From Amphiscolops sp. MND2022 (Eukaryota): a stretch of DNA of 64,000 bases. The translations under genes and the position numbers were made by a program. Below are positions 1-64,000 of the stretch, piece after piece (position 1 is the first letter of the stretch; every line of letters starts with the position of its first letter). The DNA lies in NCBI GenBank assembly GCA_964187785.1, contig OZ076410.1, positions 47,058,001 through 47,122,000 of the forward strand, read 5' to 3'. The notes beneath the pieces were generated by a model. That model was not told the origin of the DNA. It ran no database searches and worked only from the letters and a program-made list of their open reading frames with translations.

Positions 1-3000
1 GTGTAGAGTTTTCTGTATTGTTTTCGTCACCCCTTTTGCACATTTTTAAATTTTGTTTGACGCTGAGATGCTATACATTTTCGCTTTCAAGCCGACGTAC
101 TCATCGATCACCACACCATTCATCTCATCCTTCATCTTCAGCACCTTTCTCTTGTTGCTATCGCTGTACAACGGGTGATCTTTTGGGTAGTCCGAAAAAT
201 CGAACACCTCTTGCATGGATTCAAAATCTTTGTATAAATCTTCAGTTTCAATAGCTAGTAAAAGCGAGTCTGTGTCTGAATACAAAAGTTTTGCCTGATC
301 ACCATACTTTGGTTTTATTGTTTCATACAAAAACCTATACATGACCAATTTTGATAAGTCCAAAACGGAAGCTCCGATGTAGGTTGGTTTATTCCAAGTT
401 ACTATTGTCTTGCTCATCAACACGGCGCAGAGGTCAGGATGAAATATTTTGAAAGATTTGAAATTCGGTTTGCTGATGTATTTTTGACACTGATCCTCAT
501 CGGTAAAAAGTTTAATGTTTTGTCGATTCATCAAATCTTCCATTGACTTGCCAAACACCGAGTTATTGAGCAGTTTCCCGAGATCTTTCAAACAATCGGT
601 TTTGGCTGTACGTCTGATGCTTGTATTGATGTCTATGTAGGTTTTCATCCAGGGGCTCTGTTCAAATTTTATTATTCGGTGAACTTTGGAAATGACAAGA
701 CCATGTCGCACGTAAAATTTCAATATCCTGTAGTGACAGACGTAAAACTGCTTCCCATGGAAGGTTTGTAATAGCTTCATAGTTCTGCCCGAGTCACAAC
801 TGGTTTCTGATTGCCACATTGATAGCATTTCTTTGGTGATTTCCATGTGATCTGGTGCCAAAGGGTAATCGTTATGTTGATCATGCAGCTCTGATGGGTA
901 TTCTAAGTCTAAAACCACGAAATAACCATGCGGAGAGCTGTCACTGGTCGCCAAAACGTCTTCGATTGATATTTTTACATCTGAGAAATTTCCTGAAGGT
1001 AAGTTTTCACACATAACTCCTCCATATAAATTGTTTGCGTCCAATAGGATTAACCACGTTGTCGGCTTTGTATCCTCATAGTTCTCACATCTTGGGTTAT
1101 TTGCTTGAAAGTAACGACTGTGGTAGACACCACACATGCCACCCCTTATTCCCCTCCTCACGATGTCTAGGTGATCCTTTTCGGCGAGTATATCTAGCTT
1201 CACTTTCGTAGTTTTCAGCATTGCGTTCCATGCGAAATGGGGGGCTGTTAAAAAGTGGGCTGGGTCTTGATTAAAGTGGTGGAAACACAATTTCCGGAAG
1301 TTTTCAAACACATCAGCCAAAGTAGTAACGTCTACTCGTAAATAAATATCGTGATACTCGCCTAGATTATGAATTTGAAGTGCATGCCACACGTCTTTGG
1401 CATGCTGGTAGTCGGATTCAGAGATTCGCTCATTGGTTAGAGTATTTATCCAAATATCCGGTAACTTAGTTTCGCTGAATTTCGTGAAAGAATCCACATA
1501 ACTATATGGATACACACCTTTCTGGAGAATAAGGTTTTCTTGTTCCTTTGTTAGATACGCAAAAATATGGTTAAACGAAGGAAATGGTAAAGAGTCAGCT
1601 TTCATGGTCTCTATGAGGCTGCTCAGAGATTTTGCTTGAAATCGGTAACTGTCAATGAATCGGAGCCTCTCGAATGTAGTTTTCCTTTCGTTGTTTTTGT
1701 TTTGAAATGTTCCCGTGGGTATCGATATTGAGAAGCTGATAAACTCTTCCGAGTTGTTGGCAATACAATCTAGTTTTTCGTCCTCCTCTCCACGTTGATA
1801 ATATCTCAGAATTTGTTTGAAGTCATATTTCGACCCATTATGGAAAACTATCGGGGTGAAATTTGTGGTTCTACATGATGAATTGCAGTTTTTATGGGCA
1901 ATACCACGGAATTCTCCATTCAGGTGATTGTGATCAATGACGCGATCTGACTCGAGAACTTCCCCGCAAATTGAGCAATGCGTAGCCTGCTCCAAAAGTT
2001 TTTCATCACCGTAATTTTTTCTATATATGGGGAACTTTCGTTTGCTTTTGTAAATAAATATCCTTGGCCCAGAGGCGCATTGTATCCAGGAATTGATTAA
2101 TACAATTTTCATTTCTGCTGAAAAAAGTTTTGCAGACCTTTCCTTCCCCATTCAGACAAATAGCAAAAATACCACAAGGTATTTGTTTTTCAATTTTCCG
2201 AGTGCTTGCCTTGTTTTGAGGCTCGTTCACTTTGGGGGTTATAGCTTCCATATCTGCATAAATGATAAATGGCACTCGCATGGTAGCGGAGAAATTTTTC
2301 CAAAACATCTGAGTGTTGGATTTCATCTTGATGCGACAGGGTTTTTCTGCACAAATCATTTTGTGATTTTCGAAGGAGTCTTGTCCATAACTACCACATA
2401 GACATTTGCGACAGTAAAATTGATTCTTCTTTTTTGTTTGTCTTCTCATGAAAGCTTGAAAATTCGTGATGAGACAGTAATGAAACTTACCATCTTCCTC
2501 CAGCAGTAGAAGATCAATAGGATAATAATCTTTATGAGATATACGGAGGGGGTAAACATCTTTGTCGATAGCAAAAACATTGATTGATAATTTGTTTTCA
2601 TCCTCAATTTTTTCAATGTCTTTCAGCTTCACAGGTGTTTCTACCTGAGACATATCAGGACCACTCAATGTTTTGTATACTCCTGGTCGGTTTCGATGTT
2701 TGCTGATCGTCAAATAGTGTTGGGCGGCCTTGATACAGAGTTCGAAACAATTGTTTGATTTTAAAGTTTTTATATTGAGGAGAAACTGGTTGTTGGCGAA
2801 CTTTCTTGGAGTTGGAATAAAGGTTCCAACTTTAATTGGTGTATGTTTTGCAAAGTTCAGGCCCAAGTTCAATATTTTTTTCACGGTCCATCCTGATCCA
2901 TGCTGGCAAAAGTTTTCGAACTTTTTCAATATCTGATGTTTCAAATCCGTGTAGATCGCAGGTGTAAGGCCATCGCTATAAAGCGTCTGCATTTTTGAAA

Positions 3001-3532
3001 TGAAACAAGTGTCTATTTCGATTTCCTTAGTGGGCTTGAAAAGTTTTACACAGAGAGAGAGTTGAAATTTAATGCTTGATTGAGTCTCCAAATCAGTCTG
3101 TACTAATGAAGATATACGTTCAAAATATTGGTCGAGGAAAGTTACTGGGTCTAAAATCAAAGCTTTTGGAGTGAATGATAAAACTTTCAAATAATTTTTT
3201 CTGGTACTTTCCACCAGTCGATAGTCGTCCTCTTCACAGCTTCGAGCCGTTTCGTTGTCTGCTGTCACTCGATGGACCTTTTGATTTTGTTTCACTTCGG
3301 TTTCGTTAACGAACTGCGAATCGCAACTGTTGAAGGAAATGCTCGAACGATGTAAACGTTTCTGATGACGTTTGAGAGCATGTCTTGTTGTGAAAGTTTG
3401 ATTACAAAGATTACAAATATAATTCATAGCTCGAGATGGTCCAATATTGTGTTTTTGTTTCAAATGCTTTGTTAAACTATTCTTCCATTTGTAACTTTTT
3501 GGACACAGCTCACAATTGAAATTTGAATTCAT
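1..3532 (-). pseudogene. Protein-primed family B DNA polymerase (Maverick/adintovirus type) with N-terminal C2H2 fingers and an endonuclease VII-like motif; frameshift plus premature stop
   Basis: ORF 2021-3532 has two C2H2 fingers, the GSGW motif and LNIK..NNCF. ORF 46-2151 has HCSICGE..DHNHLNGEFRGIAH.NCN, FHNGSKYD, RFIDSYRF, KGVYPY, DANNLYG, KLLNNSVFGK and YSDTDS. The two ORFs overlap in different frames at ~2021-2060. After the TAA at 46-48 the frame continues KCAKGVTKTIQKTLH to the window edge. Confidence 0.92.
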
Positions 3533-3981
3533 TTTATAATGGAAATGTTTTAATGACTTGCCGACTCGATTCTACTGCAGTTGAGAATTTTTGTAAATTC
3601 CGTTATAAAACTGCAATCCGCAACCAATCAGTTGGTACTTTGACCTGTATTTGAATCACATGTGGCGTCTAGACAGCTGTCTGAAACCACATATGGTGTC
3701 TAGACATCACCATACTTCTGCTTCTCACAATTTAACTTTGACCTTGAAATCTTTTGAAAATCAATCTGATTCAATTCAAAATGTCAATAATACTACAACT
3801 CAACTGGTTAGCTGTGTTAATTCATATTTATCGACTGTTTCAGCTACAGCAAGGTGAAATACCATAAAAGCTAATTAGGTAGTTAAAATTTAATTATCGT
3901 GAGTTTGATCCTTTTTAAATTATTGAGTTTGGTAATTTTTTAAATCTGAGCAAACTTGAATGCATTGCGTTGTTTGTGTGA

Positions 3982-4311
3982 TTAATCTTGCTCGGTCAAT
4001 TTTCTAGCTAGAGCGCAAACTCCATATTCACTACTGAACGCCGTACTGAGATCATAGCAGAGGGCGTGGAGATTGTCATTGTATGGCTGCACTTGGTCTC
4101 CAGTGACGTAGTACTGAACTGGGTTCACTGTTGCCGAACTGTTGAATCGCGGTATCACAAAATCCATGTTGGAGGCCCTGGAACAACCAGAAAGTACACG
4201 CTTTAATTGGTCAGTCATGGTGACCGTCCACACTCTGGCTGAACACAGTGAATCCCGAGCGGTTTGATGAATATAGGTTTCGTAAAACCCACTGAGATCT
4301 TTTCCCCACAT
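3982..4311 (-). CDS. Hypothetical ORF inside the Maverick arm
   Basis: 109-aa ORF co-oriented with and upstream of PolB. No recognisable motif. Confidence 0.25.
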   Translation of the reverse strand: MWGKDLSGFYETYIHQTARDSLCSARVWTVTMTDQLKRVLSGCSRASNMDFVIPRFNSSATVNPVQYYVTGDQVQPYNDNLHALCYDLSTAFSSEYGVCALARKLTEQD

Positions 4312-5902
4312 GAAAACTATGATGAATCTGAAACAAAGCAGTCTTTCAGCATATTCATGGAAAACAGGATTGAAGACGACTGTTTTCAGGTTTGAACTAC
4401 TGAATAAATCTTCGTTTCGCTACGATTATAAAACCTTGATGTTATTCCATATTTGATTTTTCACGTTTCCTAATTAAATGACTACGCTTCAACATAATTT
4501 TGTCAGAGTGCAATGAAATTAAACTAAATGTCAATTTTTGCTAGAATTGCAAATTGATTCCAGCTCACCAAAATTGGAAAAATCAAAAATTTAACTTACT
4601 CGATTTCTGGGGCGTTGTTCTGTGACAATATGAAGTCCTTCATGTTCGACAAAGTTGAGTGTTTGTGTATACTGGTGTTGGGATATTCAACATCAACTAC
4701 TTTTATTTGCTGTCCCAACGATGTAAATCCAAAGATCTTTGTATTTTGATTATTGAATATATCTGACATTTTTGTTGGTACTATCTCCTCGGATAATTTT
4801 GAACTGAATGATTGCTTCTACAGCTTTCCAAAGTTCCAGCAAACAGTCGAACTTCCCCAGATAGAATCAACCAATAGCTTAAATCAATCCAAAAAGTTGC
4901 TCCAAAATTGTTAGGTACTGTTGTTTCGTTCACTTTGGAATTCAGAATATTTTCTAACACCATCCAATATTACATTGACCGGTTTTACTTATTTCACTTT
5001 CAATTCATTTCCAATCCACTTTTCAAAAGCAAGTCGAAGCGATTCAGCAATATTTCCCAGTATCGAATTAACTGTCCTGTTTCCCATCTAATTGCATTCA
5101 GAATTTTCAAGCCGAAACAAATCATTTGTAAAGAAAATACTTCAGAGCGACGATATTATCTTATATTCATTCGTTATAAATGAAAGCGATTCGGAATTTC
5201 AACCACTTAAACTGAATGCTTGTCTCAGTTTTTGATCGTCGACCAGAATCAGAAAGCTAGGTATATTGAAAGAATTTTTTTTTGTTGGCAACAAAACAGT
5301 TAATTCAGATGCATTTTTCCAACTTCAAATGGTCTTCTCTGTACCTGAAAAAGACGTTCCACATAACAGCAGCTGAAATATACAGCAACAATTTAGTTTT
5401 GCTGGTATCAACGGAGAGCGGTGCAGACACTACGAAGGTCTTTGAGTATATGACTCCAGAGTGGATCGAGTTGACACTATACTTCCACCACCACAAAACA
5501 ATGAAGTCTGTGACAAGGAGGGAACGCATAAGATATCTGGTGTTCCGGAAACGCCTTTTAAACCTTTTTGTTCACCAAAAACCCCCTTTCATGGAGTGAT
5601 TTGTACATATCAATAGCAATGATCCTTATATGATTTGTGTTTTTATAGAAATTATCTTCTTTTATGATGAATGGTAAGAACGTATATTTTAATAATATCC
5701 TATAAATACCAGCACACTTCCAAGTACTATTTTGGCTCTGACAAGAACCTAAAGAATTACAACCGTAATGATAGTAAGTTAGTTACTTGGTTGGTTGGTA
5801 GCTTAGTTAGTTGTTGCTTGCTTGAAGAGGGATTGTTGACCACCGCCATTAGGCTACTGCCGTGATTAAAATCACCAAGTTAATAATAGCTTGCTACCCA
5901 AA

Positions 5903-6052
5903 AATGTCGGGTGGGGTCCACCATAAAAGAATATTCACCGCCGCTGTTTATTAAACACGTCGGCTATACACTTTTTATAACATTCACTCCACCAAGAATG
6001 TCGGTGGGATCCATCATAAAAGAAAATTCACCGCCGCTATTTAATAAACACG
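5903..6052. repeat. Imperfect tandem duplication, period ~94 bp, in the putative Maverick TIR
   Basis: AATGTCGG..GGGTCCACCATAAAAGAATATTCACCGCCGCTGTTTATTAAACACG (from 5903) recurs as AATGTCGGTGGGATCCATCATAAAAGAAAATTCACCGCCGCTATTTAATAAACACG (from 5997). Confidence 0.85.
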
Positions 6053-6414
6053 AGATTGCAAACACACTTTACTGTCAAAACCACTTGACAATTGTAAACA
6101 AAAACCACTTGAGAATTCAACTCACGCAAAGCAAACATATGGCTCGCATAAGCTCTGCTAAAATTAAAGTCAAATATGGAGGTCCTCGAATTTGGACACC
6201 ACCCAGCTTCCTTTTATGAAGGGGTCCTAAAAATTGGACCGCAAGGACCCCCCCCCCTGTTGAAAGGCAGGCGGGCTTTTTTTGGCTCAAAGTGCAAAAA
6301 GTGGTCTGTCCTTCCTGGTATTTATACTACTGGTTCGTCCTTTAGGACACGTTCAAAACCTGGTATACCAAGCGGTTCCATTTCTTCGATTTCACAAACT
6401 CGATACCAGTCACA

Positions 6415-6478
6415 TATGCGGTAAATATGTGGTTTATATGCGGTTTCTCAAATCTAGCAAAATATGCGGAATATGCGG
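6415..6478 (-). repeat. Cluster of four TATGCGG (= CCGCATA) motifs
   Basis: TATGCGG at 6415, 6437, 6463 and 6472. Resembles transposon subterminal repeats. Confidence 0.7.
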
Positions 6479-6917
6479 CGCATATAATTGAAATGTCTGG
6501 TTGATATAAATGATTCCACCACTATGTAGACCAAATGAGACAGAAATAACTAGCCAGTACATAACCTTGAAATTCTGCAAAGGATATAGATACCCATGAT
6601 TCTAGGACCTTTGACGCTTTTAGCTCTGAAAAATGACACGATTTAATGTGAAGGAAAAGTTTAAATGGGAATAAAGACAAATTGGACAAACTAGAACAAG
6701 AATAAATAAGGGACAGAAGTAATCAGCAGTTCAAAAGCGATATCGCGCATTCGAGTTTTTAATTCGGAATCAGCAGTTCCAGACAAAAAGTGAAAGAGCT
6801 CAGGACGAATTCCAACAGACAAAAGTTGACGAGACAACTTTTTCCTTCGTAACTGCATTCGGCTTTTGTCTTCAACTGAATGAAAAGCGATTCAGCCCAG
6901 ATAAAATAGATCCCATG

Positions 6918-9249
6918 TTAACGATCTCTGGCTTGGCTCCGCAGCAGCTCATAAGTCTGGTTCTTGATCCACTCCTTGGGATGCGGCTTATAAACTCCCT
7001 GAAATACACACGCCCATGAAGGAGCAAATGACAATTAAGGTTAGGTATAGCTTGATAACATGACTTGGGAATCGTTTTTCCACTACCTTGAAGTCGGGTT
7101 TCCTTGAAGTCGAGTTAAAAATTTTTGCAAGACAAATTTAGTAAAAATAGGCCCTTCCGGGGCTCAGTACTATTTCTGCTTTAATCTTTTTTTTTGAAAC
7201 AAAAAAAAATTCATTAATAAAAGAATCATATCTGGAATACCAATACACTCTTGTTTAATCATTATTTAGCGCACAATTACATGTAATCACTGTACGTACA
7301 AGTTTACACCGCATTTAATTCTTCTCGGACTAAAGAAAATATAACTACTAAGCGTAGACGAAGTTTCGCATTCGTATTTGAATGCAGGCGAAGCTCTCAA
7401 CGAACGAATAATTAACACTCATTCGCTTCATCTCAATAACTCGGGGCAACGAAAGCACAATTACGAACATTCGCTCGCTTCATCTCAATGACGTCAGCAT
7501 ACGAATGGATAATTACCACTCGCTCGTTCCATCGCACTAGAATTGAATTGTTGTCGGCAGCTTGAGAAATTTATTTCCCACGCTTACAGTCACTGCCGAA
7601 CAAAATATCTGAATTATTCAGTATCGTCCGAAAAATTGTACTGAAAAAAAGTAGAAAGTTTGAGGTTACAATAATATTCCTGCTAAAGCAGAAATATTAA
7701 AAACAGGCCCCACTGTGTGGGCACAGTATTATTTCTGCTTTACACTTTCATGTTTAATAATGAAATCATATCTGGAAAAACTATACACCCCTGTTTAATC
7801 ATTATATAGCGCACAATTACACTGTAATCACTGCACATGTTTAAACCAATTTACATTCGCATTTGAATGCAGGCGAAGCTCTCGGCGAATGAATACTGAA
7901 CACTCATTCGCTTCATCTCAATGAATTCGGCGTACGAATGCATAATTACAACTCGCTTTGAACATAAAGCATTTCAAATCATCTATGGACGTTCGGTGAA
8001 TTCCCAAATAACAAAAACAAAATTAGTTTCAAATAACATAAAAATGAAATGAGTTTGACTAAATATAAAATGAAATTGTTTACGAGAAAGTTTCAGTTGT
8101 CAAAAGCATTCACAATTCAAAAGATTCACAGAAAAAAGTGTGGAAATTACAGACAAAATTTTCTAAGTTCGATTGTTTAACCGGATATTCGGTTTTATTT
8201 TTATGTTATTTGAAACTAATTTCATTTTTATGTCATTTGAAACTAATTTTGTTTTCATGTTATTTGCTCTTATGTTATTTGGTACGTAATCGGACGTTCA
8301 TATGGAAGTTCAAACAGCAAGCAATTAAAGACGCCATTCATGATTACTGAAAGCTAGCGTTTCGGAATTTATATACTAATGCCGCATGCTATTGTAATGC
8401 CTAGTCGAGTTTGCTTGAACTTTTTATATTTTGCATGGAAACATGCATGCTTTTTTACAAAACATGGAAAATTCCGGGAGCCTGCATGGAAACATTTTGT
8501 AGGATTACAATTCAGCCTCCACTATTTGAATTAAAACAGAAAACATTTTCACTTCTTCACCACCGCGATCACTGTTTTCACGCGTAAGTTTCTCAAGTAA
8601 GTACCTTATGTAATCACCGTTAGTCAAATAGCACGCTGAATGTGACGCTACTTTGAAAGTTATAAAGTGACTGAAGTTATTTGCATTGAAATTGCGGTAA
8701 AATTGAAGGTCTCAGCTGCTTTCAAAATAAGAACTGCGTCTCAATGAAACCTACAAAATTTTGCAGGGCAGAATTGCCGTCAAATTTAGTATGCATCTTA
8801 TAGGCAGCTTAAAAAATCAAATCGAATCTGTGAAGTTTTAATGCATGGACGTTTATTTGAGAATTTTATAAAATCATGGAAAGTTAGCTTGGTAACCTAC
8901 AAAAACATGTAAAAAGTTCAAGCAGTTCCAAACATTAATGGCAGAATATTCAGGACTAGACGAAGAGGTTGTCTTTCATAACTTGAGCAGAGTGTCTTCT
9001 AACCTGGGATTTATTCATAACTAAACAACACAAATCCGGCAAAGCATCTATGAATTCAAACAACTCAGCGATGTCGTATGTGATGGTAGGTTGATCAGGG
9101 TTTGTGCGTTTTAGATGTTCTTCAAACATTTTGCAAATCCCCTCCAAAGCTTCATGAACACTTTCATAGTCTGCGAATGTCTTCGATTCTGGTCTTTTCA
9201 GTGGTTGCACCAAAAGAATAGTGTGACTTTTGTCATTTGATGGTACCAT
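6918..9249 (-). CDS. ERH: Enhancer of rudimentary homolog, paralog 1; two coding exons (9249-9004, 6998-6918), 2005-nt phase-0 intron
   Basis: Exon 1 is [30 protein letters not shown]...[11 protein letters not shown]. Donor CAG|GTTAGA at 9003; acceptor ATTTCAG|GGA at 6999/6998. Exon 2 is [26 protein letters not shown], which aligns without gaps to the ERH C-terminus. An acceptor-like TTTTTCCAG 8 nt before the ATG suggests a 5' UTR intron. Confidence 0.93.
7166..7960. repeat. Diverged direct duplication (~560-bp period) inside the ERH-1 intron
   Basis: CAGTA.TATTTCTGCTTT...ATCATATCTGGAA...TTTAATCATTAT.TAGCGCACAATTAC...TTTGAATGCAGGCGAAGCTCTC...CACTCATTCGCTTCATCTCAAT occurs at ~7166-7500 and ~7724-7960. 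A short inverted repeat AAAGCAGAAATA/TATTTCTGCTTT lies at ~7685-7741. Confidence 0.8.
7995..8280. mobile_element. AT-rich foldback/MITE-like inverted repeat in the ERH-1 intron
   Basis: AAAATTAGTTTCAAATAACATAAAAATGAAAT (~8018-8050) is mirrored by two tandem reverse-complement copies at ~8195-8250. No TSD defined. Confidence 0.55.
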
Positions 9250-11187
9250 GGTCACATCTGGAAAAATATCCCTTCCGGATGAAAAAAATTCCATTGATGG
9301 AGTGGTGATTGTCTATACAAAAGTTTTTGGCGCACAAGACGTCCGAAACGGCACCGGGACATCGTCCGCCCTGAACTACTTTGCCCTGAAGCAATGTTAT
9401 GTGAAATTTTGAGAATGCGTTCAAAAGTTGTACAAAAGGTTCAAAACAAAAAACATTTTTGTACTTTCAAATTGAATTTCAAGTATACCCACAAACATGC
9501 CCAAAAACTTTTTCTCCATTAAATTCGGTCGAAAAGCCTCTATTTTTGAGAATTGAAGTAGGGTGTGGCAATTGTTCATGATCAAAAACGGCGGTGATCA
9601 AATTTCAAATCAGATGAAAATATGGGAGGGAAATAAATTTAAATATGACCTCTCCACAGCCCCGAAATCAAAGGGAGTGTTTGGTTTCTCATGTACTGTC
9701 TGGCTGGTCTTTCCAGATTGGAAGTCAAATATTCGAGTGACTTTTCGTAGCTTTTTGCTAGACGAATTTTCCAGTCACATTTTTGTGAGTTTTTCGATCC
9801 CTCACTTCTAATCTCTTATAGGTTTGCTTTCTTGCAAAAAAATTGACAAGACCGGCTTTCAGGAAAAACAATTCGGGAAAGTTTTAGCTGCATACTTTTT
9901 CCGACGAAACAACTTAAAGAAATATGAGAAAATCAACTTTCTTCCAGTTCGAAGATTATAGGCGGAACTAGTTAAAACCTTTTTATCAGTTCGTTTGCAG
10001 TTTGAATTCTTTGATCTCGGAACTAAGGCTAGTAGATACGCCGGAAATGATTTAACTTCTGCTAGTCATACTCTGGGCATCATTTGGCATGCTTTTAGTG
10101 AAATTTGTCGAGAAAAAAGCTCTCGTTCCGAAGCTTACAGGAAAAAGGAATTGCGCATTCTACATTTAAAACATCAAAAAAGAGTGGGCCCTGGCAATTG
10201 CCGGTTTGATTGGTGATTAGGCTGATAAATTGGGCAAGCTAGATTTTTAAAAAAATCTAATTTGATACATTCAGAACAGAGTATGGAATGATTCTGTATT
10301 TACTGACGTCTTCGATCGTCTTTAATGTCAAATGGCCATGATTAAGTCATATTAAAGGGAAAATTCTCAGCGGAGCATGGAACAAGTTGAAAACTGAAGA
10401 ATATTCGCGGTGAAAATGAAAATATCTCATTTTTTCACAAATACATTTATTTCAAAGATTGCCGGTTTTTCAACAAAAGTGATTTTCTAGTGAGTTTCAC
10501 TATAAATATTTAAATGATATATAGAACAAAATAGAAGTCGAACAACGGCCCTACACTTGAAGTCAGGGTTACATCAATTAACAAACTGTTGAACCATTAA
10601 GGTTAAAATCGAAAATATAACTGCTTTTCACAGAGAAACCAGTCGAACAATTGATAGTTGAAACAAAATCCAGTTTTCCTCTTCAAATTTGTTTAATCTA
10701 AGAATTTCACAATAATTTTTAGTCCGAAAAAGAAATTGCTTGTTAATGCAGGTTTTTTACCTTATCGAAACTCATAGGGAACTGATAATTTCATTACTAC
10801 AAAGCTATTAATTTGCAACAGTTAAAACCACTTGAGCGTCAAAATGAATTAACCAACATCAAAATTTTTAACGCTCAAGTGATGGAACAACTGGTTAAAA
10901 CTTTTCAACAATGCAAAACTGCTCGAAATAACATCAAAAATAATGAAAACTGAACAAAACGAGAATATGCAATTATCATGAGTATGAAAAGGACAACAGA
11001 TTACGCTTAATGACGTAGCTTATGACAAGATATATTGCAGCTCGAAAACATTGAGTTATTCTCAAAAGTGAGAGAGATGGAGAAACTTCCCAGAATTAGA
11101 GTTCATGCGTTAGGTTTCACTTCACTACCTCTAGGAAAGTTGTGTCTGATGAGCCATAATTTCATGTGCAGATTCAAACGTCCTATT

Positions 11188-11529
11188 TCACTTTCCAGCT
11201 TGTTTCCGAAGCAATTCATACACTTGCGTTTTTATCCAATCTTTGTCGTATGGAGCGTAAAGGCCGTATTCTTTCTCCAGCAAGAGACAACTCAAATCTG
11301 GAAGTTGCTCTATGAAATCAAAAAGCTGAGAAATATCGTAGGTGATTGTGGGTTTCGTCGGATTTGTCCGTTTCAGATGTTCCTCGAATGTTTTACAAAT
11401 CCCTTCGAGTGCTTCATCCAGAGTTTCGTAATCCGAAAATGTTTTAGTGTCGGCAGATCTGCCTGTTTGGATAAGCAGTATCGTGTGGGAATTTGTATTC
11501 AGTCCCCGAGATTTCGTAGAGCGATTCAT
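11188..11529 (-). CDS. ERH: Enhancer of rudimentary homolog, paralog 2; intronless CDS, 113 aa
   Basis: SHTILLIQ...[25 protein letters not shown]...ITYDISQLFDFI..LPDLSCL...PYDKDWIKTQVYELLRKQAGK matches the ERH family end to end. Acceptor-like ACTTTTCAG 3 nt upstream of the ATG. Confidence 0.96.
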   Translation of the reverse strand: MNRSTKSRGLNTNSHTILLIQTGRSADTKTFSDYETLDEALEGICKTFEEHLKRTNPTKPTITYDISQLFDFIEQLPDLSCLLLEKEYGLYAPYDKDWIKTQVYELLRKQAGK

Positions 11530-12160
11530 GATCTGAAAAGTTTTCAGACGAGAAATTATGAATCATCTAATAATGTTTCAAAGAAAATAGACTTTTTCTG
11601 AAAAAAAGCAAGCCTAAAATGAAGCCAAATCAGCTACGCTCGAGTTCTGAAAACATGTTATAATGTTAGCAACTATATGGTGTTTTATAGTTCTCTTACG
11701 GCCAGAGTGGGTCTTATTCTTCTCTTTCAGATATTGTTTTGATGCGGTTCGTTGAAGAAATATCTCTACCGAAGCCTTCTATCTCTTCCGAGCGCCAAAA
11801 CAAAAAGGTTCAAGAAAAGTCAAGTGCATTCTGAGTATCACATATTCTTACTGAGCAGTATTCAAGTTAAATCTGATGACTCATATAGGTTTAAGTTTTG
11901 TTCTTATCTGAAAATACCAAATGTATCTACCTCATCAACAGGCGTCAGTTTATGGTCAACGTTTTATCATAGTTTAATTTTTCAGTTTCTAATTCTCCAT
12001 CAATCACATCATGGAATGTGGCACATGTTGTCGTCGGAAAACTCAGGAAGGAAACTTATCTAGCTCAAAATTCTCTATCAGATATCATGGATCTTCGTCA
12101 TCAATCAAGTGCCATGTGTATCATCATGTTGGGGGAGAAGACACACACCCGTGGTCTGCA

Positions 12161-12217
<57 letters not shown>

Positions 12218-12236
12218 GCTACTACTACTACTACTA
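12161..12236. repeat. (ACT)n microsatellite, ~25 units with one GCT interruption
   Basis: Read directly. It produces the poly-T, poly-L and poly-S ORFs in the track. Confidence 0.98.
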
Positions 12237-12376
12237 GAAGATTTAATTCCTTTTATACACAGAGGCGAAGCGGTGCTTCGCAACACATGACGAAGACATC
12301 GATTATTTTAATATGCGTATATCTATCATTTTAATCGCATGCGTATATATTCAACAGTTCAACTTTGTTCAATAAC

Positions 12377-12447
12377 GTCCCTATGGCACAGTGGTCAACA
12401 CTTATGCCGTGCAATCGGGAGGCTGCAGGTTCGAATCTCTCTGGGGT
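12377..12447 (+). other. tRNA-like sequence (SINE head or tRNA pseudogene)
   Basis: Box A TGGCACAGTGG and box B GGTTCGAATC at tRNA spacing. Acceptor and anticodon stems pair poorly. Confidence 0.55.
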
Positions 12448-12736
12448 TTTGGCTTTATTCTAAAAAGCGTTCATTATGAAGTTGACTATATAGTGGAAAA
12501 AAATTTTAGATGGACTGCAATGCACATTGACTTCATAATGTGCAATAAAGGAACATTCAACCAGTTGTAATGTAAACTGAGTTGATAAAAACTAAGAGCG
12601 GCAGATGCTACAGAGACATTTTATAAACCAGGAGCAGCTTCGGTCTAAATTGAACATTGGGACTTGATTGCGTAGGTATGTCATGAGTTCATGTTTAAAT
12701 TTTTCAGTTGGGTCAAAAATGTCGATCTCTTTTGTG

Positions 12737-13289
12737 GGTTACCAGTCACTTGGCTTAATACCATTTGGCTTAATTTTTTCGTCGAGTCATTTGGCTTAAA
12801 AATTTTAAGCCAAGTGACCACAAAATTAAGCCATCTCCATTCCAACTCGAGGAATAAAAATGTCAACGAAAATATCATAATGTGGGGCATATGCGGTGTA
12901 TGCACGCTCGCCCTCACCGTCGCAAAGACCAGCTCCCACTACGATCGCTTCGCGATCTCCGTTCCCGCTAGGTCTTTGCTCCTGTTCGACCTCGCTTAGC
13001 AAGATGGGAATATAGGCGGCCCCAAGGGGCCGCAGGGCACTAGAGGAAATGGGGACATATCCGAGGGGTACTTGATATGACATGTTATAATAGTACGCTG
13101 ACTACGTTATAAAGATAAATTCGACAAAATCTGCCACATGTTTTTAACTAAGTGGTTTTAAGTCAAATGACTTTAAGCCAAGTGACCAATACCCGAGACA
13201 CTTAGCTTAAAAAAATTAAGCCAAGTGACCAATCGTATTAAGCCAAATGACTTTAAGCCAAATGGCATTAAGCCAAGTGACCATTTACC
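12737..13289. mobile_element. 553-bp non-autonomous TIR element (Merlin- or MULE-like), 8-bp TSD
   Basis: TSD CTTTTGTG at 12729-12736 and 13290-13297. Termini GGTTACCAGTCACTTGGCTTAA and TTAAGCCAAGTGACCATTTACC. Multiple TTAAGCCA subterminal repeats. Confidence 0.9.
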
Positions 13290-13618
13290 CTTTTGTGGCG
13301 AGGTAGTTGGAGTAGTCACAGACTCTTTGGAAGAAGGAGTCTCTCGTGGAAAATTTGCGACATCTTTGGACTGGCAGCAGTTGTTGGTATTTAGAACTCC
13401 TGAGATCCTTGCAACGTTTGCTGAAACAAACAAAGGTGCTATGATTTAGGTCAAATTTGTTATTTATGGCCTTGTTGAGGAATACCATGTCATTTAGGAC
13501 CAAATAGAAAGATATGGGTAGGGTATTTGACGCTGCCAGCTGCTGTGAATAATTTCGTACGGGGTGGGCGGAAGTACGTCGAAGGAACGGGATCGTAAAT
13601 TAGAGTTAGTCCTCAGAT

Positions 13619-13878
13619 GGGTGAACGGAAATGGGTCGAAAGAAATGGGTCGAATCGGCCTCCTGTGTCATTGGTCGAACCTTCACCGTTTCGGAATTGG
13701 GTCGAATGGACTTGGGTCGACCTTGAAAAATGCCAAGTTCAAGGGAGACAACATATTGATTTCGACCCAAGTCCATTAGACCCAATTCGACCTCAGTCAA
13801 TTCGACCTAAGTTATTCGACCAAAAGGGTCGACCTAATTCTTTTCGACCTATTTCATTCGACCCATTTCATGCAATCC
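13619..13878. mobile_element. 260-bp MITE, GG termini, 9-bp TSD (MULE-like)
   Basis: TSD TCCTCAGAT at 13610-13618 and 13879-13887. Arms are arrays of GGGTCGAA and TTCGACCC. Confidence 0.9.
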
Positions 13879-13949
13879 TCCTCAGATCGACATACCAAAT
13901 TTTTGAATGGGATCGAAACAACTCGGATCGAAATTTTTATAACAGGAAG

Positions 13950-16900
13950 TATTCAACCATATGGATAAAAAACTCTCAAAATAGAATCTACCCACAGGTT
14001 AGGTCAACCCAAAGCTGATATGTCAAGACCAAGGCCGCTCCTGATTCGTTTTGCCACAGAATGGGATGCCAGGAAATGTCTTTCAAAATCCTACAGACTG
14101 AAAAATTATCATGAACGAATATTCATATCACAATCTCTGAATAAAGAAGATCAGGCAACCAAACGGAAGCTTTTGCAGAAACGGTATGAAATGATCAACA
14201 GTGACGGAGTACAACGAGATGAAATCAAAGTGAAAGGTTTTAAGCTTTTCAGAAACGGAACTGAAGTTACCTTCCAAAAGTGACTGCAGATGAAAATTTG
14301 CCTCTTGAATGCACAAAGTGTTATCAGTCTCCAGCAACGATTGAAACTAGTCAACATCTTGAGTTTGCACTCACCTGATTTGGTTTTTCTCACTGAAACT
14401 TGGTTATACCCAGAAATCGAAGACTCTGAAGTCTGCCCATTGAAATGTAACTACTCAATCATTGCAGACAAGATCGCTCTGGTGGCGAACACGGCGATGT
14501 CCTCGTTGCTGCCAAAAAGGATTTCTGTTTCAACTACTATGACGTAACTCAGAAAATTGGACGCAATATGAAAATTGGCCAAATCAATGATTTAGCCGTC
14601 ACTATTTCCATTACGACCATCCAGGGTTCTCAGTTGTTCCTTTTAATTTACAATCCACCATCGACATCTCCATATCGAATCGAAGCGAACCTTTTGGCTG
14701 ATTGGATCTCCTCGTGTTATGCTAAGTTTGAAATCAATTATCTCAGCTCTTTCTCCATTTTAGGAGACCTCAATCTGAATGATGTTTGCAGGGCAACTGT
14801 AACCGGTCAGAGCGACTATTCCAGAAGCTTCTTAGTTCAAACTCAAGCGATGAATCTTAATCCTTTAGTTTTTGAGCCTACTCATAAGTCTGGTAGCACT
14901 CTGGATATAATTCTAACCTCACATTCCGAGCTATTCAATGTTTATGTTGACTCCCATCTCTACTCTGATCATTACCCTGTTTTTGCTTTGCTAAACCTTC
15001 CTATCCCCTATTCAGAGCCAGCTACTAATACATCAATTATGTATTCTTTGTCATCTTTTTCTAGTACTCTGTTCAACTCTCATTTATCCAATGGTTTCGA
15101 CACACTACGGGCACTACCAAATTGCAGCTTCAGTGATGTTTCTATGGAAGAATATTTCTCATTGTGGCAACAAACAGTGTTGTACGCTCTAAATATGTCT
15201 TGCAAAATCAAATCTTCTCGCCGATCACAGTATCCGTATTTCTATTCCTCCCACTCAATTCACCTGATCAACAAACTTCGTACAGCTGAAAAATTTAACT
15301 ACAGAAATGGTACCAATGAAAGGTTAAAACAAGAGATTAGTTTGTCAGTTGAATTAGACAAAACAGTCCTCCTTGAAAATCTATCTCCTGTCTCCACTCG
15401 TTCTTGCTTCAAGTTTTTACGCTCTTTCCTTTCGAATCACTTGCCAAATCAAATGAACTGGAACACACTGAAAGCAAACACCAGTAACGAAATTGCTAAT
15501 CTGTTCAATAGTTATTTCAGCTCTGTCTTCCAGAAAAGTTTAGATATACCTTTGCAACCACCTGAACTACCTACAATCCGTTTGGAAGATTTTACCATCA
15601 ATCCCTCTGAAGTCGCAGATTTACTCTCGAAAGCTGAAAATTGTTCATTGAGCTCAGACCCTATTCCTACTTTTTTGCTGAACTCATGCTCAGATATTCT
15701 GGCTCCGCTGGCCACTCAACTTAAGATGGCCAAGTGAATGGAAATGCTCATATATAACACCGATATATCAGTCTGGAAACCCCGAAAGTGTGGAAAATTA
15801 TCGGCCCATCCGCATTTTACCACAGCTCTCAATTATTCTTGAAAAATTGCTCTTCCGACACATATACCCGCAAGTGCGATTATCAATCTGTGATGATCAA
15901 CATGGTTTCACAAAGAAGCGCTCTCCTATTACCCAGCTCTTACCCTATCTAGACGATTTGTACAATCAAAGAGATATTAACGCTTCTAGTTATGCTATCT
16001 ACTTCGACTTTCGGAAGGCTTTCGATTTAGTTCCACATCATATTCTTCTGGGAAAACTGGCAAATTTTAGCTTTGATGAAGATTTTTTGATGTTATTCAA
16101 GTCCTACTTATACTCAAGGTCACAACGAGTATCAATAAATGGCTCCCTCTCCCAGATGGTGGATATTAATAGCAGTGTACCTCAAGGCAGTGTCCTCGGA
16201 CCTCTTTTCTTCATTATTTTTTTGAATGATCTTCCTGACAAAATTGTCAATTCCTCATGCTATTTGTTTGCAGATGATAGTAAATTACTGTCTCTCCTGA
16301 CCAAACCTGATTTACAAAGGGATATTGATCACTTTACTGAATGGGCTTACAGGAACAAAATGGAATATAACATTGACAAGTGCAGGTCAACCACTTTCGA
16401 GGAAAAATTAGCGTCGTCGGATCCTCTGTTTCTGAACGGTAATATTGTCCCCACCGTTGACTCAATTGAAGACCTTGGAATCACCATTTCAAATAATTTT
16501 ACACGGGACAACCATAATAAAAAAAAATTGGTGGCTGCTAGAAAAGCTTATCATTTCTTGAAGCGCTCAATTCCTCATAGTGTTAGTTCTTGCACGAAGC
16601 TTATGTACTACAGGTTGTGTGTTCAGAGTATTATACTATACGGATCCCAAATATGGTACCCCTCCATTAATTACCGACGGAAGTTGGAAATATTCAATAA
16701 AGAATGTCTTTTTTGGGTAACTGGTTTACAAAATTACTCACAGCAGCTGGCAGCGTCATATACCCTACCCCTATCATTCTATTTGGTCCTAAATGACATG
16801 GTTTTCCTCAACAAGGCCATAAATAACAAATACGACCTAAATCTCAGCACCTTCATTCTTTCAGCAAACGATGCAAGGATCTCAGAAGTCCCAAATACCA

Positions 16901-17197
16901 ACAACTCCTGCCAGTCAAAAGATGTCGCAAATTCTCCACGAGAGACTCCTTCTTCCAAAGAGTCTGTGACTACTCCAACTTCCTCGCCACAAAAAAGATT
17001 GACATTTTTGACCCAACTAAAAAATTTAAACATGAACTCATGGCATACCTACGCAATCAAGTCCCATTGTTCAATTTAGACCGAAGCTGCTCCTGGTTTA
17101 TAAAATGTCTCTGTAGCATCTGCCGCTCTTAGATTTGATCAACTCAGTTTGTAAATGCCTACATTACAACTGCTTGAATGTTCCTTTATATAAAAAG
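13950..17197 (+). mobile_element. CR1-group LINE copy B, 5'-truncated, same family as copy A, frameshifted
   Basis: ORF1 tail RPRPLLIRF (14020-14283). APE LNAQS...LTETWL...LGDLN...SDHYPV (14290-15737). RT ENYRPI, HGF, YFDFRKAFD, PQGSVLGP, LFADD (15790-17079). The 3' UTR matches the reverse complement of 12545-12736. Confidence 0.92.
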
Positions 17198-17342
17198 NNN
17201 NNNNNNNNNNNNNNNNNNNNNNNNNNNNNNNNNNNNNNNNNNNNNNNNNNNNNNNNNNNNNNNNNNNNNNNNNNNNNNNNNNNNNNNNNNNNNNNNNNNN
17301 NNNNNNNNNNNNNNNNNNNNNNNNNNNNNNNNNNNNNNNNNN
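17198..17342. other. Assembly gap (145 N)
   Basis: Run of N. Confidence 1.
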
Positions 17343-20300
17343 TGTTCACATACCCCTAGTGCCCTGAATGCAGGAGCGAAGCGAAACGGAGCGACGTGCC
17401 ATATGGCCATGCCTCAATGTTGATACTTGGCGAAGGGAGCGAAGCGACCGAGCCATACAACAAATACGAGAAAATTTGACCGCATTCCATTCGATCCCTG
17501 CAATTCGATCAAAAGGTTCGACCTCTGTCCTTTCGACCAGAAAAATTCGACCAATTTACAGCCACCCATTTCGTAAACCAGTTACCCAAAATAGGCATTC
17601 TTTTTTGAATAGTTCCAACTTCCGTCGGTAATTAACGGAAGGGTACCAAATTTGGGATCAGTATAGTATAATACTCTGAACACACAACCTGTAGTACATA
17701 AGCTTCGTGGAAGAACTGACACTATGAGGAATTGAGCGCTTCAAGAAATGATAAGCTTTCCTAGCAGCCACCAATTTCTTTTGAATATGGTTGTCCCATT
17801 TAATTTTGTTTGAAATGGTGATTCCAAGGTCTTTAATTGAGTCAATGGTGGGGACAATAATACCGTTCAGAAACAGAGGATCCGACGACGCTAATTTTTC
17901 CTCGAAAGTGATTGATTTGCACGTGTCAATGTTATATTCCATTTTGTTCCTGTAAGCCCATTCAGTAAAGTGACCAATATCCTTGTGTAAATCAGGTCTG
18001 GTCAGAACAAACAGTACTCTACTATCACCTGCAAACAAATAGCATGGGAATTTGACAATTTTGTCAGGAAAATCATTCATAAAAATGATGAAGAAAAGAG
18101 GTCCGAGGACACTGCCTTGAGGTACTCCCCAATTGATATCCACCATCTGGGAGATGGAACCATTTATTGATACTCGTTGTGACCATGAGTATAAGTAAGA
18201 CTTGAATAAGATCGAAAAATCTTCATCAAAGCTAAACTTTGCCAGTTTTTTCAGAAGAATATGATGTGGAACTAAATCGAAAGCCTTCCGAAAGTCGAAG
18301 TAGATAGCATAACTAATGCGTTAATATCTTTTTGGTTGTACAAATCGTCTAGATAGGGCAAGAGCTGGGTAATAGGAGAGCGCTTCTTTGTGAAACCATG
18401 TTGTTCATCACAGATTGATAATCGCACTTGCGGGTATATGTGTCGGAAGAACAATTTTTCAAGAATAAGTGAGAGCTGTGGTAAAATGCGGATGGGCCGA
18501 TAATTTTCCACACTTTCGGGGTTTCCAGACTGATATATCGGTGTTATATATGAGCATTTCCATTCACTTGGCCATCTTAAGTTGAGTGGCCAGCGGAGCC
18601 AGAATATCTGAGCATGAGTTCAGCAAAAAAGTAGGAATAGGGTCTGAGCTCAATGAACAATTTTCAGCTTTCGAGAGTAAATCTGCGACTTCAGAGGGAT
18701 TGATGGTAAAATCTTCCAAACGGATTGTAGGTAGTTCAGGTGGTTGCAAAGGTATATCTAAACGTTCTGGAAGACAGAGCTGAATTAACTTTTGAACAGA
18801 TTAGCAATTTCGTTACTGTTGTTTGCTTTCAGTGTGTTCCAGTTCATTTGATTTGGCAAGCGATTCGAAGAGAAAGAGCGTAAAAATTTGAAGCAAGAAC
18901 GAGTGGAGACAGGAGAAAGATTTTCAAGGAGGACTGTTTTGTCTAATTCAACTGATAAACTAATCTCTTGTTTTAACCTTTCAATGGTACCATTTCTGTA
19001 GTTACATTTTCAGCTGTACGTAGTTTGTTGATCTAGTCAATTGAGTGGGAGGAATAGAAATACGGATACTGTGATCGGCGAGTAGTTTTGATTGTGCAAG
19101 ACATATTTAGAGCGTACATCACTCTTTGTTGCCACAATGAGAATTTTTTCCATAGAAACATCACTGAAGCTGCAATTTCGTAGTGCCAGTAGTGTGTCGA
19201 AACCATTGGATAAAAAAGAGTTGAACAGAGTACTAGAAAAAGATGATAAAGAGTACATGCTTGTTGTATTAGTAGCTGGCTCTGAATAGGGGATAGGAAG
19301 GTTTAGCAAAGCAAAAACAGGGTAATGATCAGAGTAGAGATCAACATAAATATTGAAAAGCTCGGAATGTGAGATTAGAATTATATCCACAGTGCTACCA
19401 GACTTATGAGTAGGCTCAAAACTAAAGGATTGAGGTTCATCGCTTGAGTTTGAACTAAGAAGCTTCTGGAATAGTCGCTCTGACCGGTTACAGTTGCCCT
19501 GCAAACATCATTCAGATTGAGGTCTCCTAAAATGGAGAAAGAGCTGAGATAATTGATTTCAAACTTAGCATAACACGAGGAGATCCAATCAGCCAAAAGG
19601 TTCGCTTCGATTCGATATGGAGATGTCGATGGTGGATTGTAAATTAAAAGGAACAACTGAGAACCCTGGATGGTCGTAATGGAAATAGTGACGGCTAAAT
19701 CATTGATTTGGCCAATTTTCATAATGCGGCCAATTTTCTGAGTTAGGTCAGAGTAGTTGGAGCAGAAATCCTTTGACACCAGCGTGTTCGCCACCAGAGC
19801 GATCCTGTCTGGCAATGATTGAGTAGTTACATTTCGATGGGCAAACTTTAGAGTCTTCGATTTCTGGGTATAACCAAGTTTCAGTGACAAAGACCAAATC
19901 AGGTGAGTGAAAAACTTAAGAAGTTGAGTTGTTTCAATCGTTGCTGGAGACTGATAACACTTTGTGCATTCAAGAGGCTAAATTTATCTGCAGTCACTTC
20001 TGGAAAGTAACTTCAGTTCCGTTTCTGAAGAGCTTAAGACCTTTCACTTTGATTTCATCTCGTGGCACTCCGTCAGTATTGATCATTTCATGCCGTTTCT
20101 GCAGAAGCTTCCGTTTGGTTGCCTCATCTTCTTTATTCAGTGATTATGTTATGGAGTTGTCAGCTTCGAAAGACGACTTAAAAGTTCTTTCATTCTCAAC
20201 AAGACCATTTATGATTATCTCACGAAATTTACTCTCTTCATTTACATGTTTTTTGACAGGTTCAGGGGTTGGTCTGAGGGCAGATTGGATTTCAGTTGAG

Positions 20301-20789
20301 GAATTTTGAATTGATTTCATACTACGTTTCAACTTTTTGGCATCAACAATATGATTGTTCTTAGCTTCAGGGTTGAAGATGTCATCATTGAGGCAGGAAT
20401 CGCAGAGCCAGAGACATCCTTTGATTCGTCCAATCAACTTGACATCCTCCTCAGACAGGCTTGCACAAGCTCCATGGTACCAAAGAGAGCAGTTGTCACA
20501 CGCGATGCCAAATTTGTCCACATCTTTGACAGTCCTCTTGCAACTGCCACACTTGGATGATGAAGTAGAGGCTTTAGTCATCACAACCGGAAACTATTTA
20601 ATAAGTTTATCACAACAATTAGGCTATCACAACAATAGCAACAACGAACGTAGGTTACCCCATACTAGCCACTATCCCAGTAGACCAGTAACAAAATAAC
20701 AACCAACAAACTAATCATACCGGCCACTATCGCAGTTGACCGGTAGAAATTTTTTTAAGCTGCACTGATATAGAGGTTTTTTACAAAAA

Positions 20790-21340
20790 AAACTGCAATA
20801 AATTTCTTTGAACGCATCTCTGTCGCTGACAGTTCCTAGAACACAGGCCGCATTGCCGATCTGAAGAGCCATTGAAATCCGCTGCTTCAAAAAGCAGCCA
20901 GCTCGTTGATCGTTGTGCGACCGACAGAGCATTTTACAGAGACGCGTGATGAAAATTTCACTGCTCTCGCCAATGAACCATGTACTTCCAAGGCCACCGG
21001 TTGAAAAATGTATCCATTGTCTATTATTCGCGATACTTCTCAATTTCACGCGCTTCAGCCTCTGTGACGGTGGTTCCCGGGTTACATAAAGAGCCTTGAG
21101 TCAGGCGACTGGGTGCAAAAGCATCCAAAACCGCGACATCCCACACCAGCTGTTTACCCAATTCCCAAGGAATCATGGTAATACCGTCTGGGCGTTAGCC
21201 ATCGGTTCGGTACAGTCCACGCGGTTCGAGCCTCGAAGGCAAGTCGAGAGATCCCAACGTCTGTTTTATGAGAGAATTGAGAGTAGCATGACGTGAGAAG
21301 CGACCAGCACTCTTGGTGCAAGAAAAACCGTAAATAGAGA
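20790..21340 (-). mobile_element. 3' fragment of a CRE-like non-LTR retrotransposon (restriction-like endonuclease domain)
   Basis: Minus-strand translation gives [62 protein letters not shown]...EAEAREIEKY...FLKQRISMALQIGNAACVLGTV, i.e. the RH..LN, RPDG, WDV and QRIS..Q.GNA pattern of CRE-clade RLE. Confidence 0.82.
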
Positions 21341-21676
21341 ACAAATTAGAGACCATAATTTAAGCAAGAAAGCTCAAAATTAGAGACCAAATTATTTTGC
21401 ATAGGGCTGAGGGAACAGTCTTCAATGTTCATTCAATAAGGTTACCTGAAGGTTTTATTTCGTAGCTCATTCATGCATTACAATTAGGCTTCTGATTCGT
21501 TGTTGTTTTCCTCGAAGTAGTCAAACATCACAATGGGCGACAGTCCTTAAGATATCACTTGTCTGAAATTGAATTTTTTCGACCACGTGCCTAATTGTTG
21601 TGATAAACTTATTGATTAGAAATATTTATTAGGTTTATCACGTGCGATTTCTGATACTTGATTGATTGTTTCGTAC

Positions 21677-22727
21677 ATGTTCTTCATACTTGGCGCAAGC
21701 TCCCTTCATCACGCCCTGAGAACTCTACCGAAACAACAGCAGCAACAGCTATCTCAACGTGTTCGTGCTATACCCGGCTTGAGCTTCATCACTCATTCAG
21801 TAAACACACGCAAAACATTTGAATTTCAATTGTCAAAGTTCTTGCCACATCATGCAGTTTTGATCTGGCATGACTTTATCAACAATTCAACTTCCGAGCA
21901 CGCTAGTAACAACAACAGGCCTCTTTCGTTGGATGAACTCCTTCAAGTCCTGTCAATATATCGGAATCGGATTGTAGCCATCGTTTACTGCCAAAGAACA
22001 AACAATGAACACAACTATCCGCAGATGAAGAAATCTCGAATCCTCCTCATCAATAATGTCAGAGATCTTCTGCCGAAGAATAAAAGACGACGTTGGGGCA
22101 TTTTTGGATCGAATGTTTGTGTGAGCGAAAAGCGAGATCGAAAATGAATTGGAAGTTTTGAGATCGATTTGTTCCGTTTTTGCCAGGTTTTTTGCTCCTG
22201 CAAAGCGTTTAAAATATTTTAGGTACTTTTCCCTACCTAATATGGGATCATATACGATATTGGCACGCTCGCACGCACACTCGCAAAGACCAACTACCAC
22301 TACGATCGCTTCGCGATCTCCGTTCCCGCTAGGTCTTTGCTCCTGTTTGACCTCGCTTAGCAAGATGGGAACATAAGCGGCCGCGGGTCACTAGAGGAAA
22401 TGGGGGTAAATCCGACGGCCGAAAAATTGTTATTTTAAAATGCTAAGTGTTTGAAAACCTTGATTCGATCACATTTTTTTGACCATTTTACTTCGATCTC
22501 AGTGACAGATTGCATATTTGCACAAAATCATTCGGTCCAAATGCCCATCGCCAAGTCGACTACCCAAAATTGTAGCTGAAAATTATCAACTCCATCAGAA
22601 ACCCAACGTCGAACTCAAAACATTTCGAGTGATATCTCACAATCTAAGGATTCTTGAAAGGCTTACGCCACAGCGGCACCTCAACAAAAGGCCGTCGAAG
22701 AGAAGAAGCCAGAAAAAAAGAATCTGA
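21677..22727 (+). pseudogene. SGNH/GDSL-fold-like ORF (~190 aa) split by a MITE
   Basis: FILGASSL resembles SGNH block I and LIWHDFINNS resembles block III. Removing 22093-22561 (469 nt) joins ORF 21662-22147 in frame to ORF 22518-22727. Confidence 0.5.
22093..22552. mobile_element. MULE-like MITE (TCGA-repeat family) with degenerate 9-bp TSD
   Basis: TIR GGGCATTT(TT)GGATCGAATG versus CATTCGGTCCAAATGCCC. Flanks AAGACGACG and AAGTCGACT. Internal core shared with 12880-13065. Confidence 0.7.
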
Positions 22728-22747
22728 ACCAGTAAATGTCTTACAGT

Positions 22748-24188
22748 CAGGGTTGCCATTTAATTGGGTTGATGATACTTGGGTTTGGGTTGCAGATTCA
22801 CTGTTTGGGTATTTGGTATTTGGGGTACAACCACTATTTGGTTGGGTATTCGGGTGGTTCGCTTTGTTTGGGGGGGTAAAAATGGGTTCCAAAAAATTTA
22901 AGCAGACCGAATCCAACAACTATGAAATTCGGAAAAGCATGGAAACATTCAAGAATGAGTAACCAACGAAATGAGATGTTTTTCTACCATGATGTTATTG
23001 AGAAAAGTTCATTTTATATTAATTTGAATAGTGCTCAATTTTATAAATTGAAGCAAACAAAAATCGAGCGCAAGAACAAACACAAAACTATATGCGTCTA
23101 CGAGCAACACGTTGGACGTCGGAACCCATATCAGTGGTGAACAAATCAACGTTTGACAAACTCATATCAAACAACGTTAGACGTTGCTTTAAGAGATGCG
23201 AAATTTCAGCTGCGCCACAAAATCAAGCGTAATGAACTAAATCATGACATATCTTTTGACTCTGAAAATACAAGTTCGCCAATATACATGATGTTTCCAT
23301 CAGCCTTCCATTTGTCAAAGCTCATCGAATGAAACTTGTCAGACTTCCTCTCCTTCAGAATGGTGGAAACTGCAGGTTTTAGAACTCGTAGTAACTGAAT
23401 GGGACCTTGTTTGCTTTTTCCACTCTGCCGATCCTTGCAAGCATTCCAATGAGTCCGCTTTGAACTAGTTCCATAGTTCACACTGATTTCTACTCGAGAG
23501 CACTTAGTGCACATCCGCTCATCAGTATTTCTACCATTAACAAATTCGCAGAAAAATTTAAAATGATAATCGTTGTTGGATCGAATGATCTTCCATTCAC
23601 TACCTTTCAATTTCTTCGGTGCTACAGGATTCTCCAATACACCATCGTCTCCTTCATCAGTATCATAACAAACAGCAGCATCGACAATTTCTGTAACATC
23701 TGAACTCTCATCAGCCATCTGAAGACAGACGCAACGTTCGGCGCTATATCACCAATATATTTTAACGTATTGACTACAATCATCAAAGACAAATCATCAA
23801 TCATAGATTTTGCCTCCTAGCACTGTGCGTTTTAGAGGTTACAACAAGCAGATAGTCAAAATCAACTCAAATGTATTTAAAATAAATGCTAAATTACTAA
23901 TTTTTCAACCTCACAAGTATCGAGGAAAAAAAGATTGAAAATCCAGGAAACATTGCAAAAGGTCTGCAGACTTTCTTTCCACCAGTCAATTCGGTAAATG
24001 GGTGTGGTGGTCAGTATTTGGGGGGTAAATTCGACTAATTGGGTATTTGCGTTGGTTGCCCTTGATAATTGGGTTGGCAATTTGGGGTCCATTCTTTATT
24101 TGGGTTGAGTATTTGTAATTGAGTACCACTATTTGTACAATTAAATGGGTTTTACCCAATTAATTGGGTTTACTATTTGGCAACCCTG
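22748..24188 (-). mobile_element. hAT deletion derivative with BED-finger transposase remnant
   Basis: Perfect 11-bp TIR CAGGGTTGCCA/TGGCAACCCTG. 8-bp TSD CTTACAGT at 22740-22747 and 24189-24196. ORF 23242-23718 has a BED-like W..F...CTKC...YGTSS...HW..C. Confidence 0.93.
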
Positions 24189-24544
24189 CTTACAGTCTCC
24201 TTTGTGTGACCTTTGAGACTAGGCACAGTGACCTGTTTCTGTTAACGTAGTTATAGTGCTTGGTCTTGTAAGTCACATATCTTCAACTTTGTGCGAATCG
24301 AAGGAAAAAAAATCGAAAAAATGGATGTTACTCACACGCTCTGCAAAGACAAAGTCGACGCAGTCATTGCGGAACTTGTAATAGACGCTCCATCGGTTAA
24401 TGTGAAGACTGGCCTGAAGATCTATCAAAGATCTATCAATACAACAAATCCATAAAGCAAATGGAATCCGAGTTCTCAAATTTCGAAGTGCCAGAGTTGA
24501 AAGAGATACTAGCGCATCTTAACTACTTCAACCCATCGTCACAA

Positions 24545-25498
24545 CATTTCGAGGCCAAAGTGGGAAAACGTGAAAGAATCGAGAAAAGCTAAGCGAAAGC
24601 AAGTGTGGATTTTTCTCGATTTTCAAAGTAAATGCATAGCATAATGCAATCAAATATAAAGCATAGCATGCAAGAATCGAGAAAAGTTTCAAGAACCGAG
24701 AAAAACAGCTTCTAGTTGTTTTTCTTGATTCTTGAAACTTTCTCAAATCTTCAATTTTACGTTGATTCTTGAAATTTATATGAATTCTCATGCTCATGGA
24801 TTAGAAATAATTAATAATTCTTTGAAATATTCGATGTCAATTCAATTTTGCTTTTGTTACTCACGGTTTAGAAACTTTTGACAAGTAGCGTTTGACAAGT
24901 AACGAAGTAAAAAGCTAAATTGGAGGTGCTATTGGTTCAGAAAAAATCTTTGCTGCAATAAATTGAATTATTCCATCAAAAAATCTAGTAAAAGTCTCAA
25001 TTTAAAAATAATTCAGCACCTCAGAATCTAGCTGGTTCAGAACAATTTAACCTGAGCAATCATTGTACACTTTTATTATAATTTTAACAAAGATTCTTCC
25101 GTTGATTTGACGAAAAAAGAATTATCAACTAATCAATTAAATTCACTATTGTAACATTTGAATAAGAATTCGGGAAAATTTTCTAAGAATCCAGACTATT
25201 TCCAAGAATCAATAACATTTCCAAGAACCGACAAAATTTTCAAGAAACGACAAAATTTCCAGAATCGACAAACTAATGTTAACACATTTTCTCCATGTAT
25301 TAAAATTAATGTCTAGATTCTCGAATGCCTTTTTCTCGATTCTTGAAATTAGTGGAAATACATGCGCTATTGTTTTCTCAATTCTTTCCTGTGAAGTTCA
25401 AATTTCAAAAATCGAGAAAATATTCACTTCGCTGCGTTAAACTACCACTTTTCTTGATTCTTGAAAAATTGAACATTTCCCACTTTGGCCCCGGAATG
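24545..25498. mobile_element. Non-autonomous TIR element, CMC/EnSpm-like (CATT termini, possible 2-bp AA TSD)
   Basis: Left CATTTCGAGGCCAAAGTGGGAAA versus right TTTCCCACTTTGGCCCCGGAATG. Many AAGAATCGA and TCGATTCTT/TTCTTGA subterminal repeats in both orientations. Confidence 0.7.
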
Positions 25499-25559
25499 AA
25501 TACTTGAAACACGAGTTAATCAGTTACATCACTTGCAGAATCAAAAATCTCCTGCCGGA

Positions 25560-28500
25560 GAAATATGGTCCATGCTCAGTAAATTATTGTGCAAAAAACA
25601 ACCACCCACAGCTCCTTTCCTGCAAAAAGTGTGGGCAAAAATGCACAAGAAATGTCTCCTGGAAATGTTGAGCATTGATGATAATGACTTCTTGAGAGCT
25701 TGATTCTTCGCTAGTTCAGAGAAAAATAAATCCTTTCAATATGGAAGGACTTCATTACCTCTGTAAAATCTATGAGGAAGCTTTCATTCCAATCAAACGC
25801 TCCCGCAAAAACAAAAAACGGATGAACACAGAATCGACAAGCGAAGACTCTTCGCTCCCTCAACGAAATGGAGACCAAAACAAAAACCTGGACACCGTGT
25901 TCGAAGAAGAAAAGTTCCCGAGAAAAAAATCGCGAAAACATATAAAAAGGCCAATTGCCATTTTTTCCGACTTGGGACATGCATACATGGCATCGCAGGA
26001 AGGAATTGCTCGTTTGAACATCCGAAACTATGAATTTCGAAGGATTTAGGGCCGACAGAAAAAGAGAAGAAAAGAAAGGAGACGACAGTGGTGGTGTAGT
26101 GTTCTACGTCCGCAATGTCCTTGTTGTGAATATGCAAACGTTTCTCTGTTTCGCCAATGGTGTCATCGACTTTTTGTGCCTCTACTCAGTGATTCAAATC
26201 ATTCTATTGATCGTTTTGTATAGGCAACCAGATGATGCTATCCACGGGCACCCATCAAACGAAACTAATTTCAATCAATCTTCCAAATATCGATTGGCTT
26301 GAAAAAACAAGTTCGACATCCACCAAAGAAGTCCTGAATATGGCTGCAGTCATGGAATTATTAACAACTGAATTTTTCCTCCAGCAATATGTTACATAGC
26401 CAATACATAAAGATGGAAACACGCTCGACCTCGTGTTCAGTAACAATGATGACCTTGTTATACGGTACATATACCGGAGCGACCTTTCGGTGATATTGCC
26501 AATCAAACTCAAATCATTTCGAAGAGCTACGAAGACTATGTTTATAAATGTTTGTAAACACTGTATTCTTATTTCATATCGAGAATACATCATTTGATAC
26601 AGATAGCTTAGGTAGAAAAAGATCGCTTGGCAGTATTTTGTGTTAAAAGAAGATTTTAGATAAAACCAATTTGTTTTCTTATTCAAACCAAGATATAGAA
26701 CAGACCTGATTCTAGATACACAAGTAATCCCTTGCCTCCAAATGGTAACCCACCACTCAATTGTTGAGGTAACAACTACAATAGATAACAAAATGTGCGT
26801 CGAATCGGGTATTCTTGTCCAACTGAGTGGATTTCGAGAACTTAATTGCATTGACCCAAAGATTGATTGGAAGAGCTTGAATGAGAGACTCACGAGCTAC
26901 AATTGGAATGCCAATTTCTGGAATAAGACAACGGGAAAATGCTAATACAGCTGCTATGTGTCACACTAACGTTTGCAAGAGAACATGTTCCTTTGAGAAA
27001 GATGCACAAGATGATCCTTAATTGAACAGCCCGAAAAAGATTGAACCTAATCCCCAGAAGAAAAAGAATTAACCAGGTGATGAAGAAAGTGCAATCTCCT
27101 AAAAAGTACTAGAAGTACAAGAAGGAGCACATTGAAGTTGAGATGACGCTCATGGAGATTTACCGTCAAAACAACTGCATTAAAGAAAAAGGTGCTGTAA
27201 ACGCGATCGAAACGAATCCGAGTTTTTCTGCTGCTACTTAGGTAAATTTTTGAAAAACAAAAGACCAGTGGTTGCGCTCAAAAATGACGAAGCGGAACTA
27301 GTGCAAGAACCAGATAGAATTGCTGGTAGAACTGCTTTACCATCCCAACAGGACTCTTCTGTCTACACAGTTCCCTCAGAAAAACCCACTTCTTCAAACA
27401 TCGAGGCTCCCGTCACCATTGAGGACATCAAACTTGATATTGCAGACATTGCACAAGGAATTGATAGTTTGAATCCGACTACTGCAGGTGGATTTGATGG
27501 TTTCCCTGCACAGGTTTTGAAGAAATGCAGAGATGCTCTCTCGATACCCCTGTTCATATTTTGGCGGAATTGTCTTGACAAACAAGAAGTCCCAAGTGCA
27601 CTTAAACATGCCCTGATTACGCCGATCTTCAAAGGCAAATGTAAACTTGGTGCGGAAAACTACAGACCAGTTGCACTGACTTCGCATATCATTAAAATTT
27701 TTGAAAGGGTTGTACAAATAAATCTGTTGCATCACATTGAAGAACCGAATGCTTTAAACTATTCTCAACATGGGTTCAGGAGAGGTAGGTCGTGTCTCGG
27801 CCAACTCCTCGCTCACCATAATGAAGTGTTAGAGAACCTAGAAAGTAGTAGCAATGCTGATGTCATTTACCTTGACTTTGCTAAAGCCTTTGATAAAGTT
27901 GATTTCAATGTACTACTGCTAAAATTAGAAAACGTTAGAGTGGAAGGCAAATTACACAATTGGATCAAATTTTTCATTACAGAAAGAACGCAATCTGTTG
28001 TAGTGAAAGAGTATAAATCCAAATCAGTACACGTCACTTCTGGAGTTTCGCAAGGTAGTGTGTAGGGACCCCTTCTTTTTCTCGTCCGCATGATAGCCCT
28101 TGACAAAAACTTGAAATTTTCAATGCTCAAAAATTTCCCTGATGACACTTGAGTTACAAAAAGAATCAAAGACGAAGAAGATGCTAAAGCCTCCAACTGG
28201 AACAGGAACAAGTCTACGAGTGAGCTAAGTGGAACGACATAGAATTTAACAGCCTGAAATTTGAACTTCTGCTCTACGGAGTTGATGATGACATAAAAAC
28301 CACATTGCAATATTTCAATAGTATCAGAACCATCATTGAAGAAAAACATGTAGTTCGCTATCTTGGAATAATTATGAGCCACGATGCCACCATTACAGCA
28401 CACATTGAAACTGTTGTCTCAAAATCTCAATCATTAATTTCATCAATATGCTGATGCTTCAAAACCCGAACACCTGAAGTAATGATACAAATTGCTTGTA

Positions 28501-29040
28501 ATCCCAAATTTAGACTACTGTTGTCAATTGTGGAGTCCTAAGTGGAAAGGTGAGATCAACGAGCTGGAGATTCAACAAAAGAAATTTACCTGCAGCATCG
28601 CTGGAGCAAATAAAGTTTAATACAGGGAACCACTACAGAAATTCTAGCGATATTTTCTGGTAAGAAGACGGGAAAGATACATAATTGTGTAGGTTAGGAA
28701 AATCTTTGAGAATTTGGTGCCAAACGTCACCGCAGAATGCATTCGAAGCACAATTAAACCCAGAATGGGTAGACTATGCATCGTTTCTACAATCAATTGA
28801 ATTTCGAGAGCCTGAGTCACCCTTGAGAATCCGACCTCCGCAGTGCTTCACTTTTGAACAAAGCAGGTAGCAAGTTACCGCCTAATATGAGAGAGGGGTG
28901 GTCTATACACACTGTTGAACGGAACGTGAGACCAACACTGCTCAATTTTAACACTTGGCTCCAAGAAAAGTCAGAGGACCAAGACAGGATGCAAACCGCC
29001 CAGAAAAAATAACGCAGTGATGAGTCTGCTCCCATTGGAG
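25560..29040 (+). mobile_element. Decayed LINE (CR1/L2-group APE-RT), distinct from copies A and B
   Basis: ORF 27250-28065 has ENYRPVALTSHIIKIFERV, QHGFRRGRSCL, VIYLDFAKAFDKVD and GVSQGSV. Endonuclease remnants (DGNTLDLVFSNN) near 26410-26450. Many stops and frameshifts. Boundaries approximate. Confidence 0.82.
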
Positions 29041-29049
29041 TCAAGGCAA

Positions 29050-32000
29050 AAATCTCAAAGGCATTTTCTTCCAATGTCGAGTCATCGAGAGACTCAAAGT
29101 CCGTCAAGACCAGTATTCCTATCGAAACGTTCAAGCTATATATTGCTTGCAAAGGATGTCATCCAGTATGACGGTGTGCAGTCTTAAAAAAAAACACTGA
29201 CCCGGAGACCAAAATTAATTGCTGAACACAAACTCTGCTTTTCTTGTCTAAAGGACGAGCATAGTTTCCGCAAATGTCCGAATCCACGTAGGTGTAGGAA
29301 GGAAGGATGCACAAGTAGTCACGATACTCTTTTACAAGGAGTCGAACGCATTGTTCTGAGCCAACCAAAATCCTCTGAATAGAGCCAGAGTTTGAACAAG
29401 TCCAGCGAATCATCCATCCAAAAACTCTGCGATTCGGCGTGCAGTCATTTGTAGCTGACACGGAAGCTCGCCAAGGATCTGCAACTCGGAGGCCGACCCA
29501 TTTGTTCAACAGTAATAACAGTAAACGGCATCAACTCTCAAGAAGTTGTTTTTTACTGAAATGGAGGACCTGAATTTGTCGAGTCTCCTTCCTATAAATT
29601 GTCTCCCCACCTGAAAGAGAACATCAACGTTGGCACTGACGTCAAAGATTTTGCGTCTCTCCAAACGATTTGCCCACACCTTGCACTGTTAAATGCCGGA
29701 AGATACATCCACTCTGATGTGGATTTACTTTTGGGACAGGATGCGTTTCATGCCATCCGATCGATGGAGTATTTCGAGTCCAATTTGAAAAACTCCCCCG
29801 TCGCAGTCCGTCTACCTCTAGGATGGGTCTTGAACGGTCCTCTACCGACCAGTTCCGGTCTGATAGTCACATGCTTCAACGCGTAACGATACTGATCCTG
29901 ACTCGCCTCCGGCTCAACTCCGCGCTTGGTATGACATCGAATGATTCGGTGCGATGAAAAAGATGGATCCGCGTTCAACTGCCGAGAAACGACCGCTGGA
30001 AATCCTGAACGTCACAACTTACCACGACGGTACTCGCTACCAGGTAGAAATGCCCAACTGAAGTCATTTGAAAAGAGATTTGAGAAAGACGCCGTAATGA
30101 AAGATAGATACCGTGAGACAAACTTCATCGACCTACCGGACGGCCACAACATTGAAGTACCTCCATACGATCGCACGAAGAGATCACGACGTAAATGGTA
30201 TCTTTCTCACCATCCTGGGGTGAATCCCAAGGAACCTGCAAAAGTGAGACGCATTCTCAATGGTGCAGCCACATTTCAGAAAGCGTCACTAAACAACTCT
30301 CTCCTCGCAGGACCCGGCCTGCTACAAAACTTCATTCGAACCCTACACCGTTCTCGCGAGCTTACATTTGCAGTTTCCGCTGATATCGGGGGCATTATCA
30401 TTGAAGTTGGTGTTTTGGAACACGATCAGACATCCAATCTTTGTGGCGGGGTACGCTCAGCGACGACATTGTAGTTTGCAAATAAGTGCGACACTTATTT
30501 GGGGGCGAAAGACTTTCCCACGTGCGCAACTTTTGCGCTACAGAGAATTGCCGCCGATAAAGCAGTTTATTTTGACGACGCAGCTCGCGCTGTGACACTG
30601 AAGTTTTAGATGGACGACTACTTGGATTCATTCCCCATTCCTGAATTAGCTGTACCACGATCAAAAGATCTAGTTGAGTTTCTTGCCAAAGGAGGCTTCA
30701 AACTCATCAAGTTTGCAAGTAATTTTCCAGTACTCACCACTGAACTGAACGGGCGGGAATTACTTCTTCCGAGGACGAGGAGTAATTAAGGACGTCCCCT
30801 GCACACTACCAAAGCGAGCTTTGCATGGTCTCATTGCTGCAGTTTTTGACCCCATTGGGCTTGTTGCGCCGTTCACGGTCAGAGCGAGGCTCCTTTTAAA
30901 AGTTATTTGGCGCGTTTCTAGTCAACAATGTGATAACCAACTCTCAACTGACACAGCCCAGAAGATTACTGATTGGATAAACGAGTTACCCCGACTAAGC
31001 GAGTTGACAATCCCCAGTAAGTATTTCCCAGTTGACGTTGATCAATTTGAATTACACGTATTTGGGGACAGTTCACAGGAGGTCTTCAGCGCTTTCGCTT
31101 TTTTACTGTAGCTCTCATGAAATTGTCGGAACTTCCTTAATTAGAACTGTAAGCTGCCCTCCTAGATGCTAGGTGATGTGCCGAATTACACAAGCTTTCA
31201 CCCGTCCGATTGATAACACTTTTTTGTTCCAATAGTACCAGGGTTTGCAATAGATGCAATCTACTGCAAAGAACTCATCTTCATTGCAAACAGAGTTTGC
31301 GAAGTTCAAGGACTGACAACTATAGACCAGTGGAATTATGTTAGCTCCTCCGAGAACCACAGCCATGCTGAGTTTAGAGGCCTCTAAACAGAAGCCCTCA
31401 AGTCTAGCAGTTGGTATTGGCCTTCAAACCCGAGAACGCGGTTCTCAATGATTTGAAAAACGGATACTGGCGATGAAAGTTCTTCACCCACCTCCGGTAT
31501 GGCCGAAAGTGTTGCGACGAAAATCCAGTGGGAGAACTTTAGTTCCTTCAAGAAACTACAGCGCATCATGGTTTCTGTTATGCGTATCCTCCCGGAACAT
31601 AGTCACTTCCGAAATCCCGACAGAGGGATTGGTGACTATTCCGAACATTCTCTCGCTGAATCAAAGTTATTGGCACAACGTCAATCTCGTTCTATCGAAA
31701 TGAAAAACCTTCTTAATGCAAGACATCTTCACCCGAAAAGCCGTAAACGTGCCTATTCATATTTCATTAGTACCAGCAGCCTAATGCGATTCACCGGTTG
31801 CGTCAAACGTCTGAGCGAAATCACTTACGATGTCAAGCATCCAATCATTCTGGACGGTCAACAAAGGCCTGTCCACTCACTACTCCAACACCTGTATGAA
31901 TTGCCTTACCACCCAGGTGTGGACTTCATGCGATCTCAAGCCCAACACCACTATGCCGTTATTAAATTGAGAAACACCCTGTCTAAAATTGAAAGTTCCT

Positions 32001-33509
32001 CTCTGGTGTGTCGTCGTAGAAAGATTGAGACCTTATCGCATTTAATGCAGACCTTCCGAAAGAGCCACTTTGTTTCAAAAATCACCTTTCACAATGACAA
32101 GTGTGAAATATTTTCGCCCGTTTTTGGTAACAGTACGACGATCGAACGAAAAGCGATGGGGTTTTATGTTCACGTGCTTGACAACCCGAGCCGTACATCT
32201 AGAAGACGTTCCTTCTCTAGACACTAATTCGTGTATCATGGGAATATTCAAGTTTGCCGAGTGCCGCGGAACGCTGTCCGTAATTTGATCAGACACCGGT
32301 ACGAATTTCGTCGGGAGCGAGACTGAACTAGTTGAAAACATAAGCAAGCACCCCGAACTCCCGGTTGACAAGAAAATACGTGAAAGCTTAACCCCCCTGG
32401 TACACCTCACCAAGGTGGAGTATGGGAGCGTTTAGTCCTCAGATGTGAACGGGTCACTACTCCATCCTTGACGACTGTCGTCTCACCGATGAAATCCTCC
32501 TGACCGTCTTCTGTTTGATTGAACCGACATTGAACGCGCGACCTTTAATCCCAGTGAGCTCCGATCCATATGACACAGATGCGTTGACGCTCAATCATTT
32601 TGTCCTCGGTCGACCGAACAAGAGATTTCCGCCTACTACTGCATCCGCAATAGACTTTAACCATCGAAAACGGTACGCGCGGGCACAAACCTATGCCGTT
32701 GCAATCTGGGCAAAGTGGTTGAAAGAGTACAATCCCTTACTTAATCGCCGGAATAAGTGGGCCACGGATAGCAGAAGAGCGCTGTACCCAGGCGATATGG
32801 TCTGAATTGTTGAAACGTCCAATCCCAGGGGCAACTATTCCTTTGCGCGCATCGTCTCGCTAAATTCTGGTTCAGGCGGCATTGTGGGACCCGCAAATTT
32901 GACGTCAAAATCCCGAATCTATACAAAACCCTTGACAAAACTTGTACCTTTACTTGAGTCGACACTTTCCGGGGCGGAGAATGATGACAATTGTTCGTCA
33001 ACAAAAAATGAAAATAGTTTTTCAGCTTTTTAGATTTCCAAGCTTTTACGGTACGAACGTTGACTTTCACGTTATCGATGGGTTTTCGAACCCGCCAAGA
33101 ACGGCTCGGAGCGAACTGGTTCCCTTTTTTGAATAACCATAAAACATAAACACAAAACTTTTGACCTCTTAATTTATTTGACATGTAAAAATGACTGACA
33201 AGTTATTTTGACTTTCAGCTGACATTTTTCCAAAATAAATAGTTTCATTGACATTTAAATGTACGAACTATTGATAAACATTGCATAATCGGTTCTAAAG
33301 TTCATACAGTTTTTACATTAAAGCTGCCATTCTGTTTTCACTGAACCGTTGCAAGCTTAAACGCCTATCCGTTTTTGTTTATGACTGAACATCATACAAC
33401 TTTAGCAATGTTTTTTGACCAAGGAATTTCGAAATCCATTGTTATTCAAAAAACATTGTTTCTCAATCAAAGAACCTAAAGTATTCAGCTAGAGATTTTC
33501 AAATTTACA
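29050..33509 (+). mobile_element. Decayed BEL/Pao LTR retrotransposon (gag-PR-RT-RH-IN remnants, 3' LTR)
   Basis: Pao RT WYLSHHPGVNPKEPAKVR...SLNNSLLAGP...ADI; RH LHVFGDSSQ; IN KRWGFMFTCLTTRAVHLE...SDTGTNFVG; C-terminal LTLNHFVLGR...W.KWLKEY. PPT GGGGCGGAGAA precedes TG at 32982. Confidence 0.9.
32982..33509 (+). repeat. Putative BEL LTR copy 1 (TGATGAC...TTTACA, ~528 bp)
   Basis: Starts with TG after the PPT and ends CA at the point where the copies diverge. Repeated at 34257-34785, ~52070-52594 and partially at 50871-51323. Confidence 0.7.
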
Positions 33510-34785
33510 CCAAGTTTGCAAGTACTTTTCCAGCGCTCACCGCTGAACTGAAGAAGAGCGAATTACTTTTTCCGAGGACGAGGAGTAAATAAAGACGTCC
33601 CCTGCACACTGTGCATAAGCAAGCGCCCCGAACTCCAGCTTCACAAGAAAATTACGTGGAAGTTTAACCCCTTGGTACACCTCACCAAGGTGGATCGTGG
33701 GAGCGTTTAGTCCGCAGTTGTAAACCGGTCTCTACTCCATCCTTGACGACCGTCGTCTCACCGATGAAATCCTCCTGACCGTCTTCTGTTTGGTTGAACC
33801 GACATTGGACGCGCGTTTTTTAATCCCATTGAGCTCCGATCCATATGACACAGATGCATTGACGCTCAATCATTTTGTCCTCGGTCGACCGAACAACAGA
33901 TTTCCGCCTACTACTGCATCCGCAATAGACTTTAACCATCGAAAACGGTACGCGCGGGCACAAACCTATGCCGTTGTAAGCTGGGCAAAGTGGTTGAAAG
34001 AGTACATTCCCTTACTTAATCGCCGAAATAAGTGGGCCACGGATAGCAGAAGAGCGCTGTACCCAGGCGATATGGTCTGAATTGTTGAATCGTCCAATCC
34101 CAAGGGCAATTACTCTTTTGCGCGCATCGTCTCGCTAAATTCTGGTTCAGGCGGCATTGTGGGATCCGCAAATTTGACGTCAAAATCCCGAACCTATACA
34201 AAACCCCTGACAAAACTTGTACCTTTACTTGAGTCGACACTTTCCGGGGCGGAGAATGATGACAATTGTTCGTCAACAAAAAATGAAAATAGTTTTTCAG
34301 CTTTTTAAATTACCATTGTTTCATGGTAAGAACGTTGACCTTCACGTTATCGATGGGTTTTCGAACCCACCAAGAACAGCTCGGAGCGAACTGATTCCCT
34401 TTTTTGAATAACCATAAAACATAAACACAAAACTTTTGTCCTCTAAATTTATTTGACATGTAAAAATGACTGAAATGTTATTTTGACTTTCAGCTGATTT
34501 TTTTTCCAAAATGAATAATTTCATTGACATTTAATTGTACGAACTATTGATAAACATTGCATAATCGGTGATAAAGTTCATACACTTTTTACATTAAAGC
34601 TGCCATTCTGTTTTCACTGAACCGTTGCAAGCTTAAATGCCTATCCGTTTTTGTTTATGACTGAACATCATTGAACTTTAGCAATGTTTTTTGACCAAGG
34701 TGTTTCGAAATCCATTGTTATTCAAAAAGCATTGTTTCTCACTCACTGAACCTAAAGTATTCAGCTAGAGATTTTCAAATTTACA
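33510..34785 (+). mobile_element. Mini BEL unit: RT fragment + IN/3' fragment + PPT + second LTR
   Basis: 33510-33610 matches RT 30715-30805; 33615-34256 matches 32340-32981; LTR at 34257-34785. Confidence 0.8.
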
Positions 34786-36567
34786 TCGTCGCTATGTCGC
34801 AAAGATGGTAGGTAGCTAACGCTCACTCCGAAATTACGTCAGCACTACGTCAGTAGCTGCAGCTAGCTAGTCCTTTTCTCAAATTTACATCGTCGCAAAC
34901 TTACGAAAATTAGGCCATTACGCTGTTACTTAATTTTTTGTCCGCGCTACGTCAGCTACTGATCGAAATGTTGAAGAATCACGTTTTTACGTTTCGATTG
35001 AGTTGTCTAAAATGGATCTAGCGATCCGAATATTTTTTGATCCGCTTCAAATACCAATGTCATGTTTCATGATTTTGATGTTTTGTTTTAAATGTATTTA
35101 CAATAAATCTCAAAGAAATTGATCAGGACATTTTGTATTGAACATTGATCATCAGCACGAATAAACTGAAATGCTGCATGTTATCAGCGTTAAAAAACGT
35201 TTTTGTGAGCACACTCTAAATGTTGCACTGTACACCTCTACGATGTTTAATATGATGATCAATGATAATTATATTTCGTTGATGAATAAATCCTGTTGAT
35301 AATTTGCATAACCAGTCCTGATTCTTCATAACTAGGACCTTAACTTGGTATGATGTTTAATTTTGTTGTATCGATAATCAAAATTGTTCGTGCGTTTCGG
35401 AGTTTGTGACTTTGTCACGTCGTTAAGTGATGCAATAAATTTTCAAAAATTGACCAAATACAGCGATTAAACTTTTGTCAAAATGCTCTCTAGCATCATC
35501 CAACTAATCATTTTTGAAGTCATAATATATCCAGTTTAAAGTAAGGGTTCAATTTGAATTGTTCAGGCCATCGTTAGCTCTACAGCAGATTTTCACGCCA
35601 TTTGAAACAAAAAGTAGGAAAACTCTTTGAAAAATTGAGGAACACTTCCGGTTTGTCGAGATGGAATAAAATCTACTTCCCACTTGGGAGAAACAAAAAC
35701 CACGTCGGAATGAAATGATATGATCACGGGTGATGACTAAGACCAACTGAACTATGGGAGAATTATGAAATTTGACGAAATGTCGATGCAAACAAATTTT
35801 GATAAATGAAGATTGCCGTAATGAAAATAGGTGTGAGTAATCTTTCGGAGAAAATTCACGAACGCGTGTATGAACAGATGATGCTACGAGGGTATATAAA
35901 CTTGGAACTTTCGTAAACATTCATTCAATTGTTGTTTCGTTGCCTGAAAAATCAATCTTACTTTCTCGAACTTTCAGTTCAGAAAAGAATTGAATATAGT
36001 CTCAAATAAAGCACTCGCTCGTCTTGATGTCGACAAGAAGTCGAAAAAGAAAGAACACTCATCAGGAAAGCATCAAAAATTTAAGTGAAAACTTGGTTTG
36101 CCCAATTTCGGTTGAAAATGTGGGTCTAGATTACCGGGACGTCATGTTGGCGAGACCGTCAAGCTCGGAATACCACAGGGTTGAAAGGAACGAGTAAGAA
36201 AAGTTGAAAACATCCGTGAATGAGGAAATTACTTTTTAACAGAAGGAAAGAGCTGTTGAAACTGTTGGAAACAGGAAATCAGTAAAACGGGCCCGGAGAA
36301 AGACCTCAAGTTTTAGAAAGTGAATCTAGAAGTTTCTTCACACCCACTTAATCGGGTGACCCACTTACGGATCAATAGTACCCAAAGTAACGGAACGAAC
36401 ATGAACCGAAGCAGTCGCCTAACTGAAAAAAAACGTTCGTTCAACAAATGGAAATTCTTGTAAATTCAGTAAAGAACTCTCTAAAGTAGTGCGTGTTTAT
36501 TAGCAGTACGTTATCTTAAGGGTGGTGTGGTGTTGTAAAATAAAACTTCATTTCTCCCAAAGACAAT

Positions 36568-36637
36568 GAGTCCCTCCCAGGACTCGGAGCTCACCGGTTA
36601 AAAAACTGGCCGAATACACTCACCACTCGGCCATCGG
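36568..36637 (-). other. tRNA-derived SINE-like head (more decayed copy)
   Basis: Box A TGGCCGAGTGG with a mutated box B. Paralog of 54303-54373. Confidence 0.5.
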
Positions 36638-37394
36638 GAGGCGGAATACTGGGAAATTAGCCTGCTTATATCGGAATTAATTTCAATTCTTAGGTGATAG
36701 CATGCATCCTCACAGTGGCTTTTTGGCATGTTTTAAACGAATAACGCTGAATATTCACCAAACGTATTGATCCGATCCAACTGTTGCCACGCCGCCTCTG
36801 AAGATATAAATGTCAGATCTAAATCAGTTAAGATGTAACGCTATTCAGCCTTATTGTTTCAGCTCATTTATGTATCAACGTGATTCTCCATCAGCATTAT
36901 TCTGTTTCAGTTCAATTCCTCTGAACATTTGGTTAACTTGTTTCACTTTCCCCATATAATGGGACATCAAAATGTATTCATTAGTAGTAGTGGTACATTC
37001 CTGGCTTTCTCTTATGAATTGTTTTATTCGATGCGCTGACTTTGGATCATTTCTCATGAATTGGAAGCTTTCAATTTTTCGAATTTATCAATGAGTGATG
37101 GTATCTAAAATTCTGGAAAATCTCTTTTTCCTTATTAAGACCCCCCTCCCTGTATGAACTTCGTCGGGAGCGAGACTGAACTAGTCAAAAAGAGAAGAAA
37201 ATGGAATGAGCAAGCACCCCGAACTCCTGATTCACAAGAAATTTACGTGGAAGTTTAACCCCCTCGTACACTTCACCACCCCCTCCCGCCAGTGGCCGCA
37301 GGGAGGGGGAGGGGACAAATAAGACACAAGAGCACCAGTTCTGAAATACATCTCATATTATTTTCTGGACCACATGTTGTCTTAAATGCCCCCC

Positions 37395-38936
37395 TGTGAT
37401 AATCCTCTTCTGGGCTTTCAGTATTAGATTCTTCATCTGAATGTATAGTAATATTTACGTCTGATTCGCTCCGAAACAAAGGCTTTGCAGGATGTCTGAG
37501 ATCTTTCATTTTAGAAGCTCTAAGAGGATGATCGTCATTTTCGGAATCAGAATTCTCGTTATTAGATGCGCGAACTCCCATAGACCGCACTGTTTTGGAT
37601 CCCGAAGGTTGCAGATCTTGTATTTCATCAATATCAGATCTTGGGTTTGTCATTGTTGATGTGGTTTTATTCGATTTAACTTCTTTCAAAATTGCTTCAA
37701 GTTTACTATCCATTTCTTCTCTCATTTTCTCAATTTTGTGATCGTTCTTTTGTTCCATTATTTGGGTCCATAATTTGATTTCACTGTTGAGCAGGCTAGG
37801 TTCAGTTAACTGGTTTATTGCACTATTTTCACCTAAACCTTCTTGATCATTAACATTAGAATTAGTCAAAGTCACATTACCTGGGTTAGGCGTTTCTACT
37901 TGTGCTTCACTCAAATTTCTGTCAGGGGATGGTGTTGCTAATCTCCTGGACCTTCTGCTTCTCTTATTTCCCATCTTGCTCAATCAAAAAGATGTGTTTT
38001 GGTTGTTGGGGAAGAATTTGAATTGTTTGAAAGTGTCTCAAATCCAAAAGTGTTGGTGAGGAACAAAAGCAATCATCAGAAGAAACCGCTTTTACAACTT
38101 TATTGGGGTGAAAGTTTTAGCAACTGAACGTGATGACGGTTGGAATCTTAATGAAATTTTTGTGCTCGAACTACTTTATTTCAGAAAACTGGGAGCATGA
38201 CACTCCTTTTTAGAGGAATCACGCTGGCCTGGGGAACAAAAATAGAATAGCATCATCATTACGTCAGGATATTTATATCACCTTCAAAACTGATGAATAG
38301 GTCCTAGAAAGAACCTGGAAAACTATATTAAAGGCAATAAAGCACGTATTCGCAAGTATAATTGGAATGCACAAGCACCTGGTCCATTTCAAATGGTTAT
38401 TATGTTAAAGACGCATACCGACGAGTATACGTCACTTATCAAACCGCGAAATACCGTATAGTAGTAATCCGCATAATGGCAAGTAGTCGTCAAGCATCAA
38501 ACCGTAGAATACCGTATAGTTCAACTATGAAAACCGCATAATTGTGATTATTCAACAAAGCTCATTACGTATAATGACGCATATTCACAAGCACAAATGT
38601 TCCTTTTAATGGTGATGATTTCAAAAATGTTACTATTGCGTAACCAATTAGTCATTCGATGATCTTTTTAAGTACATTGTCTCAAGTTTTAACACGTTTT
38701 AGGCTTCCTGTGATGTATAAAGCAAACTTGTTACTAAAAGGTTGTTTAAGACATTTACTTTGCTTCTTCCGAAATGACAAATCAAATAAGTAACCCCCAA
38801 TTAAAATGTTTACACAAGTTTTTCGAGAAGGAATTAGGTGGATATTGTCAGTTTCAATCATCATTGTGAGAGCTTTCTCTGTTCTTCTTCAATCACTGTT
38901 GCACTCCGGATCCAGAAAAGCTGACAGGCTGAGACA
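37395..38936 (-). repeat. 3' LTR of the 13.1-kb Gypsy
   Basis: Direct repeat of 48938-50479, about 10 substitutions counted by eye. Purine-rich AAAGAGCGGGAC (PPT-like) immediately upstream at 38937-38948 on minus. Confidence 0.95.
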
Positions 38937-39960
38937 GTCCCGCTCTTTGGAAGATGAACAGAGCCGCTTCGAACCCATCAATGAAAGCACGCGAACGAAC
39001 TCCTCGATCCCTCACTGTCTCACCGTCGTAGGCGGTGGCTGTTAGATAATCCCCTAAAGTTTTGAGGGCAACTTGATCATATGTTTTCCCACATTGATCG
39101 CAGTGTCCCGCAACATTTGGCATTACTGTAGGGAAAAGCCGGAAATTTCTTCTAACGTCGGTTGGGATGAACGGCACATTCGGGCTATGCACAATTTGGA
39201 AAGGAAAACCCCATTGCACGCCTGGGTAGACAGGAAAATTGGGTTCTCGTAGGGCGTCAGGTCCTCCTCTTGGCGGCAACTGAATTATCAGAGGGGTCAT
39301 ATTGCTGACGGAAGGATCACTAGGGATCCCCCCAAATGTCGGCATGACATGTACGTTTGCAGTCTCCATATTTTGCGCGTGGTGTATAGGGAAATCTTGG
39401 CCATTCTCAGCATTCCTTTGCAGCGGATGAAAAGCTGATGCCTCTGGATCGTAGCTCAATGGGTAAGTGGGTAGTGCTGGACTATCGTAGCCTGCTTGTA
39501 CGACGTTCACACGCGGAGTGGGAAGGATTGCAGCGGTTGGGCGACCATAACTGTTTACTCTTGTATTGTCCAGATTGTCCATTCGACGCTCCTCTGGTGA
39601 TTCATTGGTCTCTTCGAATTCACTGTCAATGAATGAGGTGAGCGAAGCAGGGCTAATAACCCGGCTTTCCTCAATCAGTTCCATTAGCTCTTGTTCGATG
39701 CCAGTTCCTGTGGTATCTATAACACTGCCATGTAGGATTGGATCATTGCCTGATGGGAAGAGCTTTGCTGTTGTTGCCCCCATGAATGCAGTCATGGCAT
39801 CATGGGCCGTTTGGTTGACTCTGAATCGCTCTTCCAACTGTGGCACATTCCCGGGTTCAACCAGAAACTCGTCCCATGAGTTGCTTGAAATGTCTATCAC
39901 GTCTGGTGATATTGGAGAGTATAAGGAATCTTCTTCCAGGTTAAATTGTAGGCTGCTCAT
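38893..39960 (-). CDS. Orphan 355-aa ORF at the env position; acidic, Pro-rich, C-terminal CxxC
   Basis: Intact ATG-to-stop ORF, sense to gag-pol, ending 44 nt inside the 3' LTR. HCDQCGKTYD near the C-terminus. No obvious signal peptide or TM helix. Confidence 0.7.
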   Translation of the reverse strand: MSSLQFNLEEDSLYSPISPDVIDISSNSWDEFLVEPGNVPQLEERFRVNQTAHDAMTAFMGATTAKLFPSGNDPILHGSVIDTTGTGIEQELMELIEESRVISPASLTSFIDSEFEETNESPEERRMDNLDNTRVNSYGRPTAAILPTPRVNVVQAGYDSPALPTYPLSYDPEASAFHPLQRNAENGQDFPIHHAQNMETANVHVMPTFGGIPSDPSVSNMTPLIIQLPPRGGPDALREPNFPVYPGVQWGFPFQIVHSPNVPFIPTDVRRNFRLFPTVMPNVAGHCDQCGKTYDQVALKTLGDYLTATAYDGETVRDRGVRSRAFIDGFEAALFIFQRAGLSQPVSFSGSGVQQ

Positions 39961-40146
39961 TATTTAAGATTATCGACAGAGTGCTAAGTAAATTTTACTT
40001 CACTGAGGAAAAAGAAGTTTTAATATTTCAGATGACTGTATAGCAGTTTCACAAAGACCTTATGGTGAAAAGTTTTGGAGTTTCTTCCGATTTAAGAGTA
40101 AAAACCCGCGGAAAATATCGCATGTCATGGTCTGATCCTCTCAATT

Positions 40147-40158
40147 CCCTTATAAGGG
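40147..40158. promoter_or_regulatory. Palindromic TATA-like element CCCTTATAAGGG ~190 nt upstream of the orphan ORF
   Basis: Perfect 12-bp palindrome containing TATAAG on both strands. Function inferred from position only. Confidence 0.35.
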
Positions 40159-40869
40159 TTTTGCGGGGTTTCTGATCACAAGTTTTAACGACGCTGAGAG
40201 ATAAACAAATTCCATATTAGGCGATCCAAATTTCTTCATCACCTTACTTCCACATTTCTGTGTTCTTCACACTGTTTCGTCGAAGTTTTAAGTGATAGAT
40301 AAACAAATTTAACCTAACATCAAAGTAAAAGAAATGAAACCCGGTTTACAAAATTTGTTAAGTCATTAAAACCAAAAATCTATTTATTCGAATTTACATG
40401 ACAGAAGGTAAAAGAAAAATGTAAACTAGCAAAATAGGGTTCACTCTGACTAAGACCAGCTTTAAGCAAGCCTTAACTGCAAGGGGCATTTTGTTTTGTT
40501 ATTGTCCCGCACTTGAAAAGTGCGTGGGACTATGCCTATCAAATGATTTCACTGTAACAATCGAATTTTAAAATACAACTTCGTAAAAAGTAGTCCCTAA
40601 TTGCAATACCATATCAGTATACCATTGACACATCAAACTATATTCAAAAGAACAATAATCCACATGTATCACATATTCCAATAATATTAGGCATCTATCC
40701 GCATCAATTGACATGTAGGTTCTTCATTCTGTTACGTAATATTGAATCATTCACTCATTACCACTCATTACCAGTATCATTCTATCTCTTTAAACACACA
40801 CAACGAAAACCGCAAAGTGGCGAGAATACGTCATTGCTCGATCCGCTTGTTGCCGCATAGTCAAGTGAT

Positions 40870-40997
40870 TGCAATTCCGCATACTGCCGAGTACTCTCCA
40901 TCTGCAATTCCGCATACTGCCGCATACTCTCCATCTGCAATTCCGTATACTGCCGCATACTCTCCATCTGCAATTCCGCATACTGCCGCATACTCTC
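40870..40997 (+). repeat. 33-bp minisatellite x ~3.9 (TGCAATTCCGCATACTGCCGCATACTCTCCATC)
   Basis: Read directly. Holds seven CCG(C/T)ATA motifs, ~430 nt upstream of the antisense gene ATG. Confidence 0.95.
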
Positions 40998-41430
40998 GCT
41001 TAGCAAACCATTCCGATTTGCTTCGCAGGTCTGCATCTGTATATATTCTCGCATTCAAAATTATGGTGAGTCAATCAATCACGCTGGCAGACGTAATTGA
41101 CTTTTAATCAACCAATCAGATTTCAGTATTTCTTTTGCACATTTGCGCAAACTTGTTTCATTTGCTCTTTGCCTTGTATTTGTACGCCACGCCTCTTTGT
41201 CATGTTCTATTAACACTGCTTACGTACGTTTATCAAGTGAAATTCACAGTCAAAGTTCAAAGTCTCAGTATTTACAGTTTTAATTTTCTTTCCCTCTTTC
41301 ATCTGTCAACTACTTCTTCCCAGCACTTCAAGTGTCGCTCCCCTTACTCACGGGTTATCGCTCCGTTGTTCTCAACTTGCTGCTTACATGTGTTCCACAA
41401 CGAATTACCTTTGGTAGAAAATGGATTCCC

Positions 41431-44400
41431 ATGGACGAATTGGCGGGTAGTTTCACCCAGGATGTGTATCGAGACTTGATTCCGCAATGTAGTTCCCAAA
41501 TGGAATCCCCCCGATTTGATCCATTTCTTCCACAAACCGAGAACAATGATGACGCTCCCCAGAATTCTGCTGTGGTTGGACTGGATACAGTACTGAACCC
41601 CGAAGATATTCGTCTGCAGGAGGATATCGGTCATGCCGGAGAAGAATCCAATCTTCAGGTTGGAACCCTCTCGAGCCTCAGCATTACACGACAAGAGATT
41701 CTCGTTTTGTCGAGTGTGCTTGATAGAATACCCCAGCATTTCTTACTAATGAAGAAATTAACATTCATCAACCCATGGGGTTGACAATTGTAGACGATCT
41801 TGTGCCGACCGCAATTCCTGCCACTTCTAGTCAGGAAGAGTTAACCATGCACACTGATCCCGGAACAACGCATCAGGAGACAGGTCAGAACGTCCCTTTG
41901 GCGCGAGGGAAACGACGTCGAGCCAAGTATTCTCTAACCGGCGGAATGCTCAAAAAACGTCCTGTCCTAAAATTCTCTGCCACCGGACCATTAGATAAAA
42001 GCAAGTCCCCCCATAAATGGTGGTGCAGAGTCTGCAAAGTAGAGCTGTCGCTCATGAGCCGGGGGAGTCTCGAACTGATTTCGCACTACCGCTCAGAGGC
42101 TCACCTAATCAAGGAGCATCGTATCCGCATGGAGGTGCCAGGAATGTCTCTCTACGATAAGGACCAGACTGAATTGTTAGGGGTTGCTCTCCAAGAAGCG
42201 AAGAGGAAAGCTAAAGACACTTATCCTATTGCTCCCCAACTCGATTCCTGCCGACCTCTCGTGGGACAAGAGTCAATCCCTGATTTTACCGCTGCTAGTA
42301 GTCCTACAGACAAAGTGCAATCTCAAATTAGTATTCTTGAGTTCGGTTTGAAGCATGGTGGACACATTTCCAGTCTAACGGGAATGTATGACGAGCTTGT
42401 GCGCTTAACATCCAGCGATCGATTGTCAATGCAAAATTGGGTCCCGAACGTCTCTTCGTAAGTCCCTTCTTCCTTTTCTCTAGGTTATTTTCAATATCAT
42501 TTTGATATCCTAGGTATTACATATGTCATTTTACGCGATGTGCTCGTCCAATACCCTCTTCAGTTCTTTCGTATATTAAAGGCATTTCATGTTACAGGGT
42601 ATCCTAGTGGACATGTTTCGAGAATTGGTAAGCTACTGTGTCTCGATGGTCACTTCTTCTGGATATTATTCTTTGGCCATCCAACATACTAGCACCGTGT
42701 CTTTCGTCATGCTTTGTTTCTGGGCCGGCAATGTTTACCATCGAGTCTGCCTTGGTGGGGCACCTCGAGGACTGTTACTCCCACGGAAGGTCATCGCCCT
42801 GGTATCCTCTTTACTCAGTCTCTTCGAGACTTACCCGACTTGTGTGGCCCTTATTGACTTCGAAGGCAAAATTAGCGAGTGTCTGATTGCTTCCCTGCCT
42901 GGATCACACTGCCCCACAATAGTCCACACATTTGGCCCTAAGGAGTTTGAACGCAGTTTGGCTACCCCAACTGTACAGATAATCGAAAGGCATGACTACC
43001 GGACAATTTTGGATTTTCTGATGATGAAACTCAGAACAGCCCTCGATCGGGATTGGTTACAACAGTTACCCCTCTTGCATAAGGTAAAATCCCAATCACA
43101 AGTCACTTTGTTCCTTGATAGAAAACTCTTTTCTTGTCAATTCCAATTCTTTAATGTTGTAGTGTGTCATCCAATTGGACTGTTCACTTGCCGAAGCATC
43201 AGATTTGATTGAGATCCTGTCCGGCAACTGGAATCATGTCCAGAATCATTTAAATCAAGTGGCTCGACTCCCTGCTTATCGCTTCCACATGAGAGAGGTT
43301 ATTTTCAGTTTTCTTTATTTGCCTTTAGTCAGGACTGTCCCCCTCTTATTTTCTAATTTTCTTTCCAGCCAAGCACTTTGGACGAGTGTTTTCGCCTGGA
43401 CACGGCCTACTTGGCCAGACTATTCATCATTAGATGCGTCCTTGATCACTGTTAGTTGGTTGTTTCTTTTGCTCAGTCCAAAAGTCGGAGTTTCACCGTA
43501 CATACTTAATATTATGTTCATTTTATAACATGAATTTCGATATCTACCCTTTCCACTAGGATATATAGTTCATCCCTTTCATACCAAGACAAATAGTTAC
43601 TTGGCCTATTTCTCATAATTGCGTTTAATTGCCCTTGGCCGCTGGTTTCTGATTTGTATTGCATTGTTTTATGATGGATCCGTATCATGACAAGTAGTCG
43701 GTACATCTCAAAACGTGTAGTGTCGCATCGTCACCATATAATACTATTTCAGCATAGTGGCGAGCGCTCTCCACAACTCAAACCGTATAGTGACGCACCG
43801 ATTTCGCTGCTTGAACTGAATAATGACGTATAGTTGTCGTCTTCTACTAGTTCCGCATAGTGCCGAGTAATCGTCACAGCTCAAGCCGCATAGTGACGTA
43901 TAATCGTCGCACCTTGAACCGCATAATGACGCGTAATTCTTGCAATACTATGTATTGAAGTAGTTGGTGCGGCTTGTTTCTTCACGTGTTGTATTAGTTA
44001 ATCCCATTCAGAGTTTCAACACGTTGATTTTTTATGATTTTTCATTTTATAGTTGTAATTTGAGTGTTTTGTCTTGTTTCAGACAATTCATCATTCGCAG
44101 AGGTTCAGAAACAGGTGGAAGGCGGCTTTCGTTTGTTCAACCAGTTTACGGTTTTTGCCTACAGTCAATTGCAAAGCATCTTGCCCGATAGTACCTTGGG
44201 CAACATTTCGAACTGGGACGGCTTCCTTCATCTAGATTTGGATTCTACCGCATTACCGTACAAGTCTCCCGATGAGTTCATATTGAATGAAGACTTTCAC
44301 CGACTTGTGATTGCTAGCAAATTACCTCGGCCAGGTAAATTCGTGGAACAGTCAATCAGTTTCTGTAAGGCTTTCTGCAGACAATTGCTGATACATGATT

Positions 44401-45191
44401 TTGTTCAATCGGATTTGCTCAGGGGGCTATCTGCTTTTGACACTGCCGTTATTTTTGAAAATTCTGAAGAGCATTACGTTACAGCGATCGATAAGTTGAC
44501 TTCTCATTTTGTATCAGCCGGGTTATTCTCCTCCAGCGATAAAGTGAAGGCTGTTAGCCAATACCGCTCACTTGTGACAAAGTTACGTGTTGGTTCTGTT
44601 CCTGAGTACAGCGATTGGATTCATTTTATGTCATCATACTATGAATTACAGTGTCGACCAGAGTTATTCCGTTTGTTCAAGCACTCTTGCCTCTGTCTGG
44701 CGCCGATTGTAGAGTTGCCGTCACCCTCCATAGTGCCTATCCCAAATTTGGAATCTGATAAGGACTTATTTCAGTCCTGCATCCGGAGTCTCGAGGTTTC
44801 TTATCAGACAGTGCCACATGTTTCGAGTTTATTTAGAGATCCGAAAGCCGTTGGAAGAGTCTTCCGTTTGCTAGGGAGGGGGATAGACTTGATAGGTGAC
44901 AAGAAGTTTTCTGTATGGAATTTCCTTAAGGGGAGTGGTTCCCGAAGATCAGTCTTGCTTGGTAAAATGGAAACTAACTACAGGAAAGCTGTTCTGCGTC
45001 GTGATAAGCCTTCTGTATCTTCCAGCGCCACTACTCCGAGTGTGAGCAGGACCAGCAGCGTGGGTAGTAGTCCCTCACCAGATCCTTCATCGAGTCGGGC
45101 TAGTTTCCCACTAAACCGATGTTCAAGCGGAGCCGAGCAAACTGTCTCGAAGAAGGCGAGTGCAAAGGTGTCAAAGTCAAAGAAAAACTAG
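41431..45191 (+). CDS. Six-exon antisense gene, ~920 aa: TTF/BED-like zinc finger plus degenerate hAT-transposase-like body (one apparent 1-nt deletion at ~42440)
   Basis: Exons 41431-41658, 41727-42457, 42598-43083, 43163-43297, 43369-43450, 44083-45191. All introns are GT-AG. Phases match (0, 0, 0, 0, 1) provided one G is restored in TGGGTCCC at 42438-42445. Finger WWCRVC-x16-HYRSEAH. YYSLAIQH, VALIDFEG, CPTIVHTF and RPELFRLFKHSCLCL occur in hAT core/dimerisation order. Confidence 0.78.
43730..43935 (+). repeat. Degenerate ~35-40-bp repeat array built on CCG(C/T)ATA(G/A)TGACG in intron 5 of the antisense gene
   Basis: CCGTATAGTGACG (~43783), CCGCATAGTGCCG (~43854), CCGCATAGTGACG (~43887), CCGCATAATGACG (~43919), plus ACGTATA variants. 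Confidence 0.85.
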
Positions 45192-45427
45192 TTGTTGACT
45201 GTTTCTCTTTATTTAGTCTTATACTCATCTTTTGTTTCATTTGTGTTGTAAAGCTGCGCATCCTTGTATTTATTTGGGTGAAGCGCGGATTGTAGTATAG
45301 AAAAAAGAAACGGGGAAAAGTTAAACTACGCGCTAAAAGTGCGGTTAAGAGAGAAGGAGTTCAAAGAAATTTTTCCTCTGCAATTCTTTTCTTAGTGTTT
45401 GTATGAGTCGAAGTCTAGAAGTTGTTT

Positions 45428-47656
45428 TTAATACCTATATGTGTCAGAGTAGTTTGGGTTGGGGTTAGGACGTAAGTTGTATTTTTCACCGCGTGTGTTC
45501 ATGGGTTCTTCTTGCAATGGGGTGTTTTGGGAATTTTCTGGGGTTTCTGAAAGGCGTTCTGAAAGGCGTGGAATGTAGTTGCGATAGTAGTTTAAAAATC
45601 CGATGTACCTCTGCAATGCCTTCTTTGATTTGGGAAAGCGAAGTTTTGAGAGGAAATCTTTGACTTTGTCGGCTTGGGGGGCGACTCCATGAGGAGTTAT
45701 TGTGCGACCCAAGAAATCAACTTGTTTGACTCCGAAATGACACTTCAACATGAAAAGTTTCAATCCCGCGTTGCGGATGCATTCGAAGACTGTTCTGATG
45801 TTTGTACACAATTGTTTTGTGTCATTCGCTGCTATTCCAATGTCATCTACATATTGGGCACATTGGTCTGCTTTTATTGCTTTGTCCAGGTACTCTCTCA
45901 TGAAGCTTGAAAATGCAGAAAATGATCTGCTGAGGCCCTGGGCGAGACGACGGTATGCAAATGTTCTGCTTGCAAAATTGAAAGCAAGCATCTGAATTGA
46001 TTGATAGTCTGCCATTTGTAGGCAGTGGTAGGCCTGGGAGCAATCTAATTTGCCGAAGAGTTTTTTCCCTGCCATGTGTTGGGCTGCGTCCGACAAAGTG
46101 CTTACCGGATGGTTATTATTGGTGTAATCTTCAGATATTAAGTTATTGATTTTCCTTAGGTCTACAAGAAGCCTAAGGCGCCCATTGGGTTTGCGTTGTG
46201 CAAATATGGGACTCGCGTATTTAGAGAAGGGTAGAGTTGTAATGATACCATACTTATGTAGGAGTGCAAGTTCTACTGTGATATCATCTTTGAGATTGAT
46301 GGGAGTTGGCAGACTTTGACTGTAAGCAGGTCTGTCATCATTTGGTGTGAGTTCTACTTTAAATTCACGATTTATGCCAATATCGAAACGATGTCTGGCA
46401 AAAATGTCATGGAATTCTATGAGGATTTCTTCAATTTCCTGTTGTTCTTCAAGGTCGAGTGTGGTATCCGACCAGTCGAAGTTCGACAGGAAAGCTTTTC
46501 GAGAAGATTCGTTGTCGTGTGGATTCAATTTCTCGAGTACTTTTAGTTCGAGAAGTTCGTTGTAAATCCTTTGTTGAATTGGGGTGTAAGTAGCTGGGTC
46601 ACCTGGTTCTTCGGGTGTTGGGAACCAGTATGTTTCGTGTTCAGTATTTGGTTGTGGGACCTTTAGCAATTCATTTATGTAGACTTCTGTTGTTTCTTCA
46701 TGTTGTATCATGAAAGATAGCAACGCTGGCTCTACCGGTTGGATGTGTTTGATTTGTTCTGGAGTTAGTATCTTGAAGTCCGCTAAATGGGTATCAAGAG
46801 TTATTGTATATGGTAGTTCGGAGAAATTGATGATTTGATATCCGATAGCATTGTTATTGACAGTGCTGAGTGATGCTGTGATAAAGATGCTATCGTGGTT
46901 TTCAAATTGTTGTGATGGTGTGACAATTCCGGTCGCATCATGATCCATCAGATGAGGCATTTTGCTTGCTATTGCAAGTGTTTCTCCTGGTTGTAGGGTG
47001 TATGTATTTTCGGCAAACAATGGTGTTGCTTGGCGTATTGCTGTTTGTGTATCAGGCTTGAGCTGCATCGAGAGGTAGGGAAAAGTTAATATGCCTTGAT
47101 TGACGTCAAAGATTGCATTGTTCCTTCTGAGGAAACACAATCCAATGAGTGGGTTTGGTAGATTTTTCATGACGATGAAATTTTCCTTCAACATGAAATC
47201 AGCCACTTCGAATTCGAGTAATACAGTACCAATGGGAACTTCGAGTTGTCCGTTAGCCACCTTAATTTGGAAGTTTGGTGGGGGACCAGTTTCTTTGATA
47301 GCTTCACTTGCTAATAGTTTGATTTTATTACGGTCTTGTTCAGAGATTGCGCTTGTAAGCGCTCCTGTATCAATAAGACCATCAAGGGTGAGTTTTTCAA
47401 AGTCCATCGGTATGTAGTACATATGGCGTTTTCTCTTCAATGTCAAGGAGGTTGAGATTGGAAGGTATGACAAGTTCCGTTCCTTGTCGAATTGTATATG
47501 TTCAGTGGGATCTTCATCTAAAAGGGGTTGTTTTTCTTCATTGTAAGAAGGTTTTATTATAACATGATTCTTTGAAGTGTGGTGAATTTCTGGAGTTGGG
47601 TCAATTTTGGGATGGGTTGGTTGTTGTGGAAAGTAGTTGTCTGGTGCATCGTGCAA
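45428..47656 (-). pseudogene. Gypsy pol: protease and RT, with RNase H and integrase removed by an in-frame deletion
   Basis: LIDTGA protease; RLLVDLRKIN, LDCSQAYH, YRRLAQGL, YVDDI, VDFLG, FLNYYRNYIP. It then jumps at RLSE|TPENSQ (~45545) to the typical C-terminal tail YNLRPNPNPNYSDTYRY. Confidence 0.92.
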
Positions 47657-47826
47657 AAGTTCGTATAAGTCTTCAGTTTGAGTTTCTAGTGTCGATTGCT
47701 GCGAATTTTGTGTGGTTAATTCAGTTTCGCAGACTGCTGTTTTTGTAGGTTTTGGGCTTAGCGGATGCTGCCAGTCATCTGCTAAGTTTTGTTTTGGTGG
47801 TGATTTTGTGTAAGGGCGTGGCGTTT

Positions 47827-49526
47827 CTAGTTTAAATCCTTCGACGAGGATTGTTGTTGTCGTTCCATTTTTGGTTTGATTGGTTTTTTGGCTTGTTTAT
47901 AGTTTTCAATCACCTTTTTCTGGGCTTCTGTGAGAGTCCATTTAGGTGGCCGGTTTTCCATGTTTGCGCCAAAGTAGCAATTTTCTTCATCGTGTCCAGG
48001 TGTATTGCAATTTTGGCATTTTTCAGCATCTGGGTCTTTCTCAAGTTTACGCCGTTTGGCTAATTTGGGACAGTCAGCCATCATGTGGCCTGTCTCTTTG
48101 CAGTAACGGCATTGATCATTTTTGAGTGTTTTACTTGGTACTGTTTTTGGTGTTTGTGTTTTGGCTTTTTCATTTTGTTTTTTGTTGGTTTTTTCAGTGT
48201 TTTGTTCTTTTTTCGTAGCCGACATCTGGGTTTTCACCAAGGGTTCATCAGCTTCTAAACCATTTAGCTCCATCTCTCTTTCGAGATGTTTGACGATTTG
48301 GTCATATGTTCCATTTTCAAGGTATGCTTGATTAATGGACTTTTTGAGGTGGGGAGGCATTTTAGCGTAGAGTAGGTTCTCTATCATCTGATATGCGTTC
48401 TCCCCGAACGCTTTTTCGGCACTCTCCTGGAGTTCCTCTAAAAAATCTGGAAGTTTCTGGTGTTCTGGGTCAAATGCAAGTCTATTGAATCTGTGCTTAG
48501 CTGAGGCACTAGATTCCGGCTTGACATATTTCCTGCGAAAGACTTTTAGGATGTCTTCCAAAGTCGTTGTTGGGGTTCGTTGTATATTTTTAAACGTTTT
48601 GAGTGCCAAACCTCTGAGATGTGCATGAAAATGGTTGATTTTCATCTCCTCAGTTAGGTTTGGTTGCATTTTTAGGGTTGTGTGGAACAAGTCTTCAAAG
48701 TATTCAAATTTCTCATTTTTCTCATTTTTTCCATTGAAAGTTAAAGTGTTTTTCGGGTGAAACAGTGATGGTTGTGTGTTTTTGTTAGCTAGTCTTTCGA
48801 TTGCGAGTGCAATTTGGTTGACTGGGTCAAGTGGTTTTGTTGTCAAATTTGGCAGATTTTGCTCTGCGTGGGCCCTGCTGTGTCATTTAGTTTTTGTGAA
48901 CTTTGTCTATGGAGTTGTCGGTTGGCTCCTGTCACCATGTGATAATCCTCTTCTGGGCTTTCAGTATTAGATTCTTCATCTGAATGTATAGTAATATTTA
49001 CGTCTGATTCGCTCCGAAACAAAGGCTTTGCAGGATGTCTGAGATCTTTCATTTTAGAAGCTCTAAGAGGATGATCGTCATTTTCGGAATCAGAATTCTC
49101 GTTATTAGATGCGCGAACTCCCATAGACCGCACTGTTTTGGATCCCGAAGGTTGCAGATCTTGTATTTCATCAATATCAGATCTTGGGTTTGTCATTGTT
49201 GATGTGGTTTTATTCGATTTAACTTCTTTCAAAATTGCTTCAAGTTTACTATCCATTTCTTCTCTCATTTTCTCAATTTTGTGATCGTTCTTTTGTTCCA
49301 TTATTTGGGTCCATACTTGGATTTCACTGTTGAGCAGGCTAGGTTCAGTTAACTGGTTTGGTGCACTATTTTCACCTAAACCTTCTTGATCAATAACATT
49401 AGAATTAGTCAAAGTCACATTACCTGGGTTAGGCGTTTCTACTTGTGCTTCACTCAAATTTCTGTCAGGGGATGGTGTTGCTAATCTCCTGGACCTTCTG
49501 CTTCTCTTATTTCCCATCTTGCTCAA
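47827..49526 (-). CDS. Gypsy gag with N-terminal extension encoded in the 5' LTR; apparent 1-nt frameshift near 48870
   Basis: ORF 48843-49526 starts at an ATG inside the LTR. ORF 47827-48846 has only a TTG start but is open upstream to AEQNLPNL. Capsid-like FNGKNEKNEKFEYFEDLF; knuckles CRYCKETGHMMADC and CQNCNTPGHDEENC. Confidence 0.82.
48924..48937 (-). promoter_or_regulatory. Primer-binding site TGGTGACAGGAGCC
   Basis: Begins TGG immediately after the LTR-terminal CA. Resembles Leu-type tRNA 3' ends, but the primer is not identified with certainty. Confidence 0.8.
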
Positions 49527-50479
49527 TCAAAAAGATGTGTTTTGGTTGTTGGGGAAGAATTTGAATTGTTTGAAAGTGTCTCAAATCCAAAAGTGTTGGT
49601 GAGGAACAAAAGCAATCATCAGAAGAAACCGCTTTTACAACTTTATTGGGGTGAAAGTTTTAGCAACTGAACGTGATGACGGTTGGAATCTTAATGAAAT
49701 TTTTGTGCTCGAACTACTTTATTTCAGAAAACTGGGAGCATGACACTCCTTTTTAGAGGAATCACGCTGGCCTGGGGAACAAAAATAGAATAGCATCATC
49801 ATTACGTCAGGATATTTATATCACCTTCAAAACTGATGAATAGGTCCTAGAAAGAACCTGGAAAACTATATTAAAGGCAATAAAGCACGTATTCGCAAGT
49901 ATAATTGGAATGCACAAGCACCTGGTCCATTTCAAATGGTTATTATGTTAAAGACGCATACCGACGAGTATACGTCACTTATCAAACACCGAAATACCGT
50001 ATAGTAGTAATCCGCATAATGGCAAGTAGTCGTCAAGCATCAAACCGTAGAATACCGTATAGTTCAACTATGAAAACCGCATAATTGTGATTATTCAACA
50101 AAGCTCATTACGTATAATGACGCATATTCACAAGCACAAATGTTCCTTTTAATGGTGATGATTTCAAAAATGTTACTATTGCGTAACCAATTAGTCATTC
50201 GATGATCTTTTTAAGTACATTGTCTCAAGTTTTAACACGTTTTAGGCTTCCTGTGATGTATAAAGCAAACTTGTTACGAAAAGGTTGTTTAGGACATTTA
50301 CTTTGCATCTTCCGAAATGACAAATCAAATAAGTAACCCCCAATTAAAATGTTTACACAAGTTTTTCGAGAAGGAATTAGGTGGCTATTGTCAGTTTCAA
50401 TCATCATTGTGAGAGCTTTCTCTGTTCTTCTTCAATCACTGTTGCACTCCGGATCCAGAACAGCTGACAGGCTGAGACA
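48938..50479 (-). repeat. 5' LTR of the 13.1-kb Gypsy
   Basis: Direct repeat of 37395-38936. Contains a CCG(C/T)ATA array at ~49965-50130 and the gag-extension ATG at 49526. Confidence 0.95.
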
Positions 50480-53400
50480 CCCCCCAAGCGGCCGGAGATG
50501 GGGGACGGGGAGGGGGGAAATAAGAAACAAGGTTTAAATACCGTCATGTCTAAATCGTTTGGAACGTTTAATAAATTAACGAGTTGTTAAAAAAATGTTT
50601 GTTTGGGCATCGATGACAGAAACAAGAGTTTTCAAGCGTCTTCAATGCATTTTGCTTTACATGTTAAATATTCTCCGAGAATTCTATAATTTATGCATTT
50701 CACCTTAACAGCCAAAAAAAGCAAATTTGCCTGATTTGGTCAAAATTTCAGCACAACTGCAACAGCATATGAGTTCATATTCATTTTTATTTCGAAAAAC
50801 TTTTCATACTCATATGTCCGAAAAAAGATTGTTGTCTGGTATTGTGCCAATTGCTTCTTTCAATACGAACGAACGCTGACCTTCACATTATCGATGGGTT
50901 TTTGAACCCGCCAAGAACGGCTCGGAGCGAACTGATTCTCTTTTTGAATAACCATAAAACATAAACACAAAACTTTTGTCCTCTAAATTTATTTGACATG
51001 TAAAATTGACTGACATGTTATTCTGACTTTCAGCTGACTTTTTTTTCCAAAATAAATAAGTTCATTGACATTTAATTGTACGAACTATTGATAAACTTCG
51101 CATAATCGGTGCTAAAGTTCATACACTTTTTACATTAAAGCTGCCATTTTGTTTTCACTGAACCGTTGCAAGCTTAAACGCCTATCCGTTTTTGTTTATG
51201 ACTGAACCTCATACAACTTTCGCAATGTTTTTTGACCAAGGTATTTTGAAATCCATTGTTATTCAAAAACATTGTTTCTCAATCACAGAACCTAAAGTAT
51301 TCAGCTAGAGTTTTTCAAATTTACACCAAGTTTGCAAGTACTTTTCCAGCACTCACCGCTGAACTGAACGGGAGCGAATTACTTTTTCCGAGGACAAGGA
51401 GTAAATAAAGACGTCCCGTGCACACTATGCATAAGCAAGCACCCCGAACTACAGGTTCACAAGAAAATTACGTGGAAGTTTAACCCCCTGGTACACCTCA
51501 CCAAGGTGGATCGTGGGAGCGTTTAGTCCGCAGTTGTAAACGGGTCTCTACTCCATCCTTGACGACCGTCGTCTCACCAATGAAATCCTCCTGACCGTCG
51601 TCTGTTTGGTTGAACCGACATTGAACGCGCGACTTTTAATCCCAGTGAGCTCCGATCCATATGACACAGATGCAGTGACGCTCAATCATTTTGTCCTCGG
51701 TCGACCGAACAACAGATTTCCGCCTACTACTGCATCCGCAATAGACTTTAATCATCGAAAACGGTAGGCGCGGGCACAAAACTATGCCGTTGCAATTTGG
51801 GCAAAGTGGTTGAAAGAGTACATTCCCTTACTTAATCGCCGAAATAAGTGGGCCACGGATAGCAGCAGAGGGCTGTACCCAGGCGATCTGGTCTGAATTG
51901 TTGAAGCGTCCAATCCCAGGGGCAATTACTCCTTTGCGCGCATCGTCTCGCTAAATTCTGATTCAGGCGTCAGTGTGGGATTCGCTAATTTGACGTCAAA
52001 ATCCCGAACTTATACAAAATCCCTGACAATACTTGTACCTTTATTTGAGTCGACACATTCCAGAGCGGAGAATGATGACAATTGTTCGTCAACAAAAAAA
52101 AGGAAATAGTTTTTCAGCTTTTTAAATTACCATTATTTTACGGTACGAACGTTGACCTTCACGTTTTCGATGGGTTTTCGAACCCACCAAGAGCGGCTCG
52201 GAGCGAACTGATTCCCTTTTTTGAATAACCATAAAACATAAACACTAAACTTTTGTCCTCTAAATTTATTTGACATGTAAAAATGACTGACATGTTATTT
52301 TGACTTTCAGCTGACTTTTTTTTCCAAAATAAATAATTTCATTGACATTTAATTGTACGAACTATTGATAAACATTGCATAATCGGTGCTAAAGTTCAAA
52401 CAATTTTTACATTAAAGCTGCCATTTTGTTTTCACTGAACCGTTGCAAGCATAAACGCCTATCCGTTTTTGTTTATGACTGAACATCATACAACTTTAGC
52501 AATGTTTTTTGACCAAGGTATTTCGAAATCTATTGCTATTCAAAAAACATTGTTTCTCACTCACTGAACCTAAAGTATTCAGCTAGAGATTTTCAAATTT
52601 ACATCGTCGCTATGTCGCAAAGATGGTGGGTAGCTAACGCTCACTCCGAAATTACGTCAGCACTACGTCAGTAGCTGCAGCTAGCTAGTCCTGGTCTCAA
52701 ATTTACATCAACATTACGTCGCAAACTTATGAAAATTAGGCCATTACGCTGTTACTTCATTTTTTCTCCGCGCTACGTCAGCTACTGATCGAAAAGTTGA
52801 AGAATCACGTTTTTTGTTTCGCTTGAGTTGTCTAAATTGGATCTAGCCATCCGAATATTTTTTGATCCGCTTCAAATACCAAAGTCATGGTTCATGATTA
52901 TGATGTTTTGTTTTAAATGTATTTAGAATAAAACTCAAAGAAACTTATCAGGACATTTTGTAATGAACATTGATCATCAGCACGAATAAACTGAAATGCT
53001 GCTTGTTAACAGCGTTAAAAAACGTTTTTTATGAGCACACTCTAATGGTGCAACGTACACCTCTACGATGGTTAATATGATGATCAATGATAATTATGTT
53101 TCGTTGATGAATAATGCCTGTTGATAATTTGCATAACCAGTCCTGATTCTTCATAACTGGGACCTTAACTTGGTATGATGTTAAATTTTGTTGTATCGAT
53201 AATCAAAATTGTTCGTGCGTTTCGGAGTTTGTGACGTTGTCACGTCGTTAAGTAATGCAATAAAATTTCAAAAATTGACCAAATAAAGCGATTCAGCTTT
53301 TGTCAAAATGCTCTCTAGTCAAAATTCAACTAATCATTTTTGAAGTCATAATATCTCCAGTTTAAAGTAAGGGTTCAATTTGAATTGTTCAGGCCAGCGT

Positions 53401-54302
53401 TAGCTCTACGGCAGATTTTCACGCCATTTGAAACAAAAAGTAGGAAAACTCTTTGAAAACTCTTTGATATGATCACGGGTGATGACTAAGACCAACTGAA
53501 CCATGGGAGAATAATGAAATTTGATGAAATGTTGATGCAAATAATATTTGATTAATGAAGATTGCCGTGATAAAAAAGGTGTGAGTAATCTTTCGAAGAA
53601 AATTCAGGAACGCGTGTATGAACAGATGATGCTACGAGGGTATATAAACTTGGAACTTTCGTAAATATTCATTCAATTATTACTTCGTTGCCTGCAAAAT
53701 CAATCTTACTTTTTCGAACTCTCAGTAGTTCAGAAAAGAATTGAATTTAGTTTCAAATAAAACACTCGCTCGTCATGATATCGACGAGGAGTCGAAAAAG
53801 AACGAACACTCATCAGGAAAGCATCAAAAATTCAAGTGAAAACTTAGTTTGCCCAATTTGGGTTGAAAATGTAGGTCTAGGTTACCGGGACGTCATGTTG
53901 GCGAGACCATCAAGCTCTGAATACCACAGGGTTGAATGGAACGAGTAAGAAAAGTTGAAAACATCCGTGAATGAGGAAATTACTTTTCAACAGAAGGAAA
54001 GAGCTGTTGAAACTGTTGGAAACAAAAAATGAGGAAAACGGGCCCGGAGAAAGACCTCAAGTTTTAGAAAGTGAATCTAGAAGTTTCCTCACACCCACTT
54101 AATCGGGTGACCCACTTACAGATTAATAGTACCCAAAATAACGGAACGAACATGAACCGAAGCAGTCGCCTAACTGAAAAAAAACGTTAGTTCAACAAAT
54201 GGAACTTTGGTAAATTAAGTAAAGAACTCTCCTAAGTAGTGCGTAGTACGTTACCCTAAGGGCAATGTGGTGTTGTAAAATTTCATTTCTACCAAAGACA
54301 AT

Positions 54303-54373
54303 GAGTCCCGCCCGGGACTCGAACCTCACCGGTTGAAAAGCTGGCCGAATACACTAACCACTCGGCCATCGTG
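54303..54373 (-). other. tRNA-derived SINE-like head
   Basis: Minus strand GATGGCCGAGTGGTTAGTGTATTCGGCCAGCTTTTCAACCGGTGAGGTTCGAGTCCCGGGCGGGA. Box A and box B intact, but no clean cloverleaf. Confidence 0.6.
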
Positions 54374-54842
54374 AGGCGGAATACTGTGAAATTAGCCTAC
54401 TTATATCGGGTATAATTTCAAGTCTTAGGTGATAGCATGCATCCTCACAGTGGCTATGTGGCATGTTTTAAACGAATAACGCTGAATATTTACCAAACGT
54501 ATTGATCCGATCCAACTGTTGCCACGCCGCCTCTGAAGATATAAATGCCAGATCTAAATCAGTTAAGATGTAACGCTATTCAGCATTATTGTTTCAGCTC
54601 AATTTTGTATTGACATTATTCTCCATCAGCATTATTCTGTTTCAGTTCAATTCCTCTGAACATTTGGTTAATTTGTTTTACTTTCCCCATATAACGAGGC
54701 ACTAAAATGTATTCATTGTTGAGGTACAAAATGTTGTGGTACATTCCTGGCTTCCTCTTATGAATTGTTTTATTTGATGCGCTGAATTTGGATCATTTCT
54801 CATGTATTGGAAGCTTTCAATTTTTCAAATTTATTAATCATT

Positions 54843-55150
54843 GTGCCCCCACCCTGCGGCCATTGGCGGGAGGGGGTGGTGAAGTGTACCAGCGGGGTTA
54901 AACTTCCATGTAAATTTCTTGTGAATCAGGAGTTCGGGGTGCTTGCTCATTGCATTTTCTTCTGTTTTTGACTAGTTCAGTCTCGCTCCCGACGAAATTC
55001 ATACCGGGAGGGGGGTCATAATAAGAAAAAATAGATATTTCCAGAATTTTAGATACCATCACTCATGAAAGTTCATGGGAATCACTCGTGGAAGTTTAAC
55101 CCCGGTGGTACACTTCACCACCCCCTCCCGCCAATGGCCGCAGGGTGGGG
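54843..55150. repeat. Local inversion with flanking duplicated inverted repeat
   Basis: 54843-55064 is the reverse complement of 37090-37310. The segment equivalent to 37247-37310 is present both inverted (54843-54910) and forward (55085-55150). Confidence 0.85.
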
Positions 55151-56879
55151 GAGGGGGCAAACAAGACACAAGAGCACCAGTTCTGAAATACATCCCATAT
55201 TATTTTCTGGACCACATGTTGTCTTAAATGCCTCCCCCCCAAGCGGCCCCGGAGATGAGGGACAGGGAGGGGGAAATAAGAAACAAGGTGTAAATACCGT
55301 CATGTCTGAATCGTTTGGAACATTTAGTAAATTTGCGAGTTGTTAAAAAAAGTTTGTTTGGGCATCGATGACAAAAACAAGAGTTTTCAAGCGTATTCAA
55401 TGCATTTTGCTTTACATGTAAAATATTCTCCGAGAAATCTATAATTTATGCCTTTCACCTTAACAGCCTTAAGCAAATTCGCCTTATTTGGACAAAATTT
55501 CAGCACAACTGCAACAGCATCCGAGTTCTTATTCATTTTTATTTCGAAAAGTTTTTAATACTCATAAGTCCGAAAAAAGATTGTTGTCTGGTTTTGTGCC
55601 AATTGCATCTTTCAATACGACCAGCACGCCGTGTTTCACAAGCGAAACGACGATTTGATTATTAAATTGTTTCAGATAACAATGGACTTGAATCAATGGA
55701 ATCCTAAATTACAGACTGGTAGGCTTTTAAAGAATGGGACCATCACTTCCACGGAGCAACTGAAAGAGTCCAAGCTCCCTGTAAAGGAGCCAGAGATAAA
55801 AGAAACTTTCTTCAAAGAAAATATAAAGGAGACACTTTGAAAGTAACCAATATTGAAACAGGACAGTATCGCCCAAACAGTTTGCGTTTGTGCTAATGTC
55901 TGTGCAGGGTTTGATCGAAGATGTGGAGAAAATGCTGAAGTTGCTGTTACCGCGGCTCTGAGAAATGCTAGACTGGCTATGTTCAAACTCCCTATACAAA
56001 ACCAAACAATGTCAGATGTAGTTAGCTTCGAATATTATGGTGTCGAAGTTGTTTCACTTCCAGGTGATCTTGTCGCTTCGCCGATGACCCTGTTTCTTCT
56101 GAACTTTGTGGGTATTTTCATGGACAGAGTTGTGTCAAACTCATCGAAGGACAATTTTTTGCTGCTGGAGGCTCTGATTTTTAGCACTGAGAATGTCCAA
56201 ATGGAACGCTTGGCAGGGAAGGGCTGCAGGTTCAGCCAGCTTAAACTGAGTTAAACTTTGGCTCTCAATGAAAACGTAACCATTTCATCAATGTAGCTCG
56301 TCTTCATTCACCGATCTCATGCTCATTATTCTGACGATTTTCATTCAAGCATTTTTAATTCACAAAGTTGTTCGACATGTTTACTCTTCGAGCCAAGTAA
56401 ACACAGACTTCAGAATAGTGAGTATTGTCTTTCATTGATAACTGTATTCTTGCAAGTGATTGCTTGAGCTTTGAATGTCAATTGCAGCTGTGTGAGACAA
56501 ATTTGGTTCTTTTCGAGAAAGGTGAAATAGATGCGGTACGAAGCGGGTATTTTTTTGTTCAAAGTAAATCACGATGTTGATTGAACCAGGTCCAGGCTTG
56601 CGTGAGAAAGGGAGGGGAACTTGGGTATCGGCTTAGAGCCCCCATAGACCCTCAATTAATTTTCCGATCTCTCACCCTCTCAAGAAACCATCCGGCCGAG
56701 TTTTTCTACAAAAACTCACTGTGGCGGCAATGAATGATTCTCTAAAATAGGACATATTGAGCTCTTTTTTACTGGCGGTATTTTGAGGACGCAACGTAAA
56801 GCTTTCCAATAGGTCGTGTATATTGCTGATCCAATCTTCGTTCATTCTACTGCTATCGGGCGAGATGAACGTCAATTAT

Positions 56880-57350
56880 TTTCTATTCATTAAGATTAAG
56901 GCTGCGCGGCTGCTTTTATGCCCAGTTTTTTGCTTTTGCAGCCACGCTTTTTACATTATACGGTTATGGGGCCGCATTTATGCCTGTGGGGGCGGCAAAA
57001 AAGACAAGTATTTTGCTTTTTTACCCAAGTTTGTTCCATTCTACGGTTATTGGGCCGCAATTAGGCATGCGGGGGCGGCACAAAAGCGTAGTTATTTGCT
57101 TTTTCAGGCAAGCAATCTCCATTTTACTCCTAGCGGGCCGTATTTAGGCCTGCGGGGGCGACTTTTAAGCCCGGTATTTTGCTTTTTTCGGGAGAGAATT
57201 TTCCATTTTAGGGTATGGGGCCGCTGTTTGGCTTGCGGGGCGGCTTTTGAGACCGGTATATGGCATTTTCAGGCAAGCAATTTCCGTTTTAGGCTTAGCG
57301 TGCGGAATTTAAGCCTACGGGGGTGGTTTCTACGCTCAATTTTTTGCTTT
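56880..57350. repeat. Degenerate ~80-85-bp GC-core tandem repeat x ~6
   Basis: GGGCCGC..TTA.GCCTGCGGGGGCG..TTTTGCTTTT-like units begin at ~56961, 57047, 57130, 57210 and 57291. Confidence 0.8.
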
Positions 57351-57544
57351 TCAATCATGTATCGATCAAGTTTTTACACTGGAACGTTTCTTTCTATTGC
57401 TTTTGGGGAATCTTCGATGCTATTAGACAACGCGGCGGCCAATAAAACGAAAGCAAAACAGCACTAATATCAGTTGAATTGTTTTGAAAATTGTTGTTGT
57501 CAAGGTTGAACTATCGGCGGTTATTCGGGTTCAACGACAGACGC

Positions 57545-57730
57545 AAGCTGACGCACCCCTCTCAGACAATCACTGATTATTTTCGTTTCAACCAGTCTGA
57601 AAAAATGTAAGCTGACGCACCCCACTTAGGCAGTCGGCGGTTAAACTCGTTTGAACCGGCAAGGCAAAATACATGCTGACGCACCCCTCTCAGACAATCG
57701 GCGTTTAATCTTGTTTGAACCGGCAACATA
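57545..57730. repeat. ~65-bp tandem repeat x3 with GCTGACGCACCCC core
   Basis: GCTGACGCACCC at ~57547, 57612 and 57676, followed by CAGACAATC/GGCAGTC and GTTTGAACCGGCAA. Confidence 0.85.
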
Positions 57731-58659
57731 ACAAAAGCGCAAATGTTGAAAAACATCCCGTCTAGATACGCTACGCAGAAAAAGTTCCCCTAGAAAGTGG
57801 GTTGCTGGTTAATTTTTCTCAGCACTCGATCGTACAACTGCAGGCTGTCGCTCTTCGCCGCCGGCCTTGTCTGACAGAGGGCCAAAATCATTTGCTTCTT
57901 GCCTGATTTCAAAGGCAACTGCTCTTCAATTTCAACTTTTTGCTCTTCGCTGCCTCAAGTTTCTTGTGAATCACCTCAATTTCTTCGCTGAAACTTCCCG
58001 TAATCATCTTCAATACCTCTAAGAGAAACGTTTCAACACATCTTTTTCCCCATCAAATCGTGCCTCAAAATCGACGACGAGCTGGTTACTAAGTCTCGAC
58101 CCCTGCTGAGAAAAACAGTTACTTTCAGCGGTTATATACGAGTGTTTCCAGTTTTGACTCTGGTCAATCAGCCACAATCATCGTGTACAAAAATGCAATC
58201 CCAGCCCGAAAAATCATCCTTCAAGAGCCTGTCATCTCAGCAAGAAGGACTCAGGGTTAGTTTCTTCTCCTTCAGTCTCAATCTACAATACGATTGAGAC
58301 TGATGGCAAGACATACACGTTCGCAACAGTTCTAGAGGAGGAGGATGACTGGTGGAAGGAGATCTGGATGGCGAGGCTTATTATATAATGAACTGTCAAA
58401 ACATGGTTTGTTTTTAAGTTTTGTGTTTGTTGTTTTATCACTATTTTGAATTATGTTATTTGATTATTTTGATTTTGTGTTTGTCATTTAGTCTACTTTT
58501 TACGGTTTGCAGATCAACTCAGTCTTGCTTGTTTTCTTTTTGGAAAAATGGTGAAGAGAAAGAAAGGAATTAGACAACGACAGCATTAATTGAGATGTTT
58601 TACAAATAGCAATAAATAGCAAAAATAGCCCTCTACAGGCCCATCAGAGGAGGGGTTGT

Positions 58660-61600
58660 CAGAGCGCGAGATCGGAAAGCGCACTGACCCTGATCTCCTG
58701 GCCCCTATTCCTGGACCCGAATCACAGTTAGAGGAGGTACAAAAGTTGTGGGGTCAGACTGCCCGCGACTCGCTGAACAACAACGGAGTTTGATGACCTA
58801 TTCATGAAGCACAAAGCAGACATTGGTCGCTGCACAATAGCCAAACATCCTGTTGAGTTGGAGCCTGGGGCTGTACCGCATCGTGAAGGTGCTCGTAGGA
58901 TGTCCCCTGAAAAGGCTGAGCGTGCCAATCAAGAGATACGCAATCTCCTGGCTTTGGGCATGATCCAACCTTCGCTGTCACCTTGGGCGAGTGGAATTGT
59001 GATGGTAAAAAAGAAAAATGGGGACTTGCGGTTCTGCTGCGACTTTCGCCCCCTCAACGCTGTCACAATAAAAGACGCGTATCCCCTCCCACGCATCGAT
59101 GAAAGCCTTTCACGCTTGGGTAAGGCCAAGATTTACACCAGTATTGATTTGGCCTGGGCTTTCTGGCAGATACTAGTGCGCAAAGCAGATAGGCAGAAAA
59201 CGGCCTTTGCTTGCGAGCTGGGTTTGTTTGAATGGAGACGTATGCCCTTTGGGATGTGTAACGCTTCAGCTACTTTCCAGCGAGCCATAGCGCGAGCGCT
59301 ACGGAAAATTGTGAACCGTGAAGGAAGCATGGCAATGGCGTACATTGACGACATCGTCATTGCTACCGAGACAGTCGAGGACCACATGGTACGCTTACGC
59401 GAGGTATTTGAATGTCTGCGCGAAGCTGGCTTCAAAATGAGAGTCGCTAAGTGCGACTTTATGAAGTTGGAAATCAAGTACCTGGGACGTGTGGTCTCTG
59501 CCGAAGGTATCAAACCTGATACTAAAGCAGTGGCAAAATTACGCGATTGGGAAGTACCGAGGAACAAAACAGAGATGCAAAGCTTTTTGGGCTTCGCCAA
59601 CTATAATCAAGAGTTCATTCCTTGGCATGCCAAGCTTGTGTCCCCCTTGCATGCTATTACCGGCCTGGGCGCGACTTTCGCCTGGGGGGATGAGCAGCAA
59701 CAGGCTTTCAACGCCGTCAAATTGGCTTTGATCGAGGCAACTGCCTTGGCGCAACCGGACTCGGAGGGCGAATTTGTGCTGGACACTGATGCCAGTGCTG
59801 TTGCAGTTTCCGGTTTTTTGCATCAGTGGCAGGGTCCTCCGGGCGAAAGGCGCCGGAGACCAATTGTGTATGGTAGCAAGAAGTTGAATGCCACTCAAGC
59901 GAAGTATGGCGCTCCTAAGCTTGAAATGTACGCAGCTTATTATTTCATCTTGAAGAATCACAGTTATCTCTGCTCCAGAAAGTTCATCCTTCGGGTTGAC
60001 AATCAAGCTCTCTCTTGGCTCAAAACGTATTCCACTGATCAGGCCTTGATTGGTCGATGGGTTATGGCACTCGATAAGTACCATTTCAAAGTGGAGCATC
60101 GTCCCAGGACACAGCACAGGAATGCCGATGGCCTCAGTAAACGAACCAATGATTATCGGTGGCGAGAGAAGCAGCTCGAGCTGCCAGCTGTGACAGACAA
60201 ATGGAATTTCCTCTCACAGGAGGAGTTTGACCAGCTGCCTCATTGCACCCTGGTTCGATTTGCATGGTCGGGTGACAGCCAATCACCCTCAATTGCCCGC
60301 TCACTTGCGAACACTAAACCAGACCCCACAAATGCAATTTGTCGTGTTGCACGACGACGTAAGCGCCGTCAGGCCGCTGAGAAAAGGGAGAGGGCGCTAC
60401 GCGCTCCTCTACCTGAGGCACTAGTGCCTACATTGCAAACTCACGAAGACTTCTATCCAGATTATCCTGAGGACTGGATTGACGTCACTGAAGAGGCTAG
60501 GCAAGATTACTTGCTGCCTACACATGTGGCAAATATCCCCTCACGCATGACATATGCCGTTGACGAAACAGTGGAGCAAGCCATGGCTTACGCTCCAACG
60601 GTGGTTAGGCAAGCTGCCCTAGCCATCAAAGACATAGACACGGAACTTCATGAACATGCCAACACGATGCATGGCATCAAGGATCTGCTTTTGGCGCAGA
60701 ATCGTGATGTGCATGTGCTAGCCATAAAGAAGTTGGTAGCACAAGAGTCTATTGATCATGACATTTTTCCTGAAGACGTGCGTGCGTTCGCACGTAACTA
60801 TTACAAGCAGAAAAAAGATCTCCTGTTTGTAAACAAAAATGGAATTGTTTGTGTTAAGTATCCACCTCAGCAACGTCCACTGCACGAACGTCCGTGCATG
60901 ATTGTATTGCCACAATTGTACTAGCGTGAAATTTTATTTCGTGCTCATGACGCCATGGGCCACCAAGGCATTGCAAAGGTGGTTTCGCGAATCCAAGAAC
61001 GCCACACCTGGCCAGCTATTCGCCGCAGTGTTGGTCAGTACGTGAGTCAGTGCCTCACGTGCCAGCAAGTACGTGACAGGCCGGGAGACGTTCGATTTCA
61101 CTTGAAAAATATCCAAAGTGGGTATTTCAATGAGTTAGTCCTGTATGACCATCTAAAAATATGCCCCTCCGATAACAATAACACCGGCATATTGGTGATA
61201 ATGAACCATTTCTCCAAGTTTGCGGAGGCTGTACCCTGCAGCCATGAGGATTACGATGCCGTGACCACGTCTAGGTTGCTTTTGCAGAAATGGTTTGCCA
61301 GACACGGCACGCCTACGCGGATGCAATCAGACAATGCCCCCAACTTGACTGCAGAGGTATCCAATGAGTTCATGAGGGCATCTCAGGTCACAAAAGTTAC
61401 CTCTACGGCGGGTCATCCGCGCACCCAAGGCCTGGTTGAACGACAAAATCGGACTTTGCTGACTTTGTTGCGGGTATTTTGCTCGCGTCGCATGAGAGAT
61501 TGGGACCAGCATTTGGATGAAGTCATGGGAGCGTATAACTCAACGCGCCATGCCACGACTGGGTTTTCACCCTACATGCTGACCCGAGGGACCAAAAAGG

Positions 61601-64000
61601 CTATTCCTCTCACCTATCTGTATCCGGAGTTCGCAGCCAGATCATTTGAATCGCATGGAGCTTATGTGGAGCATATTCTTGCTCGCCAGCAGGAGATTCA
61701 TGACTTGGTGCGTAGAAACACGCATCAGGCGCAACAACGTCAAAAGCTAAAGTACGATCGAGCTATTCGTGCAAACGCATACAATGTGGGAGACCCCGTT
61801 TGGGTATTCTGCCGCTATGTACCTCAAAAATAATCACCGAAGTTGATGAGAGCTTGGCGTGGTCCGCACAAGGTTGTCCATGTACTACAAGATGGCCGCG
61901 TCTATATCCTGGACTCAGGACAAAAAGTGCACTTTGAGCGGCTGAAACCTCATCATGGTGGCCCTACGGAGTTTGTTGCGCTTTCCTCGGGGAGTGGCGA
62001 AGTGGTCGTTGTCATGGATCCTGAGCCTGAGCACTCTGCTGAGGAGATCCGAGATGACTGCTCACAACCTTCATATCGCGATGAAGAACCGCTCTCTGAA
62101 GCATCAGATGTATCGCTACCATCAAGGAGACGCCACTGGATGGACACCAGGTTGCGTACTAGAATGCGAGCTGGAGGCAGTCGTCTCCACTATCAGCAAT
62201 TTGACTATTCCAGTTCCGACCCAGAGCGTTCGCGCACTGACGACTTGCTATCAGATGCCCGAGATCATTCCCAGGCAGAACTTCCGGCGCTATTCGAAGC
62301 CTCAATGCCTCCCGATGAACAACCTCGGTCATTTGAACCTGCCAATGACTACGAGCTTCCATTTTTATCCGAATCTGAAGATATTCCGGAAGTACCTCAA
62401 TCGCAAGATATTCCCGTTGCAACTGGAGAAGCCGAAGTATCTCTAGCGGGTACATCTGCTCCTCTGTTGACGAATCCTACATTGACGGATGTGCCTATTA
62501 GTATTCCCCAATTGCCGAATGGTACCTCCAACCTCTAAAACACTGAAACCCCTGACACCGAGTTATCCAACACCAACGAGCCAACTGCTAGGAACAATGT
62601 CCCTAGCACGCGTGGCAGGGGCAGATCGCGAGCTGCTCTATCTCGTTGTTCGTCACGAGCAACAAATTCCCGGTCGCAGAACGTGAGCGTGCACGCTCAA
62701 AGGACTCCCAGTCGCAGAGGACGTCCTCGAGAACGAACTCCTCGGAGGCCACGAGGACACACTAATTTTTCACGGCAAACTGCTCGTGAAATTGACACAC
62801 AGCCTTCAATTACATCGGATTCTGACTCTGATGCGCCCACCGCGCAGCTTTCATCCGATGTTGACCAAGGCGCAACGCAGGTTAACCCACACTATGGCTT
62901 ACGCCGGAATCGAGTACCTCGATATCGATGTGGAACCTGTGGGTTTCGCGATTGCACTTGTGTCATGGCTCTGAACAAATCGCCCACTATACCACTTGGA
63001 CCTGTGAAAGCTCCGGTGGATCCAAAGCCTCAACCTTTTATCCACAATGGTAAGCTTCTTGTCAGTCGCGTTGTCATCCGCGCAGATAAGACATACACCG
63101 GACTAGAAAGAGAACGTATCTTCCCAGTAGACGTCGTGCTGGAAGAATTATCTAAATCCAAGATTGCTGAGGAACCTTGTCCTCGCTTCAAGGAGTGGAC
63201 AAGCGATCCTCGCGGATTGGAATTCACACTTGCCGTCACAGTGCCTCCTGTCACTCCTAACATTTTATTTGGACCTTTCAATTATGAGAGGAAACCCATC
63301 CAAATGGTCCGCTGTATCACCGCTGACCTCCTATCTGACAAATACGGCATCACTTGTCAGCCTGGTGAAGTGTATCGCCCAGCCCAATATTGGTGGTTGC
63401 TTCTAACTGCCCCACATGCTCACTCTTTGGTTCAGCCTGACAGCTTGCGGAGCTGTCTAGAGAGTTTGCGGACTGTTGTCACTGAGGAACTCATATTGTG
63501 CTTCCACATCGTTGATCTTTATCGTGGAAAACTACGGTTCCGATGGTGGCTAGAGCTGATTATCACTTTGTTCGCCAGCTTCCCTCGTATCCGCCTTTTG
63601 GATGATTGGACCCATTCCTTCACCGAGCCTGTAACGATCCACACTGCACTTGGTACCCTGGATTCATGGTCAACAGCAAATGTGGATAATCAGTCTTTGT
63701 CGAGGTCCGTATGGCAGGATCTATCTGCTATTCGTGGACAGAACCATATAGACCCAGCTGATGAAAAAGGTCCCGGACGTCAGATTGTGTTTCCTGGTGC
63801 CCTACGACCAAATTTGGTCGACTACATTGTTTACGACCAAACTGATTTCTTGCAGGTGCAGGGCCACGTAGCAATTTGCTGCCCTGCAGACCTTAATACC
63901 AATTCTGCTGCCTTGCGCTACATTCTTCGCGAGTGTGGCAGCGACAAATTATTCCAACTTCGCCCAACAGTTGGTGAAGTCCTAGCTATCCCATCCTCAT
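58660..64000 (+). mobile_element. Second Ty3/Gypsy pol (RT-RH-IN plus long C-terminal extension); one frame, three in-frame stops; runs off the window
   Basis: RT FCCDFRPLN, YPLPRID, MPFGMCNA, YIDDI; RH LDTDAS, RVDNQAL; IN H-x4-H..C-x2-C, QSDNA, GLVERQNRTL; GPY/F-like WRGPHKV. ORFs 58804, 60955, 61843 and the 62539-64000 stretch are all frame +1, separated only by TAG 60922, TAA 61831 and TAA 62536. Confidence 0.93.
63256..64000 (+). CDS. Tandem degenerate TARG1/OARD1-like macrodomains at the pol C-terminus (second one truncated by the window edge)
   Basis: Manual frame +1 translation: MVRCITADL...QPGEVYRPAQYWWLLLTAPHAHSLVQPDSLRSCLESLR...RGKLRFRWWLELIITLF..IRLL, then IVYDQTDFLQVQGHVAICCPADLNTNSAALRYILRECGSDKLFQLRPTVGEVLAI. 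This follows the TARG1 pattern ITYVKGDLF..LAHCISED....IA..FK..FG...GEVAVL...YYLITK...YE.L..SL. Confidence 0.68.

Follow-up and report, generated by a model that had tools for sequence, protein, structure and literature searches.

Arrays of a short word, MCGYATA (M being A or C), occupy three non-coding sites of a Ty3/gypsy LTR retrotransposon in Amphiscolops sp. MND2022, and we put it at slightly better than even that they serve as binding sites for a zinc-finger protein which the element itself is predicted to encode on the antisense strand; this protein is BED-like and probably derives from a hAT. The DNA analysed, here called the window, is 64,000 nt long (GCA_964187785.1, contig OZ076410.1, positions 47,058,001-47,122,000, + strand). 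The array-bearing element within it has two LTRs with TG..CA ends, gag followed by protease and reverse transcriptase (RT), and CCCCC on both flanks as a 5-bp target duplication. Its features, including those shared with clades A, B, C, D and G of related elements, are as follows.

37395..38936, - strand: 3' LTR, TG..CA ends, CCCCC flank, 99.2% identical to the other LTR
38412..38590, + strand: LTR array in the predicted U3, 4 CCGYATA plus ACGYATA variants
38896..39963, - strand: ORF3, 356 aa, without a Pfam family, at the same position in clades A, B, C, D and G
40811..40997, + strand: promoter-side array lying between the antisense gene and ORF3, a minisatellite with a 33-bp unit that contains 10-bp dyads
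41062..41200, + strand: promoter-like block assigned to the antisense gene and conserved in an alignment of 15 elements (clades A-C), words CTGGCAG, CCAAT and GCCACGCC
41431..42458, + strand: predicted finger exon, BED-like finger C-x2-C...H-x5-H at about 42025-42105
42599..43084, + strand: middle predicted exon
43681..43937, + strand: intron array of 33-bp units containing 10-bp dyads, preceding the last predicted exon
44085..45191, + strand: last predicted exon, all-helical domain
45431..48882, - strand: gag and a pol that encodes protease and RT but lacks about 2.6 kb in this copy
about 48920-48937: PBS-like stretch immediately inside the 5' LTR
48938..50479, - strand: 5' LTR, 1,542 bp, containing the start of the gag-frame ORF
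49955..50133, + strand: second LTR array, in the 5' LTR, of the same composition

The RNase H/integrase region is absent from the window copy, and relatives have the corresponding length. The zinc-finger gene of this copy is broken, with a 666-bp stretch missing at 41430 and frameshifts near 41731 and 42439. On the - strand, a TATA-like box near 38270 lies downstream of the LTR array. The block at 41062..41200 would act as the promoter of the antisense gene; TGAGTCA and TTGCGCAA are present in this block in most of the 15 elements compared from clades A-C.

The original prediction counted about 20 same-strand CCG(C/T)ATA heptamers in the element, and 20 of 20 were recovered on the + strand: four in each LTR (38454, 38469, 38512 and 38534; 49997, 50012, 50055 and 50077), eight at 40853-40986 and four in the predicted intron (43783, 43853, 43886 and 43919). 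Over both strands of the whole window, 29 heptamers were observed versus 5.5 ± 2.3 after shuffling (100 shuffles, none of which reached 29). The 20 heptamers are not independent, as the LTRs are near-identical and one 33-bp tandem array accounts for seven of the eight sites in the middle. The prediction further held that the motif, not the repeat unit, is kept in different repeat contexts. This did not survive alignment: 51-66-nt stretches of the LTR, promoter and intron arrays align at 62-76%, and the three kinds of unit are related to one another and recombine. The array ascribed to "intron 5" lies where it was placed; the intron is a predicted one, and other families do not retain the ATG/GT at 41062. 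Open frames through the minisatellite (11-residue repeats) were rejected as coding because the related intron array contains stops.

The conserved unit is not the single heptamer but a dyad, MCGYATA-NTG-MCGYATA, in which two words recur with a 10-bp period. The dyads sit within 32-33-bp repeats, and direct-repeat spacings peak at 10, 22-23, 32-33 and 42-43 bp. The TG between the half-sites, which played no part in picking units for information content, carries 1.2-2.0 bits, while the unit tail carries 0-1.0 bits. Genome-wide, the dyad occurs 3,940 times versus 9 for a control; the loci fetched for the first 100 dyad matches contained pieces of this retrotransposon lineage in 19 of 19 cases.

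Placement of the arrays is regular in clade A, where MCGYATA occurs 5-10 times per LTR (20/20 elements), 6-16 times in the promoter-side array (20/20) and 5-13 times in the intron array (19/20), and is nearly absent from coding parts. Arrays are also kept in young elements, whose LTRs are more than 99% identical. Gene-less mini-elements also retain them, enlarged in LTRs that contain fused LTR-, promoter- and intron-type units, so that no selection is needed for an array to be copied from one site to another. This fusion, the relatedness of units at the three sites, the varying copy number of the promoter array and the lack of arrays in clades B and G would all fit functionless relics of captured hAT subterminal repeats, homogenised by slippage and template switching. 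We nevertheless consider such relics rather improbable, as the half-sites and their spacing persist despite divergence in the other parts of the unit and in the adjacent ORF3 (43-60% identity in most families), and as the arrays are restricted to three sites and avoid nearby non-coding DNA.

Motif words differ among clades A, C and D, and clades B and G show none. All 11 clade-B elements keep the gene and have at most 2 MCGYATA per site, with a CAGCATA excess of only 10-20-fold; clade G likewise keeps the gene, and no array was found in its 20 elements. Clade C has an MCGYATA-type word plus an inverted TATGCTG partner, placing related words on both strands. Clade D is without the clade-A word and has its own dyad, GGCC-N6-GGCC, the word being a palindrome and 66 of 76 GGCC pairs lying at exactly 10 bp. 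The integrase halves of clades D and G are 66-68% identical to that of clade A; a figure of 28% for the clade-D RT was rejected, having come from one chimeric element (L108/L109). A fixed pairing of gene and arrays, implied by the original prediction, does not hold, given that arrays are missing from clades B and G, which have the gene, and present in the mini-elements, which do not. LTR, ORF3 and gene always match by clade, which linkage explains because they are adjacent. The finger cores do not track the motifs: those of clades A and C differ yet these clades share a word, and those of B and C are alike yet their arrays differ.

These uncoupled distributions might be expected if the arrays were enhancers on which a host transcription factor acts, the cargo protein having another role. 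Many half-sites read TGACGTAT, which we take to be a half site of CRE type; in clade D there is a AANATGGCG 32-bp repeat that presumably resembles a YY1 site, and both would suit a host factor. The confinement of the dyad to this lineage in all 19 loci sampled, the absence of arrays from nine other gypsy elements without the cargo gene, the switch of word between clades although clearly shared promoter words remain, and the use of the same word as a hAT subterminal repeat in this genome all argue against a host factor, which we regard as unlikely.

The hAT connection comes from outside the element, where four of the nine minus-strand heptamers cluster at 6415-6478.

6330..6500, - strand: one end of a ~480-bp hAT-derived MITE, four CCGCATA subterminal repeats

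The 480-bp repeat shows TIRs, 8-bp target duplications (exact in 4 of 14 other copies and matching at 7 of 8 positions in 4 of 14, judged by eye), a PF05699 remnant (25.3 bits, cut-off 21.4) and subterminal repeats, as expected of a hAT. Throughout the MITE family CCGCATA is a same-strand subterminal repeat, with 8-11 sites per copy. Because the same word stands at hAT ends and in the retrotransposon arrays, the latter are likely docking sites for the element-encoded finger protein. The binder could instead be the transposase of a free hAT belonging to the MITE's family, since the word is shared with the MITE and a similar one occurs in an intact free hAT family. We judge this quite improbable: spacings between MITE sites are mostly 9-12, 22 or 26 bp rather than 10, the young elements keep their arrays, and no intact autonomous partner with the MITE TIRs was found in 20 plus 30 loci, nor was the transposase that served the MITE.

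The dN/dS values of 0.05-0.15 (one unsaturated pair per exon) show purifying selection on the coding sequence of the cargo gene. Its finger exons are 69-98% identical among clade-A elements, and the C-x2-C...H-x5-H layout is kept. The protein probably descends from a hAT transposase. Foldseek placed ZBED1 BED and Hermes in the top rows for the finger model (E 1.4), with nothing at E ≤ 0.001 for either cargo model; zf-BED was passed by 1 of 28 distant homologs, and hhalign of the cargo finger against free hAT fingers gave E 0.0015 at 17% probability. The best free-hAT match to the finger among 2,243 ORF pieces came from a family with CCGCRTA repeats at its 3' end (iE 0.013). A homolog search with a free hAT returned one protein. 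For the last-exon model, the top VIA row was Hermes transposase 368-600 (Z 5.1, rmsd 9.1, 165 aligned), which is within the chance range for helical arrangements. The middle exon has a pattern that we take to resemble the RNase-H-like strands of hAT transposases minus the acidic residues; its likely first strand, in a register set by this resemblance, has no invariant acidic residue in 23 rows. Profile comparison of the middle and last exons with free hATs (Ac-type, CGGBP-type) gave no significant match beyond the finger, and no profile matched the cargo gene to an RNase-H-like core or to the C-terminal dimerisation region (PF05699). Pfam returned no informative family for the window ORFs or the finger- and last-exon alignments, a PDB sequence search with profiles returned unrelated rows only, and a DUF4371 search was negative, with a control equally silent. 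Two distant homologs had no match in G000 at strict thresholds.

The best VIA rows for the finger model were U1/matrin-type fingers (TUT4, Z 5.0, rmsd 3.2, 64 aligned). Together with the confinement of the clade-A words to one strand, these would accord with words that act in RNA (packaging, splicing or export) and an RNA-binding finger. We find this very improbable, as related words lie on both strands in clade C and the clade-D word is palindromic; moreover, a free hAT finger scores on zf-U1 too (E 6e-4), and thus a U1-type fold is no pointer to RNA.

The original prediction also suggested that binding could be methylation-sensitive and that the module might serve anti-silencing. In an indirect test on 37 LTR pairs, transitions affected 54 of 2,777 CpG sites versus 297 of 16,432 other C/G sites, a ratio of 1.08. 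Because CpG sites do not mutate faster, the methylation link is unsupported; the LTR-pair transitions argue against germline CpG methylation, and DNA methylation is probably not involved in array function.

The proposed module of trans-factor and cis-array fits the clade-A placement, the restriction to one lineage among the loci sampled, the hAT word and the 10-bp spacing repeated with another word in the distant clade D; a fixed pairing and methylation are not supported. Under our preferred reading, in which the element's own finger protein binds the arrays, intact copies would supply the protein in trans, and the window copy, unable to make the full protein, would depend on them. The protein would engage the paired sites, which would share a helical face, as a dimer or oligomer, in the manner of hAT BED domains at subterminal repeats. 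At the LTR array it would raise transcription of the element, a positive role suggested by the enlarged LTR arrays of gene-less mini-elements; at the promoter and intron arrays it could feed back on its own gene. More tentatively, and with somewhat less than even confidence, we propose that the retrotransposon lineage took a hAT finger protein and its subterminal word and remade the two into a private switch whose phased arrays lie in LTR, promoter and intron, that the clades diversified both, and that the mini-elements parasitise it.

The closest parallel is VANDAL/VANC of Arabidopsis. As described in PMC5735166, the accessory protein is likewise encoded by the element itself, and a dense same-orientation motif, family-specific and set within tandem repeats, occupies terminal, intergenic and intronic non-coding regions. 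Here too, same-orientation arrays were limited to the cognate family in the loci sampled, with the exception of arrays of the single word in the hAT MITE. However, VANDAL is a Mu-like DNA transposon of plants rather than an animal Ty3/gypsy element; VANC binding and methylation loss were demonstrated (PMC5735166), whereas the sites here are candidates without a sign of CpG methylation. VANC has been linked to MAIN-like proteins (PMC13547354), while the cargo protein is predicted to be BED/hAT-like, and no VANC/MAIN-like Pfam family was found in the 60 and 72 members scanned. Spm TnpA and the AtMu1 transposase illustrate how a transposase or derivative, often non-catalytic, regulates motif-bearing elements (bioRxiv 10.64898/2026.08.24.746577); the cases given there are DNA transposons or host genes, and the main text contains neither "retrotransposon" nor "LTR".

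Among hATs, CGGBP-type domains encoded by the transposons bind motifs, mostly CGG-containing, in their own subterminal regions (PMC8097297). With these and Hermes (PMC10368747) the present system shares a BED-like finger layout, paired cooperative binding (predicted here), CGG-containing motifs and repeats of short words that mostly keep one orientation at each end. By contrast, the words here belong to a retroelement without TIRs, lying in its LTR, promoter and intron, and the dyads are direct at 10 bp whereas the Hermes cooperative pair is a quasi-palindrome (PMC10368747). The plant Ty3/gypsy element Retand also has an antisense ORF between pol and the 3' LTR, with predicted DNA binding, and family-specific tandem arrays whose role is described as not known (PMC11963269). 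Here, unlike in Retand as reported in that paper, splicing is predicted for the cargo gene and the LTR contains further copies of the arrays; TRP28 (PF04195) was not found in the window ORFs or cargo alignments.

A description of these retrotransposon arrays was not found in the literature, in searches made without the organism name and with subscription papers mostly outside their scope. Known cases of elements that encode their own sequence-specific regulator, with target arrays demonstrated, come from plant DNA transposons (VANC, TnpA), and for the antisense extra ORFs of LTR elements the target has so far only been guessed. With a target word, a rule for its spacing and clades A and D as natural swap partners, the present case makes the role of such antisense ORFs testable using short probes and a single small domain.

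The heptamer arrays lie in a Ty3/gypsy copy in which gag, protease and RT were recognised; it also carries ORF3 and, in antisense, a gene encoding a BED-like finger (the cargo gene), with ~2.6 kb of pol absent from the window copy. The cargo gene, whose exons are predictions from splice signals and conservation only, encodes a C-x2-C...H-x5-H finger; it is broken at three places in the window copy, and the finger exon is open in most relatives. Clades A, B, C, D and G denote element lineages carrying this gene.

37395-38936 and 48938-50479, minus strand: LTRs of the Ty3/gypsy copy, CCCCC on both flanks
37273-37983 and 48843-49526: LTR-internal ORF, starting within the LTR and heading towards gag
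38896-39963: ORF3, with a C-x2-C motif, its place kept in clades A-G
41062-41200: promoter-like block of the cargo gene, with the words CTGGCAG and GCCACG

The LTR-internal ORF, found in all five clades, has an in-frame junction with gag in relatives. ORF3 gave no match in a Pfam search and evolves faster than the antisense gene, and both promoter-like words are retained across every clade examined, D and G included. The host site is one copy of another repeat (32300-37390 and 50480-55640) that contains 1.27-kb internal duplications; this repeat occurs again after the element. Tandem arrays occupy 56924-57323 (83-bp) and 57544-57726 (64-bp), and an 84-bp-period array with TATACGG also adjoins locus L054.

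The original prediction of 20 CCG(C/T)ATA heptamers in four clusters, all on the plus strand, was borne out site by site; that these words are an RNA signal is most improbable. On both strands the window holds 29 heptamers versus 5.5 expected, and the arrays, in the LTRs, on the promoter side (40811..40997) and in a predicted intron (43681..43937), are a real feature. The 20 sites are not independent events: the LTR pair (99.2% identical) accounts for two of the clusters, a 33-bp tandem array makes up another, and the LTR, promoter and intron contexts mutually align at 62-76%. The view that the motif, not the repeat unit, is conserved across separate contexts is not supported.

Spacings among 12 clade-A elements peak at 10, 22-23, 32-33 and 42-43 bp. 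The unit is built on a dyad with a 10-bp period, MCGYATA-NTG-MCGYATA, in which the TG between half-sites is conserved and the unit's tail is not, the TG having played no part in unit selection; the arrays being a neutral relic is distinctly unlikely. For Hermes, phasing and cooperativity have been described (PMC10368747). Genome-wide, the dyad gives 3,940 matches versus 9 for the reversed pattern, which reflects family specificity rather than function since the pattern was derived from this family. The first 100 matches formed 19 clusters, 17 of which were retrieved as 19 loci; all 19 loci contain this element lineage, and the remaining two clusters overlap finger matches. Fourteen clusters lie beside the cargo gene, two are solo-LTR-like and three are gene-less mini-elements, which in this sample carry 4-6 dyads per LTR versus 0-2 in most full elements. 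One mini-element LTR fuses LTR, promoter and intron unit types. The mini-elements (L087, L091, L097) have ~1.3-kb LTRs with enlarged, mixed-type arrays and a ~1.4-kb interior.

Clade A was sampled as 20 elements from the best 150 of 6,460 candidate finger matches; a distant-homolog query gave 20 further elements (11 of clade B, nine of clade C), and clades D and G are represented by 20 each. In clades A-D, as in the clade-G loci listed, the elements are ordered LTR - ORF3 - antisense gene - pol. At least five MCGYATA occur in the LTR (20/20), promoter stretch (20/20) and intron (19/20, the exception having lost that stretch) of clade-A elements; clade-A coding parts have near zero. For every clade, the counts do not represent independent events, within-clade copies being kin. 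Clade C uses CCGCATA with an inverted partner, TATGCTG. The 11 clade-B elements have at most two MCGYATA per site, with CAGCATA and GCATAAT ranking top in a de novo word count. No MCGYATA-type arrays were found in the 20 clade-D elements, which have GGCC pairs in the LTR and promoter stretch (66/76 spaced 10 bp); their intron lacks such pairs, and a AANATGGCG repeat of 32 bp is also present. A count over all 20 clade-G loci found no arrays. Across clades A, B and C, RT identity is 80-95% and finger identity 42-55%. LTR and gene types are reassorted inside clade A (L005 versus L017), and antisense-gene or LTR-ORF3 blocks are tandemly duplicated within some elements (L061/L062, L067/L068, L039/L040).

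None of ten other gypsy elements, chosen by integrase, has an array; nine lack the cargo gene, and the tenth is a chimera whose cargo gene is of clade-D type. These controls are distant (RT identity 22-29%), and the search turned up no closely related family devoid of the gene. The gene-less mini-elements keep arrays. A host factor as binder of the arrays is unlikely, though conceivable; AP-1, CRE, YY1 and C/EBP are the host-factor names we would presumptively put to words in these clades. The chimera (L108/L109) joins an unrelated RT to a clade-D 3' half, its antisense gene lacking the finger in that copy. Other gypsy families (L102, L106, L114) have env-like third ORFs, and small ORFs in L112 and L114 have a C-terminal part that we take to be J-domain-like.

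Judged by dN/dS of three exons (0.015/0.295, 0.051/0.35 and 0.018/0.274; one pair per exon, other pairs being saturated), the cargo protein is under purifying selection. Model comparisons gave weak top hits: ZBED1 BED and Hermes for the finger in a fold search (E 1.4), U1-type fingers for it in VIA, and Hermes 368-600 for the last exon (Z 5.1). Profile tests of parts beyond the finger were negative, and distant homologs are on short contigs.

We somewhat favor the arrays as putative binding sites of the element's own protein. The finger protein would attach to its arrays, likely activating at the LTR, and binding at the cargo gene's arrays would feed back on that gene. This reading is weakened because clades B and G have the cargo gene without arrays and because finger cores do not follow motifs. 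LTR, ORF3 and cargo gene are matched by clade, but linkage accounts for this and weakens it as a case for own-protein binding. As far as the cited accounts describe them, the gene-plus-array layout works like those of VANC (PMC5735166) and TnpA (bioRxiv 10.64898/2026.08.24.746577), although the element is a member of neither; the origin of VANC is treated elsewhere (PMC13547354). Retand likewise has antisense ORFs with arrays, but its antisense protein differs from the cargo protein (PMC11963269). The suggested anti-methylation role is unsupported: in 37 LTR pairs transitions affect 1.9% of CpG sites versus 1.8% of other C/G sites, and host CpG o/e is 0.93.

A minus-strand heptamer cluster at 6415-6478 is part of a ~480-bp repeat (at least 40 matches scored; terminal-repeat matches 62 versus 0) that is hAT-type, with TIRs, 8-bp target duplications and a PF05699 remnant. 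In five copies of this MITE, subterminal CCGCATA(T) repeats number 8-11 on one strand versus 2-3 on the other, at spacings other than 10 bp; its autonomous partner was not found among the genome loci searched. Later insertions may have split a single copy into the end at 6330-6500 and a complementary end ~14.5 kb away (L199:195-464), which lies ahead of the window. Among related intact hATs, which we liken to CGGBP-type hATs, the end repeats contain CG and differ from one family to another, reading CCGCRTA in one of them. That family's finger was the best of 2,243 ORF pieces against the cargo-finger profile, weakly (iE 0.013), and hhalign of the cargo finger with free hAT fingers was also weak (E 0.0015); a free hAT as binder of the arrays is very unlikely. 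CGGBP-type domains are reported to prefer mostly CGG or CGC words present in their own subterminal regions (PMC8097297). Free hAT families (L226, L229, L231, L234, L242, L244) combine an H-x5-H finger with a subterminal word that contains CG and is particular to the family, and these hATs form a natural panel for finger-motif codes.
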